From IMG/VR virus record IMGVR_UViG_3300037473_000305, positions 1 through 60,270 of that record: 60,270 nucleotides of DNA; one strand, 5' to 3'. The notes below the pieces were generated by a model that worked only from the letters and a program-made list of their open reading frames with translations, did not search any database and was not told the DNA's origin. The position numbers were made by a program, and so were the translations under genes. Shown here piece after piece: positions 1-60,270 of this stretch. This DNA is from a virus (lineage: Duplodnaviria > Caudoviricetes). Position 1 is the first letter of the stretch; every line of letters begins with the position of its first letter.

Positions 1-160
1 CCGGCAGGTATCGAGAAAGGATACTCGCCAGTTGAAGACTTTTCGCCTGAACCAGAAGCCGAAGTGTATCGGTAAAGCGCGGTGGTTGCCTTGCGGAATA
101 CGGAAGATCATTTCTTACCGGACAGGGTGAAAAAACCAATAAGTCCGCCGATAATAAGGC
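1..160. repeat. Left copy of terminal overlap (circular closure)
   Basis: Matches 60111..60270; identical over 35..160 (126 bp), with mismatches at positions 10, 21 and 34. Confidence 0.95.
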
Positions 161-308
161 TACAGCCTACGACAATCATCGGTATGGCCCCGGTCGTTCG
201 GGCCGGTATGGTGGATTCGTTTTTATCCCAGCCCCATGCCGCTAAAGCAATGCCGGCAGCAAACGCAAGCACACTCCAAAAAATCGGATTCTTTGATTCA
301 TTTGACAT
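108..308 (-). CDS. Small two-TM membrane protein (lysis region)
   Basis: Two hydrophobic segments; stop overlaps the ATG of the next gene (ATGA) across the circular junction. Confidence 0.7.
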   Translation of the reverse strand: MSNESKNPIFWSVLAFAAGIALAAWGWDKNESTIPARTTGAIPMIVVGCSLIIGGLIGFFTLSGKK

Positions 309-401
309 AAATAAATTGTTTAATTTTGATGTAGCTTATCTGCCATTTTCGAGTAGATGTAGTAAAGATGCCGTTCAGTAATGCTGTGCGGCATCGGCGT
401 T

Positions 402-1151
402 TTATTTTCGAAATGATATCAATATCTTCGTCCCCACGCCCGCATACCACGTATTCCCAACGGTTGCGCCGGTTACCTCGTATATCTTATTACCGCGTGT
501 TCTTAAGCTGACGTTCACCTGCCCGCCTGCCAGCGGGTTGATCTGATTTCCGAATAGGCCAATACCGGCATATACCTGGTTGCGTTGCTTCGCATTTACC
601 TTTGCATGCAGTTGCGCCATGCAGTCTTCCAGTTGGCTCGCAAACTTTTGGTTAAAATCCTTCTGTGCGTTGATGGTGCTGTCGCGCTGTGATATCTCGT
701 ATAGCATCAATTCATTAAGTTGGGAGATGGTTGTATCGCGCTGGGCAAGCTCACCCTCCTGCTGTTTTACTTTGACGACAAGGCTATCGCAGCCTTCTTT
801 GTAATCAGGATGTACTTTCACCCACGTGTCATCAGCCGGCTTGCTACGCGCCCTTTCGATCCTTGCAACGAGGCGGTTGATGGTGGCTTGTGAAGCAGTG
901 ACTTTGGCATTCGATTTGTTGAGCTGCTGTTGTACTTCTCCGCGTATTTTGGCTGCGCTGTCCGCCTGCCGATCTCTTCTGTTGAGCATTTGCCGGTAAT
1001 AATTTGCTGTGTCCTTAACCCTGGTAGCCAGCGCGTCATACTGCGCTTTCGAAACGCCATTTTCGTTGTGTGCCTTATTGCACAGCATCAGCAGTGCGAT
1101 CATGCAGCAAGCGATGACGAATAAAATAGGCCATGCGTTTTTCATAATCAA
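402..1151 (-). CDS. Spanin-like protein (N-terminal TM, coiled coil, C-terminal beta strands)
   Basis: Hydrophobic N-terminus, long heptad region, Gly/aromatic beta-rich C-terminus; lysis-module context. Confidence 0.55.
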   Translation of the reverse strand: MIMKNAWPILFVIACCMIALLMLCNKAHNENGVSKAQYDALATRVKDTANYYRQMLNRRDRQADSAAKIRGEVQQQLNKSNAKVTASQATINRLVARIERARSKPADDTWVKVHPDYKEGCDSLVVKVKQQEGELAQRDTTISQLNELMLYEISQRDSTINAQKDFNQKFASQLEDCMAQLHAKVNAKQRNQVYAGIGLFGNQINPLAGGQVNVSLRTRGNKIYEVTGATVGNTWYAGVGTKILISFRK

Positions 1152-1160
1152 TGAAATGAT

Positions 1161-1191
1161 TCAACCCCGACCTACGGAGTCAGGGTTGAAT
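1161..1191. terminator. Intergenic stem-loop
   Basis: ttcaacccc...gggttgaa inverted repeat between ORFs. Confidence 0.45.
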
Positions 1192-1194
1192 AGT

Positions 1195-1551
1195 TTAGAG
1201 ATTTGCGCCGGGCGTTTCGCCGCCTGTACCTGTTTCGTTCTGGGCCGGTGTATTGGCAGCTACGGCCGCAGCCAGTGCATTTGTGTTAGCGTCGAGTTCA
1301 TCACTCAACTGCTTCAGCGCTGCCGGGTCAGTAGCCGCATCGTCAAGCCTTTGTTTCAATCCCTGCAGCAGTGTAATAGCTGACTGCATTACCGTGTTGT
1401 TTTCCGCAACTTCCTGTTGCAATGTTTGAAGTTCTTGTCCCATTGTACTTAATTTTTGATTAATAGATTTGATTTCAGTAAACAGTTTGTCATCACCATG
1501 GTGGTGTATATGAATCTCGCCGCTGTGATGAAGATGTATGTGTAGTTGCAT
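1195..1551 (-). CDS. Coiled-coil hypothetical protein with His-rich N-terminus
   Basis: MQLHIHLHHSGEIHIHHHG followed by an Ala/Gln-rich helical region; TAATG coupling to the upstream gene. Confidence 0.75.
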   Translation of the reverse strand: MQLHIHLHHSGEIHIHHHGDDKLFTEIKSINQKLSTMGQELQTLQQEVAENNTVMQSAITLLQGLKQRLDDAATDPAALKQLSDELDANTNALAAAVAANTPAQNETGTGGETPGANL

Positions 1552-1808
1552 TACTTTTTGTTTTCCTTGTTTTGTAGCGCCACCAGGATATCAGTTAGCT
1601 TTCCGTTCATTGATTCGTACTTCGCATTGATCTGTTGATTCAGGTCTTTTATCTGTAATCCCTGGTCACGCGAGGCCGTTTCCAGAAACTCAATACGGAG
1701 CCGCTGCGTCTCAATCTTGTTCGACTGATTCACAATTAAAGTCACCACAGTAATTAATATTCCGATCGCCGCCATGATTGCATGACCTAGTTTAAGCGTT
1801 TTTTCCAT
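1551..1808 (-). CDS. Single-TM coiled-coil protein (holin/antiholin-like)
   Basis: Likely start MEKTLKLG; TM segment then coiled coil. Confidence 0.6.
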   Translation of the reverse strand: MEKTLKLGHAIMAAIGILITVVTLIVNQSNKIETQRLRIEFLETASRDQGLQIKDLNQQINAKYESMNGKLTDILVALQNKENKK

Positions 1809-2260
1809 CTTCGAAAACAGATTAATAATGCTGCCAGAATCATTAGTAATCCCTCTAGCGTCACCAGTACTTCCCATTGTTTGAAGCATAACCAATAATG
1901 AATTATATCAAGAATGCTAATAATAAGCACTACAGATAAGGCCAAACGGTAGGAGGGTGTCTTCTGCCTGATTAGTACTAAGGATAGGATAATGAGCGTT
2001 GTCGATAACATATTGCCGGTGTCGAATATATACCATTGCTCATCCTGTGTATATATGGTTCCGTCCGGCTTCCTTACATCTATCATGAACCAGTTAACCT
2101 GATGTGGTTTTGCATTGTTCCAGAACCGGTGAATCAGACAAACCGGCCATGATAGAAAGAGCAGTAAGGTACTAACCCCTGCCCTTGTTCGGGGGTGGCG
2201 CGCTTCCGCCGGTGTCATCTCCATTTTCGAAATCGTTGGTGTCAGGTATTTCAATTTCAT
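1787..2260 (-). CDS. Multi-TM membrane protein (start uncertain)
   Basis: 3-4 hydrophobic helices; annotated 5' part overlaps the small ORF at 2172..2336. Confidence 0.6.
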   Translation of the reverse strand: MKLKYLTPTISKMEMTPAEARHPRTRAGVSTLLLFLSWPVCLIHRFWNNAKPHQVNWFMIDVRKPDGTIYTQDEQWYIFDTGNMLSTTLIILSLVLIRQKTPSYRLALSVVLIISILDIIHYWLCFKQWEVLVTLEGLLMILAALLICFRRWKKRLN

Positions 2261-2336
2261 CGCCGACTTTAATCCCCTGTTCTTTTAACTCGGGATTATT
2301 GTCGAGGTCTTCCTGCGTAACTTTTCTCTTTTCCAT
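2172..2336 (-). CDS. Small acidic protein, 54 aa (not in ORF track)
   Basis: Hand translation MEKRKVTQEDLDNNPELKEQGIKVGDEIEIPDTNDFENGDDTGGSAPPPNKGRG*; A-rich leader. Confidence 0.65.
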   Translation of the reverse strand: MEKRKVTQEDLDNNPELKEQGIKVGDEIEIPDTNDFENGDDTGGSAPPPNKGRG

Positions 2337-2369
2337 GGTATGTTGATTTAATTAATAACACTTCAATTC

Positions 2370-2669
2370 TTATACCTTCGGGTCGACTGGTGGATTGTTA
2401 ACATCTACTTTATTCTGGTCAGCAGCCGTTAAGTTTGACACATAATTATCTTCTGTATCAACCAGCATCATGCCGATGAATTTAATGATCGCTACCAATC
2501 CGGTATTGATGTACAGATTCAATTGGAGGGCCATTGTACTACTATGCGTAACTCCCTGAATAATTGCTGTAGAGGCAGGTATCAGTACAAGTAATAATCC
2601 GCGCTCCAAAGATCGCCACCATCTTGGCGCCGGCCTGCTTGCACCTTGAGAACTTATAATTGTTGCCAT
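2370..2669 (-). CDS. Putative holin (2 TM)
   Basis: PAPRWWR N-terminus, two TM helices, position after tail genes. Confidence 0.55.
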   Translation of the reverse strand: MATIISSQGASRPAPRWWRSLERGLLLVLIPASTAIIQGVTHSSTMALQLNLYINTGLVAIIKFIGMMLVDTEDNYVSNLTAADQNKVDVNNPPVDPKV

Positions 2670-2685
2670 ATAGTTGATTTAGTTT

Positions 2686-2880
2686 TTACCGCGCTCTCCA
2701 ATTGCGAAGCAGTTCCTCTACTCTCAATAATACTTCTGATACACGAAAGAGGATTTGGTTTGTCTCAATGAGCACCTTATTTACCTCGGCCTCGCGTTTG
2801 TCGTGTCGTTTCACCAGCCAGACAATGACGCCGGATAAGGTAGTAATGGCTCCAATCAATATTGCCGTTGTCTCGTTCAT
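2686..2880 (-). CDS. Putative holin-like single-TM protein
   Basis: N-terminal TM plus charged amphipathic helix. Confidence 0.5.
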   Translation of the reverse strand: MNETTAILIGAITTLSGVIVWLVKRHDKREAEVNKVLIETNQILFRVSEVLLRVEELLRNWRAR

Positions 2881-2882
2881 TG

Positions 2883-5800
2883 CTAATATTTTCTAATCAA
2901 TCTCCATGTCACCCCGGCATCGACGTAGAAGTCATACGTCTTCCCCCAGTCCAGCTGCGTAAAGGTTGAACCGGTAGAATTATCGGTTATCGCAGAAGCC
3001 AAACTAAAATGATTGCTTCCGGCGCTGAACTTCATGATCACTGTCAATGTCTGACCCTGCTGCGAAGGTGTTGGCATGGTGAACGTTCTATTGGTGGTAA
3101 GGTTGTCGGTTACTTCCACGATTGCGATAGCAGCAGGCACGGTATGATTTGCGTCGGTGGTAACACCATCTACATTGTAAGTGATAGCGCCGTACAAATT
3201 AATATTGCTCGCGGAATAAACCGTAAAGCCTCCGAGCTTCGAACCTGAAGCGCCGAGTAACAGTGAACTGGTACCGCCGCCATTCACGGTTGTGGTTCCG
3301 GAAAGCGTACCACTACCGCCGTAGATACCATTACCGTCACCGCCTGATGGTACGGCTGCTTTTTTTACTTCCTTTGTCACCGGGTCTATCCACAGCATGT
3401 TAGCCGGGCTTCCGGCGCTGTCAACCGTTTGCAAAGAGACTTTGCCGGCGCTTGATATACGCATCTGCTCGGTGTTATTGGTTCCGATAATCAACGGGGT
3501 GTTATTAAGCGTGCCCAGTAGTAAGCCCCCACCTGATCCTCCACCGTGATACAACATTGTTTTATCTGCACAGGACACGCCAAAAAAAGATGAACCGAAC
3601 GACTGGCCACCGGTAAGAAACCCGCCATGAGCAGCCAGGCTACCCCGGTCGTTATCGATCAGCATGCTGGCATTTCCGGTTGAGCTTGCGTTTTGCAGGT
3701 AAATGGATGTGCGACCAAAAGCGCTATTCCCTAACACCTTAAATTGATCACTCGCAGTACCATTCACTTCAACTTCACCAGTTGTGTTTAATTTAAACTG
3801 ATTTGCTATGCCACCTGTCTCAAACGTGATCGGCCTATGTGAACCAGTACCTTCTATCTCACTCGAAATCTTATACTTTGTTCCTACAGCGGCAAAGGTC
3901 AATCTTTCGGTATTCGCATTTCCGGTTATAGGGAAACCAGTTCCAAGTGACGTATTATACATGTTGAATGCACTCATAATTGGAGATAACACGGCGTCAC
4001 CGGTCCCTGAGGGCGCTAACGACATAATTTGCGTGCCGTTAGTTACAGTAGGCTGTACTCTTAATATGGAGCTATTTGTTAGACCAGAAAGGTTATAGAG
4101 ATAGTTTGATGCTCCACCGGCAGTGCCACCGAAAATAAATGAGCTATTAGCCTTGATTTCATTTGTGAATGTCCTCACATTAGGATCTACTCTACTCCCT
4201 GATAATCTGGTGTAAATCGAGTCTCCGCCGTACTTGTTGAACAGGGCATTCCCGCCTCCCACTTCTGCCTGGCCAAGTGCATAAGAAGCGATACTACCCC
4301 TGCCGAGAGAACCGCTGTCATTAATAACATACTGTCTGTCCAGCCACGCCGGGGCGCCCGTTGTGGAACCATTGAAAAGCTCTCCTGCTAATGTGTGAAT
4401 GTTGAAATAGGTGGTCCCGGATGGAATCAGTCCAAATAAGTTATGATTTGGAACGTAAATTGAATTTTGTGACCACATGGCTGTTATCATGCCGGCTTCA
4501 ACTGGTGTAATACAATTAGCAAACGTATGAGCGAAGACAGACGCATGCGCTGTTGCATGATCTATTGTAACTCCTTCCGCATATATGAATCCGTATTTGA
4601 ATGCATAAGTGGAGACGTTTTTTACGCTGTTATAAATCTCTGAACTTATTTTCCCTATGATCACCCCTGCCACATCGTATATTGGTTGTGGCTGTCTTTT
4701 AATCGAACCACTAACACCGATGTATAGATTTTCCAGGCGCATGCTACCGCAGAACAGGCCATTAATTCCTCCTACAGAAGGACCGCCTGCCTTGTTATTC
4801 CTGGCGACCATGATGGTCAGATTTTTAAACGAGACGGAATTATAATTGAAATCACCGAAGGAACCACCGTTTGATCTGGTACCAAAAACAGATGGCAGGG
4901 TACCTGAGCCATTAATAATCGAATAGAGAATACTACCGTAAAATGGGCACACCGAATCGCCAAAAGTTGAGGGCGCCGGATTCATATCAGCAGCGCCTTC
5001 TATCGAAAACCATTTCCGCTCTAAAAAAGAAGGTGTACCATACACTGACGTTTTCCAAACCAATTGCGCATTCGGATTGGCACCTTCAAAAGAAGTGACC
5101 AATGGACCTGCCAAAACATATATACCTGCAGGCACATACACTTTTGCATCCCCTGCTACCGCCGCCGCATCAATAGCGGCCTGTATCATAGGCGTGTTAT
5201 CTGTCCCGAAAACCAGCGTATCAGCGCTCACCGATCGGGTAGCATTGGCACCCAATGTTACCGTTGAAGAATTCGAATAACCTATTATGGTAGTCACCAG
5301 GTCACCACCAGTTACCGCTCCGTCTACGCGTATTGATTTGCCTACGTCCGCTGATGTGAAGCTGCATGATGAGCAGGTGAGTGTAGGCGAACCAGATGTC
5401 ATCACCCCGTCATAGCGCTCTTTACCGTCCGGTTTGGCACCGTATCGAATTACATTGAATAATTTCGGCATGTCATCTATCTTCCGTTTGTCAACAACAG
5501 TCAGCACACCCGCCCGATTCGTTGTATCTGCGGCTGGTATTACCGCATCATTGCCGGTAGAGCTGAGTACAGTAACGCTGGTTGATGTTCGGGTGGTGTC
5601 GAGGTTTGTTGCCCCACCACCTGTTCCGATTGCCGCCCTTAATGCGGCCGCAGTATCGCGGAGTTTCGAGATGGATGCTACGTAGCTGATAGTATCAGCT
5701 GCCAACAGTAATTTATTGGAATTCGTGGAGATAGTAAGGGTAGCATCGTGATCAATTCGCTTGACCGCTGCGCCAGTCCATAAGGTATCACCAGCACCGG

Positions 5801-6191
5801 AGGCATTGGCGACGGAGGTGCCTGAGCCGCTGCCTGTACCTCTGATTCGTATAGTATCGCGCCCGACTTTAAACGTGCTATCAGTCAGTTGAACTGCTTT
5901 GTTTTCCTTAATCCATTGCGCGCCGGTATATACTTCGAGCGCTGAATCGTTTTCATTGTAGCGAACCGCGCCGGCTCTGTATGGAATATGAGTAGATGTC
6001 GCCAGGGGCAACATAGCTACACTGTCCATGGCAAAGCGTTTGTATCTGAACCCGTATCCGCTAATACCAGAATACTTTGCCGCATCTGTTTGTCCATAAG
6101 AAGAGATAAAGGCCATTACTGCGATAAAGACTGCCAGATATCTATTCCGGAAAGTCCTCCGCTGTATTGGCCTTTCAGCCCGTAGTGTCAT
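2883..6191 (-). CDS. Tailspike/depolymerase-like beta-helix protein with signal-peptide-like N-terminus
   Basis: FNVIRYGAKPDG...DNTPMIQAAIDAA...VYVPAGIY pectate-lyase-3-like cap; Gly/Ser/Thr-rich fibre-like C-terminus; last gene of the tail module. Confidence 0.75.
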   Translation of the reverse strand: MTLRAERPIQRRTFRNRYLAVFIAVMAFISSYGQTDAAKYSGISGYGFRYKRFAMDSVAMLPLATSTHIPYRAGAVRYNENDSALEVYTGAQWIKENKAVQLTDSTFKVGRDTIRIRGTGSGSGTSVANASGAGDTLWTGAAVKRIDHDATLTISTNSNKLLLAADTISYVASISKLRDTAAALRAAIGTGGGATNLDTTRTSTSVTVLSSTGNDAVIPAADTTNRAGVLTVVDKRKIDDMPKLFNVIRYGAKPDGKERYDGVMTSGSPTLTCSSCSFTSADVGKSIRVDGAVTGGDLVTTIIGYSNSSTVTLGANATRSVSADTLVFGTDNTPMIQAAIDAAAVAGDAKVYVPAGIYVLAGPLVTSFEGANPNAQLVWKTSVYGTPSFLERKWFSIEGAADMNPAPSTFGDSVCPFYGSILYSIINGSGTLPSVFGTRSNGGSFGDFNYNSVSFKNLTIMVARNNKAGGPSVGGINGLFCGSMRLENLYIGVSGSIKRQPQPIYDVAGVIIGKISSEIYNSVKNVSTYAFKYGFIYAEGVTIDHATAHASVFAHTFANCITPVEAGMITAMWSQNSIYVPNHNLFGLIPSGTTYFNIHTLAGELFNGSTTGAPAWLDRQYVINDSGSLGRGSIASYALGQAEVGGGNALFNKYGGDSIYTRLSGSRVDPNVRTFTNEIKANSSFIFGGTAGGASNYLYNLSGLTNSSILRVQPTVTNGTQIMSLAPSGTGDAVLSPIMSAFNMYNTSLGTGFPITGNANTERLTFAAVGTKYKISSEIEGTGSHRPITFETGGIANQFKLNTTGEVEVNGTASDQFKVLGNSAFGRTSIYLQNASSTGNASMLIDNDRGSLAAHGGFLTGGQSFGSSFFGVSCADKTMLYHGGGSGGGLLLGTLNNTPLIIGTNNTEQMRISSAGKVSLQTVDSAGSPANMLWIDPVTKEVKKAAVPSGGDGNGIYGGSGTLSGTTTVNGGGTSSLLLGASGSKLGGFTVYSASNINLYGAITYNVDGVTTDANHTVPAAIAIVEVTDNLTTNRTFTMPTPSQQGQTLTVIMKFSAGSNHFSLASAITDNSTGSTFTQLDWGKTYDFYVDAGVTWRLIRKY

Positions 6192-6206
6192 ATCGTTGAA
6201 TATTTT

Positions 6207-7616
6207 TCAAATGATTCTGTAAAAGTTTGTCGCTACGTTCTTTGGTCTCGATTCAGTTCCCTGGTCTTTTATTCGAGCATCTTCCCAGCGCGCAGAATTC
6301 ATACCTCCTATTCGATATTCCTGTGATGCGCTGCCGCTGTCCACGGCATTCGGGGTAAAATCACCACCTGCTTCATCTGCTTTTGCGGATGCTCTGTTAT
6401 AGGGTAATGTAATGTGGTTGTGCGCCTTGTTCTCATCGGCCTGGTATGAACCAGCCAGCCTCGGACCGCCGAGATCAATAGTTCCGTTTGAGCTTGTTGC
6501 CCTGATTGACAAGCCGCTGGTGTCAGGCACCCAAAATTTAGTGCTTCCTATGATCCACTTGGTGAGGTTGTCAATATCAGGTGTTGCATCCTGTGTACCA
6601 GTTCCTAATTCAGACCCTGGCAATTCGGCTATGTACCAGTTAAACAAACGGGGGTAGTCAGTTTTCAGATACCATCCGCCGGTTTCCGGCAAGGTATTGA
6701 CAGGCTGTAATCCGTCTGCAAATATTCTGTGCCCCAAACGGCGATAATCCCCATCCCAATGGACGATGCGCAAATAGGAGCCCTTTTTAATAAATGTCAC
6801 TTCTTCGCCACGACCGACGTAGATAGAGTTCCTCTGTTGCGGGCCATTTATCGTGTTGTTGATTAAACAATATCTGCCTGAGTTTAATTGCAGCGTTACA
6901 TACCGCTGATTCCCATTGTGTGTATTGATGCCGAATATGGTGCCATTCGGTATCGCATCCAGACTTGATATAGTTATTGTAAGAATCGAGCCGGCGCCAG
7001 CGGCATTCACTTCTAACAATTTGTTATAATGGGTACTGCCGAATGCTGTATCACTCGTAAGTTCAAGCACATCTGATGGGTATGGTTTGCCGCTGGTTGT
7101 TGAGCTGGTTGAACTGATATTACTGTACTGAACGGTATAACCTTCTTCATTACCGAATTGTGAGCCGTCTATGAATTCGAAGCCGCCGCCAGATATTGTT
7201 TGTATATTGATGCCCCATTTCAGGGCTCCATAGCCTTCTTTAAAAACCAAATAATCTTTTCCGTCAAGATCCGGGTTCACATATTGCGTATCTCCTGATA
7301 CGGGATCATATTCGGGCGCCCCATTACCGCGATCAACAACAAATTGAATATAACCGAACGCAACTTCATTTGAAATAGAAGCATCAATATCACAGACCCC
7401 ACGTAGTTCATCCAATGTTGTACCGTCAGAGGTAGTCCAAAACTCTACCCGATGCATGACAGGATTGAGATTATCAACAGTAACATTGCGGATAGTATGC
7501 GGTGGAGTTAAAACAGTACTTCTGTAGACTTCGGCAAGAGGATCATCCGACTCGCGAACTACCATGAGGAAGTCACTTGTCGAAACGATATTGAAGCTAA
7601 TAAAAATCTTTGCCAT
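6207..7616 (-). CDS. Tail fibre protein with tail-collar-like C-terminal domain
   Basis: DYPRLF...VPD.SG...GSYQADENKAHNH...ESRPKNVA pattern typical of collar/short-fibre domains. Confidence 0.7.
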   Translation of the reverse strand: MAKIFISFNIVSTSDFLMVVRESDDPLAEVYRSTVLTPPHTIRNVTVDNLNPVMHRVEFWTTSDGTTLDELRGVCDIDASISNEVAFGYIQFVVDRGNGAPEYDPVSGDTQYVNPDLDGKDYLVFKEGYGALKWGINIQTISGGGFEFIDGSQFGNEEGYTVQYSNISSTSSTTSGKPYPSDVLELTSDTAFGSTHYNKLLEVNAAGAGSILTITISSLDAIPNGTIFGINTHNGNQRYVTLQLNSGRYCLINNTINGPQQRNSIYVGRGEEVTFIKKGSYLRIVHWDGDYRRLGHRIFADGLQPVNTLPETGGWYLKTDYPRLFNWYIAELPGSELGTGTQDATPDIDNLTKWIIGSTKFWVPDTSGLSIRATSSNGTIDLGGPRLAGSYQADENKAHNHITLPYNRASAKADEAGGDFTPNAVDSGSASQEYRIGGMNSARWEDARIKDQGTESRPKNVATNFYRII

Positions 7617-8558
7617 TTATTCTACATTTTCAACTGTGATGATGTTGGAACTACCCTGTTCGTTGGTATCGAAAAAGCCCTTGCTGCTTACATTCAGCAT
7701 CACGTTCAGTTCTTCGTTTGTATCTTCCGTCGCGCTAAACACCTTGCTATTTCTGTTAATCTGCTCTCTGAGTTCTATTCTGTAACTCCTTAATAACCCA
7801 TTTTGAATGTTGTCACCTTCCTCAATCTTGGCTCCCTCCTGTTTGGTATAGTGCTTGCCATCTATTCGAAGATCACTACACCCAAATACCCAGTTCAACT
7901 TATCGATCATCCAATCCGGCAGGCCACCATCTGGACCAAACAATACCAGTTCCCATATACGGTAAGGTTTTGAATCGACCAGGGTCATATCGAGCACCTG
8001 GTCTTCGTATAGCGTGTCTTTGCTGGCTGGTGGTTGTAGTCTGATAAACCCATGCACACGTAGAGAGAACTCAACACCCGTTTCGAAGACTACGCCCCCT
8101 TTGTATTTGCGATGTTTGTATTGTAAAAGTAACGTATTTTCAAGGTTTTCAGAAACTTCAATCGGTTCCGAAATAAGCCTTTTGTTTGGACCGGTACCTA
8201 TTTCTGCCAGCAGATAATAAATTCCTTCAGGTAATACATTCAGGGCCTGACTGCTTTCGTAGATAAAGTATTCCGGCTCATATTGGTTCTGCTGCTTTTG
8301 CTGCATCGGAGTAGTAAAAAAAAGATTCTCCTTACAATCTATTACCTTAATATTAACAGCACCGGCATTGTTTATAAACTGGTTAACAATAACGTCTTTT
8401 CTAATCCATGGCTGTCTGTAGCCACCGTTCTGCCACCTGTTCTTGCGTTCAGCCAATAGATAGTCATCCATGTGCTTACTGATGTACTGCTGTATTTCGT
8501 CTGGATTCACGTCATACCAGGTGATCGGAAGTAAGTAGGAGGTGTAGGTTCTAGCCAT
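7617..8558 (-). CDS. Tail tip/baseplate protein (putative)
   Basis: 313 aa; position downstream of tape measure. Confidence 0.55.
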   Translation of the reverse strand: MARTYTSYLLPITWYDVNPDEIQQYISKHMDDYLLAERKNRWQNGGYRQPWIRKDVIVNQFINNAGAVNIKVIDCKENLFFTTPMQQKQQNQYEPEYFIYESSQALNVLPEGIYYLLAEIGTGPNKRLISEPIEVSENLENTLLLQYKHRKYKGGVVFETGVEFSLRVHGFIRLQPPASKDTLYEDQVLDMTLVDSKPYRIWELVLFGPDGGLPDWMIDKLNWVFGCSDLRIDGKHYTKQEGAKIEEGDNIQNGLLRSYRIELREQINRNSKVFSATEDTNEELNVMLNVSSKGFFDTNEQGSSNIITVENVE

Positions 8559-10677
8559 TGATCAAAGTTTTTAAATCATTGGATGCGGTACTGATTAACT
8601 GAAATGCCTGTTCCTCCAGCGTGTTGGGGGCAATACCGATTTTGAGATTGTACCCGGTGTAGGTATTCCCATTAGGATGCTCGAATGAAAAGCATCGGTT
8701 CGGGTTTTCTTCCATGAGCTCTACCAGGCCTTCGTATGATTCCGGTTCGAACTCGAAAAGAATCGGTTTAAGTAACCGAGGAGTATCTGAAATAGTAAAA
8801 TCGGCGTCTTCATCGTAGATCACTGTCCCTTTAACTGTTTTCAATTCCCGATTCTTGTCGCTGGTTTGGTAAGTAAGTTTCGTTCCTTCGAAACCATAAA
8901 AGACGCTGTTAATCCAATTACGATGCTTTTCGAGCAGGCGGGCAGGGGTAAGTTCTTCGATATTAAAAGCGGTATCCGGCGAAAGCAATCCATCCACACT
9001 ATCATAAGGAACCACTCGCTTCAGGTTATAACTCCCATCATCATTTTGACTTGACAGATCAATATTGATAATAAATACATCATTGTCGCTGCTGCTGTCT
9101 GTAGTGATTTTACCTTCTAAGTTAATGCGCGTAAGCTCAATGCCAAAAGGATCGGCACGATATACGCTGACCAAATCGAGCAGTTTGCTTACGCGCTGGA
9201 CTACCGATGATCTTTCCTGCGTGGTATTGAATTCCTGTTTACCATTTACATCATCATAAGTCTGATTCGGCCAGCCAATTTTAACGCTGTTGACTAGTAA
9301 TTCAGTGGCGTATTTCCATTTGAAATTGCGAACCTTTCCGAGTGCAATAGGGTCACTTTCATCAAAGAAGTGCTCTTTTGACTCGAAAACGACCTTATTG
9401 TTTTCAATCCCAATGCCGGCATTCAGGGCAACGTTGTAGCTAGTGAAAAAATCGTTGAGATTGGTTTTAACAACTACATTCCCTGGGAGCGATCTTATTG
9501 CATCCCCACTCGTCACTACAAGATTCGGATGGGCTTCCAGTAGTGTGCTTAGTGCATTCGATTCATCACCAGTGATGTTTCCAATTAATCTTTTATAAAG
9601 TGTAAAAGGCTTGATAGCTCTTATAGTAGAATCGATGAACCGGGAAAAGAAATTAAAATCCGATAGTGATTCATCGGCATCAATACTTACGTTATAATTG
9701 GTAGATCCTACGCCTTGAACATATGAAATTAAAAAAAGCTTGTCTCCAGCCATAAGGTTTAAATTGACCGTTTCTTCAATATTGAATGGCTGATTAAATA
9801 TATTGTCAGTAGTAGACTGATCTAAAAATGTGTGTACAATGGTGCCCGTCTGATCGTATACTATGATTTTGTATACCCCAGTGCCAGTACCCGATGATTT
9901 TTTCAAATGTCCTGCAAATCTAAAAGTTGCAGATAACGATACGTTTGAAGTCGCTTGTAAAAAGAACCGTTCATCAGTAGTAAAATCTGCCGATGTGGCA
10001 TCTTCTTTAAATACATCAAACGTTGCAATGCCAATAATTTGTCCGGTAGCATCCGCACGTGAAAAGTTCATGAACCACTTGCGGGTGGTAGTAATTCCCG
10101 TATTTACATCATAAGAGGTAGGATCGCCATCAATATCCGCAACATGTATGTATCTAAACTCATAGCGTATATTGATACCATCCATCTTTATAGTTATCGC
10201 TTCCGGGTCATTAACCGGAATTTCATAATTTGTTGCTTCGTTGGCTTTCAGTTGTTTTGACAGGCCACCTTCCATGATGTTGATGGTGGTCTTATTTTCC
10301 TCCGACTGTATTGTGGTCAGGTCAAGTTCCCCCCTGTAAAATTTGTCATAGAAGAAGTAATAATTAGCCGGATCAATTTGCAAGGTCTGCTTTTGGATAA
10401 GCAGGAATAGCCGTTCGTCGAAGTTTTTGTTAAGCCCAATATAATCCAGGATATCCTTACCATCCAGTACGAACCCCAAGGGCAGTGAGAAATTCCGATT
10501 GATACCGAACTTAGTAAGATTCCTTTCCCAGCCGATATTAATATCCTGCCAGCCGTCAGGTGTGTAAGCAAGTGGCTTGTAATTAGATTTAAAAACAATA
10601 AGTCCGTTTTCCTTCTGGGCTGTTTTGCCCATGGAATCGAGTAAGTAATACAACCATTCTTTGCCTTCTACTGCCAT
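8551..10677 (-). CDS. Tail tip/hub protein (putative)
   Basis: 708 aa beta-rich protein directly after tape measure. Confidence 0.6.
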   Translation of the reverse strand: MAVEGKEWLYYLLDSMGKTAQKENGLIVFKSNYKPLAYTPDGWQDINIGWERNLTKFGINRNFSLPLGFVLDGKDILDYIGLNKNFDERLFLLIQKQTLQIDPANYYFFYDKFYRGELDLTTIQSEENKTTINIMEGGLSKQLKANEATNYEIPVNDPEAITIKMDGINIRYEFRYIHVADIDGDPTSYDVNTGITTTRKWFMNFSRADATGQIIGIATFDVFKEDATSADFTTDERFFLQATSNVSLSATFRFAGHLKKSSGTGTGVYKIIVYDQTGTIVHTFLDQSTTDNIFNQPFNIEETVNLNLMAGDKLFLISYVQGVGSTNYNVSIDADESLSDFNFFSRFIDSTIRAIKPFTLYKRLIGNITGDESNALSTLLEAHPNLVVTSGDAIRSLPGNVVVKTNLNDFFTSYNVALNAGIGIENNKVVFESKEHFFDESDPIALGKVRNFKWKYATELLVNSVKIGWPNQTYDDVNGKQEFNTTQERSSVVQRVSKLLDLVSVYRADPFGIELTRINLEGKITTDSSSDNDVFIINIDLSSQNDDGSYNLKRVVPYDSVDGLLSPDTAFNIEELTPARLLEKHRNWINSVFYGFEGTKLTYQTSDKNRELKTVKGTVIYDEDADFTISDTPRLLKPILFEFEPESYEGLVELMEENPNRCFSFEHPNGNTYTGYNLKIGIAPNTLEEQAFQLISTASNDLKTLING

Positions 10678-13600
10678 TTATCCTTGCAAATTATCGTTCA
10701 GGTAATGTGTTGAATTGCCGCCGCTTTTCGTGATCATCTTCCATCCGTCACGGGAGCGGTGGATGTGTATTTCTTTCTTGCCTCGTATAGTTTTATCCAG
10801 CCTATCCAGTTTACCTCCTAACGTCTTTGTCATCTCCCGGTAATATCTGCCATTATCAAGTAGTGAAGGGCTTTGGGTAAATCCAATTTGATTATGTATA
10901 GCTCTTAATGCTTGTTTGGAATCCGGGAATATGATTGAATGTTTCGGTACATTCATCACTGTAGGAACGGATGGCGTTTCAATGAGTTCCCCCTGCGGTG
11001 TCACCATCAACTCAGACCGGTGGGCATCACCCACCCATGCAAGACCACCAGGTGCATCATCAGTACCCGTAGCGAACTTCGGTAATGGGGCGGCTATGGC
11101 AGTTGCAAGTTGCGCTGCGCCTATTGCGCCTACGGCTATTGCTCTGGCTACAGCGGTATAAGGATCGCCGCTATTAAGTTGGTGAACGACAGCAAGTGCT
11201 GTCTCCACTATTATTTTACCAATATTGGCCGCTTTATCGAATTTCGCCTTTTGCAGGTCCAGCTGCCTCTGCCTGCGTTCAAGGGCTTCCTTTTGCGCAG
11301 CAGCACGCGCATTGATGATAGCTATTTTATCAGCTTTCTCTTGCTCGGAAATCGCTGATGCGTTTACTACTTCAATATCTTTTTCCTGCTTTTTACCAAC
11401 AGCTTCAATTTGTTCTTGAATAGCAGCCTTTTGACTGTCAGTCGTAGCAGAAAGAAATCCACTGATCAGTTCTGTGGATTTACTGTAAATGTCATTCACT
11501 TGCCCGATACTCTTCTCAAGTTGCGTGAGATATTCTCTATCAGATTTTGCCTTTCTTTTATTATTTTCAAGATTTCTGTTTGCCTCCAGATCAGACAATG
11601 ATATGCGCAACTCATGAAGCTGTTTCTCCTGATTGACAACATCGAGGCCCGCCGCTTTGCGCGCGGCTAAAATTTTCTCTGCGAATTCAATTTGCGTTTT
11701 TAATGCTGCTAATGCATATCTATACTCTATATCTGCGCGTCGTTGCGCATATTTCTCTTCGACTTTTTCCCTGGCAACGCTTCCTTCTGCTGTAGCGTTC
11801 ACTCTTTGCTCATACCATTTATTAAGTGATTTGAGCTCCTCTTCCTGACCTTCTGACAAATTATTAGACCGGGTGTCCTGTAAATGCTGAAGTTGTTCTA
11901 TTTGCTTGTTAAATGCCTCCTGTTGATCTCTAATAAATGATTCATTTGCCTCCTTATCCTGCTGTCTTTGCTGTTCAATAAACGATTGTCGAATTGATAG
12001 CAAATCTTCACCCAACTGTCGTTCAAGCAAAACCCGTTTCACCGCAAAGTCTCTTTCCACATCTGCCTTCTTTGCATTAAGCTGATTTAGTTGATTGATA
12101 TCCTTATCTGCTTTGGAGTTTTCATCGGCGATTTGTCCATTTATATTTCCTATTTCTACTGCTCTTTGTGCAGACAAAATCTGCTTCTCAATATCAAACG
12201 CCTTTTGCCTTGCTCCTATCCTGGTAATTAAATGCGCTTCCTGCAACTGAGACAGCTTCCTAAAATTATCTGCCTCTGATTTTAGCAATTCATCGTTGAA
12301 TGTTTTAGAAATCGATGTTATATTTTTTACTACTCCCGATGGATCTCCGCCTAAATTATCAAGCTGAGCTTTTAAATCAGCTATTACCTTTCTTGCGGGA
12401 TCGGCTTCTTTTTGCAGGGCCTGGAGTTCAGCATCCCGACCTTCATCTATTAGCTTTCTGAACTTTAAAAGATATTGCTGGCGCTTTTGCTCACTTCCGA
12501 AGTTTTCTGTTTTAATCGATTCGTATTGGCGCTCTAGTTCAATTTGCCTTAAAACAATTAACTTCTCCTTTTCTGCCAGTATTTCAGTGGCCGCCTGCGC
12601 TTTCGCTTTTATCGAGATAGCTTCAACATATTTTTTGACGGCCTCTGTTGCTTTTTCCTGAAGGTCTTTTTCGGTTTTTATCCCATTAAAATATCGGGGG
12701 GATATATCGTTTAATTCTTTAATAATTTCCAATTTCCTTCGCTTTGAAGTCGTTTCTTTTACCGCTTCTGCAGCCAATACTTCTACTGCTACTTTTTCCT
12801 TAATGAAGCCCTCCACGGCTTTATCACTTATTTCTTTAGATAATTGCTGTTCCTTACTTAGACCCGACAACGCTTTTTTCAGCTTGTCAAAATTTGCAAT
12901 TAATAGCCCAATGCCAACTATGATTGCACCAATACCCAATGAAATTAACGCTGCCCGGAATCTGGCACCAGCTGTCGCCGAAGTATCAAAAGCAGTTGCA
13001 ATTTGTTTTTGCGAGAATTCATATAGCTTATTGGCAGCGGTTCCCTTTGTTGTCAATTCGTTTGCAATCCCTCTTACGCCATTGCTGATATTCTCGATTG
13101 CAAGCAGCGTCTTAGCAGCTTCAGCGGCATCCTTCTCTGAGGCGCCAAAAGCTACTGCTGCGCCGGCAGCTGTTTGAAAAACGTTTGCCGCAAATGATAT
13201 GGAAGAAGCAAAAAGATCAAAGGCACGCGTATCAGAGGCTAAAGCTTTGACCTCAGCTCTTGTATCTGCAATTTGGTCAGTTAATTCCGCAAGACGTTTG
13301 CGTAAATCATTTGCCACTTCGCTATTACCTAATCCTTGCGTCTCAAGATTAACAAGAGTACGGGTAAAAGTTCTCACTTCCTGGGTAGCATCACCCATTT
13401 TACCAGAGAAGTTCAGGAATTGTTTATTGTCTGTAATGCCACGCAAGGCTTCAAACTCACTTTTGGCACGCTCTAAAGCTGCAGGCGTACTGTCGGCTGA
13501 CTTCTTCAGCCCTTCGAATTTCTGCCTCGCCTTTTCCAATGCATCCACAATGATTTTCGCGCTACCTTGGTAATTACCAACGTTACGCTGAAAACGCCCT

Positions 13601-14109
13601 GTCGATCCTTCCAGATCTTTTAATTCCTTATCCAGCTTTTGAATATTTTCCAATAGAGCAGTTCCTTTGGCCGCATTTCTTTCCGCTTCGCTTAAGCTGT
13701 CATAATCCCGTTGCAGTTGTTTTAACTGAACCTGTTTTTGCTTTATCGACCCTTCAGCGGCCTGATTCAATTGGATTTCTTCTTTAATTTGCTGATTACG
13801 CTGCTGCTGCTGCACTTTTAATTCCGCAATCCTTTTTGCTTCCTCAGAATACAGTGAATTCAGTTTCGCCTGCTGCTTCTCAAGTTCAAATTTCTGCTTT
13901 GCCAAATCCTTTTCCGCTTGCTCCAGTTCCTTTGTTCCATCAACCACCTGTTTAAATGTCTTTGCGCCGCCGAGCGCTTTATTTGTTTCTACTGCTTTGG
14001 CAATCAGCTTTTCAAAACCGGTGATACTTATCCCCAGCTTAGCATTTAGTTCGTCGAACTGAGCCAGCGCCTCTTTTGATATTAACGTCTCTATACGCTC
14101 TGTTGCCAT
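10678..14109 (-). CDS. Tail tape measure protein
   Basis: 1143 aa helical Ala/Lys/Glu/Gln-rich; GRFQRNVGNY motif; C-terminal PLPKFATGT...GELI..P..PT pattern. Confidence 0.9.
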   Translation of the reverse strand: MATERIETLISKEALAQFDELNAKLGISITGFEKLIAKAVETNKALGGAKTFKQVVDGTKELEQAEKDLAKQKFELEKQQAKLNSLYSEEAKRIAELKVQQQQRNQQIKEEIQLNQAAEGSIKQKQVQLKQLQRDYDSLSEAERNAAKGTALLENIQKLDKELKDLEGSTGRFQRNVGNYQGSAKIIVDALEKARQKFEGLKKSADSTPAALERAKSEFEALRGITDNKQFLNFSGKMGDATQEVRTFTRTLVNLETQGLGNSEVANDLRKRLAELTDQIADTRAEVKALASDTRAFDLFASSISFAANVFQTAAGAAVAFGASEKDAAEAAKTLLAIENISNGVRGIANELTTKGTAANKLYEFSQKQIATAFDTSATAGARFRAALISLGIGAIIVGIGLLIANFDKLKKALSGLSKEQQLSKEISDKAVEGFIKEKVAVEVLAAEAVKETTSKRRKLEIIKELNDISPRYFNGIKTEKDLQEKATEAVKKYVEAISIKAKAQAATEILAEKEKLIVLRQIELERQYESIKTENFGSEQKRQQYLLKFRKLIDEGRDAELQALQKEADPARKVIADLKAQLDNLGGDPSGVVKNITSISKTFNDELLKSEADNFRKLSQLQEAHLITRIGARQKAFDIEKQILSAQRAVEIGNINGQIADENSKADKDINQLNQLNAKKADVERDFAVKRVLLERQLGEDLLSIRQSFIEQQRQQDKEANESFIRDQQEAFNKQIEQLQHLQDTRSNNLSEGQEEELKSLNKWYEQRVNATAEGSVAREKVEEKYAQRRADIEYRYALAALKTQIEFAEKILAARKAAGLDVVNQEKQLHELRISLSDLEANRNLENNKRKAKSDREYLTQLEKSIGQVNDIYSKSTELISGFLSATTDSQKAAIQEQIEAVGKKQEKDIEVVNASAISEQEKADKIAIINARAAAQKEALERRQRQLDLQKAKFDKAANIGKIIVETALAVVHQLNSGDPYTAVARAIAVGAIGAAQLATAIAAPLPKFATGTDDAPGGLAWVGDAHRSELMVTPQGELIETPSVPTVMNVPKHSIIFPDSKQALRAIHNQIGFTQSPSLLDNGRYYREMTKTLGGKLDRLDKTIRGKKEIHIHRSRDGWKMITKSGGNSTHYLNDNLQG

Positions 14110-14810
14110 TGCTTCCGGTTTTGGAGTGATTCAATCTGACGCTTCAATTTCTTTTCCAGCATAACATACTTATAAACTGTCAGGTGATCCAGGTCGTACG
14201 AGGTCTTTTGCATCTCTTCGATATGAATAAGCGTTTCCTCGAAATGCTCACGTGTAGGTGGTTCAGGCTGCGATTTTTTCAATTCGTCCGCCAGCTGCTT
14301 TACCATTTGTTGCAGCTGGATATATTTTAGCTTGGATTTGTTAATGATAGTGTTTAGTTGGTTAATGTATGCACCGGGCTCTTTTATCTGTGGCTTAAAG
14401 TTGTAACCAAGCTGCCTGAGACTTTCTGCGATGGATTCGCTGTATTGATAGGAGAGAAACGATACACAAATATCTAGTAGTTGTAGGTGACTGCGGAGTT
14501 TCCAGATGTCCCGGCTTAGCCTTACCTGCTCTATGGTTTCGATGGTGTCCCCCTTTAGTTCCTGGTATTCGCTCAATAGCAATACCCAGGCTTCTTGCAG
14601 CTGCTCGTGAGTTGCTTTGCCGGATATAATCAGTGATTTGAAATCTTCCTCGCAGATACACTGAATAAAAACATGCATGGGCGTCTCACTGCACCGGCGA
14701 TACAAATTGGCCGGTGATGCCAAGGCTACGCGCGGCTTGCGCTTCCATAAAAACCGCTTCACCAAGTTCGTTCTTGTAGACCACCACGAAACAATTGTTT
14801 TTAACAGCAT
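14091..14810 (-). CDS. Tail assembly chaperone-like protein (true start probably nearer 14720)
   Basis: Helical protein immediately upstream of tape measure. Confidence 0.5.
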   Translation of the reverse strand: MLLKTIVSWWSTRTNLVKRFLWKRKPRVALASPANLYRRCSETPMHVFIQCICEEDFKSLIISGKATHEQLQEAWVLLLSEYQELKGDTIETIEQVRLSRDIWKLRSHLQLLDICVSFLSYQYSESIAESLRQLGYNFKPQIKEPGAYINQLNTIINKSKLKYIQLQQMVKQLADELKKSQPEPPTREHFEETLIHIEEMQKTSYDLDHLTVYKYVMLEKKLKRQIESLQNRKQWQQSV

Positions 14811-14889
14811 ATTGCTTTGCCTCCTTTAATTTGGACTCCCATAATTGCGCCCGTTCTTTTTCATTCAAAAGACAACCATTGCAGCTCAT
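14686..14889 (-). CDS. Hypothetical protein, 67 aa
   Basis: ATGA-coupled to the upstream gene; MSCNGC start. Confidence 0.6.
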   Translation of the reverse strand: MSCNGCLLNEKERAQLWESKLKEAKQYAVKNNCFVVVYKNELGEAVFMEAQAARSLGITGQFVSPVQ

Positions 14890-15329
14890 GATCCGAATTT
14901 GAAGCCTAGTTTCCTGGTAATGCGTTCCTTCAGGGCTGGAAATAAATACAGAGGAATATATTCTTCACTTTTACTTTCTTTGGATAGACCGAATATTTTT
15001 TTGCCGTATTTCTTTTCCAGTTTGGCTGTCTTTTCATTGGCAGAAGATGTTTCAAAAGTCTCCGCATTTACATCAACAAACATATCGTTCCAAAATTCGC
15101 CAGTATCACGCAGCGTTACCCACCTGCTCTCTTGTCCTTTTGATTCTTTCAATTCAATGGTATAGTCTGCATAAGATGGAGTAATCTCACTTCCGTCCGC
15201 ACGTTTGCCAAGCGACATTTGCCCCTGATTGAGTATGATGATTTCACTAGACGTTTCAATAATTGATTCCTTTAGTTCTTCCAGCAAACTGAAGCCTTCA
15301 AGTTTTCGTCCAAGTTGATGTAGTGTCAA
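14886..15329 (-). CDS. Putative tail completion/neck protein
   Basis: VTLRDTGEF motif resembling the L.DTG.L motif of phage morphogenesis proteins; tail context. Confidence 0.55.
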   Translation of the reverse strand: MTLHQLGRKLEGFSLLEELKESIIETSSEIIILNQGQMSLGKRADGSEITPSYADYTIELKESKGQESRWVTLRDTGEFWNDMFVDVNAETFETSSANEKTAKLEKKYGKKIFGLSKESKSEEYIPLYLFPALKERITRKLGFKFGS

Positions 15330-15486
15330 TGATTAACTGATAAGTTTGTGTAAGTAACATCCGCCTGTCCTTTTCCGCATATCGGCTGAATACACCCTGT
15401 CTTATGTTCTGTTCAATGAATTCAGCCTGAGTAAACCGGCTCCAATGCAGCACACTGAAGCCGGTATTATCGACTATAACGGTCAT
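15298..15486 (-). CDS. Hypothetical protein, 62 aa
   Basis: TAATG-coupled to the major tail gene. Confidence 0.55.
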   Translation of the reverse strand: MTVIVDNTGFSVLHWSRFTQAEFIEQNIRQGVFSRYAEKDRRMLLTQTYQLIIDTTSTWTKT

Positions 15487-16451
15487 TAGCTGGATGCGGA
15501 TTCAACGATGAACGGCACACCATCCTGATCTTCAAAACCTTCCATGTTGATGGGAGGTGCTTTTAAGACAGACGGGATCGCCAGCTGTATTGTCATCTCT
15601 GCACCGTCGAACTCCTGCTGATAATGCAGCGCATTGACAGTGACATTGAATGCTTCATCGGCCGTATTATCGGCTACGGTAGTTACGCTGGATGCATCAC
15701 CATTGGACTTGTACGCTTTCCATGCCGAGGTCTGCAGCAGATTCGATTTGTACGCGTCGTACAGATTCACGTCACTGATCTTTGTCCGCACTTGTACAGT
15801 AGCCACATTGTTGGTCTGATCGATGATGGTTAATACCACTTCCTGTAAACCGACCACATCAAACAGATTGAAGTCCAGGGCCTCTCTCACCTTGATGAAG
15901 CCGAGGTTCCCTTTATTCAGATAAACCGGATTGATGATGAACCGCAGTGTGTAAGTTGCTGCATCTGCGCCAGTAGCCGGACGCCACGGGTTTACATAAA
16001 AGATATCCACAGGAATACCTCTCAGTATACCACCAGACGTGTATCCATATAGTACGCCATTGCTGTCATAGAACATGAAGTACTTATTGCTGCCGGCGTT
16101 CTTACCGATTTCCTGATGCAACTGTACGCCCCCCTTCAGATATCTGAAAGAAAAGTCGTAGAAACCATCCCGGGTGATGTATTTGGCACCGTAGTCCGTG
16201 GTGGTGATGCTTACATCTTCCGTATTGTCGGTAACGTTGATGAAATTATGATACGGAAATATGCGCGTGCCGATAGCGGCATGAACTTTCGTAATGAAAA
16301 AATCCTGCAGGTCGGCAAGATCGCTCTCCGAAATCTCAAAGTTGGAAGGCACCTGGATGGCGCCGACAAACTTATCGGGTTCAATGAAGCAATCTCCAAA
16401 ACCTGTATTGCCGTAGCTGGTCGCGCAAAGTGGTTTGTTAATTGTTGCCAT
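15486..16451 (-). CDS. Major tail (tube) protein (putative)
   Basis: 321 aa; N-terminal C...GNTG..C; position between head completion genes and tape measure. Confidence 0.65.
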   Translation of the reverse strand: MATINKPLCATSYGNTGFGDCFIEPDKFVGAIQVPSNFEISESDLADLQDFFITKVHAAIGTRIFPYHNFINVTDNTEDVSITTTDYGAKYITRDGFYDFSFRYLKGGVQLHQEIGKNAGSNKYFMFYDSNGVLYGYTSGGILRGIPVDIFYVNPWRPATGADAATYTLRFIINPVYLNKGNLGFIKVREALDFNLFDVVGLQEVVLTIIDQTNNVATVQVRTKISDVNLYDAYKSNLLQTSAWKAYKSNGDASSVTTVADNTADEAFNVTVNALHYQQEFDGAEMTIQLAIPSVLKAPPINMEGFEDQDGVPFIVESASS

Positions 16452-16470
16452 TTAATTAATTATTAGCTAG

Positions 16471-16995
16471 TTAACAAAGTTTGTTTTTGATGTTGATTCT
16501 GATATCCCTGAGTTCAATGGCATCGATGTAATCGTTGAAGATGTTCTTATCATTCTGCTGACTCCCGTAGAAGTACATATCGGTTTCCTGATACTTTAAT
16601 TCATCCTCATAAGTGAATTGATTGTGAACAGCAATCTGGTTGATCAACTCATCCTTAATCGGGTGAAGCACCGGTTTAAAATTGAGCTCAGTACGTTGAT
16701 CAGATATGTAGTTGGGATCTGTAATGTTCGCCACTAACATTCTGAGACGTGCTGCGCCATAAAAACCCGGCGTATCGTGATCAATGGTTATATCCGTAAA
16801 CAGAATAACCAATGGAAACTTTTTATGTCCTTCCGTGGGACTGTTCGATAAGGCTTGTAACCGACTACTGATCTCTTTGGGATGACCGTACATATAGTAG
16901 ATAGGACGATGACCAAAACTTTTTCCGGTCAATGCAGTATTCACTTTCGCAACTACTGCCGCCATCTCATCTACTATGTATACAGGCATGCTCAT
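16471..16995 (-). CDS. Tail terminator/head-tail joining protein (putative)
   Basis: KFPLVIL motif; synteny. Confidence 0.55.
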   Translation of the reverse strand: MSMPVYIVDEMAAVVAKVNTALTGKSFGHRPIYYMYGHPKEISSRLQALSNSPTEGHKKFPLVILFTDITIDHDTPGFYGAARLRMLVANITDPNYISDQRTELNFKPVLHPIKDELINQIAVHNQFTYEDELKYQETDMYFYGSQQNDKNIFNDYIDAIELRDIRINIKNKLC

Positions 16996-17819
16996 ATACC
17001 GAACTCATTTATGCGCCTGAAATATCTGCGCATGCACCAAACATCCAGATCTGCCCACTCCGTGTAATCATCTTTCTTCGCATCGAGATAATCACTGAGC
17101 TCACAGATTTGTCTGGACATCTGATTCCATGCGTTTACCATTTTCAAGGCGGGGCTTGTCATAACCGCATTTTCCGTTGTTGATTTGACCTCTCCCATGG
17201 CCGCGGTCTGGGTATGCTGATTTTTTGTATGCCAGTAGTAGACATAATTGGCAATCGGGCTTTGCTTATTAGTTCCTGTGCTAGTGTTTAACGCCAGGGT
17301 AGCCGACTTGTAGATGTATATATCATTGATTGCAAAAACACCCGATGTGAGTGTTAATGTGCTACCCACAATACTATATTCCGAAGAAAGCAATTGCCCG
17401 ACCCCTCGCTGTTCGATGGTAAAGTCTTTGCCTACCAGTGCGGCGGGGATAGTCACGTTATTCGTGCCAGCGACAGGATCGTATGCGCCACCACCACCGA
17501 CTTGTATCGATATGGTATTGACAGCATCCAACGCGTTCAAAACAGAAGGCGGCTGAGACACCAGACCACTCCAAAACCTAACCTGGTTATTTTGATCGGT
17601 ATACTCAACGCCTTCTATTAAGTCGGTCCATTTCTGTGCTACGGGAACCACTTCCAAACCTGCTTTGAGGGCCTTATGAAGCGAGTACCCCAGCGCTTTG
17701 CGGAGAAACTCCTCTTCATATTTCTCTATAAACAGGTCCAGCAGGCTGCCGACAGCAGCTTGTGCAGTATTGGGAATATTCAGTTCACCAACGAAATATG
17801 TACGGTCAATTAAAGCCAT
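16992..17819 (-). CDS. Head-tail connector/adaptor protein with inserted beta domain
   Basis: Directly after capsid gene; LID.TYF.GEL.IPN start and SPIANYVYY motif. Confidence 0.65.
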   Translation of the reverse strand: MALIDRTYFVGELNIPNTAQAAVGSLLDLFIEKYEEEFLRKALGYSLHKALKAGLEVVPVAQKWTDLIEGVEYTDQNNQVRFWSGLVSQPPSVLNALDAVNTISIQVGGGGAYDPVAGTNNVTIPAALVGKDFTIEQRGVGQLLSSEYSIVGSTLTLTSGVFAINDIYIYKSATLALNTSTGTNKQSPIANYVYYWHTKNQHTQTAAMGEVKSTTENAVMTSPALKMVNAWNQMSRQICELSDYLDAKKDDYTEWADLDVWCMRRYFRRINEFGI

Positions 17820-19081
17820 TAGCTACCAGAATCTATTACTGAGCGAATGCGTGTCAGCTGGTCATATACCAGGGCAGGTTTGCGGCTTGTGCTGATATAG
17901 TCGTGGTAACGCACCTCAGCAATTACGCTGAACTGGTTACGCTGGAAGTCGTCATTGTTGTAACCAACTTTCAGTACCATATCCTTGTACACATCCACAT
18001 TGTACTGGTTGACGTCACCTACAAGGGCATACCCTTCTGCCACTTTGTTGCCTTCGCGCATGATTGACTGCAAGCGCTGAAGGAAAGGTGGAATGAGGTA
18101 CAAGCGGTCGGTAGCAGACTTCTGCATCTCAACCAAGGCACCTGTAACCGGATTGATACCGATGAAATTGGCGTTGAAATTGTTCTTACCGACCTGCGCG
18201 ATCATCGCACGGAGCGCATCGTAAAAGTTTGAATCATCCACCTGCCCATTGAGGCCGGTCATGGTATAAGCCTGTGCGGCAGCAATTATGGCTGTATACA
18301 CATCGTCATCCCATTTGCGGGCAACGGTGTCAGTCAAAAGACGCTTTACGATCGTAGTGAAACCGGGCAAGTCCTGGTCGAACTCCTCGGTGATCACTGA
18401 CATGGCTGCAGTCTTTTTTGCCTGTGACATTTCCACTTTGAAGCGGGTATTCCACAGCGGCTTGGGTGCGCCTTCCTGTACCTGTGCGGCAGCACCTTCA
18501 ACGGACGTTTCATTCACCCATGGAAGCAGGGCAAAATTGGTATTGCCACGGTTGACATAGTTGATGATGAAATTCGGGTTGTACATGATACCGAAGAAAT
18601 TCGTAGCATTTACAGGCCCGGCAACCGGTAAGAATGGACTGTTCGGTGCCGGGGTCATTGGCTGTATGCTATTGCCAATGGAGGTGCTACCGGATGTCTT
18701 GAGCGTAATATTGCTCAGCGGAATTTCGATCACACCCGAGCCAGCTTTTTGAATGGCTTTGATTTGTTTGATGGTTTCCTCATCAGAGAGCAAATCTTCC
18801 AACGCCTTCGGCTGTGAAGGATTATTACCTTCTTTCAGGGCATTGATGATGTTTCCCTGTTCTTTCAGGGCCTCTTCAACCTTTGAAAGCGATTCGGTAA
18901 CCTTCGCCAGTTCTTCAGCCTTGAAGGCGTCAAAATCTTTTGAGGTCATCAGGCCTTTTCTTACATCTTCGATCTTGTCGTTGATGCTTTTTTCAGAAGC
19001 CGCGAACTGTTCTTTTATTTTCGTCGCCGCCTCTTTGCCAACTTTCTCGGTTAGCTCGGTGAATTGTTGTTCTGTTAACAT
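17819..19081 (-). CDS. Major capsid protein (HK97-like, N-terminal coiled-coil scaffold domain)
   Basis: About 110-aa coiled coil then AAQVQEGAPKP and DFQRNQFSVIAEVR motifs. Confidence 0.88.
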   Translation of the reverse strand: MLTEQQFTELTEKVGKEAATKIKEQFAASEKSINDKIEDVRKGLMTSKDFDAFKAEELAKVTESLSKVEEALKEQGNIINALKEGNNPSQPKALEDLLSDEETIKQIKAIQKAGSGVIEIPLSNITLKTSGSTSIGNSIQPMTPAPNSPFLPVAGPVNATNFFGIMYNPNFIINYVNRGNTNFALLPWVNETSVEGAAAQVQEGAPKPLWNTRFKVEMSQAKKTAAMSVITEEFDQDLPGFTTIVKRLLTDTVARKWDDDVYTAIIAAAQAYTMTGLNGQVDDSNFYDALRAMIAQVGKNNFNANFIGINPVTGALVEMQKSATDRLYLIPPFLQRLQSIMREGNKVAEGYALVGDVNQYNVDVYKDMVLKVGYNNDDFQRNQFSVIAEVRYHDYISTSRKPALVYDQLTRIRSVIDSGS

Positions 19082-19100
19082 TGTGAACCTTAGTTATAGG

Positions 19101-19955
19101 TTAAACAATAATTTTTACTTGCTTTATCGCGAGGTTCAAATCAAATGTTGACGGCTCTTTCTCAGTGCTGTGAGGCGGCTGATCCGTAGTGTCTTGAGTT
19201 GAATCCATCTTGCCTAATTGTGTTGTTTCAAGGGTAGGTGTTGCGGAGTTACTACCGAATAAGACTGCGCTTCCTTCCATAATCTTTGCTTCCAGTACAG
19301 CCCAAAAGAAGCCTTCTTTTTCAGCCTCATCACCGTTAGCTACCATGGGGAAATACTTATCCCAGTTCTCCTTTTGAACTGGGTATTCATCATCATTTAT
19401 ACATGTAACGAGTTTTACATACTGCATCCCAACTGAATGGTTTTTCACCCGTTTCTTGGCATACTGCTCGTACATATACTCATTTCGATCTTTCTCAACG
19501 ATGGCATTAAATAACAGTGCTTCGGTGGTGCCGGCGTAATCAAGTCCCAATTCTTTCCACGTTAATGTCTTTGTAGATGCTGCACACTCTTCTGCGATGA
19601 CGTCCTGAAAAGAACGCCCATGAGCTTCCAGCAGGTAGAAGCCACTTCGCTTGTTATCGGATAGGGACTTCTTCCATAATCCAGGTATATGAACATCCCA
19701 GTGACTATCGAACCAGTTCGTGGTATTGATCACCGGGACAACTTTTAATTTGCCATTATCTTCGACAGGCATCAATGGATCGCCTTCTGCCTTGTTAACC
19801 AAGTTGCCTTTCTCATCCACAAGCAATGGCGCCGAAAAGAAGCCATCAGTTTCCTTGGTAATACTTTTTTTGGCGTTGAATATCAAAGCCTCGTTTTTCA
19901 CCAGGTAGTTGAATAACTCCTTGCCCGTTAAATTGCTGGGGATGAAATTTTTCAT
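19101..19955 (-). CDS. Prohead maturation protease
   Basis: DSHWDVH, HSVGMQY, EGSAVLFGSN motifs; between portal and capsid. Confidence 0.8.
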   Translation of the reverse strand: MKNFIPSNLTGKELFNYLVKNEALIFNAKKSITKETDGFFSAPLLVDEKGNLVNKAEGDPLMPVEDNGKLKVVPVINTTNWFDSHWDVHIPGLWKKSLSDNKRSGFYLLEAHGRSFQDVIAEECAASTKTLTWKELGLDYAGTTEALLFNAIVEKDRNEYMYEQYAKKRVKNHSVGMQYVKLVTCINDDEYPVQKENWDKYFPMVANGDEAEKEGFFWAVLEAKIMEGSAVLFGSNSATPTLETTQLGKMDSTQDTTDQPPHSTEKEPSTFDLNLAIKQVKIIV

Positions 19956-20021
19956 TTCTTTATAATTTTTTTGTCGGCCACCTGCTTGTCTTTATCGAAC
20001 ATTTTTGCTTCAAGTATTTTT

Positions 20022-21455
20022 TTATCCACCTTGATTTTCGGTGGTTGCTTCTTGTCCTTGTCCTTCATTGGTATTTTGATTTTGTGTTTCCTGATTTAAT
20101 TTCTTCCACTCACTGTAATAGATATCACCTCCATCCGGCAGCGGATCTTCGCCGTTTAATTCAAGCCATCTATTGCGAGTGATCAGATCATTCTGCCATT
20201 CGATCAGCAACGCATCATTACGAGACTTGCGTGCCTGCGCCGCCTGCACCTGATCTTCCTGTAGGACTTGCACATGCGTGAAATCTTTATCGATGATGAT
20301 GTTGAATCGTTGTGTGTCGAACAGTTGGTTCCATTGCTCGTACATGCTTTCCGCTTCAGGAATGGTAGCGTCCTGGTAAAGCAACTTTTTGCCCTCATTC
20401 AGATTTGAGAAAGTGGTTCCCTTTGCTGAGGACATTAATTGATACGGATAGTTGTAGGCGTCGCAAATAGCCATGGTATTGGCCTCAATTTCCTCAAATA
20501 GCATAAGGTCCCTGGTCGGAACGCCCATGCTTTGCCATTTCAATGAAGCGGAAGTAATGATGAATTGCCATTGGTGGTTTTTTAAACCGTACCGGCGGAA
20601 GTCCTGTTGTAACTGTTCCTTCGATTCAGGCGTCATTGCAATGGGTCCATAAGTACCCGTTCCCGGGTCCTGACTGAGAATACCTAATGCGCCCCGATAA
20701 TTAATGAGCACATTACGTGACTCATAGGCACCGATGATGTTATTGATCGGCATAGAGAGAGCAGCAATACGGGATTCTGGTAGAACTAACGTGCAGAAGG
20801 AAGGTGTGAAATCTTTCATGATGAAGATTTCAGAAGGCTTCAGCTTAGTTTCAATTCCTTTGTATGTAAGGGTAATGTCGCTGATCATCCCCGATATATC
20901 GGACTGATAAAACAGTTTTTTTGTTTCCTCTATGCTGAGCATCGTTGGAGGGATATTCCAAAGACTGGATGCATCAATATTATCTTTGAAACCCGCCGGC
21001 TTTATGGGCAGAACTATATTAAATCCGAATAACTGTTGATAGATATACCCTTGCGCTTCGAATTGCTTCCAGGATTGTAATGGGTTCGGTTTATTGATCA
21101 GCGCTTTGATCTTGCTTGCTTCAGCACCTGTCGCTTCTTTACCTTTCGCTTTCCCTTGCGTATTCAGCACCCACGTCTTACCATTGATGTACGCCTGTGC
21201 TTTTCTATTGATGATGGCATTAACTGGCGGGCATCTTTCATAAGCTCGTTGTGAGTCCGGGTGACCGGAATAGGTGAAGTAAAAAAAAGACTTTCCATGC
21301 TGCTCGAAAAACCAGTTGCCGTTTGTGTCAATAGATGGGCGGTAATCGATGGGGGAGACATAGAACGGATCGGGTGGCGTCAACGATTTTAAAGCGGTTC
21401 CAAAATCGCCTCGAAGAAGTTCCTTGCCAGCTGTTAATAATCGTTGTGTATTCAT
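20022..21455 (-). CDS. Portal protein (HK97-like)
   Basis: LINKPNPLQSW..F, TFSN..E..K.LYQ..IP, ITRN motifs; start taken at MNTQRLL. Confidence 0.9.
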   Translation of the reverse strand: MNTQRLLTAGKELLRGDFGTALKSLTPPDPFYVSPIDYRPSIDTNGNWFFEQHGKSFFYFTYSGHPDSQRAYERCPPVNAIINRKAQAYINGKTWVLNTQGKAKGKEATGAEASKIKALINKPNPLQSWKQFEAQGYIYQQLFGFNIVLPIKPAGFKDNIDASSLWNIPPTMLSIEETKKLFYQSDISGMISDITLTYKGIETKLKPSEIFIMKDFTPSFCTLVLPESRIAALSMPINNIIGAYESRNVLINYRGALGILSQDPGTGTYGPIAMTPESKEQLQQDFRRYGLKNHQWQFIITSASLKWQSMGVPTRDLMLFEEIEANTMAICDAYNYPYQLMSSAKGTTFSNLNEGKKLLYQDATIPEAESMYEQWNQLFDTQRFNIIIDKDFTHVQVLQEDQVQAAQARKSRNDALLIEWQNDLITRNRWLELNGEDPLPDGGDIYYSEWKKLNQETQNQNTNEGQGQEATTENQGG

Positions 21456-21461
21456 ATAAAG

Positions 21462-21508
21462 AAAAAAGGGCCACAACCACCGAAATGGTCATGGCCCTCT
21501 TGGGGCGC
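21462..21508 (-). promoter_or_regulatory. Hairpin plus U-tract on the portal leader, overlapped by a tandem G(A/C)GNNCC motif
   Basis: Minus strand GCGCCCC-AA-GAGGGCCatgaccatttcggtggttgtggcccTTTTTTctttatATG. Confidence 0.55.
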
Positions 21509-21535
21509 AATATTTTTTTTGTCAGCGTTGGCCCG

Positions 21536-21739
21536 CTATGCTCTAAGTCTTTCTGCTCGTGGTTGCTCAACTATTGGGGGCGCTTGCTGTGTATGTGTTA
21601 TCTCTGCTGTTGTATAAGTCGCACAATGCTTGCACTTGAACCGGGCTTTGCCGTATTCAATCTCACCAATTATCTTGTTACATTTGGAATTACTACAACG
21701 AATTGTCCTCACAGTTACGAAATTATAATTTATTTTCAA
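21536..21739 (-). CDS. Com-like (phage Mu) zinc-finger regulator
   Basis: IRC.N.KCNK.IG......FKCKHC four-Cys ribbon in a 67-aa protein. Confidence 0.7.
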   Translation of the reverse strand: MKINYNFVTVRTIRCSNSKCNKIIGEIEYGKARFKCKHCATYTTAEITHTQQAPPIVEQPRAERLRA

Positions 21740-22355
21740 TTCTTCCTGAATTTTCTATATTTTGAGAATTTGGCTCCATATGACCCCTGCTTCGTCGGTC
21801 GCAGGTTACTAAGGGCAACTCAATGAAATTGGTGGGAACTTGCGAGGTGACTTCCTTGATATACCGGTAATCCCCTGCTTTCTGCCCATCCAAACCTGAC
21901 AGCATCTTGTATTTTGAGTGCAGCACCATGCAGGGCAGGCCGATCTTTCCTTCGACGATCACTTTCTTCCGGATGTAATTTTCAGCTGGCTTAGGAACAC
22001 TATTACGCAGGAATTGACAAATTATAGCGCCGGGCGTCTGCAGATGGACGGCCAGTTCTTCCAGAATGGTCGGTCTCGTCAGTGTATCGTCATCGTCAAG
22101 GAACATAAACCAGCCCTCTGTGACCAGCGTTTTCAGGTCATTACTATAGCAGTCGTAAAAATAAGGCAGACTGTTATCGGCATAAACAAAGAGTTTGGTA
22201 AGGTCTTGCGGAATATAGTCAAGGGCTGATGCGCGGTCATACCCGACGATGATGCGATAATGTTGATAAGTCTGTTGATGGATTGATTGCAGGCAGCGGG
22301 CAAAGAGTTGCGGGCGGTTACTTGTGCGAATGAGGATATTGATCAGCGCGTTCAT
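21723..22355 (-). CDS. Glycosyltransferase family 2-like
   Basis: ILIRTSNRP..F..CL.SI..QTY, IIVGYD, FMFLDDDD. Confidence 0.88.
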   Translation of the reverse strand: MNALINILIRTSNRPQLFARCLQSIHQQTYQHYRIIVGYDRASALDYIPQDLTKLFVYADNSLPYFYDCYSNDLKTLVTEGWFMFLDDDDTLTRPTILEELAVHLQTPGAIICQFLRNSVPKPAENYIRKKVIVEGKIGLPCMVLHSKYKMLSGLDGQKAGDYRYIKEVTSQVPTNFIELPLVTCDRRSRGHMEPNSQNIENSGRIENKL

Positions 22356-22894
22356 GGCTTGGTCACAACTAAGGTCTTCCAATCAGGATGCCCTTCTTGT
22401 TTGTACGCCCTGTGCGGCATCCTCAGTACTAAGTCCTGTGTTTCCTGGCTGGGCATCCAGACCGAAGGTTGACACCAGTTATCAAGGATAAGGCGACCGC
22501 CGCGGTTTAGGTGCCTTACCGCTTCGATCACGCAAGCATCCCTTAGTTCAACCGGCTCGTTGTCCACCACAATAATATCGAAGAAGCCGCTGTGAAAATG
22601 GCTGATAATATCGGGTGAGTAGTCGCCACCCATGTGGATGGCGACTGTCGCGTTGTTAGACAGGTTTTCTCTTACGGTATTCGCCCATTCAAGATTATTT
22701 TCGATGGCGTAGACCGCGCGACACTTCGCCGCCCACCACAACGTACTTGCGCCGCACCCGTATTCAAATACTACCTTGTCTTTCAAATCCCATGTCACCA
22801 GATCATCGAGAAACGATTTGGTATACCACGGTAACACAAGGCCAGTGTCCGGGCATCGGTGTTGCCATTCGTTTATTGAGTTGAGATCAATCAT
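22352..22894 (-). CDS. Class I SAM-dependent methyltransferase
   Basis: VFEYGCGASTLWW motif I, FDIIVVD, L..GG.LILDN. Confidence 0.85.
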   Translation of the reverse strand: MIDLNSINEWQHRCPDTGLVLPWYTKSFLDDLVTWDLKDKVVFEYGCGASTLWWAAKCRAVYAIENNLEWANTVRENLSNNATVAIHMGGDYSPDIISHFHSGFFDIIVVDNEPVELRDACVIEAVRHLNRGGRLILDNWCQPSVWMPSQETQDLVLRMPHRAYKQEGHPDWKTLVVTKP

Positions 22895-22996
22895 TTCAAA
22901 AAGATTGATATTATTCCTGCTATACCTAAACCATAACAGATACCCGCAATGAACCACATGATTACTTCTTTACGAGTATATTGCTCCATATTTGCT

Positions 22997-23584
22997 TTAA
23001 TCATCATCAAATTTATAAGGCCCCAAAGATAACCCCCGGAACTGGTTAACGTCAATCTTATTGCTGACGAGTGTTGCACCTGCCCCGCCGCCGTTCTTAT
23101 TGTAGTTGAGACGGTAGGTGAATTTGGCGAATACAGGTTCAAAACCATAGTTACCGGCGCCTCCAATCTCGGTGTCATGTACACAAATGATCTGAGCTTT
23201 GTCCCTCATGCGTTCAATGGCTATCTTGCGATGTTCACCTGGGGCGTGGTCACAAAAGAATAGACCGCATTCTCGGTAAACGCTGGGTAACTCCCAAGAC
23301 GATGTATAGTTTGACCCGGTCTTTGTCGCCCATTCCTTATTGGATTCCCAGCTTTCGAACGGCCTTTCATTGGCACTACAGTACTTTCGTAAGTAAGGTG
23401 TACTACCTTCGCCCGAACCAAACTCAATAACTAGGTCTTTTGTGAGAGCCAGTCCAAGCAGAAGCATGGGTAAATGATTATTCCAGTTGCCGGTGACGCC
23501 TTGCAAGAAACCAAACTCATCATTCATATTAATACGAGTTATCTCTATGGCAAAGGGACTCGGTTCGCTATTTATATCCCGCAT
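22997..23584 (-). CDS. SAM-dependent methyltransferase-like protein
   Basis: VIEFGSGEGST motif I, FFCDHAP, ICVHDTE. Confidence 0.7.
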   Translation of the reverse strand: MRDINSEPSPFAIEITRINMNDEFGFLQGVTGNWNNHLPMLLLGLALTKDLVIEFGSGEGSTPYLRKYCSANERPFESWESNKEWATKTGSNYTSSWELPSVYRECGLFFCDHAPGEHRKIAIERMRDKAQIICVHDTEIGGAGNYGFEPVFAKFTYRLNYNKNGGGAGATLVSNKIDVNQFRGLSLGPYKFDDD

Positions 23585-24306
23585 AACGCCTCCTTAAATT
23601 TAAGAATGAACGAATAATCTTCACCCGGCCACAGCTTTTCAAACACTTCAATCTGAGCGTCCCAGTCGCCTCGGGGCATGTGGACGTCAATAATGTCACC
23701 AGGTATGTGCTTAAAATCAAATCTGTCCCATCTACCTGTAGGCAGCCCGTGTTTGTTTTGATTACCACGGTCAACGAAGGTGATGCGTTCCATGCCATAC
23801 TCATGCGCGCGTTGGGTGAGCAGTTGCTGGTCAACGCTCCAGTAATCTTCCCATTTGTCAGAATATGACTTGTCAGGAATTGTAAACTCGCCCATCAGTT
23901 CCTGCCATTTAGCTGATGTAGCCTTGACATAACAGATTGGAATTTCTGACCTGCCAGTTAAATCATAACCGTAAGAAACTATCTGCCCGTCTTCCACAGG
24001 ATGAGTAAAAATATCTTTTGCTATTATCATGTCCGCGTCTGCCGTGATCAATATGTCGGAATCTTCACAACCTTTAACGAACAATCTTTTGAGTTGCGCA
24101 AATGTCGAATCCCTTACGTCCTTTACAGATGGGTTACCGAAAATATGTGCGGGACAATATTCCATCAGCTTGAATTGAATTTCTTCCGGCACATTGATGG
24201 CATATACTATCGGCCAGTACCCAATCTTTCGCCAGCTATGACATGTGAGAGGGAGTAGCTCAAAGTAGGATGAATTATTATCTGTGCTGAGAATGGCGTA
24301 TTTCAT
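23572..24306 (-). CDS. GT-A-fold glycosyltransferase-like protein
   Basis: ILITADADM DxD motif; later DQQLL and C-terminal His (DVH). Confidence 0.65.
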   Translation of the reverse strand: MKYAILSTDNNSSYFELLPLTCHSWRKIGYWPIVYAINVPEEIQFKLMEYCPAHIFGNPSVKDVRDSTFAQLKRLFVKGCEDSDILITADADMIIAKDIFTHPVEDGQIVSYGYDLTGRSEIPICYVKATSAKWQELMGEFTIPDKSYSDKWEDYWSVDQQLLTQRAHEYGMERITFVDRGNQNKHGLPTGRWDRFDFKHIPGDIIDVHMPRGDWDAQIEVFEKLWPGEDYSFILKFKEALCGI

Positions 24307-24893
24307 AATAAATCTTTTCGGATGAATAAAGAATTCCAGTAATTCAGCCCCGCCCCATGCGCCTCCGTCAACTCATGCTGCACCGGCTCGTACCACCTCA
24401 ATAAGTTCTCCATGCACTTATCGTAATACTGATCGTGTAAGGCGCGGTGGCAGTGGAGGTGAAATTCAACGCTGATTTGTTTGGGAATGGATTGAAAGTT
24501 GGGGTCGGATAAAAGAAAGTACTCTGTACCCTCTACATCTAACTTCAGGATGTCGATTGTTTTACCTTGTTGCTCAACCAAGTCATTGTACAAGTCGTTA
24601 ATGCCAATGCCTGTGATGTGCTTACCAGTGTTACTGATAAATTTAGCCTGTTGATCTTTTGTATCAATATAAAGGTATTCGCCATACTTAGGCATTAGGG
24701 CGAACCTCATAAACGTAATGCCATCGGGATTCTCAGGATGCATATCTTCCAAATCCATTGCTATCACTGGACATCCCAAATTACGTATTGCCTCTGCAAA
24801 CTGGAAGCCTCTGCAGCCCGCATCGATGCAGATGCCGCCGGTAAGGAGGTCGAGGTCAACAGAATGCTCAGCGATACATTGTATGTTCATCAC
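24303..24893 (-). CDS. FkbM-family methyltransferase
   Basis: CIDAGC, IDILKLDVEGTEY, QISVEFH. Confidence 0.9.
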   Translation of the reverse strand: MMNIQCIAEHSVDLDLLTGGICIDAGCRGFQFAEAIRNLGCPVIAMDLEDMHPENPDGITFMRFALMPKYGEYLYIDTKDQQAKFISNTGKHITGIGINDLYNDLVEQQGKTIDILKLDVEGTEYFLLSDPNFQSIPKQISVEFHLHCHRALHDQYYDKCMENLLRWYEPVQHELTEAHGAGLNYWNSLFIRKDLL

Positions 24894-25516
24894 TTAAAGT
24901 GTTGCTTTAAAATTATACTGTCAGGCCCACTATTATATCTCATGTCCTCGCACGTGACAGGCCCATACCCATGCAAATTCATCGATAGCGACAACAAAGC
25001 TTCATCATGTCGGTGACCCCCTAATTTCTCACCAGCGGCGCCGAATAGCCCTTGGCGCTCAGATCGCGCCCATGTCTCGAATATCTTTTCACAGTCTGGA
25101 TGATTAAAGTCCCAAACATATACGCTTCCGCCGACCAGGTGCAAGTGGTCGGGACAGTCGCTATACCCGAACCAGTCCAGCGCTTTGTCCGATACAAGAC
25201 CTTTCAACTTGTTATCATCCTTTGCCGCCAGTACCGGATGATTCAGCGTGAACCAGTAATCAACGGGGTGTTGTAGGACGCAGGCGGTATCAAGCCAGAT
25301 GATGCGTTTGTAGCCCCAGTTTAATGCCCTCCTTACTGCATGTACTTTAAAACCGTATAAGCTCTCTTTATGTGTCCTACTATTAGGCGGGTAACCATTG
25401 CAATGCATAATATGCTGCGCTGGCGTATAAAACTGCATTAGCGAGTTATGCAATCGCTTTTGCTGCTCTATATACTGTTCGCCAAATGCAACAGAAAGGA
25501 AAATAAAGTCGGTCAT
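24890..25516 (-). CDS. GT-A-fold glycosyltransferase-like protein
   Basis: YGFKVHAV...GYKRIIWLDT, HRHDEALLS. Confidence 0.7.
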   Translation of the reverse strand: MTDFIFLSVAFGEQYIEQQKRLHNSLMQFYTPAQHIMHCNGYPPNSRTHKESLYGFKVHAVRRALNWGYKRIIWLDTACVLQHPVDYWFTLNHPVLAAKDDNKLKGLVSDKALDWFGYSDCPDHLHLVGGSVYVWDFNHPDCEKIFETWARSERQGLFGAAGEKLGGHRHDEALLSLSMNLHGYGPVTCEDMRYNSGPDSIILKQHFK

Positions 25517-26364
25517 AACTGCCAGTAAAAAACTGATGGATATTGTTTCTCGATACTTTCCCAATACTCATTGTCCTTCCCATGCTGCTGTAAGAACTTT
25601 ACTACTGCGTCCACCTGCATGCCGGCAGCGCCGATGTGAAAGCCATAACCATTCGTCTCTTTCAGCTCATCAGGCACCCCAATCTCCTTCAAGTCGATGT
25701 CATGAATGAAGTTGTGGCAATCACCGCGGAACGTCTGCGGATGGCCAAGGACGAAGTGTTCTGTGATGCTATCGGCTACCTTTGGCAGGACATACCGGTT
25801 CAAGAAATCCTGGTCGGCACCTTTGCGGGAGAAGTCAATGCCCTGAGCAAGCGAGAGCAGTTCGTCGAATGATTGTACACCCATGCGGTTACGGAACGGG
25901 CCCGACATGAATGAACACATACCGCCCATAAGGGTTATGTTGTGGCTGACGCTGTCCGTTATTGCGTGTGCCATCTTTGAACCCCTTTCCCAATAGGCGA
26001 CCGCCTGGCGTTCGCGGTAAGATAGCAAGCTGTCTGCATCTCGACAGAGGACGCGCTCGTACTTGTTGTTCTTACCCACTATTTTGAAGATGGGCAGCAA
26101 CCTCCACAACATCATTTTACATAGTTGGTCTTGAGGCAAGACCTGCAGGTCAATCCTGAAGTCCTGATTGAGCTTCCATAGATACCCTTGGTAAGGCGAC
26201 CTGTAGCTTGATTCATCAACCCCCAAGTGAATAATCCAGTCAGGGTACAGTAGTTGGGCGACCCTGATATTGATGTGTAGACCCCTGATGTAACTGCGGA
26301 ATTCGTAGCAATTCTCGTACTGCTGGTTGTAACCGAAGAGAGAATATGCGATTGCGTCAGCCAT
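25513..26364 (-). CDS. GT-A-fold glycosyltransferase-like protein
   Basis: IAYSLFG, YPDW, MLWRLLP, RDADS, LMGGM, DQDFL. Confidence 0.7.
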   Translation of the reverse strand: MADAIAYSLFGYNQQYENCYEFRSYIRGLHINIRVAQLLYPDWIIHLGVDESSYRSPYQGYLWKLNQDFRIDLQVLPQDQLCKMMLWRLLPIFKIVGKNNKYERVLCRDADSLLSYRERQAVAYWERGSKMAHAITDSVSHNITLMGGMCSFMSGPFRNRMGVQSFDELLSLAQGIDFSRKGADQDFLNRYVLPKVADSITEHFVLGHPQTFRGDCHNFIHDIDLKEIGVPDELKETNGYGFHIGAAGMQVDAVVKFLQQHGKDNEYWESIEKQYPSVFYWQL

Positions 26365-26626
26365 TTGGGAAAGGATTTTCGGTGAATACTGATACTGGCG
26401 GCATGCCTGTGCCACTTATCGACAACCACACAACGCCCGTTCGTTGAATTTCTTCAAGATCTTCTTTTGATAGTTTCCAGCATGATATGATCGTGGGACA
26501 GGTAGTGCCGTTTTCGTCAATGGGCGCGTCGCCTTTCCATACTGAAAGATCGCTGCACTGTTCATCCGTCCAACCTTCCGGCTTTTTAAAAACAAAGTTG
26601 TGTTGTGGGAATGTTACTGGTAGCAT
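26357..26626 (-). CDS. Hypothetical protein, 89 aa
   Basis: ISCWKLS.EDLEEI.RTG.VWL...PPV; tightly packed in operon. Confidence 0.7.
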   Translation of the reverse strand: MLPVTFPQHNFVFKKPEGWTDEQCSDLSVWKGDAPIDENGTTCPTIISCWKLSKEDLEEIQRTGVVWLSISGTGMPPVSVFTENPFPNG

Positions 26627-26627
26627 A

Positions 26628-27197
26628 TTAATATCGTTTGTCAGAAATAAAAAGGTAATTGTATATCACTTCATCAATCCAATGCTCCGTCTTCAATACA
26701 CCGGTATGCTGCAAGTCCATAGCCCACTTACTATCTTCACTGAATCGCCATTCGGGAAATACTGCCTTTCGCGCGTGCTCAGTCTTCAGGCAATTGATGT
26801 GCATGATCGGGCGATAAAAAACACCATCGTCACCGGTGAACAGGGTGTCATACTTGATAGAGTGGACGAACTTTGTAGGGTTTTGGCCGTCTTTAGTATA
26901 GATGCCAGTGAGCGAACAACAGTCAACGCCTTTACTTATCCCCTCCATTAGGTGCTTAATATAGTTCGGCCCTGGCATATCGTCATCATCAAAGAAGGCC
27001 ATGTATTCGGTATCTACTTCGGCCATCATCTTATTGCGCTTGGTGCCTATATCGATGGTGGTGTCGTCGTTAGTGTATATTCTCACAAAGGCGCCATTGT
27101 CAAGACATTGATACGCAAGCGCCACCTCTAATCTTTCCAGAAAATGTTTTCGGGCTGGCAATGTTGGAATTAGTATTGTTAAAGTTCCTTTTATCAT
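26628..27197 (-). CDS. Glycosyltransferase family 2-like
   Basis: LTILIPT, IGTKRN, YMAFFDDDD, SED..W. Confidence 0.9.
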   Translation of the reverse strand: MIKGTLTILIPTLPARKHFLERLEVALAYQCLDNGAFVRIYTNDDTTIDIGTKRNKMMAEVDTEYMAFFDDDDMPGPNYIKHLMEGISKGVDCCSLTGIYTKDGQNPTKFVHSIKYDTLFTGDDGVFYRPIMHINCLKTEHARKAVFPEWRFSEDSKWAMDLQHTGVLKTEHWIDEVIYNYLFISDKRY

Positions 27198-27847
27198 AAG
27201 TCAAACCCTCTCGCTTTTCTCAGTTCAAAAATCTCTTGGTCCTTGTTGTACGTATCATTGCGCCAGTATAGCTCGTCTTTCACAGCTTTCCGATTGTTGG
27301 TGTAATGCAGGTGCTCAATACTCACATCAGGCACATGAATATAGCAACCTCGGCGCTTAGCTACTTCGGTGGCTTCGTCATCACAAAACATGGAATAGTA
27401 ATCACCGTGGTACACATAACCATCCCGCTGATAGTATCGCTTACCAATAATACTTACCGTGCAAACCCGGTCTTTGGCATAATCATCATAGGCGTGAAGA
27501 AAGCCGTCCAGGTTCTCCGGCATGTGCTTGCGAATAATGTCGTCGAAGCCGAACGTCCTGAATCGCATATCATCACTTGCATTTACCAGGATCGCCCAGT
27601 CGGGAACAGTATCGAGATCGCGATTGATCGCATGGATCTTCGATGTACTTGTGCCCCATTTAATGTATACATTGCGATAGCCGGCTATCCGCTTTTTCAC
27701 CTCCTCGTTATTCATAGTCGCATCATCGTCATCCAGCTTAGCCACAATAAAGTAGTTCCTTGACGTGCACATCTGAACAATGTTGTTGATCGTCTCAAAA
27801 AACTTTTCAGGTCTTGACCTACTGGCCAGATTGAAGAGGATTGTCAT
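27194..27847 (-). CDS. Glycosyltransferase (GT-A/GT2-like)
   Basis: SRSRPEKF, KIHAINR, NASDDM, FCDDE, IEHLH. Confidence 0.8.
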   Translation of the reverse strand: MTILFNLASRSRPEKFFETINNIVQMCTSRNYFIVAKLDDDDATMNNEEVKKRIAGYRNVYIKWGTSTSKIHAINRDLDTVPDWAILVNASDDMRFRTFGFDDIIRKHMPENLDGFLHAYDDYAKDRVCTVSIIGKRYYQRDGYVYHGDYYSMFCDDEATEVAKRRGCYIHVPDVSIEHLHYTNNRKAVKDELYWRNDTYNKDQEIFELRKARGFDL

Positions 27848-28022
27848 CTTGTTGATTGAATCGGTCTACAAATTCTTTAATGCCTTCTGTGGTAGCAGTA
27901 GCTGTGATCGGCTTTATTGGCTTCGGCGCAGGCCCCATATCTTCGATATCCAGATTCTTTTTGTCCTGCTTACTGGCGCCTTCTTTGAGTGGTTCGATGC
28001 GGTGTTTATTTTTCTTGCTCAT
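27819..28022 (-). CDS. Small hydrophilic hypothetical protein
   Basis: TAATG-coupled in operon. Confidence 0.55.
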   Translation of the reverse strand: MSKKNKHRIEPLKEGASKQDKKNLDIEDMGPAPKPIKPITATATTEGIKEFVDRFNQQDDNPLQSGQ

Positions 28023-28270
28023 TACTTTTTATTTATGATCGCGTTGAGTTGACTTGATATCCACCCGAGTATCAGTCCACCACATACCATCTGCCAGACC
28101 GTTTGAAGCAGGGGTATAAGCAGCAGCCCGAAGCACACAGAGTAGCATATCCAACGAATGAAGGACAGTGGAATGTGAACCGGCGCTTCGTCTGTTGTCA
28201 CTCCATTACTTGCAGGCATATTAACATCCTTGCTGGTATTGATGTCCGGAAACTTTCTTGGCTCTGTCAT
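28022..28270 (-). CDS. Small two-TM membrane protein
   Basis: Two C-terminal hydrophobic helices; ATGA coupling. Confidence 0.6.
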   Translation of the reverse strand: MTEPRKFPDINTSKDVNMPASNGVTTDEAPVHIPLSFIRWICYSVCFGLLLIPLLQTVWQMVCGGLILGWISSQLNAIINKK

Positions 28271-28971
28271 GCCTCATATTTACTTTTGTTACTGTATAAA
28301 TCCTGTAACACCTCCTTCATCCCGTTGGGCACCCAGCACCGATCGCCGATGCTGAACCATTTGCGGCCTTTTATCTGCTCAATAATTTCTTCATATGTTA
28401 GCGGCATCCTTATCTTACTGTCTTCCATAAACTCGCCATCAATGCCGTTGATGTAACAGTACAGGGTTTTGATGCAGTAGCCGTACCATTTGGTCCAGTC
28501 AGCGAGAGCAACAGAGCGCATGAATTTCTCTTTATTGAAAACTATGGGACAGTGGGTGTCGTAGTTATTAATCGCATAGCCGCCAAGCAGGGATATGGTA
28601 TTGCGTTTCGTTTCACCGTATTGACCCTCACCTGGTACCATTGGCCCGCAGTGATAATACGGGAAGTCAATAGCCTCGTAGTTTTCAAGCAGGAAATGAT
28701 CATCATGCACCATCAAAAAATCTTTGCTGACCCTTCGATCTTTACATGCTGTCAATACCTTATTCATGATGTTAAAGTCACGAAAGCGGTTACGGGCATC
28801 TTCTTCGTATGGTATATGGATACATCCGGCAATCCAGTCCGGACAATAGCCGATGATGAAGATCTTGCCGATGCCTTTCAAATGTTTCTCGATCGATCTT
28901 ATGCACATGCGCAGCTCGAGATTCTTTTGAGTTGATCGGTTATTGAGAGGTATGACTATATCTACGGCCAT
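28267..28971 (-). CDS. Glycosyl/sugar-phosphotransferase-like protein (GT-A; N-terminus Stealth-like)
   Basis: DIVIP, ELR..IRSIEKH, IFIIG..PDW, FLMVHDDHF, H.P. Confidence 0.65.
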   Translation of the reverse strand: MAVDIVIPLNNRSTQKNLELRMCIRSIEKHLKGIGKIFIIGYCPDWIAGCIHIPYEEDARNRFRDFNIMNKVLTACKDRRVSKDFLMVHDDHFLLENYEAIDFPYYHCGPMVPGEGQYGETKRNTISLLGGYAINNYDTHCPIVFNKEKFMRSVALADWTKWYGYCIKTLYCYINGIDGEFMEDSKIRMPLTYEEIIEQIKGRKWFSIGDRCWVPNGMKEVLQDLYSNKSKYEA

Positions 28972-29063
28972 AAAAAATGCGCCTTCAACTCGGGAGTATC
29001 CAGCGCAGATTAACTTACTAACGCAAGTCATTTTCGATCCCGATTTCGCAAATGACCTTTTGG

Positions 29064-29093
29064 CTAAGTTACTATATTTTCTGAACTTTCAAA
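29064..29093 (-). promoter_or_regulatory. Possible Bacteroidota-type promoter for the glycosylation cassette
   Basis: TTTG-18 nt-TAACTTAG (one mismatch to TAnnTTTG) in the terL/GT intergenic gap. Confidence 0.45.
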
Positions 29094-29106
29094 TTAAAAT
29101 GAAATA

Positions 29107-30528
29107 TTATCTGCCTTTAAAATAGCTACTATACCTAGCGTACCTGCAGGCATCTAATAAGTGATTAAATTCATCGACTGGAACATTGGTTATAACCTTA
29201 CCGTAACATACCCACTGATAGTTGTTCAGCTCCATTTTTAGGTTCCGCGAATCTGCGGTATAATGGCAGGTATATTCTTTAAGTTTTGTGATGCCAGCAT
29301 CAATACTCCCCTCGCCTTTCAGTGCCGGGAATGCAGCAACGCCTAATGTCCTTAGTTCGGCTATCTTCCCCGGCATGTGATCGCAGTACACTATTTGGCC
29401 TTCCCTATAACCATTATCTACCAGCCGTTTCTTTATCTCTGCCATTGGGACACCAGGGTCGTATAAACACTCTTTGAAGTAGGCATTGTCACCTACAACA
29501 CCGGACTTCACAAGAGCATTTGTGCCGGTCGTTTTACCAAAGTCCAAACCCCATGTTATCGTCTCGATGTTATCCGGCCACGTTGGTATTTCGATCCAGT
29601 TAGTGAAGATGAGAATGTCTGTATTGGGCTTCGGGTCTTGTTGATACAAACTATTGTAACTAACTTGGCTAAGCTTCTTTTGGCTGAGTACCTTTTCCAA
29701 GCTGTGTTTCGACGCCCACAATACTTCACCCGGCTGCCGCGGGTCATAGTCATGGACATCCTCCGTTCTGATTGCCGGAAATTTGATTACTTCCCATTCG
29801 CCCGGTTCTTCCATTAGCAGGCGCCCGCAAAGATCGTTCTCGTCCCACCTGGTATTCATGATCAATTGCTGGCTATCATTATGTAAGCGGGTTCTAAATA
29901 CATCTACATACCAGTTCCAGGCACTTTCGCTGACAACCATGGACTTTGCCTCTTCGCGGTCTTTGTACAAATCATCAATGATCCCAATATCCACTGGTTC
30001 GGATGTAAGAGATCCCCCACGACCTACGGTCTTCAATGACCCTTTCTTTTTAACTACTTCGAACTTATGTTCCGTACGGGAATAATTGTCGTAATTAGTT
30101 GCAAATATTTTCGAGTAGTTAAGTTTGGTATCTGGGAATACCTGGGCGTAGGCTTCGTTATCAATGTTGCGCTGAATAGCTCTATTAAAGCCGCTGGCAA
30201 TAGTATCGGCATAACTCGCAATAGCAATCTTTAAATCCGGATTCCTACCCAATAGATAAGGAGGGAAAAGCCTTGTTGCGAGTTCAGATTTACCGTGTTG
30301 CGGTGGTAGTAAAATCATCAGCTTCTTTATCTCACCTGCAGCAAACTGGTTTAGCTTCATGCATATGTACGCATGAAACCATTGCATTTCATAGTCTGGC
30401 TTTAGATATTTTACGAAGGGATTAAAATCAATACGGGATTGGCGTATAAGAAGTTCCTGTGCGGCGTGTATTGCCTCAATCAGCGCCTTCCTTTCCAGTG
30501 TTAGGGGATAGCTTCGCTGATAACTCAC
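29107..30528 (-). CDS. terL: Terminase large subunit
   Basis: PPQHGKS Walker A, GIIDD Walker B, GLDFG and NHLLDACRYA nuclease motifs. Confidence 0.95.
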   Translation of the reverse strand: MSYQRSYPLTLERKALIEAIHAAQELLIRQSRIDFNPFVKYLKPDYEMQWFHAYICMKLNQFAAGEIKKLMILLPPQHGKSELATRLFPPYLLGRNPDLKIAIASYADTIASGFNRAIQRNIDNEAYAQVFPDTKLNYSKIFATNYDNYSRTEHKFEVVKKKGSLKTVGRGGSLTSEPVDIGIIDDLYKDREEAKSMVVSESAWNWYVDVFRTRLHNDSQQLIMNTRWDENDLCGRLLMEEPGEWEVIKFPAIRTEDVHDYDPRQPGEVLWASKHSLEKVLSQKKLSQVSYNSLYQQDPKPNTDILIFTNWIEIPTWPDNIETITWGLDFGKTTGTNALVKSGVVGDNAYFKECLYDPGVPMAEIKKRLVDNGYREGQIVYCDHMPGKIAELRTLGVAAFPALKGEGSIDAGITKLKEYTCHYTADSRNLKMELNNYQWVCYGKVITNVPVDEFNHLLDACRYARYSSYFKGR

Positions 30529-30934
30529 ACAGCATTAATTTAAGTTCATCATCTGTTTTAGTGGATAGTGGCTGGTCGGGTACGCCGGCAAACTCGGTAC
30601 GTTCAACATATCCTCTCTTCTTCCCTTTTGTTTTAAGGTAAAAGATAATAGCTGTATCACTGGGGGGAACCGTATATACCTTTGGTTTACCTTCATCATC
30701 AGTTCCATTAGATACTGTAATGCCCTCAATCTTCTCAAATAGCTTGCTTTCTGCAAAATCAATTGCTTCTTCTCCAATGTCATCGACGCATTGCTTATAT
30801 TCGGGATCTTCCTCCAGCCAGCGGTAGTGCGTTTGCCGGGAAATATCAACTACTTCACACGCGGTTTTCACCACCCCAAGCGATTTTCGAAGCGCCTCAA
30901 TCATTCGCTTTTTATTGATGTCACTATTTGTCAT
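30476..30934 (-). CDS. terS: Terminase small subunit
   Basis: HTH (ACEVVDISRQTHYRW), AIIFYLKTKGKKRGY; directly upstream of terL. Confidence 0.8.
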   Translation of the reverse strand: MTNSDINKKRMIEALRKSLGVVKTACEVVDISRQTHYRWLEEDPEYKQCVDDIGEEAIDFAESKLFEKIEGITVSNGTDDEGKPKVYTVPPSDTAIIFYLKTKGKKRGYVERTEFAGVPDQPLSTKTDDELKLMLCELSAKLSPNTGKEGAD

Positions 30935-30943
30935 GAGTTATGC

Positions 30944-30980
30944 CAAAGTTACAATTTTTCAGTAATTACTGAAAATTCAA
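30944..30980 (-). promoter_or_regulatory. Promoter of packaging operon with 20-bp palindrome
   Basis: TAACTTTG -7 box at 30951..30944; TTG upstream; TTTTCAGTAATTACTGAAAA at 30956..30975. Confidence 0.65.
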
Positions 30981-31177
30981 TCAATTTTCACGTGAAACTC
31001 TCTTCACCTTCTCCTTACACCACATCCATTCCGCCTTCAACGTCTTCATATTGAGCACCCACCTGGTGCCAACAGTAATATTGACCCTCGAGGGTCCTAA
31101 GGTGATTGTCCTATACACGATCCGGCTATTTCTTTTCCTGAAATACTCCATCACTCCCAAAGCTCCCAGCGCTACTG

Positions 31178-32323
31178 TCATTGGCCTAAGTCTTTTTTTA
31201 CAGACTCAAAAACACTATTCATGCATTGCTTACATAAGCGGTAGCCGGCTTGTTTTGCATTATCGCAAAGTTCGCATTTGTTTTGTGAAGGCGTGGATTG
31301 CCTTTCAACCATCTTTGCTTTTTCTTCCCATTGCGCAGAGCCTTCTTCGATGGCGTATATCGTGTCGTCCAGAAAAGAAATCAACTCCTGATAACCTCTG
31401 AAAGTTTCAAGCAACTCGATCTGATTCATCGACTTTATTTTTTCTTCAGTCCATTGGTCGGGGCCGCCAAGGAATTTTTCGTATTCTTTCATCTGCTTGT
31501 ATTCTTGAATATAAGAGGACTTGTAATAGCCGGTTTCATCTAAATATTCAACACGTTCAATTGGCAATACCCCCCATTGAGCACTGTGAAAAACTCCGTG
31601 TTGATAAAGGCATGCGAGGTTGCAGATAGTATTGCCGTTATCATATTTTACAAAAAGGATTTCCTTATCAACTTTTGGCAACTGGATACTCGCTTTCACC
31701 CATACCGCTCCTTCCCTTACTACTGGTAACCTGCTAAAGAAGTGATTAAAGCATTCAATAAAGCCTTTTTCGTATGCGGTATAATCCTGGCTTCCAGTTG
31801 GGTAAGGGTTCATTATCTGCTTATAGTAAAACATTTCCTTTTGCGTGATCTCTACCGCCCCTTGTGTGGTGGATGCGGCCTCCCTATCCTCTAATTCGTC
31901 TTTTACAGCTTCCTCCAATTGTTCATTAAAATAGTTATCCGCCAATTTTATCACATCTTCAGCACGGTACATTACTTTCGACATCTTGCCGCCAGTGATA
32001 TGCATGTATACGGCGGGAATTTGTTCAAGAAGAAATGAAAAATCAGAAAGCTCCTTTTTGACCTGATCGATATTAATCGTGCCATCGGGACTACAGACAA
32101 TTTCCTTCCAGAAATCATCCCAAGTTTTTTGCACCTGGCTATCTACAGCCGGAGCGGATGGGGGTTGTGTGGCTGCTTTCTCTATATCGGCCCAAACCTC
32201 ATCTGACATTTTATCAAAGTTGGGAGAAGCGATTTTGTAAAGCTCGTGAAAGGCTTCATTCAAATCCCTTTTAACAAGGGCATCTTTAACTTTCAAAATC
32301 TGCTGTGCTATGTATTGTTCCAT
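31178..32323 (-). CDS. Mosaic hypothetical phage protein
   Basis: 381-aa ORF in co-oriented early gene array. Confidence 0.75.
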   Translation of the reverse strand: MEQYIAQQILKVKDALVKRDLNEAFHELYKIASPNFDKMSDEVWADIEKAATQPPSAPAVDSQVQKTWDDFWKEIVCSPDGTINIDQVKKELSDFSFLLEQIPAVYMHITGGKMSKVMYRAEDVIKLADNYFNEQLEEAVKDELEDREAASTTQGAVEITQKEMFYYKQIMNPYPTGSQDYTAYEKGFIECFNHFFSRLPVVREGAVWVKASIQLPKVDKEILFVKYDNGNTICNLACLYQHGVFHSAQWGVLPIERVEYLDETGYYKSSYIQEYKQMKEYEKFLGGPDQWTEEKIKSMNQIELLETFRGYQELISFLDDTIYAIEEGSAQWEEKAKMVERQSTPSQNKCELCDNAKQAGYRLCKQCMNSVFESVKKDLGQ

Positions 32324-32325
32324 TG

Positions 32326-32589
32326 TTATTGTTTATGTTTTTTGCCACAAAATGGGCAGTAGGTATGGCTAATGTTTACGGTCTGTTTCTTTGGCTTCCC
32401 AATGGTACCATCTTTTTTTAGTGGCGATAATGTAAACTGGAACTCACTATAAGTAGTCCGTGGGCCGAATCCATTTTCGGTAAAATGGAAATGAGATTGC
32501 AGAATTTTGCCGCCCTCAATCTCACCTTGATTAGTTTCTTTTACTCTTTCAATAAGTTTTTCTTCAACGTTTATAATGCAATTGCACAT
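32326..32589 (-). CDS. Small Zn-binding hypothetical protein
   Basis: MCNC...YCPFCGK. Confidence 0.7.
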   Translation of the reverse strand: MCNCIINVEEKLIERVKETNQGEIEGGKILQSHFHFTENGFGPRTTYSEFQFTLSPLKKDGTIGKPKKQTVNISHTYCPFCGKKHKQ

Positions 32590-32596
32590 ATTATTG

Positions 32597-32962
32597 TTAT
32601 TGTTTGTTTATGTATGCGTTGTATTCAGCTTCGGTGGCGGGTAGGTATTCCCATAAATATGACCCAATATCTTCTTCATCAATGGTGAAAAAGATTTCTC
32701 CACCTGCATCAGAACTATAGTTGTAAACTTTTACTATGCTATTGTCATTCTTGAATTTCAAATAATATGGCAAATCTTCAGGATGCCGCCCTTCACTCCA
32801 ATGAAGTTTTTTGAATAAAGCCTTATATCTGTCAATGTATTCTACATCCTCATCAGTAATAGCTCTTATGATTGAGCCAACTTCATAATATGGATGATTG
32901 CGCGGTTCTGGATAGTCAGCAATTACCCGGTACCTTGGTATCATTAATTCTTCTGGTTGCAT
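32597..32962 (-). CDS. Hypothetical phage protein
   Basis: PRYRVIADYP; packed array. Confidence 0.7.
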   Translation of the reverse strand: MQPEELMIPRYRVIADYPEPRNHPYYEVGSIIRAITDEDVEYIDRYKALFKKLHWSEGRHPEDLPYYLKFKNDNSIVKVYNYSSDAGGEIFFTIDEEDIGSYLWEYLPATEAEYNAYINKQ

Positions 32963-32970
32963 GTTATTGT

Positions 32971-33444
32971 TTATACAAGTGTAAGAATATCGTTTAGCGT
33001 ATCAATGGGCGATTTACCTTTGCTGAAATAACCGCGTAGAGCGAATTCGCTTATCTCCTTGCCCTTCAATGCCGGGTAATGCTTCTGTTCTTTCTTCACC
33101 TGTTTGAGCCACTTTTGAAACGGGGCGTCCTGCCTCTTTTCCCATCTTTGTTCACGCTCATATAGACCGCGCGGTTCGCATGATTCGCAGCAATAAAACT
33201 TTCCAGTAAGATCGGAATGATGCCCTGAAGAATGAGTGTCATATAACTCTCCACAAGTGTCACACTTTTCAATGTGATCTGGAATGACGGGAAAATGCTC
33301 TTGCAAATAATATACAACACTAAAAGCCTTGTTCCTGCTTAGTTTAATTTTCTCTTGCAAAAAGTCAAAAACCATCTTTGTCCATTCTAAATCAGACAGT
33401 TCTAATTTATCGTTGTTCTTCAATAATTTTATTTCCCGGTGCAT
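32971..33444 (-). CDS. Hypothetical protein with Cys cluster
   Basis: CDTC...CCESC. Confidence 0.7.
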   Translation of the reverse strand: MHREIKLLKNNDKLELSDLEWTKMVFDFLQEKIKLSRNKAFSVVYYLQEHFPVIPDHIEKCDTCGELYDTHSSGHHSDLTGKFYCCESCEPRGLYEREQRWEKRQDAPFQKWLKQVKKEQKHYPALKGKEISEFALRGYFSKGKSPIDTLNDILTLV

Positions 33445-33473
33445 GTTATTGTTTGTTTAGAGTGGGTTAGTGG

Positions 33474-36400
33474 TTAAGGATTCCATTCTTCCGTAGGAAA
33501 ATCTTCTGGATTCAATAATATGCGATGAATCTTCTTCAGTTCGCCTACGGGGACTTCAAACTCCTTTAGAAAATGGTGGTAGGATTTGAAATTTAAATCC
33601 CATGTATCGCGGGTCATATACAAATTTTGCCACGACCGAAATTCAACAACGACAGCTAATATCAGTTCGCCCGTTGTTCTGGACTTGAAGTTGTGAAACC
33701 TTTTACCCATTACCCACCCCCTTTCCCTGCTCCCCTGCATAGTTGGTGAGGGCTTTACGAGCCACAAGAACAGCCTTTTTATCCCAAGTACTTTTAGGAT
33801 TCTCAGGGAACCGGCTCAATAATTGTTTCAACGCCTCTACCAATACCTTTTCACGGGCAAGGGCGCGGGTGGCTTCGGATGTGGCACCGGCCTGATATGC
33901 TATACGTTGCAATACCATGATCTGTCTTTTGCTATCGCCAGCAAACTCGTGCGATCCCTGTAAAATTCGTTCAATCTTTTCCTGTGGTAGTGTCATCGTT
34001 GGTGGTGTTTAAGGTTCAGGGTATGTTATTCTGATTTCATGTGAACCATAGCAGTTTGAATCAGACAATTGCTTTTCTATTTCTTCAAAGTCGACCGAAG
34101 GAAACTCATCAACACCAGGATCAATATCATCCTTTTTCTCATGGCAGTAAACAATAGACTGCTCGAATAGCTTCAGTAAGTGGCTTTGGAACTCTGCGAC
34201 TGTATCACAGTCAATTGTGATTTCTATTTTCATATTTTTTTATTTTGCGTTAACTCTATTATTTCAGTACCAGTATCATAGGAGAATCGGTAATTGCCCA
34301 TGCTATGGATTTGAGCCTTAGTAATGTATACCCGCCTTCCTTCAACGCAGGACTTAATATCCTCAAACTTAGCTTTACCGAAATCAAAGCTGTCGCCGTA
34401 CAATATCAGGTGCCTATCCTCTTTAGCATACCTATACCAGCCGCCACCTTTAACATCCTCCTTATTATTCACAAGTTGATGATGGTGGGTAACCTTACCG
34501 ATAATCAAGGCATCGCCTTCGATAATGAACTTGCAAAAGACATCCATACGCTTTATAGGTTTAGTGGGGGTTATTGCTTACTGGTAAAGTCGCCTTCCAG
34601 TTGTCTGAGTGCTTCACGCAAAAAGACAATCACTTCTTCATCGGTTCTTTCCTCAGTAGTAAGAAGCATGATCCGGCCTTTTACCTGATCATGCCCAACA
34701 CAGACCAAAATAACAGGTGTGCTGTGATTTTCGTTCAGGCGCTTCTCCCAGCGGCCAAGACGTTCGTGGTTTATCTTTCTTACATTGACTGGCATACAAT
34801 CTTATTTTACTTGGTTGGGTGAGGTTGTTGGTTTAGTTCCGGTGGCACTGACGGCATAAACTGCCATGCTATAACTTCGGTACTATCAAATGGCGGCGCT
34901 CCATTGTACACAAGCGCCCACTTGCCGCCGTCTTGTTCGCGTCGTTTGGAGTTGTAATCTCCTATCCATACAGCCTTACCATCAGTAACCAAAACATCTT
35001 CTCCATCTTTTGGTACTGAAGTAATGCACCTAATCCACCCATCGTATGCTTCAATATCAGCACAAGAGTTTTGAAGGTCTTCGCTTCGGAGTGCTTTGGC
35101 AAGATTTGGGATTTTGTTCTCCCATTTCTTTGCCCATGATTCAAACTTTTCTTTCCTATCCATTTGATAGTTGTTTTAGAATTAATGTATTTTTTTCGTT
35201 CATTCCTTTCGCAGACAACAATGATTCCAGTGATTGCTTCGCATAGGTAAATGGAATATCGTGGTGAAAATTGTTGAAGTCATAGTCCTTGTAGCCGTCG
35301 TCCTCGGGTTCCACTATCCCCTTTGCCACTTCCTCGCTACACTCTCCACTCAGGCAGATGATCTGCCAGGAGCCGGGTGGGAGAAAATAAGTGATCAACT
35401 TACCTTTACAGTAGTAGGTGATAATAGAATCATACTTATTTCCATCCTTTCTAAAATCACTACTTCCCTTCTCAATCTCGATGCCATAATAATTTTCGCG
35501 GAGGTGAATGGGTGTCATGGTTCAATTTGTTTTATTTCTGTACCCGTTGTGTTCCAGCCAGCTGCAAATGCGCTTTGTAGAATGTTGTTGCGATATGGTT
35601 GTTTGATTCCAGCTGCCTTCAATGCTGCACTATTGGCTTTGTAGTCTATCGTTTTTAGATATTCTATCCATGCCTTACGATAATTAGTCGTAAAATATTT
35701 AGTGTTGCTCATCCTTCTTTTGTTTGTGGTGGTTCGATTGGAGGTAATGGCTGATATCTGTTTATTTTATCCAAAAATTCAATAGCCGCCTCCATAACCT
35801 CTTCGGGAGTATCATAACCGCCAGTATTATAAATATCAACATCGTCTTTATCGATAAATACATTATTATTTCCTTCGCCCCAGAATTGAAATGTAAACTG
35901 ATAGCGGTCAGAGTACTTTTTAATTCGCTTGAATAAATGCTCTATATTATTCATGGTTTATGAGTTTGTGATTGAATTATTTTAGCTACCGTGTCTTCTG
36001 GCTTGAATCCCGTATCATCGAGAAATCTTTCCTTTGCCTGCTTCTTTGCATCATGGTCGGCATAAGAATCTATGTTGTAAAAACTGAAGCAGGGGTAGTC
36101 AGGATATTTATTTTGGATAACCATTATTTCGTAGATCATGGTTGCTTAGTTTGTGGTGGTTGAATCGGTCTCCAATGGGTGGGCGTGTAATACACGTACA
36201 TGCTGCCATCTGGATAAAAGAACAAACTGCCCTTTCGCTTTAAAGCCTGTTCATTCCTGCATCCATTCGCGTCGTCTATCTTGGTTTCGACGACTATGCC
36301 TTCCATTGGTTGCTTGTCAGTGAGGCGTATCCAATCATTATTCATACTTTCTGATTTAAAGTTTTTTGATCAATTGCCTGCCCGCTCTCACAGAGCCCGA

Positions 36401-37290
36401 ACAGATCAAAACCCTGTTGGAGTAGGTAGTGTATAGCCGCTGCTTCCTGCCTAACTTGATTTGCTCCTTCGGCCATATTAAAAAGCGTTTCTTTCAAAGC
36501 ATTATAATTGTCACATTCTTCATCCGTCATGTCTTCCAGTTTACGAAGGAGGGGGACAATACCTCCTGGCATATCGAACCCGTCTTTGGTAATTCCTGTA
36601 CTTTTCAACGGCTCATATCGAACTTCATGTAAAGCATAGTCTCCATGGTTGCGCTTTTGATTATATCCACCGTCAATACTGTTTTTCATATGAACCATTT
36701 TCTTGCCGAAATGAACATGAATCCTATCCCTGCCGACAATTGTCCAGGGAAGCCCTTGTATAGTTCCATCGCCATCTGGTGTTCTACAAGGTTGCCCGAT
36801 ATAGTACCGAATAACATCCTTTAACTGTATCATAATTTTTAATTTAAACAAACCACTGTCGCCATCCTGCTTTCCTCTGTCAAATCCCATCGCTCTGCCA
36901 TCACTACTTCCAAATGATATTTCATCATTAAATCACCTAGTGTTTGATAGGGGAAGAGGTAGAAGGTGGTCATGGGTGATATTCTGTTACTTCGAATTCG
37001 TTTGGTTTCAAACCAAGTCTTTCTCCGTTCGGTAAAATGGCAGAAACAGCACCATGCTTGTTTACCCACACGTAGTACTCATTCCCTTCAATACATAATG
37101 TGCCACCTTCAGGAACAAAGATTAATGGGATATCAGGCATTACCGTCATCTTCAGCTTGACTTTCAAAGGAACCTTGCTCCCATATTTCTTTGGATAGGC
37201 AAAGCTGTCATTGCTTTTCCATTGCTGCGTAAGAGCAGGAGAAGTCTTCGCTTTTTCGATTATCTGCTCTATAGTCAATTGTGCTGTCAT
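33474..37290 (-). other. Array of about 13 small co-oriented hypothetical genes, including two DUF551-like proteins (34807..35163, 36136..36345)
   Basis: Tightly packed, often ATGA-coupled ORFs; WI....P...V.V.....V.AW..P pattern in two of them. Confidence 0.65.
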
Positions 37291-37426
37291 GGTTTTTCCT
37301 CATCGTTTAAAAAATTATCAAATTGCGCATCTTTTTTACCGCGCCTAACCCCCAGGTAATAAAAAACAATCAGGGCTACAGTGGTTAAAATAACCCTGAC
37401 CACAGAATCTATATGGAGTATTATTT

Positions 37427-38614
37427 TCATGGCGCTACCTCCCCATAATTTGACGTCGGCCCACCCATCCGTATATTATCCAGGTACAGCACCAGCACAT
37501 CATACGGTGAATACGATGCCCATTGCGGTGTCCATCCCCATTTGTAGATGCCGAACTTGGGATAAGGCCGGTAGAAGTCATTGTAGCAATTCGGGGCGTT
37601 CTGCCGGTCGATGACCTTAATGCCATTGCGCCACATTTCCACTATCCCGGTATTGTCATATGCGAACCTGATATGCATCACCCAGTCATCCCAGACGCTC
37701 GGTGTGAACTTGCCCAGGTTGTAGCTGATCTGGCCGTCTTTGGTCGTGTTGGTATTGCAGCTGTCGGCGTCCCATAAGATCACTGATCGAAAGCTATCGG
37801 CCTCGACCCGCAGGTCAAGTACCGGACTACGTGAATTATCGCATGCATCGTCGGTTCCATGCAACTGAAAGAATATATGGGCATTGCCATCACCGGTTAC
37901 GTTGGTGGGTGAATAGGTAGAAAACCCGAACCACATCTCTGAGTATGGACAGGGGCCTGAGTAGACCTCCGACCGCACGTTCGGCCAGGTGGAACTATCG
38001 GATTTGGCGAGCTCGAACCGCGCTGCGCTTTTACCGCTTCTTACATGACTGTTATCGATCTGCAGCGATCCGGGCCTTGCGGTCTGTTTTATCCAGCCGC
38101 AGGTGCTATCGGCTCTGCAGGCTTTCCATGGCACGCATCCGACCAGGGACTGCTCCCAGTCGCTTTCGAAATCACAAATACGGTACAGACCCGTCGGTGC
38201 GATCTCCAGCCAGTTCAGGCTGTATTTAGCGTACCTTGACTGCAGGCGTAGTTTTCTACTGCCGGCCTTTAGAAACAGCCGTGTTGAGGCTGTATAATAC
38301 GTCTGGTCACTACCTGTAGGTTCGAACCGCATCTTGCCCAGAATGTTCCATGCGCTATCTGCAATCCAGATATCATTGCCGCTGCCGGCGATACGAAGGG
38401 ACAATTTGTAAATTCCGTCTGACGGGAGTGTGACCTGGTATTCGGAGAAATCCATATCTTTGACAAATCCGAGGCAATTGCCCCCTTCACTACAGGGGAG
38501 TACAACAGCACCAAACTGCTGGGTGAAGCTCTCTGCTTCAATATGAATTGTTTGTCCTTTAGTTAGTAATGAGATCATTAGTAACACTGCTGTTAATCTG
38601 CCAGTAATTAACAT
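37427..38614 (-). CDS. Secreted CBM6-like plus polysaccharide-lyase-like (beta-jelly-roll) protein
   Basis: Signal peptide ending KG-Q; IEAESF...G.YKLSLR.A...LNWLEI carbohydrate-binding module; RSE, QLH, W.DWVMHI, YPKFGIYK lyase motifs. Confidence 0.8.
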   Translation of the reverse strand: MLITGRLTAVLLMISLLTKGQTIHIEAESFTQQFGAVVLPCSEGGNCLGFVKDMDFSEYQVTLPSDGIYKLSLRIAGSGNDIWIADSAWNILGKMRFEPTGSDQTYYTASTRLFLKAGSRKLRLQSRYAKYSLNWLEIAPTGLYRICDFESDWEQSLVGCVPWKACRADSTCGWIKQTARPGSLQIDNSHVRSGKSAARFELAKSDSSTWPNVRSEVYSGPCPYSEMWFGFSTYSPTNVTGDGNAHIFFQLHGTDDACDNSRSPVLDLRVEADSFRSVILWDADSCNTNTTKDGQISYNLGKFTPSVWDDWVMHIRFAYDNTGIVEMWRNGIKVIDRQNAPNCYNDFYRPYPKFGIYKWGWTPQWASYSPYDVLVLYLDNIRMGGPTSNYGEVAP

Positions 38615-38669
38615 TGTTTGATTTTTAAATTGTGAAAGAATAGCTTTCACATGTTCTGTTGGTTGGGCC

Positions 38670-39629
38670 TCAAAGGGTGGTATATTGCTGTATGGCTTTA
38701 AACAAGCTGAATGCAATTTGTGGCACTATTGCATTTCCTGCTGCTTTGATTGATTCGCGGCGCCATCGAGAAAAGGTAATTCCGTCCAGCTTGGTGGAAA
38801 TCCCATCATTTCCATGACAAAGCGGGGATTGAGTTGGGAAGGCTTCCCAGTTTGGTTTATTGAACTTTCCGAAATCACTGCCGCCAAACTCAACACGGGT
38901 TTCCCTGCTTTCTGGGAAGGTGTCAATTTCATTTGCCGGTTCTCGTTTTCTGAAGCTCTCGGCGTTGGTAGTAATCCTTGACCGACCATCCCCATTAAAG
39001 TCCATTTCTTCTTGTTTGTCTTGGGGTCTCGTTGGTATGTTCCTGTCGCAACTTTTGGAGTTGGAAGGAGGCCTACATAGGCCGTCAACGGCATACCGCC
39101 TTGTTTGTATTTGCCCTTTCGCATGCTTACCGAATCCGTCATAACGGTGGGCAATAAACCATATCCTATCTCGTCTGTGCGGTGCATTGACGGCACAAGC
39201 TGGAAGTAAAAACGGGAGCACTTCGTAGCCTTCAGCTTCCAGGTCAGCCTGCACTTCGTCGAATACCAGCCCTCCATCCCAATTAGTAAGGCCGCGAACG
39301 TTTTCGCCCACAACCCAGCTCGGTTGAACTTCACGAATTGCTCTAAGCATTTCTGGCCAGAGGTGGCGGTCATCTGCCTTTCCTTTTCGCTTTCCTGCCG
39401 TGCTGTAGGGCTGACATGGGAATCCACCCGTGATGAGGTCAATTCGTCCTCGCCAAATAGTAAAGTCTGTTGTCCTGATGTCTTCATGTTGATAGCTATT
39501 AGGGAAATGATGATTCATTACTTTATTGCAAAAAGGATCAATTTCACAGTGCATTACGTTCTCCCATCCCATCCAGTGAGCTGCAAGGCCAAACCCAGAT
39601 ATTCCATTAAAGAGGTGACCGCACCTCAT
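38670..39629 (-). CDS. DNA (cytosine-5)-methyltransferase, large chain (motifs I-VIII and X)
   Basis: LFNGISG, GGFPCQPYS, ENV, HRRDRIWF, GNAIVPQ; no motif IX in this frame. Confidence 0.93.
   Translation of the reverse strand: MRCGHLFNGISGFGLAAHWMGWENVMHCEIDPFCNKVMNHHFPNSYQHEDIRTTDFTIWRGRIDLITGGFPCQPYSTAGKRKGKADDRHLWPEMLRAIREVQPSWVVGENVRGLTNWDGGLVFDEVQADLEAEGYEVLPFLLPACAVNAPHRRDRIWFIAHRYDGFGKHAKGQIQTRRYAVDGLCRPPSNSKSCDRNIPTRPQDKQEEMDFNGDGRSRITTNAESFRKREPANEIDTFPESRETRVEFGGSDFGKFNKPNWEAFPTQSPLCHGNDGISTKLDGITFSRWRRESIKAAGNAIVPQIAFSLFKAIQQYTTL
38726..39487 (-). CDS. Nested alternative-frame ORF; putative second chain of the C5 methyltransferase
   Basis: 253-aa frame wholly inside the MTase gene; repeated LLPT(P); LNPRFVMEMMGFPPSWT resembling motif IX. 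Confidence 0.75.
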   Translation of the reverse strand: MKTSGQQTLLFGEDELTSSRVDSHVSPTARQESEKERQMTATSGQKCLEQFVKFNRAGLWAKTFAALLIGMEGWYSTKCRLTWKLKATKCSRFYFQLVPSMHRTDEIGYGLLPTVMTDSVSMRKGKYKQGGMPLTAYVGLLPTPKVATGTYQRDPKTNKKKWTLMGMVGQGLLPTPRASENENRQMKLTPSQKAGKPVLSLAAVISESSINQTGKPSQLNPRFVMEMMGFPPSWTELPFLDGAANQSKQQEMQ

Positions 39630-39919
39630 GGCTTCGCTTTATATCCCCACACCGTCGCCGGTGGTTTAATAATGATCTTTCTGTCATCCAGATAGACGGT
39701 ATCTTTTGCTCTTATCACGACATATCCCGGCTTCTCATGGGCTATGGTCATGTGGCCCTGCGTGATCAGCAGTGTTGCCCGGATCGTGTCCTGCCTGGCG
39801 AATTGAAGGGTTGTGGATCTATTAAAGTCCAGCTCTGCCGCCACGGCATTTTGCCGGTCCTGAGCGTACGTACCGCCGGTGCAGAAGAAGATGTAGAGGG
39901 AGAGGAGGGTGTGTTTCAT
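39626..39919 (-). CDS. Small secreted protein
   Basis: Signal peptide MKHTLLSLYIFFCTGGTYA-Q. Confidence 0.65.
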   Translation of the reverse strand: MKHTLLSLYIFFCTGGTYAQDRQNAVAAELDFNRSTTLQFARQDTIRATLLITQGHMTIAHEKPGYVVIRAKDTVYLDDRKIIIKPPATVWGYKAKP

Positions 39920-39928
39920 TGTTGTGGG

Positions 39929-40477
39929 TTAGATATATTTGAATTTATATCCTTTAGTTTGGCTATATTTTCCTTTTAATACACTGCAGATGTTTTGGCA
40001 GTGAATATTCAGTTTCCTTGCTGCTTCACGAACTGATGAAAATGTAGTTATAACATTTCCACTTAAACCCAACACAATTACCGGCTTTGATATTGAATTC
40101 TTGTTCCCTTTATTTAATCCTAATCTATAAGCGTGTTTGACATTATAACTTCGATCACACCACATCAAATTTTGTTTACGATTATCTTCTTTGTTTCCAT
40201 TTTCATGATTTACTTCAGGAAGGTTTACCGGATTAGGTATGTGAGCTAATGCAACCAAACGGTTAACACGCATCAATTTCTTACTTTTACCTACCGATAG
40301 TTTTACAACTAAATATCCTCCACGTTTTGAGTTTTGTTGCTTTATTAAAACTTCTTTCTTGCGATTATTTCTGGGTATTGATTTTATTCGCCCTAAATCT
40401 GAAACGAGATAAAAGCCAGAAAATGGTTCTATTGTTACAGGAAGCCAAACCTCCTCATTGATATTTTTTAATTTCAT
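39929..40477 (-). CDS. NUMOD4-HNH-NUMOD1 homing endonuclease
   Basis: EVW....YLVSDLGRIKS; RLVALAHIPNP...VNHENGNKEDN; FSSVREAARKL...KGYKFKY. Confidence 0.9.
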   Translation of the reverse strand: MKLKNINEEVWLPVTIEPFSGFYLVSDLGRIKSIPRNNRKKEVLIKQQNSKRGGYLVVKLSVGKSKKLMRVNRLVALAHIPNPVNLPEVNHENGNKEDNRKQNLMWCDRSYNVKHAYRLGLNKGNKNSISKPVIVLGLSGNVITTFSSVREAARKLNIHCQNICSVLKGKYSQTKGYKFKYI

Positions 40478-40847
40478 TTTTATAGTGTTGTATCAAAGCT
40501 TCTAATTCTATTCGCGACCACTTGTAAACTCGCCGCAAGTCGGAGGATAATTCAAGCCGCTGGACCCGCTCCTCGCCGATGCGCCGGATAAGACGTTTAC
40601 GATATTCTAAAAGATTCCCATGAAGCCACGTATTACACTTTATACAGCTTCCGTGACAGTTGTCGTCTGTGAATCTGAGAGCTGAATAATGGCCTACACT
40701 GAAATAGTGGCTGGCGTGTTCAACCTTGTGACTCGAGCAGCTTATACATCCCTTGTCCTTGTCACGGGCGCGGATGTAAGCGTTGAAAGTTTGCTGACAT
40801 TTCTTAAGAAGACGGGGGAGTGATATGGGTTTGCGGGTGATCATCAT
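40455..40847 (-). CDS. NinG/Rap-like recombination endonuclease
   Basis: FNAYIRARD..GCISC...HY....LRF..DNCH..C..CN....GN...Y...L. Confidence 0.85.
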   Translation of the reverse strand: MMITRKPISLPRLLKKCQQTFNAYIRARDKDKGCISCSSHKVEHASHYFSVGHYSALRFTDDNCHGSCIKCNTWLHGNLLEYRKRLIRRIGEERVQRLELSSDLRRVYKWSRIELEALIQHYKNEIKKYQ

Positions 40848-41515
40848 TTGCGGGTTTGGCTAAATTCAAATCTTGCAGATCTAGCAGCATCACAAGCTCG
40901 CTTTATTGCGTTGACGTAGTTTAAAAACTCATCCCCATCAGCAATCAGCCATCCTTTGTGGGGGCGAACATTTATAATTGCTCCTTTTTCTGCGGGGTTG
41001 TCGCCTCCGCAAGGAGTATCGAAATCGCATGGATAGCATACAAAGCCTATTTCATCTCCGTAATCATATACATCCAACTTGGTTATACTTGCACACCTCG
41101 GGCAGATAAGATAGTCCGATAAGGAAAGTGACTTGAATCCGTGGTTTAAACAATACTCCAATTTCAAATATCCCTTTTCCAATATATCCCATGGATCGCC
41201 AGATAAAAGACGGAAATAATGTTCTGGAATAACATTTCCCAAGGTTTTATAATAATCCCTACTTAACTGCTCCAACTTCCCGTCGCCTTTTTCTCCATTA
41301 GGTTTAACCTCATACCAATTTGTTATATTTAGGGTACCTGATACTTTAAAATCAGGTAGATATCGCTCACCATTCGATAGGTTAAACCCTTCAACTTCAT
41401 ACTGCCACTTAAGACCGAGCGCATCAAAGAACACGGCCCACCTGGCCTCTAACCGGCTTCTGAACTTATACCCCTTATAAGTTGTGTCAATTGGTCTTAA
41501 AAAATTATTACTCAT
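40844..41515 (-). CDS. PD-(D/E)XK nuclease-like protein
   Basis: FRSRLEARWA.FFD....W.YE.EGF...YLPDF...EVK. Confidence 0.7.
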   Translation of the reverse strand: MSNNFLRPIDTTYKGYKFRSRLEARWAVFFDALGLKWQYEVEGFNLSNGERYLPDFKVSGTLNITNWYEVKPNGEKGDGKLEQLSRDYYKTLGNVIPEHYFRLLSGDPWDILEKGYLKLEYCLNHGFKSLSLSDYLICPRCASITKLDVYDYGDEIGFVCYPCDFDTPCGGDNPAEKGAIINVRPHKGWLIADGDEFLNYVNAIKRACDAARSARFEFSQTRK

Positions 41516-41516
41516 A

Positions 41517-42941
41517 TTAAAAAGGTTGATCTTCATCTTTATCAGGTTCATAATAATTTTGACTTGGGATGTGAACCGGTTTAAATCCTGATACCTGCCG
41601 CTCTGAAAACCTCATTCGAGGTGGGTCAAATTCAAGCGGTATACGAAGGTTTGGTTCGCCATCTCGCCACTTACGAACGATCAAATCAGCTTCTCGTTCG
41701 GTAGAATTTCCGTTTTCGTCCTTTTCAAAGCCACTCATCCAATCCCGGTGCAGGAACATGACAACGTCTGCATCCTGCTCGATAGCGCCTGATTCACGCA
41801 GATCTGACAATTTAGGGTACCGATCTTCTCCTTTCCGGTTTGTTACTTCACGGTTAAGCTGCGCCAGCACCACCACGGGAATATCCAGCTCCTTTGCCAT
41901 CAACTTGCACCCCCGGCTCATTTGACGCACTTCGTTTTCCCGATTGCTATTCTTTGTGGTGTATCCAGATGAATCAACTAATTGCAGGTAATCGATAAAA
42001 AGAATATCGCAACCTTCCTTGTGTTTTAATTTTTGCGCCTTTGCTTTAATTTCCGGTATTGATACTTGCGTTTTATCACTAACGAAAACGGAAAGTTTTG
42101 TAGAGTTACCGATCTGTTGATACATTCGCTGCTGCATGTTTTCATCATCTACTAATCCCCGATACAGTGTAGCGAAATCGAATTCAGTATCGAGTGCGGC
42201 CAAACGGCCGGCAATTTTTGCGTTACTCATTTCCAGTGATATAATCCCCACCTTCCTGCCATTACGGGCCATATTCATCGCCAATAAGCCCAGGAGGGCG
42301 CTCTTGCCCACCGATGGTCTGGCGCCGATAACGATCATGTCGCCATTCATTAGACCGCCATTGGTTTGATCCAGTCGTTTCAAGCCTGTTAACACACCCG
42401 GCCCTTGTGTCTTCATTTTGTCCTGATGCCTGAAAAGTTCGATCATCAGATCCGTCATGTCGTACCATTCCTTGTTTTCACTACTGCCTGATAAAAGCGT
42501 AAGTTTAGATTGCAGTTCAATGATCTTCTGCCTGGCATTGCCCTCACCTGGGCCAGAGTAGGTCAGTTTGATGATCTCTCGATCGATCCACATCTCGTAA
42601 ATCGCCCGGCAGTAATACTCAACGTTCGCTGATGAAACGACGTGATTTGTACAGGTCATCAGATAGTACCCTACTGTGTAGCCGTAGAAGTCTTCCCAGC
42701 CCCTTTTTCTAATCAGGTAATCCGTGACGGTCAATAAATCGATCGGCGCATTGTTGTCGTACATCCATCGCATAGCCGCATAGACCTCTTTGTTCCTGTC
42801 GAAGTAAAAATGCTCCTCACTGACAATCCCGTATGTCCGGCTAAATCCATCCTTTTCGAGCAAGCAAACACCGATAATCGCCGTTTCCATGTCCTGGCTA
42901 TAGTGCCTGTCTTTGGTGAAAAGTTTTGCTGGTGAATTCAT
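41517..42941 (-). CDS. dnaB: Replicative DNA helicase (DnaB family)
   Basis: GARPSVGKS, SLEMS, IDYLQL, LAQLNR, SDLRESGAIEQDADVVMFL. Confidence 0.95.
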   Translation of the reverse strand: MNSPAKLFTKDRHYSQDMETAIIGVCLLEKDGFSRTYGIVSEEHFYFDRNKEVYAAMRWMYDNNAPIDLLTVTDYLIRKRGWEDFYGYTVGYYLMTCTNHVVSSANVEYYCRAIYEMWIDREIIKLTYSGPGEGNARQKIIELQSKLTLLSGSSENKEWYDMTDLMIELFRHQDKMKTQGPGVLTGLKRLDQTNGGLMNGDMIVIGARPSVGKSALLGLLAMNMARNGRKVGIISLEMSNAKIAGRLAALDTEFDFATLYRGLVDDENMQQRMYQQIGNSTKLSVFVSDKTQVSIPEIKAKAQKLKHKEGCDILFIDYLQLVDSSGYTTKNSNRENEVRQMSRGCKLMAKELDIPVVVLAQLNREVTNRKGEDRYPKLSDLRESGAIEQDADVVMFLHRDWMSGFEKDENGNSTEREADLIVRKWRDGEPNLRIPLEFDPPRMRFSERQVSGFKPVHIPSQNYYEPDKDEDQPF

Positions 42942-43636
42942 TCTAGGGTTTTTAGGCTGGGTGAACTCAACTGTTGTTGCGCCTGCTCTGGCAATTTGTA
43001 ACCTTTCGCCTTCTGCGTGTTTAACCACCCGCCGAAAAGTTTTTTGTACTTCGCCTCAGAAAAGTCGGGCATCACATCGTTGCTGATTGATGCGTTATAC
43101 TGCGCCATCCATCGTTGTAATTCCGGCGGTTTTAGGTAGTGTCCCTGGCACACCGTTTCCTTCCAACGCTGATCATTCCAGACCTTGTTCGCTACCAGCG
43201 TAACCGCCTCCATTCCGATTGTTTCTTTTTTTTCACCTATCCCTTCTTTATCCTTGTCTTTATCTTTGTCTTTATCCAGGAGGGTTCGGGAACCCTTCAG
43301 CAACCCTTGAAGATTATATTTATCCAATTCCTGAATTATGGAATTATGGACGTTGGTACCAGTCCTTAAAGACCCGTATTGAAAAGTGATAAAGTCCGGG
43401 ATGAACCATTTGGCTCCGCCGTCAAACTCGACAATCCTTTCTTTAAAGAACCCCCGAATTTTTTCAATCGACAGCTGTATCCCCAACCTCGCTTGCGCCA
43501 CTTCCAATTCAACATGCCATATTCCTGCGTGGTTGCAATCGTCTAATAGATATAACCAAAAGAGCTTATATTCAGTAGGCAAAGATTTTATGAACGACTT
43601 TTTCCATTTGTCTGTATCTGTAAATCGTTTAGACAT
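42938..43636 (-). CDS. Phage replication initiator-like protein
   Basis: Upstream of helicase; winged-helix-like N-terminus and DKDKDKDK linker. Confidence 0.7.
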   Translation of the reverse strand: MSKRFTDTDKWKKSFIKSLPTEYKLFWLYLLDDCNHAGIWHVELEVAQARLGIQLSIEKIRGFFKERIVEFDGGAKWFIPDFITFQYGSLRTGTNVHNSIIQELDKYNLQGLLKGSRTLLDKDKDKDKDKEGIGEKKETIGMEAVTLVANKVWNDQRWKETVCQGHYLKPPELQRWMAQYNASISNDVMPDFSEAKYKKLFGGWLNTQKAKGYKLPEQAQQQLSSPSLKTLE

Positions 43637-43648
43637 AGTGATAGCGAA

Positions 43649-44053
43649 TTAAAATGGCATATCCGGAGTTTCAGATTCGCGTATTTTATCGATCCTTTCA
43701 CAGTCCTTTTGATAGGCCGCTCTCACGTCAGATCTGAAATGACTACTACTTGCAAACCTGGATAACAGCATGTCAAATTCGATATTGTTAATATGTTTGA
43801 AACACTTTTCAAGTGTGCTACTGATGAACCCCATATGTACATTTAAAAATCCAGCGGCTAAAAATGTTTGTATTAATATTTGCTGCTGAACTTTACTTTC
43901 TTCTTCAGCTTCATGGCAACTTTCGCATAAAGTAACTAGGCATTCATCAGGATAGCTCCAGGGCTCACAGCCGGTAGTATACCATCTATGATGAACATGT
44001 AAAGTGCTGTTTGTATCATGGCAGTTTTTACATTCAAAACTGTCTCTTTGCAT
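43649..44053 (-). CDS. HNH-family protein (5' end disrupted or frameshifted)
   Basis: RD.FEC..C......LHVHH......LVTLCESCH; frame continues upstream as EKLKDPRWQKRR without an in-frame ATG. Confidence 0.65.
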   Translation of the reverse strand: MQRDSFECKNCHDTNSTLHVHHRWYTTGCEPWSYPDECLVTLCESCHEAEEESKVQQQILIQTFLAAGFLNVHMGFISSTLEKCFKHINNIEFDMLLSRFASSSHFRSDVRAAYQKDCERIDKIRESETPDMPF

Positions 44054-44088
44054 TATTAATAACCGTCGCTTCTGCCATCTAGGATCTT

Positions 44089-44163
44089 TCAGTTTTTCAC
44101 CCTGCCAATGTTTGAAATGGAAAATCGTCCATTGCCAAAAGAAATATCAATCCATACTTCCAT
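44089..44163 (-). pseudogene. NUMOD4 N-terminal fragment
   Basis: Hand translation MEVWIDISFGNGRFSISNIGRVKN*, similar to the N-terminus of 39929..40477. Confidence 0.6.
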
Positions 44164-44164
44164 G

Positions 44165-44596
44165 CTAAAACATTTTTAGTTCAGTATTTGGTGCCGGGAT
44201 CACAACCGATAAATATTCGGCACACCATTGCGCTATCCGTTCAATATACTCTGCAAAACCAGATTTTGTTAATTGTGTTGTGCTACCAGGAACTTCAATG
44301 ACCTCACCATCTTTATTAGGAATTTGAACTACATTAAATTTTTGCTTCAAAAAAAAGTGCGTCTCTTCATGTGTCAAATCATACCCTATTTCCTTTAACC
44401 CAAGCCTAACGGATTGCACTACTACCCCGTGATAGTAATTATTCTGCGGATTGCTGCGCTTGCTACCTTTTCGTTCAAACCTTACGACAATGTTCTTACC
44501 AGGATACTGCCGAGCCCATTCAGCTAAGCGGTCGCGATTGTGTACGTGTAGAACACCAACATCATCGATATGGCCTGAAAGTTCGAGTTTCTCCAT
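44165..44596 (-). CDS. NinB/YbcN-like protein
   Basis: RSNPQNNYY...ST..L.K..F..YIE.I. Confidence 0.7.
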   Translation of the reverse strand: MEKLELSGHIDDVGVLHVHNRDRLAEWARQYPGKNIVVRFERKGSKRSNPQNNYYHGVVVQSVRLGLKEIGYDLTHEETHFFLKQKFNVVQIPNKDGEVIEVPGSTTQLTKSGFAEYIERIAQWCAEYLSVVIPAPNTELKMF

Positions 44597-45276
44597 TACG
44601 CAGCTTTGTCTGAATTTTTAGCACCTAGCACATCCTGAAAAATAATCTGCCTCAAAATATCCACGGCCTTGTGCAGGCGTTCGTCCAGTTCTTTACAATA
44701 AGCGGCATCGTACGGTACCGATAGCACTTTCATTCGTACCTCGGGTGACAATGGCCGCGGGTCGTAGCTAACGAAATACCCGTTCTTAAAGCCTGTACAC
44801 ATCATGTTGAATTGAACCTGTGCGTAGTAAAACGGCCTTACATCTTTCAGGTCTTCATGCGACTTCATGCGCCAGTACTTGATGTGATGCGTGGACACTT
44901 CGGGGCATTTGATTTCAAACACCGACTGCAGGTGCGGTATGATGCCATCAGGTGAACCGCCGGCCCATTTTTCCACCGGCTTGTAAGGATAGAAGCGCGG
45001 ATTGATTCTGCCATAATATTCCGTCTTGTGTTGCATGCGCTCCTCAAACAGCGCAGCGGCTTCTGCCTCGTAGGTGTTGCCCCACTCGATAGCTTTCAAT
45101 CCCTCCAGGTCGGTAACGGGCAGTTGATTGAATATCTCCGCGGCACGGCTTTCAATATAAGTCATGGCACCTTCACCGAAATATTGATCCTTACCGCGGC
45201 CTTTGACCATGAGCTTGCCGATCTCACTGGCGCTGAACTTTCCCAGGCGTTCGCCTTTCCATTGCTGTTCGGTCAT
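44596..45276 (-). CDS. YqaJ/lambda-exonuclease-family nuclease
   Basis: W...R.G.FSASE, WG..YE..A, GSPDG, EIKCP, Y.QVQ..M. Confidence 0.9.
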   Translation of the reverse strand: MTEQQWKGERLGKFSASEIGKLMVKGRGKDQYFGEGAMTYIESRAAEIFNQLPVTDLEGLKAIEWGNTYEAEAAALFEERMQHKTEYYGRINPRFYPYKPVEKWAGGSPDGIIPHLQSVFEIKCPEVSTHHIKYWRMKSHEDLKDVRPFYYAQVQFNMMCTGFKNGYFVSYDPRPLSPEVRMKVLSVPYDAAYCKELDERLHKAVDILRQIIFQDVLGAKNSDKAA

Positions 45277-45992
45277 TGCAGTGCATTTAATGCGTTATTG
45301 TAACCTTGTTGACGTTGGTCGAGCACAGCCGTTTCGCTGGCTACAATATCTTCTGCTTCATCAGCCGTGCCCATGCCCATCAAAACATCTGGCGCATACA
45401 GACGACCGAAGAATGCAGCCGCACGGTAGCGAAACATGAGCTCCGGCATAGTCTTCCATTTACTACCCGCCTTTGTTGACCAGCCTTCATCCTTTGCCAT
45501 CTTGAGCGTTACCTTCGGACCTTCGAGCACTTCGCCTGTATTATCCTTCGCCCAGGCAGTGCAGCCATATTCTTCGCCTTCTCCGTCCATACGGAAGCGA
45601 AGCGGCGTAAACCGTTTACAGCTATTTAAGGCCGAGATAATGAACTGACTTGACCAAGAGGGGCGACCTTGAATAATGTTCAGGTTTTGCATCACCATGA
45701 GCGGGGAGGCGCCGATTCGGTTTGACATTTCCAGCGCGATCATGATATTGGGAATATTGTTTTGATAGTCCTTTGGTACTAAGCTGGATAAGCCGAGCAT
45801 TTTGGAGACACGTTGTGCATGCTCAAAAGCAAGTTTATCGTTGAATACAGGAACGTGAGGAACGGCGACCAAAGATTGTTGCTCGTTCGGAGCCACTGGT
45901 AATTGGGCTGTTGCCGGCGCCTCATCGGTTACAGTAGGAGCAGCGGCTTGCTGCGAATTTGCATCTTCGAAAGGTAATTGTTGATTATCCAT
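45273..45992 (-). CDS. Single-strand annealing recombinase (RecT-like)
   Basis: Paired with exonuclease; SKWKTMPELM.RYRA...F.R.Y.PD.L.G. Confidence 0.75.
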   Translation of the reverse strand: MDNQQLPFEDANSQQAAAPTVTDEAPATAQLPVAPNEQQSLVAVPHVPVFNDKLAFEHAQRVSKMLGLSSLVPKDYQNNIPNIMIALEMSNRIGASPLMVMQNLNIIQGRPSWSSQFIISALNSCKRFTPLRFRMDGEGEEYGCTAWAKDNTGEVLEGPKVTLKMAKDEGWSTKAGSKWKTMPELMFRYRAAAFFGRLYAPDVLMGMGTADEAEDIVASETAVLDQRQQGYNNALNALQ

Positions 45993-46066
45993 TATCTTTG
46001 CTTTTATTGTAGTTTTTGATGTGTTAAATTAGGGCCGGTCATCCCGGCCCCCTTCGCGGGTGTTCT

Positions 46067-46504
46067 TTACTCTTTGATCATATCGGTGTTTGTATTGGTG
46101 ACTTGTAGTAGGTCTGGGTTAGTGTGGATGTTGCCTACAATAGTGGCAAATCTTGTAGGGTCATAAATGTTCATAAACGTTCTAAAATATCTGCCACACG
46201 TAGACCCGTAAGCAGACATGAATGGTGCGTTATTCGGGTCAATTGAGCCGTCCCAGTCAGTAGAGTGTAATACATACTCCATTTTCTTTTCGTCATCCCA
46301 CTTAATAACATCGGCCTCGAATATCTCCTTACCGTTCTTGTCCTTTAAGCCAACATACTGGCCTACTGTTTCTGGGATGACTGAGTGATTTATGACTCCA
46401 TTTTCTAGGATTGCACATTCGTGATGAATTGGCTTGGATATGAGATCACCATATACCCATTTTTTATCATCAACCCGCTGTCCGCGGAACTTTATTGGTC
46501 TCAT
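46067..46504 (-). CDS. YopX-family protein
   Basis: IKFRG, TVGQYVGLKDKNGKEIFE.D, VGNIH.NPDLL. Confidence 0.9.
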   Translation of the reverse strand: MRPIKFRGQRVDDKKWVYGDLISKPIHHECAILENGVINHSVIPETVGQYVGLKDKNGKEIFEADVIKWDDEKKMEYVLHSTDWDGSIDPNNAPFMSAYGSTCGRYFRTFMNIYDPTRFATIVGNIHTNPDLLQVTNTNTDMIKE

Positions 46505-46832
46505 AATTTTTGTTTTTTAAAAACCGCCACCCCGATCTGATGGCGGTAATCCTAAACCTTATCCTATGAAGAAAACTGTACGATTTTTAAAAACCATCCG
46601 GCGGCTCGGCCGGATGGAACCTTTGAAAAACCCTGGTCCTGAAAAACCACATCTATACTGGTCCATGACAAAGAGATATTGGCGTCCTTCAGGATACTAC
46701 CGAAGTAGTAATTGACCCCTCATTGCAAAATCTATAAGTGTTAATCACGTACCCGTTCGCCGTCACAGTCAGGCGGGTAACCCGGTATTGCAACCGATTC
46801 TCCATGCCCCGGACACCAATAAATATTTTTAA

Positions 46833-46951
46833 ATTGACGGATGGCAGGATTGGTTACCTGCATTTGTGACAACGACCCTCAAGCATCGCTTCCGGCTGCG
46901 AGTTGTCACCGTTGCTCCCTCGTTGCGTTTATCTCCGCCACATCCGTCAAT
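46833..46951 (-). ncRNA. tRNA-like structured RNA (non-canonical)
   Basis: 11-bp closing stem ATTGACGGATG/CATCCGTCAAT; D-like arm GCG-GAGATAAA-CGC; GTGACAAC/GTTGTCAC long arm; T-like arm GCAGG-TAACCAAT-CCTGC. Confidence 0.5.
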
Positions 46952-47457
46952 ACCTTCAATGAGCTTTAAGAAACCAGCCGGTTACCTCCTGCTGATCCAG
47001 GAACAGATGCCAACACATCTGCCGGCCGGTCAAAGAACTTCCTTTTCTTCCAGCAGTTTCATCGCCCGTTCCGTCCGGTCACTGTTTATCTTCAACAGAC
47101 CGGCGACTATACTTAATATGATCAGTAGCATCTTTGCTTTCTTTTGTGTTTTCAGGTACGCGACGCACTCATCAATGCAGATGGATAAATGGTGGCTCGC
47201 CACACTCAAAACCCAACTCTTCCCAGCATATATCGACATCGTCCAGAAGTGTTGTTTGTTCAGCTTGATGTGCATCTTTGATCTTTTTAAGGGTTCGTTT
47301 ATTTGCTCTGTAAGCAGCAATGACCATTATCAATACGAGAAACAACCAAAGGCTTGCGAATACTACAATCAGGTTTAATGCGGTCATGGGGTTTACTTTA
47401 TTGGTTTTAAAAAGCCGGCGGCACTGTGCCTCACCGGCGAACCGTCCTACGAAATAA

Positions 47458-47715
47458 TTATTTAATGAATGGCACCATCGCTTGCATCATAACCGGGTTA
47501 ACATGAGTGTTCCTTGCCGCTGTCTCCAGGTCTTCCTTGATCTGCTCGATTAATCCGCGTGTATTGTCGATATGCGTCAGGCACAGCGGTGACAAACACA
47601 CGTCGAATATCTTCGCTTCTCCTTTCACGATGTCATATTGCACTTTGGCATGGAACGGTTTTTTTACCGTGACAGCCGGAAAGTACTTGTTCGGGATGCG
47701 GTAGAGGATGGTCAT
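47458..47715 (-). CDS. Hypothetical protein
   Basis: 85-aa ORF in early operon. Confidence 0.6.
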   Translation of the reverse strand: MTILYRIPNKYFPAVTVKKPFHAKVQYDIVKGEAKIFDVCLSPLCLTHIDNTRGLIEQIKEDLETAARNTHVNPVMMQAMVPFIK

Positions 47716-47841
47716 GGTTTGGCGGTTAAAGAATGAATAATTGTTTTATGACCGGGATATCGTTCGTTGGGCTTTCCATTCTTTTTTTTAAGGGCCTCAA
47801 TAATTGTTTGCGTAAACTTGTTACGACTAATTACCCCTCTC

Positions 47842-48045
47842 TTATTTTTTTGCTTGCGCATATCTCGAATATTTTTGATGTACATTAATCATTGCTTCTG
47901 CCGCTTTCTCCTTATCCCCTGTCGCCTCGAACGTATCATAATACGCTTCCATCGCCTCTGTGTCTATTGCCTGCCTACCACCGTGCTTTATCGCTTTGGT
48001 GGCTTTCCAGTCTTGTATCATGTCGGGGTGTGGCTCGGGGTTCAT
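47842..48045 (-). CDS. Hypothetical protein
   Basis: 67-aa ORF, ATGA-coupled. Confidence 0.6.
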   Translation of the reverse strand: MNPEPHPDMIQDWKATKAIKHGGRQAIDTEAMEAYYDTFEATGDKEKAAEAMINVHQKYSRYAQAKK

Positions 48046-48293
48046 GCTACAAGTTTTAAAAGTTCAATGACTGACTGTCTGCTATATCTCACCTTATGTC
48101 CCTCACGTTTCACTTTCACCAGTTCCTGCTCCCGTAGCTTGCGCAGCTTTTTGCTATCCCATCCGGTCAGGGTTATCACCGCATCACCGGATATCCACTC
48201 ATCGGTGCTTTTTTTAACCAGTTCCTGGCGCAGCCGGGCCACGTCGTTTGTTAGCCGGTCGAGCTTGGATAGTATGGTCTGTTCGAGGGTCAC
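48042..48293 (-). CDS. Excisionase-like/MerR-type HTH protein
   Basis: WIS......LTGW....LRKLR........G.KVRYSR.SV.ELL. Confidence 0.6.
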   Translation of the reverse strand: MTLEQTILSKLDRLTNDVARLRQELVKKSTDEWISGDAVITLTGWDSKKLRKLREQELVKVKREGHKVRYSRQSVIELLKLVA

Positions 48294-48598
48294 CTATTCG
48301 GGTTTGATTATAGGGATGATAATTCTTCCTCTGCGTCCTTCAAGAAATCTCGCGCAGTAAATATTTTATTTATATTATCTGCAACTTTTGAAGATCCACC
48401 CTTTTGATCAAAGGCAGCATCATATCCATCACCTATCTTGGTCAGCATTTTTCTTATGTCAATAATTTGGTCAAGGAGTTCTGCTATTTCTTTATAGTTC
48501 ATAACTTAACTTTTTTGCATGATTCTTAAACATGCCGCGATACATTCAGCGGCGGTCATCGAGAGGGTTGCGGATTGGTTTTTCACTGTTTTGAGGTT

Positions 48599-49327
48599 TT
48601 AGGTAGTTGCTTGCGTTTTTTCCTGTTCAGCGCAGCGCTTCATGTCCTCCAGCGCTGTCTCATTGTTCTCGTAGAACCGAACCGGGCTAACCGGTATGTC
48701 ACTGGACGATTTGTAGATTTGCTGGGCTGCAAAAAGAGTTGAGGTTTGGCGTTCCAGCTTTGCACCTGCTTCGCCAGCGAGATGGACAACCCATCCAGCA
48801 CGACAATGCGTAGTGTCACACGTATGCCAGTCGCCCATGTTCAAAGCATCCGGCTTATTCGCCGCGTTGAATACTTTGTTATGAATATTTTCAATCACTG
48901 GGTAATTGCCCATGACATTCTCATATAGGCGAACATCTTTCGTTTTTTGTTCGGTTTCACCACTTTTATATTCCAAGCCAGAGCAGCGAGAGCAGCCAGA
49001 GCAGTCAGAGCAGCCATAGCAGCCAGAGCACTCAGAGCAGTCATAGCAGTCAGAGCAGTCAGAGCAGCGAGAGCAGTCATAGCAGCGAGAGCAGCGAGAG
49101 CAGCCAGAGCAGCGAGAGCAGTCAGAGCAGCGAGAGCAGTGAGAGCAGCCAGAGCAGTCAGAGCAGCGAGAGCAGTCATAGCAGCCAGAGCAGTTCCAAC
49201 AACCTTTATTGGATGTATTGTCTTGCTCGTAATTAGGAAATTCATCCGCAAAAGATTGTGATACGCCATTCACATCTTTATCTTTTCTTGAAAAGAATTC
49301 AGAGTATGAAGAAAATATTTGCGTCAT
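48599..49327 (-). CDS. Cys-triplet repeat protein with C-terminal TTHCRAGW domain
   Basis: CWN followed by 24 C-[S/Y]-X triplets; LNMGDWHTCDTTHCRAGWVV. Confidence 0.8.
   Translation of the reverse strand: MTQIFSSYSEFFSRKDKDVNGVSQSFADEFPNYEQDNTSNKGCWNCSGCYDCSRCSDCSGCSHCSRCSDCSRCSGCSRCSRCYDCSRCSDCSDCYDCSECSGCYGCSDCSGCSRCSGLEYKSGETEQKTKDVRLYENVMGNYPVIENIHNKVFNAANKPDALNMGDWHTCDTTHCRAGWVVHLAGEAGAKLERQTSTLFAAQQIYKSSSDIPVSPVRFYENNETALEDMKRCAEQEKTQATT
48977..49195. repeat. 9-bp degenerate tandem repeat (about 24 units)
   Basis: (g/t)agcag-(cga/cca/tca) units. Confidence 0.95.
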
Positions 49328-49330
49328 TTT

Positions 49331-49420
49331 CTAAAAAAATAAACTGTTAACGAAATAGATTACGGTCGGGAAAAGAACAGCGATCGATACGATGGCGATC
49401 TTTAAGTAGATTTTTTTCAT
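49331..49420 (-). CDS. Small hydrophobic peptide, 29 aa (not in ORF track)
   Basis: MKKIYLKIAIVSIAVLFPTVIYFVNSLFF*. Confidence 0.5.
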   Translation of the reverse strand: MKKIYLKIAIVSIAVLFPTVIYFVNSLFF

Positions 49421-49430
49421 GGTTCAAATT

Positions 49431-49535
49431 TTAAAGGGTTACAAAATTTTCTTGACTGATAATGATCGGAAATGCGATCAGTTGAGCAACCAGGATGATG
49501 ATCAAGACGAGGAGTACGATTCTTAATGTTTTCAT
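49431..49535 (-). CDS. Small hydrophobic peptide, 34 aa (not in ORF track)
   Basis: MKTLRIVLLVLIIILVAQLIAFPIIISQENFVTL*; ATGA-coupled to 49532..49744. Confidence 0.5.
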   Translation of the reverse strand: MKTLRIVLLVLIIILVAQLIAFPIIISQENFVTL

Positions 49536-49826
49536 ATTAGGGTTTTAAAGTGTTCTGCTATTTCTTTTGCGAAGCGTCTGAATATCTCAATACCTTTTTT
49601 GTCGTTCGGGTCGATAAGGAAATCAGCGCCAACAAAGTCCGGATCACTGTCTACGTATACAATTACTCCATATCTTATAATCTCCATTTTGGCGGCTTCT
49701 TCTGCGCCAGTTATCAATTCATTTATGGGAGTATACTTATACATGACGGTTATGCTGAATAATTTAAAAGGTTGTTAATGTCCGGTGGTGTACTTGCGAT
49801 TTCACGGTGCCGATATTTTCTTTGCG

Positions 49827-50051
49827 CTACTTCGCGGGAACGGCTTCAATTCCGATAGCCGATTTTATTTTACCAATTGAATCGGGCGACCCTGACCCAA
49901 ATGTCATAATCCGATTGAGTACGTTTCTGTCTATGCCGATAGACAAAGCGCATTCAACTTCTGTAACAAAGCCTTTTCGGTATTGCTTCAGGGCCGCCAT
50001 TTCATCTTTCGTTAGTGCTACACTGGTTCCACGTTTCGTTTGCTTTTTCAT
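49827..50051 (-). CDS. Cro-like HTH protein
   Basis: ECALSIGIDRNVLNRI HTH; divergent from the repressor; first gene of the early operon. Confidence 0.7.
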   Translation of the reverse strand: MKKQTKRGTSVALTKDEMAALKQYRKGFVTEVECALSIGIDRNVLNRIMTFGSGSPDSIGKIKSAIGIEAVPAK

Positions 50052-50080
50052 ATATTTGATTGCTTTGCTTAACAACACAG

Positions 50081-50159
50081 TAAAGATAATATAACATCTT
50101 GTTCGATTCCAAACATTTTGTTTGATTTCGATAACATTTATTTAATCGCACAAATTGTT
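50081..50159. promoter_or_regulatory. Divergent immunity switch with repeated AACAnnnTGTT-like operators
   Basis: aacatcttgtt (50093), aacattttgtt (50112), aacatttattt (50133), cacaaattgtt (50149); leftward TTTG...TATCTTTA promoter-like boxes. Confidence 0.6.
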
Positions 50160-50164
50160 AGAAA

Positions 50165-50794
50165 TTGTCAAACGAATTAAAGCAATTAGTAAAGGAAATC
50201 CAGTTCAAAACAGACAAGTCATTGGGGGAAATCGCCAAGGAAATAGGCTATAGCCGGGCGTATTTTAATAATGAAGTGAATAAAGGGGAAAACGAAGCGT
50301 TGCTAAAACTTTTGCAAGAAAGGTATGGGTCTGAAATCGAACAAACTGTTCTGCACGGAAAGATCAAAGCCGGGCATAAAGTAAGCAAAACGGCGGCCAA
50401 TATTGAAGACTGGCTGCCTTACATCAATCAATCTAATAGTAACCTCATCGAACAAATAGAAGCCCGGCGCCAAGATTTTCAAAAGTGGGCCGAGCTGGCC
50501 CGTTCCGACAAGGAAAAAGCGGAGAAGGAAAAAGATCGCCTCCTTACAATTATAGAGAACAATCTTACCTTATTAATTAAGATAGTTGGATCTGTTGATA
50601 CTAATTTGAAAACTGCAATGGAAGATCTTCACGAAATAGAGTTTGGGCAACGGGCACAACATACGGTGATGATAAATTCATTGGAGCGCATAGAGAAGAA
50701 ACCTGGTAAGTTGAATAAAGAATTGAGCACCTTAGAACGCGCTTATCTACCGAAAGAGGAAAAAGCCGGCAAGACCGAAGATGTTGGCAAGTGA
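50165..50794 (+). CDS. CI-like repressor (N-terminal HTH, coiled-coil C-terminus)
   Basis: SLGEIAKEIGYSRAYF HTH; divergent arrangement; no S24 peptidase motif seen. Confidence 0.7.
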   Translation: MSNELKQLVKEIQFKTDKSLGEIAKEIGYSRAYFNNEVNKGENEALLKLLQERYGSEIEQTVLHGKIKAGHKVSKTAANIEDWLPYINQSNSNLIEQIEARRQDFQKWAELARSDKEKAEKEKDRLLTIIENNLTLLIKIVGSVDTNLKTAMEDLHEIEFGQRAQHTVMINSLERIEKKPGKLNKELSTLERAYLPKEEKAGKTEDVGK

Positions 50795-50875
50795 AGCAAG
50801 GCATAGCCCTGCCGCTGGCAGCGTTAGATTCCATAATGTATTTTCCCGTTTTAAAGGGTCATAAATAAGGCGCAG

Positions 50876-50990
50876 GCCTCGCCGGTAACGAGGCACTGGC
50901 AGGTGCCAACAAGACAGCTACAGCCCACGCCGGTAACGTGGACCGCTTTACCTGAGTTATTGTTATTGAGAACTGCCAGTATTCGTTACC
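50876..50990. ncRNA. Structured element with two identical-loop hairpins
   Basis: gcctcg-CCGGTAA-cgaggc and ccacg-CCGGTAA-cgtgg; actggcag/ctgccagt stem; complementary cgttacc at 50984. Confidence 0.5.
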
Positions 50991-51320
50991 AATCAGATAA
51001 TAGCGATCGAAAAAAACTTGGGGAGAAATTGCAAAATTACTTTAAGCAGAATTAATCATATAAGAACGGCTTTGAGTTTAGGAACAGGGTTAAGCAATAC
51101 TTTTGGGAAAGGACTGCTAATATAGCAAAAATATAATAGCAACAAATATTAGAATATGATTAATATCATGGCTAATACGGTATAGCATATAAATACCCAA
51201 TTAGTTTAGGGGTATCTATGTATTTCGGATGTCTGTTAGAGTTGATCTTCGTCAATATGCGCTAGTCTTAACATAATATTCCATCAAAACTTCGTTTATT
51301 GGTGACCTTAATTATAACCC

Positions 51321-51863
51321 ATGAAGTATTTGCTACTCGCCTTCCTACTGTTCTATTCTTTAATATGCCGCTCGCAGTCATTCGCCACACTGGATAACAC
51401 TTACTATTATGTACTCGATGCACCACGCGGAATTGGAATTGATTTCACTGGAGGTGCCTTTCTGAAAGATAAAGACAACGGATATAAGCAGACGTTTGTG
51501 ATAGGCGCCGGCATTGGCATTCATATGATGAAAGGGTTTGGTAACTCAGATATGTATGTGCCTATTTTTGCGCAGATCGGATACTTCAATAAAGAAAAGA
51601 AAATCACGCCCTATATCAATGGTCGAATCGGATATGGGATCTATAATGGTGCTGCGGACTGGATAAAGGAAAGTGGTGCTATGAAAGGTGGTCTGTATTC
51701 AAATATACGGGCCGGCGCAGGTTTTAAATTGTCACGTAAATTTTCACTTACTCCTTTTTTGGGAGCCAGCCTTTTGATGTTCAAAAAAGTAACCAGCGGT
51801 GAACAACAGACTTATAATGTCGGTGTTGTAAATGCTGGTCTATGCTTTCTTTTTAATAGCTAA
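51321..51863 (+). CDS. Outer-membrane beta-barrel protein (moron)
   Basis: Signal peptide ending RS-Q; about 8 amphipathic Gly/aromatic strands; C-terminal FLF. Confidence 0.8.
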   Translation: MKYLLLAFLLFYSLICRSQSFATLDNTYYYVLDAPRGIGIDFTGGAFLKDKDNGYKQTFVIGAGIGIHMMKGFGNSDMYVPIFAQIGYFNKEKKITPYINGRIGYGIYNGAADWIKESGAMKGGLYSNIRAGAGFKLSRKFSLTPFLGASLLMFKKVTSGEQQTYNVGVVNAGLCFLFNS

Positions 51864-51890
51864 TTTATTCACCTTTATAACCCCTTTACC

Positions 51891-52112
51891 ATGCTCCTAC
51901 TTGACATCGATTCAACAGCATTCTTCACTTACCTGGGTCTCGCTATCCTGTCAATAATTATTACCGGCCTGATTATCCGCTGGGCGGTTCGCGCCGACAG
52001 CATCGTAAAGAACCAGCAGGCAATGATTTATTTTCTGATCATGCAGTGTCAAAAACAAGGAATCCCGGAAGAAGATATAAAACACATCAAAGACCACTTC
52101 GGAATTAAGTAA
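51891..52112 (+). CDS. Small single-TM protein (moron)
   Basis: Hydrophobic N-terminal half. Confidence 0.65.
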   Translation: MLLLDIDSTAFFTYLGLAILSIIITGLIIRWAVRADSIVKNQQAMIYFLIMQCQKQGIPEEDIKHIKDHFGIK

Positions 52113-52135
52113 TATCCTCGAGTAAGATAAAACCA

Positions 52136-52160
52136 GGCGCTGCTGATGTGGCGCTTTTTT
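52136..52160 (+). terminator. Intrinsic terminator of moron transcript
   Basis: ggcgc...gcgct followed by a T-run. Confidence 0.5.
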
Positions 52161-52274
52161 GTAGCTATCCGGCATTTCCGGAGGGTTGCGCAGCATTAAA
52201 TAAGAATGCTGGAAATTAGAATAGCCTGCTTTTTACCGAAAATGTGCGAAATAAGATCAGTATACTATGCTTAT

Positions 52275-53402
52275 TTACTTCCACGCCGCCATTACCTCTT
52301 TCTCTATTTTTTTACCAGTGACCTTGTAATAATTATTGACGCAGGTAACTAAAGTGATGCCCATCAGTTCAGCACAGGTCTCCGCGCTTATTCCCTGTTC
52401 TGCGCACATGGTGATCGCAAATGTGTGTCGTCCGGTATGCGTGCTGATCTTCTTTTTGATGCCTCCTACGTTCTTCAGGGTACGGTTAAATACTTGTTCG
52501 ACCAAGGTGAGGGGTGTAGCCTTTACTCGCTCCAGATGCCTTTTAAGCCGGCCAACAATCGGCATGGTTACCCACTCGCCATTTTTCTTCGCTCGGAGAT
52601 ACAGTCGGTCTCCCTTTACATGCTTACTATAGTCGAACTGCAGCCAGTCGGATAAGCGCAGGCCGCTGTAGCAGCCAAGCAGGAAGTACACCAGCGTTTC
52701 TTTAAGGGTCGCATTAGCAGTCTTGTCGCACAGTTCTTCCAGTTTGTCCAGCTCAGGGAGTGTCAGGTAGTCTTTAGTGGGCGCTGTGTATTCAGGGTTC
52801 TCATAGGTATCGAACGGATAGTGACTGATCACCTTGCGCTTAATGGCAGCATTGAAAAAAGTCTTGAGCGTTTTGAAGATGATGTAAATGTAGTTGCCGC
52901 CGACAGTTGCGCGCAGATGTTCTTCGAATTGAATAAGCCAATTGTGATCGATCTGTTCAAAATGCAATAGGCGCGATCCATGGAACAGCTCGACTACATT
53001 TAAATGCTTGGTGTAGTTTTTCAGCGTACCGGCGGCGCGTTTGTGTTGTACCTCTTTACTGAACTCTGCGGCGAAGTCAAAAAAGTTGTGCAGATCGATG
53101 CCGCGCGTGAAGATGTTTTTAATTTGAGCTGCAGTGACCTGCTCGCCTTTCATCTGGTATTCGACCAGCTTTTTTATGATAAGCGCTTTACGGGTGGCAA
53201 TATCTGCGTTGATGGTACTGGCTGACATGTACCCGGCTTTCACCTGCTCAGCTTTGGCATCCCAATAACGCTCTGCCAGGTAGTGCCCGGTACTGATATA
53301 AGCACGTTCACGGTTAATGGTGATTCGAATATAAATGGGATATTTGCCTTCTGTGTTGGCCTGATGAGTATAAAGTAAAAGCCTAACCGAGTATTTCAGC
53401 AT
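52275..53402 (-). CDS. int: Tyrosine integrase (Bacteroidota arm-binding/SAM-like type)
   Basis: PIYIRITINR arm domain; SGLRLSD, K, HTGRHTFA, C-terminal YYK. Confidence 0.95.
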   Translation of the reverse strand: MLKYSVRLLLYTHQANTEGKYPIYIRITINRERAYISTGHYLAERYWDAKAEQVKAGYMSASTINADIATRKALIIKKLVEYQMKGEQVTAAQIKNIFTRGIDLHNFFDFAAEFSKEVQHKRAAGTLKNYTKHLNVVELFHGSRLLHFEQIDHNWLIQFEEHLRATVGGNYIYIIFKTLKTFFNAAIKRKVISHYPFDTYENPEYTAPTKDYLTLPELDKLEELCDKTANATLKETLVYFLLGCYSGLRLSDWLQFDYSKHVKGDRLYLRAKKNGEWVTMPIVGRLKRHLERVKATPLTLVEQVFNRTLKNVGGIKKKISTHTGRHTFAITMCAEQGISAETCAELMGITLVTCVNNYYKVTGKKIEKEVMAAWK

Positions 53403-53640
53403 ACTGACGTATTACTAACACAAATTAGGGCTTTTTGCGAAATAAACCGTAATAAGACGTAGTAATACGTAGCTCTGAAATCCGCGTCCAGCCTGTATAA
53501 AAGCAAAACCCGCTACAGCAGCGGGTTTCAGAAAAAGAGCCATCGAGGTTCCGAGCAGAGGAGAACCCGACCTTGCAATCAATTAATTATCAGTCAGTAA
53601 ATTATGTTTTCAAAAACACTACTAACACATACCTAACGCA
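53402..53640. other. attP region: tRNA-3'-like core flanked by tandem arm-type repeats
   Basis: Core gaggttccgagcaga at 53545..53559; arm pairs tactgacgta/tactaacaca (53402, 53413) and tactaacaca/acctaacgca (53620, 53631). Confidence 0.7.
53499..53528 (-). terminator. Intrinsic terminator downstream of the att core
   Basis: AAACCCGCT-gctgt-AGCGGGTTTTgctttt. Confidence 0.75.
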
Positions 53641-53902
53641 ATCGCGCTAAAAATAACCCCGATCAGGAATGACCGGGGCGTAAGTGTATAGTAAATACTG
53701 ATCATGAGACTTGGTAAAAAAGCCACCCCTTTCCCAACGGTGGCTCATTGAAACATTAACCGCAGCGGGGTGCTGCTTATCAATCCCTGTTTTAGAAAAA
53801 ACAAATTAAGCAAAAAAATCATGCTGTCAAATAACAGTATTTTCATAATACGTATTATCTAACGCAGTAGCCTAAGAGTAATACTTTATATTACTTAGGG
53901 CC

Positions 53903-54166
53903 ATGATTGGTAAGAAGAAATCTAAAGAACAGGTCAATATTTTAGACAAACAGCAATTGACGATTCAAAAGATCGGCGCCCGTATTCGTGAGCTTCGCAA
54001 AGCCAGGGGCTATACCAATCATGACACGTTCGCCTACGACCATGAGATCGATCGAACGCAGTACAGTAAGTATGAGCGTGGTGCTGATATGCGGGTCACT
54101 ACCCTGATAAAGGTGCTGGCTGCACTCGATATTTCCCTCGAAGATTTTTTCAAAGGTTTCCGCTAA
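53903..54166 (+). CDS. XRE-family HTH regulator
   Basis: IGARIRELRKARG...IDRTQYSKYERG...TL.KV..AL.IS. Confidence 0.9.
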   Translation: MIGKKKSKEQVNILDKQQLTIQKIGARIRELRKARGYTNHDTFAYDHEIDRTQYSKYERGADMRVTTLIKVLAALDISLEDFFKGFR

Positions 54167-54176
54167 CTTAGCCCTC

Positions 54177-54431
54177 ATGACATCCTACGCCGATTTAAAG
54201 AAAGCCATCCAGCGGAAAGCTGTTATCTCCTTCGATCAATTTTTTCTATTCGTTACACAAAAGAAATTCGTGGCTGATATGGGTATCTCTCATACGAGGC
54301 TGCGAACGATCAAAATCGAACCAATGTACATGACTATGGCGGAACTCGACCGCTTATCCGGACTGCTGGATATCAGTGTTGGTAAGCTGGCGGTAATGTT
54401 CAAGGAGTGGTATACGGTGAAGCAGCAATAA
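54177..54431 (+). CDS. HTH-like protein
   Basis: VADMGISHTRL...P..MTMAELDRLS.LL. Confidence 0.65.
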   Translation: MTSYADLKKAIQRKAVISFDQFFLFVTQKKFVADMGISHTRLRTIKIEPMYMTMAELDRLSGLLDISVGKLAVMFKEWYTVKQQ

Positions 54432-54473
54432 TTGACAACCGTCAATATCCACAGAAATAGATATGCAATATAT

Positions 54474-54503
54474 TGCATAGTTCAAATTTGTTGCCTATCT
54501 TTG
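54474..54503 (+). promoter_or_regulatory. Bacteroidota sigma-70-type promoter
   Basis: TTG...TATCTTTG (54496..54503) upstream of 54549. Confidence 0.65.
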
Positions 54504-54548
54504 ATTTATCAAACGAGCGGCGCAGCTCGATAAACTCTGCAAAAGAAT

Positions 54549-55022
54549 ATGTCTACAATTACCGCACAACAAGCTCGAGAAACAAAAATCTTCGTAATTG
54601 AAAATGAAATTGTTGAAGAAACTACATTATTCGATCACGTATGCGAATCTGCCGAAGAAGTAACCAGCCCAAGGGGCATAATGCATAAGTTATTCATTGA
54701 TGAAAAAACAGGGGTTATTTATAGGAAAATAGACACAGGTATCGCAATCGATGAAAAATCCTACAATTTTTTAAGTGACGAAGAGCAGAGCGAATACGAA
54801 TACTATGGTGAGGACACTATTGCATGGGAACTGTGCGAATGGGTTGCCGGGCAAAAGAGAGTTGTATTAGCAACTTATGACAACAAAGAAGATGCTGATA
54901 ACGAATGGTTCAACCACACCTACAATTTCGACTTTCTGCCGGATGATCAGCGTGATACAGCATACTGGCACACTGAGGATGAAGCAGAAGCAGAACTGGA
55001 TGATCGCCTTAGCAATCAATAA
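54549..55022 (+). CDS. Acidic hypothetical protein
   Basis: 157 aa, strongly Asp/Glu-rich; own promoter. Confidence 0.75.
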   Translation: MSTITAQQARETKIFVIENEIVEETTLFDHVCESAEEVTSPRGIMHKLFIDEKTGVIYRKIDTGIAIDEKSYNFLSDEEQSEYEYYGEDTIAWELCEWVAGQKRVVLATYDNKEDADNEWFNHTYNFDFLPDDQRDTAYWHTEDEAEAELDDRLSNQ

Positions 55023-55025
55023 GAC

Positions 55026-55292
55026 ATGGCCTTCGGGCCATTTCTCACGAATAATACTATGAAAGGAAATATAGATCCGGCAAAGCTGGAGGATACTCGT
55101 GCTATCATCGGCACTTGGTTGAAGGATAAGCGTATAGAAAAGGGGCTGTCACAATTGGAACTTGCCGATAAAATGTCCATTCGTCAGGAAACGGTAAGCA
55201 AGGTTGAATCCGGTAAATGGGCCATTACGATTGACATGCTGACACTTTTTTGCCATCACCTGAATATCCCTCTTAAAAAAATATTCAAATGA
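55026..55292 (+). CDS. XRE-family HTH regulator
   Basis: RIEKGLSQLELADKMSIRQETVSKVESGK. Confidence 0.9.
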   Translation: MAFGPFLTNNTMKGNIDPAKLEDTRAIIGTWLKDKRIEKGLSQLELADKMSIRQETVSKVESGKWAITIDMLTLFCHHLNIPLKKIFK

Positions 55293-55657
55293 AAGTATTC
55301 AATTATACACTGCCCGAGTTTGTACTGCTTGATGGCAATAGCCACGAAGGGAATGCGCTTGAAGATCGCGAAGTGCTACAACACATTCGCAGTTCTACCA
55401 TCCTGGAGATTGTTCCAATGGATTTTGTGAAAGAATATTCATTTCGCAAGCCAACGCATCCTTTTGAATACCGCAATGTTGCAGGCGTAGTAGAACGCTA
55501 TATGTTCGTTTGCCACTTCAGCATGCTACACGATCCGGGTACACCAGCTAATGAAGATTTGAAAGAGCTTTTCGAAGAATGCGCACGGTGGTATTGCGAT
55601 TATCTGGCGTGGGAAGACGGCAATATAATTGCCGAAAACAAGGTGACAGGAAATTAA
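55289..55657 (+). CDS. Hypothetical protein
   Basis: ATGA-coupled to the HTH gene; LPEFVLLDG...WYCDYL.WED. Confidence 0.75.
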   Translation: MKVFNYTLPEFVLLDGNSHEGNALEDREVLQHIRSSTILEIVPMDFVKEYSFRKPTHPFEYRNVAGVVERYMFVCHFSMLHDPGTPANEDLKELFEECARWYCDYLAWEDGNIIAENKVTGN

Positions 55658-55682
55658 AAAGCCCGGCGGGGAGTCACCGGGC
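55656..55682. terminator. Hairpin with A-run (terminator on minus strand)
   Basis: aaaaagcccgg...ccgggc. Confidence 0.55.
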
Positions 55683-55856
55683 GTGGTCTGTGCCGGAGGG
55701 GCAGCAGGGCCAATGCTAAAGTACAAGAAAATATTATAGGTCGTGCAGAAAGGATAGGTTGTATTTTTTATTATCTTTGGTGTCTTCGCGGGTGTTTTCT
55801 TATCTACTACTTATAAGCATTTCAATTCTTATATGCCTCAACGTTAGCCGGGAAGC

Positions 55857-56174
55857 GTGACCGGAGAAATAATGGAAAGATATTATGTAATCGATTGGAT
55901 GGTAGAATATAGTAGGCTTCTTTTCAGTGGGACTATTGACGACTGCAAAGATTTTCTTTGGAAAAATACTCAAGAATCTTTTTCACCTCCTAACTCAGGT
56001 TTTACTGAGAATGATACCATTTATAACTATGATGGGTATAAAATTTACTCAAAAGGAGAAATGGAGCAATCAGAATTCGGTCGTGAAATATCTATAATAT
56101 CACATGAAGAACTCAAGGATAATGAACGGTTATTTGAGCAGATAAGAAGAGCTAACCCATTACTTAATTTGTAA
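55857..56174 (+). CDS. Hypothetical protein
   Basis: 105-aa ORF with TATCTTTG upstream. Confidence 0.6.
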   Translation: MTGEIMERYYVIDWMVEYSRLLFSGTIDDCKDFLWKNTQESFSPPNSGFTENDTIYNYDGYKIYSKGEMEQSEFGREISIISHEELKDNERLFEQIRRANPLLNL

Positions 56175-56204
56175 CCGCCTCACCGCTGGATACGGTGGAA
56201 TATT

Positions 56205-56591
56205 ATGCCAATAGATTATAAAAAATATCCAAAGAACTGGAAGACTGAAATCAGGCCCGCAATACTTGAAAGGGCTAACAACTGCTGCGAGGAATGCGGA
56301 GTACATAACTACGCAACAGGAGCAAGGGATCTCGATGGGAAGTGGCATAATACAAGAGAAATATGCAGCATGAATAGTGATGTGGGATATGGTTATTTTG
56401 GAACTTTCGGAGTGCGAGACATTAAAATAGTCCTTACTATCGCCCACCTTGATCATGATATAACCAACAACGATTATTCCAATCTGAAAGCCTTATGCCA
56501 AAAGTGTCATTTAAACCTTGATAAGAATCAGCATAGGCAGAGTTCCAGAAATACAATGAATAAAAAGAAAGGATTACAAAGCCTGTTTTAA
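56205..56591 (+). CDS. HNH-family protein
   Basis: YPKNWK..R..ILERA..CCEEC...VLTIAHLDH......NLKALCQKCHL. Confidence 0.85.
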   Translation: MPIDYKKYPKNWKTEIRPAILERANNCCEECGVHNYATGARDLDGKWHNTREICSMNSDVGYGYFGTFGVRDIKIVLTIAHLDHDITNNDYSNLKALCQKCHLNLDKNQHRQSSRNTMNKKKGLQSLF

Positions 56592-56593
56592 AC

Positions 56594-59140
56594 TCAATCC
56601 ACCCTCACCCCCACCTCATCATAACCAACCCCACCCCGATCATCAACTACTTTCAGCCGGAATACATAGCTGCCCGGCACCAATCCCACCACGCGTGACA
56701 CGCGCTGCGTCGGTGTCATGATCAAACACTCCGGACCAGAAACCTTGCTCCATTCATAACTTACGATCGCACCGTCTGTATCAGATCCTAAACCAGTCAA
56801 GGTAATACCAGTAGTGATGCTCATGTCCTGCCCGGCAGATGCCCGCGGTAAGCTATTAGCCGGCCGCACGGTGACGATCATCTCATCGGATGCAGACACG
56901 CCCGTGTTGTCGGTGGCGGTTAATTTGAAGGTGTATGAGCCTTCTTTCAGGCCGCGTACTACAGTGCTCGCTGAGCCTGCGGAAACAATCACTGGCCCTG
57001 TACTTACCGCTGTTCCCTGATACCCGTATTCGCCACTGCTGTTCATATCAAGTCCAGCCGCTGACTTCTTATTATCCACATCGGTCGCAGCGCCGCCGTT
57101 CTCCAGATAGATGTAGTTCTTTGGGTATGTCGTTGTCGCCAGTCCGCCAAGTGGGCCGGCCAATAAGTTTTTTGACAGGTCAACGCGTGTTGCGCCGGTA
57201 TAGCCGTTTATCCTCACCAGGTTCTCGCCGGCAAAGGCCACGGTATTGCCCTTGAAAGTAACTACCAGGTTATCGGTACCGCGTACAGAAACGCCGTCCC
57301 GCTGGTTCTTGTACAGGAGATTATTTTCGACCAGGGCTTTGTCGCCACCGGCCGCGTATATCTGCATGAGTTCGCCCCATCCATCGTGAACCTTGTTGTC
57401 ATGCACTTCAAAGCCTTTGACCCTGCCACCGATGAGTAGACCAGCACTGTTAGCCAGTTCTTTTTTAGTCCCCCAATTCACCACCTCGTTGTTATACAAC
57501 TGCAGGTTATCGATCGCCGCGGTCTGAATACCGTCGTTCCCGATGTCATGGACGTAGTTATCGTGGATGGAGACATTCACCAGCTTCAGTGGCAGCTTGT
57601 AAGTTGTGGTGTCCTTTTGATATGTGTCGGTCGGGCTCGGATAAGCAGGTTGATTCGTCTTAACATTCCAATATGCCGCCGTGTGTCCGATGTACATGGC
57701 TTCATTAAAGGTGTTGTACACGTCGATATTGTAGAACTCGAAGTTGTTTAAGGCTCCAGTCCATGTCGCCGGCTGTCCGGGTCGCACCTCGGTTTTAGCG
57801 AAGACGCCCACCCCACCGTGGCGGATAGAGAGGTCGTGAACTAAAAAGTTATCTGACAGTTCGGATATCGCCAGATCAATGTATGCAGTCCTGACCGGAT
57901 TACCGGAAGCGTCCTTCACTGTTGAATTACTGCCGATGATCTTCAGCTTGTCTTTAGCGGTACCTGCCAGCTCAATATAATGGCAACCGCGGGCGACGAA
58001 GCCCTGCGCCCATGCGCCGCCTGACCACAGACTATCGCCGATGATAGCACCACCCGGGCCGTTAATGATGGTGATATAGTTGTCGGGTGCGCCGCTTAGA
58101 TTATAGAGAGCGACGGACTTATAGTAACCGGTTAAGTATAGCGTATCACCCGGGCGGTAAGTGCCAGAGGCATTGTCGATCACCAGGTACCCTTGGGCGT
58201 CGGGCTTGAGGGTGAAGGAGCGACCGCCTTCGGAAAGGATATCGTGAAACGCGATACCCTTATTGTTGCCGACCACCGACCACTGATATCTCACCCCCGT
58301 TCCGGTACCGTTGAGCACCACGCTGTCCTGCGGCAGACTAATCACCAGGTCCTGACCGGCATCGACAGTCAAGGGTTGATTTTTCACCGATCGCGAATAT
58401 TGCAGCATCCATTCATAAATGCTCATGGATTTGCCGTTGATGACCTGCCGGTAAGCAGGATTGTAGAACTGGTTCCAGCAGCAGTGCCCGCCGGAGTAAT
58501 TGGTGAATAAAGCATACCCGGGTAATACTTTATTTATGCTGTCAATGAGTTTTTTCGTATTGGTGCCAAACACATCAGAGGCTGTCGAGCCGAAACCCCA
58601 TACATGTACACTGTCGTTTACAAAGGCTTTGCCCCATGCTAAAGTCGCATTGCTGATCGCCGCGCTCATCGGGACAATAGCCGCGGATGACAGGTAAGGC
58701 GACGGCTGGTTGATCACGTAGTTCACACTACCATCGCCGCCGGCCGAGAGGCCAGTTAAATATATACGGGTAGTATCGATTGGGTACCGACTGATCAAGT
58801 CTTTAAGAAGGTAAGGCAGTTGTTGCCATGTGACGGAATAACTCGGGTCTTGCGGGGAAACCACGATGAATGGAAGGTCAGGCCACTGACCATGGGCAAT
58901 AAAGTATGCAGGCCCACCGGCGCCGGTACTGTTGTAGATGAGTGACAGGTCAGTACCTCTTTCACCCATGCCATGCAGGAAGACTAACAACGGATATTTA
59001 CCTGTTGCCGTCATATTCTTTGGAAGATATAACAAAGCCTGACGGGTTGCTGAGCCAACGGAAACCTTGATGATGGTTTGCGGGCCTTGGCCGAATGTCG
59101 TGGAAGTTATGAGTAGGGCTACTATCAGGAGTTTGTTCAT
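56594..59140 (-). CDS. Secreted multidomain protein: alpha/beta-hydrolase, right-handed beta-helix and PKD/Ig-like domains
   Basis: Signal peptide ending FG-Q; FLHGMGE, TGLSAGG, GGH; beta-helix repeats; AGQD...YEWSKVSGP...YVFRLKVVD. Confidence 0.85.
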   Translation of the reverse strand: MNKLLIVALLITSTTFGQGPQTIIKVSVGSATRQALLYLPKNMTATGKYPLLVFLHGMGERGTDLSLIYNSTGAGGPAYFIAHGQWPDLPFIVVSPQDPSYSVTWQQLPYLLKDLISRYPIDTTRIYLTGLSAGGDGSVNYVINQPSPYLSSAAIVPMSAAISNATLAWGKAFVNDSVHVWGFGSTASDVFGTNTKKLIDSINKVLPGYALFTNYSGGHCCWNQFYNPAYRQVINGKSMSIYEWMLQYSRSVKNQPLTVDAGQDLVISLPQDSVVLNGTGTGVRYQWSVVGNNKGIAFHDILSEGGRSFTLKPDAQGYLVIDNASGTYRPGDTLYLTGYYKSVALYNLSGAPDNYITIINGPGGAIIGDSLWSGGAWAQGFVARGCHYIELAGTAKDKLKIIGSNSTVKDASGNPVRTAYIDLAISELSDNFLVHDLSIRHGGVGVFAKTEVRPGQPATWTGALNNFEFYNIDVYNTFNEAMYIGHTAAYWNVKTNQPAYPSPTDTYQKDTTTYKLPLKLVNVSIHDNYVHDIGNDGIQTAAIDNLQLYNNEVVNWGTKKELANSAGLLIGGRVKGFEVHDNKVHDGWGELMQIYAAGGDKALVENNLLYKNQRDGVSVRGTDNLVVTFKGNTVAFAGENLVRINGYTGATRVDLSKNLLAGPLGGLATTTYPKNYIYLENGGAATDVDNKKSAAGLDMNSSGEYGYQGTAVSTGPVIVSAGSASTVVRGLKEGSYTFKLTATDNTGVSASDEMIVTVRPANSLPRASAGQDMSITTGITLTGLGSDTDGAIVSYEWSKVSGPECLIMTPTQRVSRVVGLVPGSYVFRLKVVDDRGGVGYDEVGVRVD

Positions 59141-59727
59141 TATGTTTCTTTTAGAGCATCTTTAAATTTATAATAATACATCGCGATCGCATCGGCTTTA
59201 TCGAGCCCGTTAATAATTCGCCGGGCATTAATCGGGTCTTCCTTCCTTTCATTGAAGTACATCTCCAGCGATTTGCCGGTAAAGTCGCCGAAATTGCTAT
59301 TGCCTTTGGTCATGCCCTCAAACATTATCTCGGCCGCTACTTCTGGAAGAAGCGCAAACTCGGGTTGATTTAAAAGATCGGTGTGTAATAAGCGGCTCAT
59401 CATCTCATAGTTCTCATACCAGGTCAGCTGCACATATCCACGACCATAGTATAGCTTATCCGGCGAGGTGTATGGAATTCCTGTACGCTTTAGTTTTTTT
59501 CCATACTTCCGTCCCTTGCCTTTCCCATATTCTTCAATCGGCTGCATGATCTTCGCTGTCTCATGGTAAACAGTTGCCAGCATGTAGGCCAGCCAGCGCA
59601 GATCAGTCAGTCCGCGTTTTTCCCATTCTTTCAAGATAACGTCCATACCATCCACCTGCTGCTGCGTCATTGAACCTTTGAACAGGCTCGAGCGGACAGT
59701 GTCAAAAAAGCGTTTACGATCGATCAT
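59140..59727 (-). CDS. Endolysin, GH19 chitinase/lysozyme-like
   Basis: LAYMLAT.YHET, YYGRGYVQLTW..NY, ARRIING. Confidence 0.92.
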   Translation of the reverse strand: MIDRKRFFDTVRSSLFKGSMTQQQVDGMDVILKEWEKRGLTDLRWLAYMLATVYHETAKIMQPIEEYGKGKGRKYGKKLKRTGIPYTSPDKLYYGRGYVQLTWYENYEMMSRLLHTDLLNQPEFALLPEVAAEIMFEGMTKGNSNFGDFTGKSLEMYFNERKEDPINARRIINGLDKADAIAMYYYKFKDALKET

Positions 59728-60221
59728 CCTCTTTCAAGTTTTATGTGCATTTCTCGCGGCGCCGTCTTATTGCCGCCGAAATAAATACCGAGCCTGTATT
59801 GAAACCAGCCTTTGTTATTGTGCATTACCTCCACATCAGCGAGGGCATTGTTATCTTTGTCGTCGAGGGTGAAGTAATAATGCGTTTGGGTAGTATACAG
59901 TCCGATTCCATAGGTCTCCCCGATCGTCAGATAACCGATGTGCTTTGTGATGCGCTCGCCGTTGACATAACAATAAGCGACCAGCTCAATATCATCCCGG
60001 CCTATCCAGTAGCGCCAGCCAAACCGGGCAGAGTGCGTGTGATGACCGGGCAGATAGCCGATGCCCACCAGCTTGTTAATATCCAGTTGATCAGGTGTGC
60101 CAAGGTCATACCGGCAGGTGTCGAGAAAGGCTACTCGCCAGTTAAAGACTTTTCGCCTGAACCAGAAGCCGAAGTGTATCGGTAAAGCGCGGTGGTTGCC
60201 TTGCGGAATACGGAAGATCAT
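59724..60221 (-). CDS. Beta-sandwich (lectin/ConA-like) hypothetical protein in lysis module
   Basis: Aromatic beta-rich; INKL.G...SARFGWR...YFGG...AP; ATGA-coupled to the lysin. Confidence 0.65.
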   Translation of the reverse strand: MIFRIPQGNHRALPIHFGFWFRRKVFNWRVAFLDTCRYDLGTPDQLDINKLVGIGYLPGHHTHSARFGWRYWIGRDDIELVAYCYVNGERITKHIGYLTIGETYGIGLYTTQTHYYFTLDDKDNNALADVEVMHNNKGWFQYRLGIYFGGNKTAPREMHIKLERG

Positions 60222-60270
60222 TTCTTACCGGACAGGGTGAAAAAACCAATAAGTCCGCCGATAATAAGGC
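60111..60270. repeat. Right copy of terminal overlap
   Basis: Direct repeat of 1..160. Confidence 0.95.

Follow-up and report, generated by a model that had tools for sequence, protein, structure and literature searches.

A tailspike-like phage protein with a predicted export leader and a stalk dense in Bacteroidota O-glycosylation motifs

The tail module in the analysed DNA (60,270 nucleotides from an uncultured virus, hereafter the window) ends with a gene for a tailspike-like protein, P0001, which most likely matures in the periplasm and not in the cytoplasm, because it carries a host secretion signal and a stalk packed with O-glycosylation sequons. The reading that we prefer, to which we give an even chance, is that P0001 is a glycan-cutting receptor-binding spike that is exported, cleaved, O-glycosylated and docked on the tail at lysis.

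According to the ORF list and its translation, the P0001 gene lies on the minus strand, from 6191 to 2883 (2883..6191, stop codon included), and encodes 1102 aa. PHROG matches of its neighbours place it as the last gene of a siphophage tail module, directly ahead of the lysis genes: the order is tape measure, 708-aa, 313-aa and 469-aa proteins, P0001, then membrane and spanin-like genes. P0001 starts 15 nt past the stop codon of the 469-aa tail gene (6207..7616, minus strand), whose leaderless product is a conserved fibre or baseplate protein (phrog_523/327, tail collar fibre / tail protein) and a candidate docking partner. This product has 93 homologue clusters at 30-74% identity, mostly near full length, and two of the homologues lie on contigs of 7274 and 52644, sizes equal to those of contigs with leader-bearing spike relatives. 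The same fibre-like protein has a collar-type C-terminus and might itself be the receptor binder that infection requires, in which case P0001 could be dispensable for infectivity.

As for the host, the best terminase matches belong to phages of Porphyromonas, Elizabethkingia, Alistipes, Flavobacterium, and Bacteroides, and the integrase carries Arm-DNA-bind_5. We read the virus as a temperate siphophage that most likely infects a bacterium of the phylum Bacteroidota. A relative, Pseudanabaena phage Pan5, was published as a cyanophage, and if that host is right, the Bacteroidota reading is weaker.

The preliminary description reported an N-terminus that is basic, then hydrophobic, then Gln, and the translation bears this out: residues 1-17 are basic (net charge +5 ahead of the hydrophobic stretch), residues 18-33 are hydrophobic and small (core 18-29, about 12 residues), and residue 34 is Gln. 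Hydropathy peaks at 3.0-3.2 at residues 20-21, the AlphaFold model has a helix at residues 15-29, and positions -3 and -1 are Ser31 and Gly33. Translation, conservation and helix model together delimit a leader of residues 1-33 (6093..6191, minus strand) with a predicted signal peptidase I cut before Gln34; Gln at +1 is what PMC5837995 describes for signal peptidase I substrates of Bacteroidota (the Q-rule). Among 66 aligned relatives, Gln stands at +1 in 62 and A/G/S at -1 in 62, and about 65 cluster representatives align starting at their own residues 3-12. A hydrophobic N-terminus followed by small-x-small and Gln is present in 26 of the 35 other proteins (P0003-P0037), and a simple home-made rule, on which together with conservation the leader call for P0001 rests, finds a leader in 95 of the 176 proteins collected, which removes the concern that homologues might have no signal peptide. 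Proteins without the leader are mostly distant fibres that have just a generic fibre repeat in common with P0001, and P0020 and P0025, distant relatives of its catalytic core, are ordinary leaderless fibres.

In six relatives, a short generic leader of 18-21 residues precedes the same mature domain; the N-terminus thus acts like an export signal that can be exchanged. Small-x-small followed by Gln is also the ending of at least four further N-module types that look unrelated by eye. Most long-leader relatives have an Ala/Ser-rich hydrophobic stretch of 18-19 residues, and their n-region is unusually conserved (F-R-[DN]-K-Y-L-A). Judged from sequence, the leader of P0001 is real. A Tat substrate was considered and rejected: P0001 has R11-R12-T-F, but Arg-Arg is found at those columns in 2 of 58 relatives (Arg-Lys in 12, Phe-Lys in 6). 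Type IX secretion cargo was rejected as well, as no C-terminal sorting-domain model, which in NCBIfam is of the Por_Secre_tail or Bac_Flav_CTERM type, matched P0001, P0005, P0007, or P0022. At E up to 0.01, NCBIfam returned no family for P0001, P0005, and P0007, and a weak rhamnogalacturonidase match alone for P0022.

The database gene call for the same protein, P0002 (1077 aa), begins at Met26, within the hydrophobic stretch. Positions ahead of Met26, however, are kept: of about 58 sequences with residues there among the 66 aligned relatives, F14 is found in 57, R15 in 49, Y18 in 48, L19 in 47, and A20 in 47. Met26 itself is present in just 9 of the 66, and Met55 is outside the five commonest residues of its column. 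The conserved residues speak against a true start downstream of the hydrophobic stretch, and we judge the P0002 start to be a wrong call.

The mature N-terminal domain (residues 34-118; 5838..6092, minus strand), a type-A N-module delimited on the 66-sequence alignment, is a small beta domain in which sequon columns are conserved at 56-58, 82-84, 104-106, and 111-113. At the first of these, D56 is kept in 66/66, S/T57 in 64/66, and one of A/I/L/V/M/T at residue 58 in 65/66. A fold search with the model of this domain (pLDDT 72) gave no match (best Z 2.5) and no known baseplate-docking domain. The stalk (residues 119-240; 5472..5837, minus strand) holds 5 of the 13 sequons and consists of a Gly/Ser linker, a conserved segment common to relatives, and one generic phage tail-fibre repeat (~189-239) that matches repeats present up to 21 times in leaderless phage fibres. 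It is followed by a right-handed parallel beta-helix (residues 241-665; 4197..5471, minus strand; pLDDT about 90), predicted to be a polysaccharide depolymerase or modifying domain, and by a sequon-poor distal part (residues 666-1102; 2886..4196, minus strand; pLDDT mostly <50) that varies among relatives, whose C-terminal ends differ from one to the next. The AlphaFold model is that of a monomer, in which stalk and distal part have pLDDT <50.

The tailspike-like identity proposed earlier is upheld by the beta-helix core (Z 22-26 to solved tailspikes), the tail-module position, and the swappable bodies. VIA Z values of the helix are 25.9 for the alginate epimerase/lyase 8ja4, 23.9 for phi29 gp12 (3gq7), 23.0 for CBA120 TSP1 (4oj6), and 21.8 for the HK620 tailspike (2x85), with fold matches of residues 243 to ~705 aligning 252-300 residues at rmsd 2.7-4.9. 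Foldseek matches P0001 to a Klebsiella K1 lyase (E 7.5e-6), and its PHROG match is phrog_32881, 'pectin lyase activity' (E 7.6e-16). A conserved N-terminal anchor (~65 representatives) with exchangeable enzyme bodies is a tailspike trait: in a scan of 22 relatives, the leader with its N-module is followed by GDSL esterase (5), BNR sialidase-like (3; BNR_2), pectate-lyase-like (2), and SASA esterase (1) domains.

An exact recount agrees with the 13 D-[ST]-[AILVMT] motifs reported for P0001 (at 56, 82, 104, 112, 135, 166, 179, 198, 222, 324, 412, 657, and 924), 9 of which fall in the first 225 residues (residues 56-222); the tape measure protein (1143 aa), said to have about one, has 2. When the residues of P0001 are shuffled, 4.2 +/- 2.0 sequons are expected overall and 1.35 +/- 1.1 within residues 1-225, and none of 2000 shuffles reaches the observed count in either case. 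The enrichment proposed for testing across homologues is found, and the excess goes with the leader, whether relatives or the proteins of this genome are compared. Thus, 29 leader-bearing relatives have 361 sequons against 129 expected (2.8x), while control motifs in the same proteins stay near or below expectation (reverse motif 1.09x, E[ST]x 0.66x, N[ST]x 0.97x, D[ST] plus other residue 0.61x) and 7 leaderless relatives have 28 against 29.1 expected. Over the 176 proteins, the 95 with a leader reach 2.78x (82 of them with Z>2) and the 81 without reach 0.90x, although the Z-scores, being pooled over homologues that share ancestry, overstate independence. Within the phage, the six leader proteins have 29 sequons against 9.3 expected (3.1x; 16 against 5.2 without P0001), in contrast to 35 against 36.3 (0.96x) for all remaining ORFs of at least 80 aa and 12 against 14.2 for its leaderless virion genes. 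The spanin-like protein, spanins being a known periplasmic protein type, has 5 against 0.5 expected. An excess that tracks the leader is what selection for periplasmic glycosylation predicts.

By region, the sequons amount to 5.2x in the stalk, 2.2x in the helix, and 0.43x in the distal part, for which 12 close relatives show 10 against 23.4 expected. Sequons 198 and 222 sit in the generic fibre repeat, with similar triplets in leaderless fibres of other phages, and the conserved D-S-x columns could be structural. According to excerpts of a review (PMC12871550), the motif is glycosylated in non-cytoplasmic proteins only and is nearly fully occupied, it works when engineered in, and it occurs above chance in non-cytoplasmic proteins of Bacteroidota. 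Export and host O-glycosylation of P0001 are well supported, although both are inferred and the non-cytoplasmic location is read from the leader. As for the phage's own GT cassette (about 21723-29031), it comprises small cytoplasmic-type glycosyltransferases and methyltransferases, and no gene there of >300 aa is able to be a flippase or oligosaccharyltransferase.

In the preferred reading, P0001 would be made late, together with the tail genes, as a preprotein that its 33-residue leader takes through the Sec translocon. Host signal peptidase I would cut before Gln34, which a host cyclase would turn into pyroglutamate in keeping with the Bacteroidota Q-rule, and the host's general O-glycosylation system would modify the D-[ST]-[AILVMT] motifs in the periplasm, where the beta-helix would also fold. 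These motifs cluster along the proximal stalk and are depleted at the distal binding end. As the tail is built in the cytoplasm, spike and tail could meet only once the downstream holin, endolysin, and spanin genes open the envelope, after which the spike would dock via its conserved N-module, the step that above all we infer. Slightly short of an even chance, in our estimate, is the broader picture of a large Bacteroidota-phage lineage whose Sec-exported, pyroglutamate-capped, stalk-glycosylated spikes are bolted onto the finished tail at lysis, giving the virion stalk a host-glycan shield and leaving the tip bare, with 'leader + anchor + enzyme' cassettes swapped between phages.

It is possible, though on balance doubtful, that P0001 is exported and never enters the particle, acting as a free or envelope-associated depolymerase at the periplasm or surface of the infected or induced cell. 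Such an enzyme might strip or modify host surface polysaccharide, and thereby ease release, keep progeny from re-binding to debris, or block superinfection, with the 469-aa leaderless fibre as the true receptor binder. The leader and sequon evidence fits this equally well; the architecture, however, is that of a virion receptor binder (conserved N-module, generic fibre repeat, swappable cores and distal ends), and just 15 nt separate the gene from the tail genes before it. Two more leader-bearing glycan enzymes, a polysaccharide lyase with CBM6 (37427-38716) and an esterase/beta-helix/PKD protein (56594-59140), are encoded away from the tail genes, so free exported enzymes belong to the phage's repertoire, and the leaderless fibre-like protein with its collar-type C-terminus, conserved in 93 clusters, lies just upstream. 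Outside the window, Pantoea WceF is a bacterial, exported (Tat) trimeric tailspike-fold enzyme acting on the exopolysaccharide of its own cell (PMC7949094), and the Q-rule proteins that P. gingivalis phages encode are interpreted by Matrishin et al. as modifiers of the host surface (PMC10367356), whereas the leader-bearing proteins of Cellulophaga phage phi18:3 are annotated as MS/MS-detected structural proteins. The distal sequon avoidance (0.43x) also suits a binding tip better than a soluble enzyme.

Export without cleavage appears improbable. Here the leader would be a signal anchor, as in signal-arrest-release endolysins, tethering the spike to the periplasmic side of the inner membrane; depolarisation of that membrane by the holin would then free the spike for the particle or as an enzyme. 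The 18-19-residue Ala/Ser-rich stretch of most long-leader relatives, an n-region conserved beyond the needs of a plain Sec signal, and the lysis genes directly downstream agree with such an anchor, but P0001's own hydrophobic core has only about 12 residues, six relatives have short ordinary leaders on the same domain, and small -3/-1 residues followed by Gln recur in unrelated leader types, which fits Q-rule cleavage (PMC5837995). Most improbable is a P0001 that is not exported, either translated from Met26 or later or using the helix as a buried assembly element of a cytoplasmic fibre with structural D-S/T-x triplets: although the automatic call P0002 begins at Met26 and leaderless fibres have some D-T-T triplets of the fibre repeat in common with it, the residues ahead of Met26 are conserved, neither Met26 (9/66) nor Met55 is a common residue of its column, leaderless proteins have no sequon excess (0.90-0.96x) while control motifs are flat, and the excess is common to unrelated leader-bearing proteins of the same genome.

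In the usual view, the whole assembly of a tailed-phage particle takes place in the cytoplasm. If the docked-spike reading is true, a periplasm-matured receptor-binding spike bearing host glycans would be a new assembly step, and host range would depend on host secretion and glycosylation machinery. There would be consequences for phage engineering and for heterologous production of Bacteroidota phage depolymerases, where the E. coli-made protein would be without glycans and pyroglutamate. The trait would also be missed wherever a gene caller clips the leader, as for P0002.

In comparison with known systems, HK620, Det7, CBA120 TSP1-3, phi29 gp12, and depolymerases of Acinetobacter and Klebsiella phages have a beta-helix core like that of P0001 (Z 21-24, 252-293 residues aligned, rmsd 2.7-4.9 against classical tailspikes and appendages). 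Classical tailspikes also share with it the tail-module position and an N-terminal anchor with a swappable enzyme body. To our knowledge they and related appendages are made and assembled in the cytoplasm without leaders, whereas the conserved cleavable-type leader and sequon-dense stalk are P0001's. Pantoea stewartii WceF is, as described in PMC7949094, a trimeric tailspike-fold glycanase with an N-terminal export signal that acts outside the cytoplasm; unlike P0001, it is encoded by a chromosomal exopolysaccharide-cluster gene and has a Tat signal, without phage tail context or O-glycosylation motif system.

Searches of full-text literature yielded no description of tailed-phage fibres or spikes that have a leader or are O-glycosylated. 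Closest come the Q-rule proteins of unknown function from Porphyromonas gingivalis phages (Matrishin et al. 2023, PMC10367356): cleavage of their signal peptides exposes Gln, which is taken there as an adaptation to the host Sec pathway. That set of five genes is read as host-surface modifiers, not as fibres or spikes. The trait is not general to Bacteroidota phages, as leaders are absent from the tail proteins of Porphyromonas phage005b and of Tenacibaculum phage JQ. P0001 resembles the Bacteroidota O-glycosylation substrates of PMC12871550 in its predicted non-cytoplasmic location and D-[ST]-hydrophobic motifs, but it is phage-encoded and spike-like; the word 'phage' is absent from that review.

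Among cultured Bacteroidota phages, Cellulophaga phage phi18:3 (NC_021794) encodes the tail-region proteins gp085, gp086, and gp087, with Lys-rich hydrophobic leaders that end before Gln, like that of P0001, and the record calls them structural 'based on experimental MS/MS proteomics analysis'. This phage is, however, a podovirus, and the three proteins are without sequence relation to P0001 and not sequon-rich (1 each against 2.9-3.7 expected). The closest arrangement belongs to the cultured siphophage Pan5 (ON968456.1, PMC9837993), which has about 16 genes in common with the window, including a syntenic set of tape measure (32% identity), 708-aa (31% over 96%), 313-aa, and 469-aa proteins. 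At P0001's position it encodes gp18 (973 aa), whose long leader closes with small-x-small and Gln and which has 14 sequons where about 3.6 are expected. BLASTP of gp18 against P0001 gave no match, but hhalign matches its leader plus N-domain to the type-A profile (probability 94.9%, E 4e-8, 82 columns), while its body differs, with SO2946-like_C and a weak Laminin_G_3 match just below the Pfam cut-off in place of the beta-helix. The available part of the Pan5 paper (PMC9837993), which makes no mention of 'Bacteroidetes' and does not take up leaders, describes a cyanophage grown on a culture with co-existing bacteria and includes virion mass spectrometry. Because this cultured relative, with published particle mass spectrometry, has the same arrangement, a ready test system exists.

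The window is the whole record of an uncultured virus (60,270 bases, rated complete) and carries integrase, recombination, replication, terminase, portal and capsid genes, then a tail module and lysis genes. The tail module runs through the tape measure, structural proteins of 708 and 313 residues and a 469-residue fibre-like protein, and is closed by the tailspike-like protein P0001; small membrane proteins and a spanin-like lipoprotein follow. According to the ORF list and translation, the frame of P0001 occupies 2883..6191 on the minus strand and encodes 1102 residues. As the preliminary description had it, the protein opens with a basic stretch, followed by a hydrophobic one and then Gln. 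The basic stretch has a net charge of +5, the hydrophobic and small residues span 18-33, and Gln34 is preceded by Ser at −3 and Gly at −1.

The database gene call (P0002, 1077 residues) starts at Met26, within the hydrophobic stretch, and, if right, would remove the signal. A search of residues 1-240 against 1.84 billion representatives returned 327 proteins at E ≤ 0.001; for about 65 of these the match begins at their own residues 3-12. Among 66 such N-termini, aligned together, about 58 sequences have residues upstream of Met26, and there F14 is kept in 57, R15 in 49, K/R17 in 54, Y18 in 48, L19 in 47 and A20 in 47. Met26 itself occurs in only 9 of the 66 relatives, so a start at this codon is unsupported, and the true start does not fall downstream of the hydrophobic stretch, a possibility that the preliminary description had raised against itself. 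Two isoforms made via an internal start are likewise unsupported (28 of 66 relatives have Met60, and the common residues at position 55 do not include Met). Between the stop codon of the preceding tail gene and the ATG at 6191 lie 15 A/T-rich bases; scans of positions 1-8000 gave promoter-like sites at chance level only and no convincing terminator between the tail genes and P0001. Automatic gene calls begin inside or after the leader (6117-6191, minus strand), and those of the relatives P0005, P0006, P0015 and P0037 are clipped too. Public protein sets therefore probably underestimate how many phage fibres bear leaders.

As for the leader, homologues do not lack it, as might have been the case: Gln occupies +1 in 62 of 66 aligned relatives, and Ala, Gly or Ser occupies −1 in 62 of 66. 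In most relatives the leader is long (32-38 residues) and includes a conserved F-R-[DN]-K-Y-L-A, six carry the same mature domain behind short ordinary leaders (18-21 residues), and small-x-small followed by Gln also ends the leaders of relatives whose N-modules are unrelated by eye. A simple rule of our own (nine-residue hydrophobic window ≥2.3, small residues at −3 and −1, then Gln) is satisfied by 95 of the 176 proteins gathered. The available text of PMC5837995 assigns the Gln rule to signal peptidase I substrates of Bacteroidetes and not of related phyla. Judged from these alignments, the leader of P0001 appears to behave as an export signal. Tat export was rejected, with a twin arginine in only 2 of 58 relatives, as was type IX secretion, with no C-terminal sorting domain matched. 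The n-region motif of the long leader (residues 14-20; 6132-6152, minus strand) is kept in approximately 47-57 of 58 sequences, which far exceeds the need of a Sec signal; this is not a Tat motif.

The preliminary description counted 13 sequons (D-[ST]-[AILVMT]) in P0001, and the recount agrees, nine falling between residues 56 and 222. Shuffling the protein's residues 2000 times yields 4.2 ± 2.0 over the full length and 1.35 ± 1.1 over residues 1-225, and no shuffle reached the observed counts. The tape measure has two sequons rather than the "about one" reported earlier. The enrichment test across homologues that had been proposed separates the two classes: 29 leader-bearing relatives have 361 sequons against 129 expected (2.8-fold), whereas seven leaderless ones have 28 against 29.1. 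Control motifs in the same 29 relatives remain near or below expectation (reverse motif 1.09, E[ST]x 0.66, N[ST]x 0.97, D[AG]x 1.09, and D[ST] followed by any other residue 0.61). For the entire set of 176 proteins, the 95 with leaders have 1176 sequons versus 423.5 expected (2.78-fold; Z > 2 in 82 of 95) and the 81 without have 453 versus 503.9 (Z > 2 in 9 of 81, some being clipped gene calls), and since the proteins are related, these pooled Z-scores overstate independence.

Less dependent checks agree with the pooled excess. Within this genome, six leader-bearing proteins have 29 sequons against 9.3 expected (16 against 5.2 without P0001), while all other frames of at least 80 residues have 35 against 36.3 and the leaderless virion genes 12 against 14.2. 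The spanin-like coiled-coil protein (402-1151, minus strand), which has a lipoprotein-like N-terminus and is of a kind known to act in the periplasm, has 5 sequons versus 0.5 expected and is an in-genome positive control for sequon-rich periplasmic phage proteins. In the related Pseudanabaena phage Pan5, leader-bearing proteins have 27 sequons versus 6.4, and the rest 41 versus 31. According to a review (PMC12871550, in the portion available), modification of the motif is restricted to non-cytoplasmic proteins, its occupancy is nearly complete, and it is functional when engineered into a protein.

The distribution of sequons along the protein is also uneven. In the type-A N-domain (residues 34-118), D56 is present in 66 of 66 sequences, Ser or Thr fills position 57 in 64, and V, I, L or T fills position 58 in 65; column 105 of the same 66-sequence alignment holds Thr in 44 and Ser in 12. 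These columns conform to the grammar of the motif. A caveat is that two P0001 sequons lie within the generic fibre repeat, which carries similar triplets in fibres without a leader. Across the 12 closest relatives, sequons are 5.2-fold enriched before the helix and 2.2-fold in it, and the distal third (2886-4196, minus strand, together with the same part of 11 relatives) has 10 sequons against 23.4 expected, or 0.43-fold. The distal deficit, taken with the stalk excess, suggests selection against glycans on the binding end.

The AlphaFold model of P0001 (32-row alignment) is confident for residues 241-665 only. Structure comparison of the model identifies this region as a right-handed beta-helix, with Z of 25.9 to an alginate epimerase/lyase, 23.9 to phi29 gp12, 23.0 to CBA120 TSP1 and 21.8 to the HK620 tailspike. 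Residues ~189-239 are a single copy of a repeat present up to 21 times in leaderless phage fibres, and two distant relatives of the catalytic core (P0020 and P0025) are ordinary fibres without a leader. Bodies in 22 scanned relatives match, according to Pfam, GDSL esterase (5), BNR sialidase-like (3), pectate-lyase-like (2), SASA esterase (1) and DUF5907 repeat (1) families, with 10 having no Pfam match, and distal ends vary as well. Receptor-binding spikes have as their hallmark just such a conserved anchor with exchangeable enzyme and tip. For P0001 itself, Pfam and NCBIfam gave no family, and a fold search with the N-domain modelled alone (residues 34-130, pLDDT 72) gave nothing usable (best Z 2.5). 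Protein Atlas scores for residues 1-240 are all below 0.9 and provide leads only, namely viral and Bacteroidota clusters and a "phage tail like trimerisation" family.

Regarding the host, all of the top terminase matches come from phages of Bacteroidota genera (Porphyromonas, Elizabethkingia, Alistipes, Flavobacterium, Bacteroides, and Parabacteroides), an Arm-DNA-bind_5 domain is present in the integrase, and six proteins of this genome obey the Gln rule; the host phylum is likely Bacteroidota. We consider it highly probable that P0001 is exported and glycosylated by the host, and see an even chance that the full route ends on the virion. Joining the particle is favored by the spike-type modular build and tail-module position, by the sequon-free distal end, and by three neighboring leader-bearing proteins of the cultured Cellulophaga phage phi18:3, annotated as structural from MS/MS. 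P0001 may instead act as a free exported enzyme: the leaderless 469-residue protein just upstream (6207..7616, minus strand), conserved in 93 clusters, could be the essential binder, two further exported glycan enzymes are encoded elsewhere in the genome, and bacteria export tailspike-fold enzymes for their own polysaccharides (WceF, in the text available of PMC7949094). Complex prediction for the 469-residue protein (36-row alignment) with residues 34-125 of P0001 (44-row) scored 0.00 in both runs, which, without control folds, speaks neither for nor against binding. Two homologues of the 469-residue protein are on contigs sized 7274 and 52644, the same as the contigs of two long-leader spike relatives, and none matches in size any contig of spikes with other N-modules; on this thin evidence the two genes may travel together. 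Tail proteins of Porphyromonas phage005b and Tenacibaculum phage JQ are without leaders; tail-protein leaders are not universal among Bacteroidota phages.

One further protein has 848 residues (56594-59140, minus strand), a short leader ending before Gln, and 7 sequons versus 2.8 expected. Its gene follows that of the GH19 endolysin, close to the genome end with the integrase. An esterase-like N-part (PHB-depolymerase-type matches), a beta-helix, and three PKD-like domains give it the look of a second exported protein active on glycans. A polysaccharide lyase (PF14099) with a CBM6 module is encoded among early/middle genes (37427-38716, minus strand); translation from an internal Met would give it a leader that ends just before Gln, so the true start probably lies downstream of the listed TTG. 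Leaders ending before Gln also belong to proteins of 97 residues (39626-39919, minus strand; 2 sequons versus 0.3 expected) and 180 residues (51321-51863, plus strand). A glycosyltransferase/methyltransferase block (~21723-29031, minus strand) lies between terminase and portal, with at least three glycosyltransferase-like genes (21723-22382, 26628-27197, and 27194-27847), methyltransferase-like genes at 22352-22957 and 24303-24893 (the latter of FkbM type), and no gene above 300 residues. Candidate targets of the block are virion proteins, a lipid-linked glycan of the host, or DNA, and nothing ties it to P0001.

INPHARED tblastn of P0001 found 4 records only, all within parts of residues 240-497, and of 78 metagenome loci, nearly all matching residues ~240-370 only, one (L004) was used. 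The genome contig search gave one weak Gemmatimonadaceae match and the viral contig search one locus (L003), a different phage in which capsid, connector and tail-type genes precede the spike and an integrase follows; this spike has its own short leader and 43% identity to P0001 over residues 231-928.

Pan5 shares ~16 genes with this phage, as well as the order of tape measure, 708-, 313- and 469-residue proteins. At the position of P0001, its gp18 has a long leader, Gln at +1, 14 sequons versus ~3.6 expected and an N-terminus fitting the type-A profile (probability 94.9%, E 4e-8), but a body unlike that of P0001. Bacteroidetes Gln-rule leaders are found in gp07 ("cement protein"), gp18 and gp19 (ON968456.1, 5945-6346, 18042-20963 and 20965-22086), which have a 4.2-fold sequon excess; gp19 is a homologue of the PF14099 lyase (30% identity) with its own leader. 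As reported in the accessible sections of PMC9837993, Pan5 was published as a cyanophage from a culture containing co-existing bacteria, its particles were CsCl-purified, MS-identified structural proteins are marked in a figure, and a supplementary table gives the ORF annotation. Either the trait extends beyond hosts in Bacteroidota, or Pan5 really infects a Bacteroidota member of its non-axenic culture; with leaders of Bacteroidota type, the host assignment is worth a second look.

Full-text literature searches turned up no paper describing tailed-phage fibres with leaders or O-glycosylation; Matrishin et al. (PMC10367356, in the part available) describe five P. gingivalis phage proteins that follow the Q-rule and whose function is unknown. 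Added here are a lineage of temperate siphophages whose leader-plus-anchor cassettes form a very large family, an in-genome sequon control, a proximal-rich, distal-poor sequon pattern, and a cultured relative (Pan5) with existing particle proteomics. Compared with tailspike depolymerases, P0001 works alike and agrees with them in fold, position and modularity, but departs from them in one defining trait, cytoplasmic assembly without a leader.

Follow-up and report, generated by a model that had tools for sequence, protein, structure and literature searches.

The terminase-portal interval of this temperate, Bacteroidota-type phage carries a cassette of ten enzymes, conserved though modular across many uncultured relatives, and our best reading, held with about as much confidence as doubt, is that they modify the virion with a methylated glycan. 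The initial annotation of the window (the whole 60,270-nucleotide stretch analysed, IMG/VR record IMGVR_UViG_3300037473_000305) had described a multi-enzyme cassette for building and methylating glycans within the head-morphogenesis block, a description borne out by family assignments for six of the ten enzymes and by conservation in 6/6 complete relatives.

Fourteen tightly coupled ORFs (21536-28971) fill the interval between terL and portal, all on the minus strand, as is every feature described below, with 11 of 14 junctions consisting of overlaps of 1–29 nt or a 1-nt gap, and with larger gaps separating terL from the first gene (135 nt), g22352 from the gene preceding it (102 nt), and the last cassette ORF from the portal ORF (59 nt). 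All of the ORFs claimed for the cassette were found at their coordinates and on this strand, the end at 28971 corresponds to the ATG of the first gene, g28267, as backed by orthologues, and the splitting of terL from portal holds, with both flanks identified by Pfam. The 5′ flank, terL (29107..30528), matches Terminase_6N (1.3e-8) and Terminase_3C (4.4e-4), with its best tblastn matches being Bacteroidota phages at ~43% identity across the N-terminal two thirds. The 3′ flank, portal (20022..21476), matches PF04860 (1.8e-16), probably starts at the ATG at 21455, and has relatives in 15 viral loci (59–80% identity), with an HK97-type capsid gene lying downstream. Ahead of the portal start, a terminator scan reveals a conserved terminator-like hairpin with a 17-pair stem and a T-run (21464..21501), retained in 9/9 aligned sequences with compensatory change at 2 pairs; because it separates the cassette from portal, co-transcription of the cassette with the head genes is not assured.

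Pfam scans of the 40 other window ORFs (at least 110 aa) agree with the initial annotation that no nucleotide-sugar synthesis, flippase, or base-modifying (hydroxymethylase) gene is present, and likewise reveal no polymerase or initiating phosphoglycosyl transferase, with one C5 cytosine DNA methylase being the only DNA-modifying gene found. Together with an integrase, also detected by Pfam, this methylase fits a temperate phage, and the same phage encodes a polysaccharide lyase with a CBM6 module and so deals with surface polysaccharides.

The terL-[GT/MTase]-portal arrangement is kept, in order and in place, in all six related viral contigs covering the whole interval, and the cassette orthologues share 41–82% amino-acid identity. 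Nine genes form a fixed core (6/6 contigs), g24890 with g24303, and g22352, constitute optional modules, and homing-endonuclease insertions are present in relatives. In two more distant relatives, L013 and L017 (portal 63% and 51% identical), the same slot holds a Stealth-type gene and a GT11/GT7C fusion, and a Bacteroidota-labelled MAG has a contig on which nine of the ten enzymes recur in colinear order. Four of the six relatives carry another terL type, of 397 aa, which aligns only along the C-terminal 160 residues (33% identity), and where terL differs the cassette, portal, and major capsid protein (MCP) remain 41–80% identical; the cassette thus remains with the head genes upon terL swap.

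The claim of seven GT-A glycosyltransferases proved overstated, with four of the seven supported by profiles (two GT2, one PHROG glycosyltransferase, and one Stealth-type enzyme, g28267), and with g25513, g24890, and g23572 resting on DxD motifs and weak fold leads. That the enzymes are dissimilar is upheld, as 2 of 36 profile pairs compared gave E < 0.01, neither of them a pair of window glycosyltransferases. The GT2-family enzymes g26628 (26628..27197) and g21723 (21723..22355), the latter being the final enzyme of the cassette, match PF00535 at 8.5e-7 (29.5 bits) and 2.4e-6 (28.1 bits) respectively, against a cut-off of 23.3 bits. The former also matches the glycosyltransferase family phrog_14775 (3.7e-33), whilst the PF00535 match of g21723 covers its N-terminal part only, and this gene lies immediately 5′ of a small ORF and portal in all 11 close loci with upstream sequence. 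The putative glycosyltransferase g27194 (27194..27847) is recognised by phrog_14945, annotated 'glycosyltransferase' (1.5e-12), with no match in Pfam, NCBIfam, or PDB sequences; its DDxD and SDD motifs are invariant across 7 sequences, and 215 database clusters were found at E <= 0.001, the best 120 of which are 62–76% identical and carry no Pfam domain.

The first cassette gene, g28267 (28267..28971), encodes a Stealth-type, hexose-1-phosphate transferase-like enzyme (phrog_7999, 4.6e-22) that is present in 6/6 complete relatives and in every cassette version seen. Its family profile (A8) matches the CR2 region of GlcNAc-1-phosphotransferase (9bgg_A, 8.5e-6; 7s05_B, 5.2e-5), which points to a sugar-phosphate transferase rather than a classical glycosyltransferase. 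The Stealth family comprises GNPTAB and the bacterial capsule hexose-1-phosphate transferases, and the profile aligns to CR2 of GNPTAB structures with E values of 8.5e-6 to 8.2e-4 over 4 distinct chains, including an ELRYxLRSIE-type stretch. In contrast to that family, the product is only 234 aa long, ~95 of 235 profile positions align, CR1, CR3, and CR4 were not detected, and the Pfam Stealth_CR2 scores (1e-3, and 2e-7 for the L017 orthologue) each lie under the gathering cut-off.

The three DxD proteins gave no significant family or fold match in the searches made. The candidate glycosyltransferase g25513 (25513..26364), recognised by its conserved motif, belongs to a large unannotated family (1947 representative clusters at E <= 1e-3) in which R87, D108, D110, and G147 are invariant across a 61-sequence alignment, with no Pfam match for any of the 61 sequences, no match in a PDB sequence search, and an AF2 model (pLDDT 41.5) too poor for an informative fold search. 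The family also occurs outside phage-sized contigs, as in a 436-aa gene among chromosomal genes of CAKLQH020000005.1. In the candidate GT-A-like transferase g23572 (23572..24306), proposed from its conserved motif and fusions, D92 shows no variation and D90 almost none among 30 divergent sequences, and the weak fold rows from its poor model are mostly nucleotide-diphospho-sugar transferase folds. Of 24 long representatives, 23 carry a g23572-like domain behind the g25513-like one, and 30 of 120 clusters among the matches listed join g23572 to the g22997 type, so that fusions elsewhere link the three unannotated members as g25513+g23572 and g23572+g22997. The third DxD protein, g24890 (24890..25516), is a candidate GT-A-like transferase from Atlas leads, found in 2/6 complete relatives, with feature matches to TOD1/MUCI70 glycosyltransferase-like proteins (0.95) and DUF1647 (0.95), and structural similarity to a DUF1647 cluster (TM 0.81) and to a cluster with Nucleotid_trans in 28% (TM 0.71); Pfam, PHROG, and PDB searches gave no match.

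Two of the three claimed SAM methyltransferases pass Pfam cut-offs, with the third, g22997, being only weakly related to g22352. The FkbM-family enzyme g24303 (24303..24893) matches PF05050 (4.7e-5; 24.0 bits, cut-off 22.7) and TIGR01444 (7.9e-4), and travels with g24890 in 2/6 complete relatives. The class I enzyme g22352 (22352..22894), also found in 2/6, scores 21.4 bits for Methyltransf_11 (cut-off 21.2) and 4.4e-5 for Methyltransf_24, slightly under that family's cut-off. Probably also a class I SAM methyltransferase-like protein, g22997 (22997..23584) has no Pfam match, aligns by hhalign to the g22352 family (E 3.2e-4, 39% probability) over the GxGxG-type motif and the acidic strand after it, and gives an Atlas row (0.94) to a cluster with Methyltransf_24 in 11%.

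A Kyte-Doolittle scan reveals no transmembrane (TM) segment in the enzymes, the peak in g24890 falling within a spurious N-terminal extension, and in this respect the claim that they lack TM anchors stands; the cassette also encodes s28022 (28022..28270), a small hydrophobic, TM-like protein of 82 aa that is the sole cassette product with 19-residue windows of at least 1.6 within orthologue-supported limits. This protein is kept in 6/6 complete relatives, L013, and L016, and matched nothing in a family search. The conserved small TM protein adjoins the Stealth-type gene, which counts against the virion as target. A 67-aa charged ORF of unknown role, s27819 (27819..28022), comes from the ORF list and gave no family match and no tblastn match in complete relatives (0/6), with a 68-aa ORF at its position in L004, L006, L008, and L009. 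The accessory ORF s26357 (26357..26626; 89 aa), in 2/6 complete relatives, matches phrog_25433, of unknown function (1.3e-12). The 67-aa product of s21536 (21536..21739), with two CxxC pairs and zinc-ribbon-like by eye, is conserved in 6/6 complete relatives and L017, with no significant family match; the 62-aa ORF that Polaribacter phage Freya_1 carries in this position is not similar to it.

The gene set, its families, coupling, conservation, modularity, and fusions are shown above; we infer the acceptor, the step order, and the chemistry of the sugars as follows. The phage would encode a cytoplasmic glycan-assembly line, transcribed late with the packaging and head genes, that uses host nucleotide sugars and SAM to attach to virion proteins (capsid and/or tail) a methylated oligosaccharide that may contain phosphodiesters. 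The Stealth-type enzyme would add a sugar-1-phosphate, as priming or as a branch, the two GT2 enzymes, the PHROG-type glycosyltransferase, and the three DxD proteins would extend the chain, and the FkbM and class I methyltransferases would cap sugar hydroxyls, with g25513, g23572, and g22997 acting as one functional unit, since their relatives are fused polypeptides elsewhere. Position, the absence of export machinery in the scans described, co-inheritance with portal and capsid upon terL swap, and analogy all point to the virion as target. The MCP C-terminus is SGS in 11/11 complete close relatives, and ESASS closes the putative major tail protein in 8/8; as candidate acceptor sites these termini are suggestive only, and conserved Ser-rich C-termini could have structural reasons.

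The main rival target, which we consider unlikely, is the host envelope, where peripheral-membrane enzymes would build or remodel a lipid-linked (undecaprenyl-PP) repeat unit for export by a host flippase and polymerase, altering the LPS or capsule of lysogens (seroconversion, superinfection exclusion) or of cells late in infection (receptor masking, progeny not lost on debris). The best NCBIfam rows of the GT2 enzymes are the Und-PP-glycan enzymes PglI, WcaA, TuaG, and EpsD, all far under cut-offs (for g21723, PglI 6.6e-6 and WcaA 7.8e-5), and as GT2 enzymes of the WcaA/PglI kind work peripherally on lipid-linked glycans while lacking TM helices, solubility is compatible with this target as well. 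Bacterial Stealth proteins make capsule polymers, the cassette contains a conserved TM protein, the phage carries the integrase and the lyase, and the hairpin parts the cassette from the head genes, all of which favour this rival. Also in its favour, two TAnnTTTG motifs precede the internal 102-nt gap, however the motif is absent from the window's terL-to-cassette gap and from 4/5 relatives' gaps. Furthermore, the cassette lies within the late packaging/head block, coupled downstream of terL and away from the integrase, the Pfam scans turned up no GtrA/GtrC-type, Wzx, Wzy, or ABC-transporter gene, the enzymes carry no TM segment, and linkage to portal and MCP persists despite terL swap.

Improbable, in our view, is another cytoplasmic target, whether host or phage non-structural proteins (takeover, anti-defence) or a free or lipid-bound small glycoconjugate. 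Three enzymes in unannotated families, and the very large g25513 family extending outside phage-sized contigs, would suit it, however ten chain-building and methylating enzymes presumably exceed the needs of signalling-type protein modification, takeover genes usually lie in early regions, and strict linkage to head genes across 41–82% divergence is unexpected for such genes. More improbable still is hypermodification of phage DNA with methylated sugars before packaging, evading restriction, which the adjoining terminase favours, whereas known DNA glycans are far shorter than seven transferases and three methyltransferases imply, no dCMP/dUMP hydroxymethylase, thymidylate-synthase homologue, DNA-base kinase, or similar gene was found by Pfam in the 40 other ORFs, and no enzyme has a DNA-glycosyltransferase-annotated match in Pfam, PHROGs, or NCBIfam. 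Phage glycosyltransferases acting on DNA are known, as cited in PMC12619734, which counts for a DNA target.

For a methylated glycan on the virion, the closest known systems are those of Cluster O mycobacteriophages and chlorovirus A064R. PMC4351075 places an O-methyltransferase, two glycosyltransferases, and a GlcNAc-transferase (Corndog gp35-gp38) between portal and protease, and PMC12619734 cites reports that mycobacteriophage capsid and tail-tube subunits carry glycans at their C-termini. As far as Corndog is described there, glycosyltransferase and O-methyltransferase genes amid head-morphogenesis genes in a siphovirus-type genome resemble the window, however the slot differs (portal-protease against terL-portal), as do the enzyme number (4 against 10) and host phylum (Actinomycetota against Bacteroidota-type). 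Freeman et al. (2023) reportedly described mycobacteriophage virion glycosylation. Unlike Cluster O, the window cassette has a Stealth-type enzyme, three unannotated DxD/methyltransferase-like families, and optional modules, with the Stealth-type gene being the only sequence link found to mycobacteriophages, at 24% identity to hypothetical proteins such as Fionnbharth gp6 (30 records); Corndog is not among the best 25 of 32 matched records.

Phage gtrABC modules pair a membrane flippase with a polytopic glycosyltransferase, by the attachment site and under their own promoter. The cassette resembles these gtrABC-type/O-antigen modules in that a temperate phage carries glycosyltransferase genes, and differs in its lack of TM enzymes, its late-operon location, and its ten enzymes. 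In one respect the giant-virus comparison is fitting: PBCV-1 A064R, according to PMC7826918, is a GT-GT-methyltransferase protein that builds capsid glycans, where cytoplasmic virus-encoded transferases extend the glycan and the fused methyltransferase O-methylates the terminal sugar. Similar glycosyltransferase-like/methyltransferase-like fusions occur in relatives of the cassette proteins (DxD with methyltransferase-like in 30/120 clusters among the matches listed; two DxD domains in 23 distant representatives), however A064R belongs to a eukaryotic giant virus, its three parts are separate genes in the window, and the likeness drawn here is one of architecture.

New here are the conserved place and order of the cassette, its core and optional modules, the alternative glycosyltransferase set, the terL swaps, and the fusions. 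The optional modules and the alternative GT11/GT7C set would yield lineage-specific glycan variants.

The cassette occupies a single slot among minus-strand genes, with a small HTH protein at the terS position by gene order (30476-30934), terL (29107-30528, Terminase_6N, 1.3e-8), fourteen called cassette ORFs from 28971 down to 21536, portal (20022-21476, PF04860, 1.8e-16), a 284-aa ORF, and the HK97-type major capsid protein (MCP; 17819-19081) following one another in a record of 60,270 bp that is listed as linear with a CheckV completeness of 100, and in which no tRNA genes were found. The embedding of transferase genes in a block of virion structural and assembly genes, as found here, is a criterion of mycobacteriophage-type virion glycosylation. 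Enzymes (g) and small ORFs (s) are named by their lower coordinate, g28267 being 28267-28971. The true starts of five cassette ORFs were set by orthologues (28971, 26364, 25516, 22894, and 22355), and with orthologue-supported starts 11 of the 14 cassette junctions are overlaps of 1–29 nt or leave a gap of a single nucleotide. Larger gaps occur in three places only, with 135 nt between terL and the cassette, 102 nt upstream of g22352, and 59 nt upstream of the portal ORF. The coordinates and gene list of the initial annotation proved correct, with the ORFs present where it placed them and the start at 28971 supported by orthologues. The possibility that the cassette is a compositional island was dropped, since its GC content of 0.43–0.49 falls within the range of the window.

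A portal-based scan of viral contigs recovered 15 loci with portal identities of 59–80%, and megablast of positions 20000-31000 against a phage collection returned no match. The arrangement of glycosyltransferase (GT) and methyltransferase genes between terL and portal holds in these related phages, with the place and order of the cassette the same in each of the six loci covering the whole stretch from terL to portal (L003, L004, L006, L008, L009, and L011), at amino-acid identities of 41–82%. All six share a core of g28267, s28022, g27194, g26628, g25513, g23572, g22997, g21723, and the small CxxC ORF s21536, with g21723 and then the CxxC ORF preceding portal in 11 of 11 close loci having upstream sequence. 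The pair g24890 and g24303, the single gene g22352, and s26357 are optional units, each found in two of the six. The extra ORFs in the cassettes of relatives are homing endonucleases (HNH/NUMOD4, GIY-YIG/NUMOD3, and HNH-AP2) inserted between cassette genes (L006:3851-4399, L008:6340-7125, and L002:307-792); the one HNH/NUMOD homing endonuclease of the window lies in the replication module (39929-40477). Nine of the ten enzymes recur, colinear and in compact form, on L016, a contig from a Bacteroidota-labelled MAG; this contig starts inside s28022, just downstream of where g28267 would lie.

More distant loci keep the slot between terL and portal with different content. In L017 (portal identity 51%), a 58.5-kb contig of a Bacteroidota-labelled MAG, it holds a Stealth-type gene, a weak Nucleotid_trans-like ORF, a 571-aa GT11+GT7C fusion, and a CxxC ORF, and in L013 (63%) the end of a Stealth-type gene, a TM ORF, a weak Methyltransf_24-like ORF, and a 513-aa GT11+GT7C fusion. 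Among cultured phages, Polaribacter phage Freya_1 is the closest by portal (32%), and all that separates its terL from portal is a 62-aa ORF, which argues that the cassette is an acquisition of the window's lineage; s21536 shows no similarity to this small ORF. In four of the six relatives (L004, L006, L008, and L009) terL is of a different, 397-aa type, sharing 33% identity with that of the window over the C-terminal 160 residues only, while their cassette, portal, and capsid genes remain closely related to those of the window. Inheritance of the cassette thus follows the head genes and not the terminase, and the terL differences are read from these comparisons as module swapping at the terL/cassette boundary.

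Profile support was obtained for six of the ten enzymes (g26628, g21723, g27194, g28267, g24303, and g22352). Seven GTs had been claimed, and four of these are supported, one of them as a Stealth-type enzyme rather than a classical GT, whereas the remaining three are plausible but unproven. g26628 is a GT2 enzyme (PF00535, 29.5 bits against a gathering cut-off of 23.3) that also matches phrog_14775 (3.7e-33), with F68 and D70-D73 invariant in six sequences as an acidic DxD-type motif after a hydrophobic strand. g21723 is likewise GT2 (PF00535, 28.1 bits against 23.3, profile positions 2-33 only), carrying a stretch FLDDDD, located by eye and read as a DxD-type motif, and having PglI and WcaA as its best NCBIfam rows, both sub-threshold. 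g27194 matches phrog_14945 'glycosyltransferase' (1.5e-12), with a homologue search giving close relatives only, and no Pfam domains or informative names among the matches listed. PDB searches with the family profiles A1, A2, A3, A5, A9, A10, and A13 gave no significant match.

The seven-sequence profile of g28267 (A8) aligns in the PDB search to the Stealth CR2 region of solved GlcNAc-1-phosphotransferases, the GNPTAB chains 9bgg_A (8.5e-6), 7s05_B (5.2e-5), 7s6n_A (6.3e-5), and 7dxi_A (8.2e-4). Pfam Stealth_CR2 matches g28267 at 1e-3 and its L017 orthologue at 2e-7, both below the 39.4-bit cut-off; the CR1, CR3, and CR4 regions give no Pfam row at E ≤ 0.1 for g28267, and the PDB alignment stops at profile position 110. 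By these alignments g28267 is classed as Stealth-type, not as a classical GT. Stealth enzymes transfer sugar-1-phosphate, and such a step in the cassette would allow a phosphodiester link in the glycan. g28267 is also 24% identical to hypothetical proteins upstream of terminase in at least 30 mycobacteriophage records, such as Fionnbharth gp6, and is the only sequence link found to actinobacteriophages.

The three remaining claimed GTs are the DxD proteins g25513, g23572, and g24890. Neither g25513 nor g23572 has a Pfam, PHROG, NCBIfam, or PDB sequence match, and none of 61 sampled members of the g25513 family, which comprises 1947 representative clusters (50% identity) at E ≤ 1e-3, matches any Pfam family. 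D108 and D110 of g25513 are invariant in 61 sequences, as are R and G positions, and in 30 divergent sequences D92 of g23572 is invariant and D90 at least 90% conserved. In g24890 the DxD feature is weaker, with a single invariant D76 in 'LDTAC' (four sequences), and its Atlas look-alikes fall in the GT-A-related families TOD1/MUCI70, DUF1647, and Nucleotid_trans. A hydrophobic N-terminus of the 24890 ORF was rejected as an anchor, as it sits in a TTG-start extension unsupported by orthologues. Alignment with hhalign of the three DxD families to a two-sequence GT8 profile (E. coli WaaO and WaaJ), or to the cassette's own GT2, was not significant. AF2 models from shallow alignments were poor (pLDDT 41.5 for g25513 and 51.3 for g23572), so Foldseek and VIA rows are taken as weak leads rather than fold evidence; nothing significant was found for either protein, with the weak top rows mixed for g25513 and mostly nucleotide-diphospho-sugar transferase folds for g23572. 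One further g25513-like gene lies in L021 (CAKLQH020000005.1, 165662-178192), labelled 'Acinetobacter phage MD-2021a', amid recN, gspE/F, and coaE in a chromosomal-looking setting, and the record seems to be bacterial DNA, not a phage genome.

Gene fusions tie these proteins together. A homologue search with g23572 gave close relatives only, with no Pfam domains or informative names among the matches listed. L011 joins g23572 and g22997 in one 446-aa ORF, and a search with this fused ORF gave full-length fusions of the two (436–483 aa, at least 99% coverage) in 30 of the 120 clusters listed. Together with the g27194 search, these searches point to dozens of relatives of roughly 57–65 kb. When nine profiles were compared locally with hhalign, all against all (36 pairs), long g25513-family members proved to have a C-terminal extension that matches the C-terminal half of g23572 (E 4.5e-9, probability 96%). 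Among the best 150 representatives of the g25513 family, the g23572 HMM matches 23 of the 24 that are at least 500 aa long, in alignments covering almost all of the HMM (E 5e-10 to 9e-30), and none of the 126 shorter ones. Because g25513-like and g23572-like domains, and g23572-like and g22997-like domains, each occur in single polypeptides, the three proteins are best read as one functional unit.

Three methyltransferases had also been proposed, and two of these reach Pfam cut-offs. g24303 matches FkbM (PF05050, 24.0 bits against 22.7, residues 106-146 only), with TIGR01444 at 19.9 bits falling below its cut-off of 37.7, and g22352 matches Methyltransf_11 (21.4 bits against 21.2), with Methyltransf_24 at 24.8 bits under a cut-off of 26.3. 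The third, g22997, has no Pfam match and is a probable methyltransferase, with alignment to the g22352 family across a glycine-rich motif (hhalign E 3.2e-4, probability 39%), G56, G58, and G60 invariant in nine sequences, and an Atlas lead to Methyltransf_24. A contig profile search with PF03407, PF01501, and PF13578 returned no candidates, and was too insensitive for its blanks to carry weight, missing even the PF13578 match of g22352 detected by hmmscan.

Our preferred reading, which is also that of the initial annotation and to which we give about an even chance, is that virion proteins are decorated with a methylated glycan built from host nucleotide sugars by a cytoplasmic assembly line. 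The cassette would be expressed with the packaging and head genes, the glycan would be built by a fixed core and optional modules from a cassette linked to the head genes, with g25513, g23572, and g22997 working as a three-part unit, and the Stealth-type step might introduce a phosphodiester link. Two C-termini are leads to possible acceptor sites, rather than evidence. That of the MCP (17819-17830) is SGS in all 11 complete close relatives, and that of the putative major tail protein (15486-16451), which owes its assignment to position alone, is ESASS (15486-15500) in eight of eight, with the residues just before varying in both proteins. Mycobacteriophage glycans are reported, as cited in PMC12619734, on the C-termini of capsid and tail-tube proteins.

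The main rival, that the cassette acts on lipid-linked glycans of the host envelope, seems unlikely, though several features favour it. None of the ten enzymes shows a TM-like segment in a 19-residue Kyte-Doolittle scan, bearing out the claim that they lack TM anchors; however, TM helices are dispensable for enzymes of the kind seen in the best GT2 rows, and the conserved cassette protein s28022 (82 aa, 28022-28270) does have such a segment. Besides being temperate, the phage has a gene for a CBM6-bearing polysaccharide lyase (PF14099, 5.1e-33; 37427-38716, minus strand), which lies in the early/replication region and not among the tail genes. Furthermore, a GC-rich 17-pair hairpin with a T-run (21464-21501, minus strand), kept in nine of nine aligned sequences with some compensatory changes, parts the cassette from the portal gene just before its likely ATG (21455), and could act in translation, or as a terminator or attenuator that divides a terminase/cassette unit from the head genes. 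Against this rival, the cassette lies in the late block and is coupled to terL, and the gap between them contains no TAnnTTTG, which we take to be the Bacteroides -7 promoter motif, in the window or in four of five relatives. The motif occurs 12 times on the coding strand of the window, including one copy just upstream of the terS-like ORF (30944-30951, minus strand) and two copies 16 nt apart (23015-23038, minus strand) just before the 102-nt gap upstream of g22352. Export genes were also not found, with Pfam scans of 40 other window ORFs giving no NDP-sugar synthesis gene, flippase, polymerase, transporter, or base-hydroxymethylase, and no gtrABC-like pairing of membrane flippase and polytopic GT. 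Action on other cytoplasmic targets is quite improbable, and glycosylation of DNA very improbable, no base-activating enzyme being found among the scanned ORFs.

Several lines point to a host in Bacteroidota: the best matches of terL are phages of Bacteroidota and those of portal are Polaribacter phages, all three genome-collection matches fall in MAGs labelled Bacteroidota or Sphingobacterium, and Shine-Dalgarno sequences, judged by eye, are missing before start codons. The Pfam scans identified a tyrosine integrase with Arm-DNA-bind_5 and SAM_5 domains, a type typical of Bacteroidota, along with DnaB, YqaJ/RecT, NinB, NinG, and a C5 cytosine DNA methylase, and an 848-aa beta-helix and PKD protein (56594-59140, minus strand), a candidate depolymerase or tail fibre by its domains, is followed by a GH19-like lysin (59140-59727, minus strand).

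A broader and rather doubtful reading of the virion decoration proposal sees in it a virion 'glyco-coat' locus, modular and diversifying like an O-antigen locus, of widespread Bacteroidota-type temperate phages. Its novelty would lie in three traits. The Stealth-type enzyme would prime, placing sugar-1-phosphate directly onto Ser-rich capsid and tail C-termini; protein phosphoglycosylation has no known phage precedent. The three-part g25513-g23572-g22997 enzyme would then extend and methyl-cap the chain, with the g25513 and g23572 domains representing new glycosyltransferase families, and swappable modules would give serotype-like virion variants.

To our knowledge, virion glycosylation by phage-encoded enzymes has been demonstrated only in a few actinobacteriophages, with two to four enzymes. 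The closest known arrangement is that of the Cluster O mycobacteriophages, in which genes for two GTs, an O-methyltransferase, and a GlcNAc-transferase lie between those for portal and protease, their products being proposed by the authors of that report to modify the capsid (PMC4351075); the present cassette sits in another slot, is larger, and departs from that arrangement in host phylum, enzyme families, and modularity. The g25513-g23572-g22997 unit suggested by the fusions resembles chlorovirus PBCV-1 A064R, described as two GT domains with a methyltransferase that caps the capsid glycan (PMC7826918). In the literature searched, which excluded subscription papers and supplements, no account was found of this cassette, of any GT cassette between terL and portal, or of a Stealth protein in virion glycosylation. 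The main points of interest in the cassette are its scale, its modularity, the Stealth-type enzyme, and three unannotated families tied by fusions.

The modular cassette, with its ten enzymes and predicted methylating activity, is a fixed part of the head module in an abundant lineage of uncultured phages whose probable host phylum differs from that of the actinobacteriophages, and the fusions show which of its enzymes belong together for assay. If the virion reading is true, three unannotated protein families, one with ~1,900 representative clusters (50% identity), would gain testable functions, and the relatives would supply naturally varying glycans with which to probe the purpose of virion glycans. 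Self-glycosylation would then be a broader phage strategy, serving, for example, shielding, stability, or adhesion to polysaccharide matrices.
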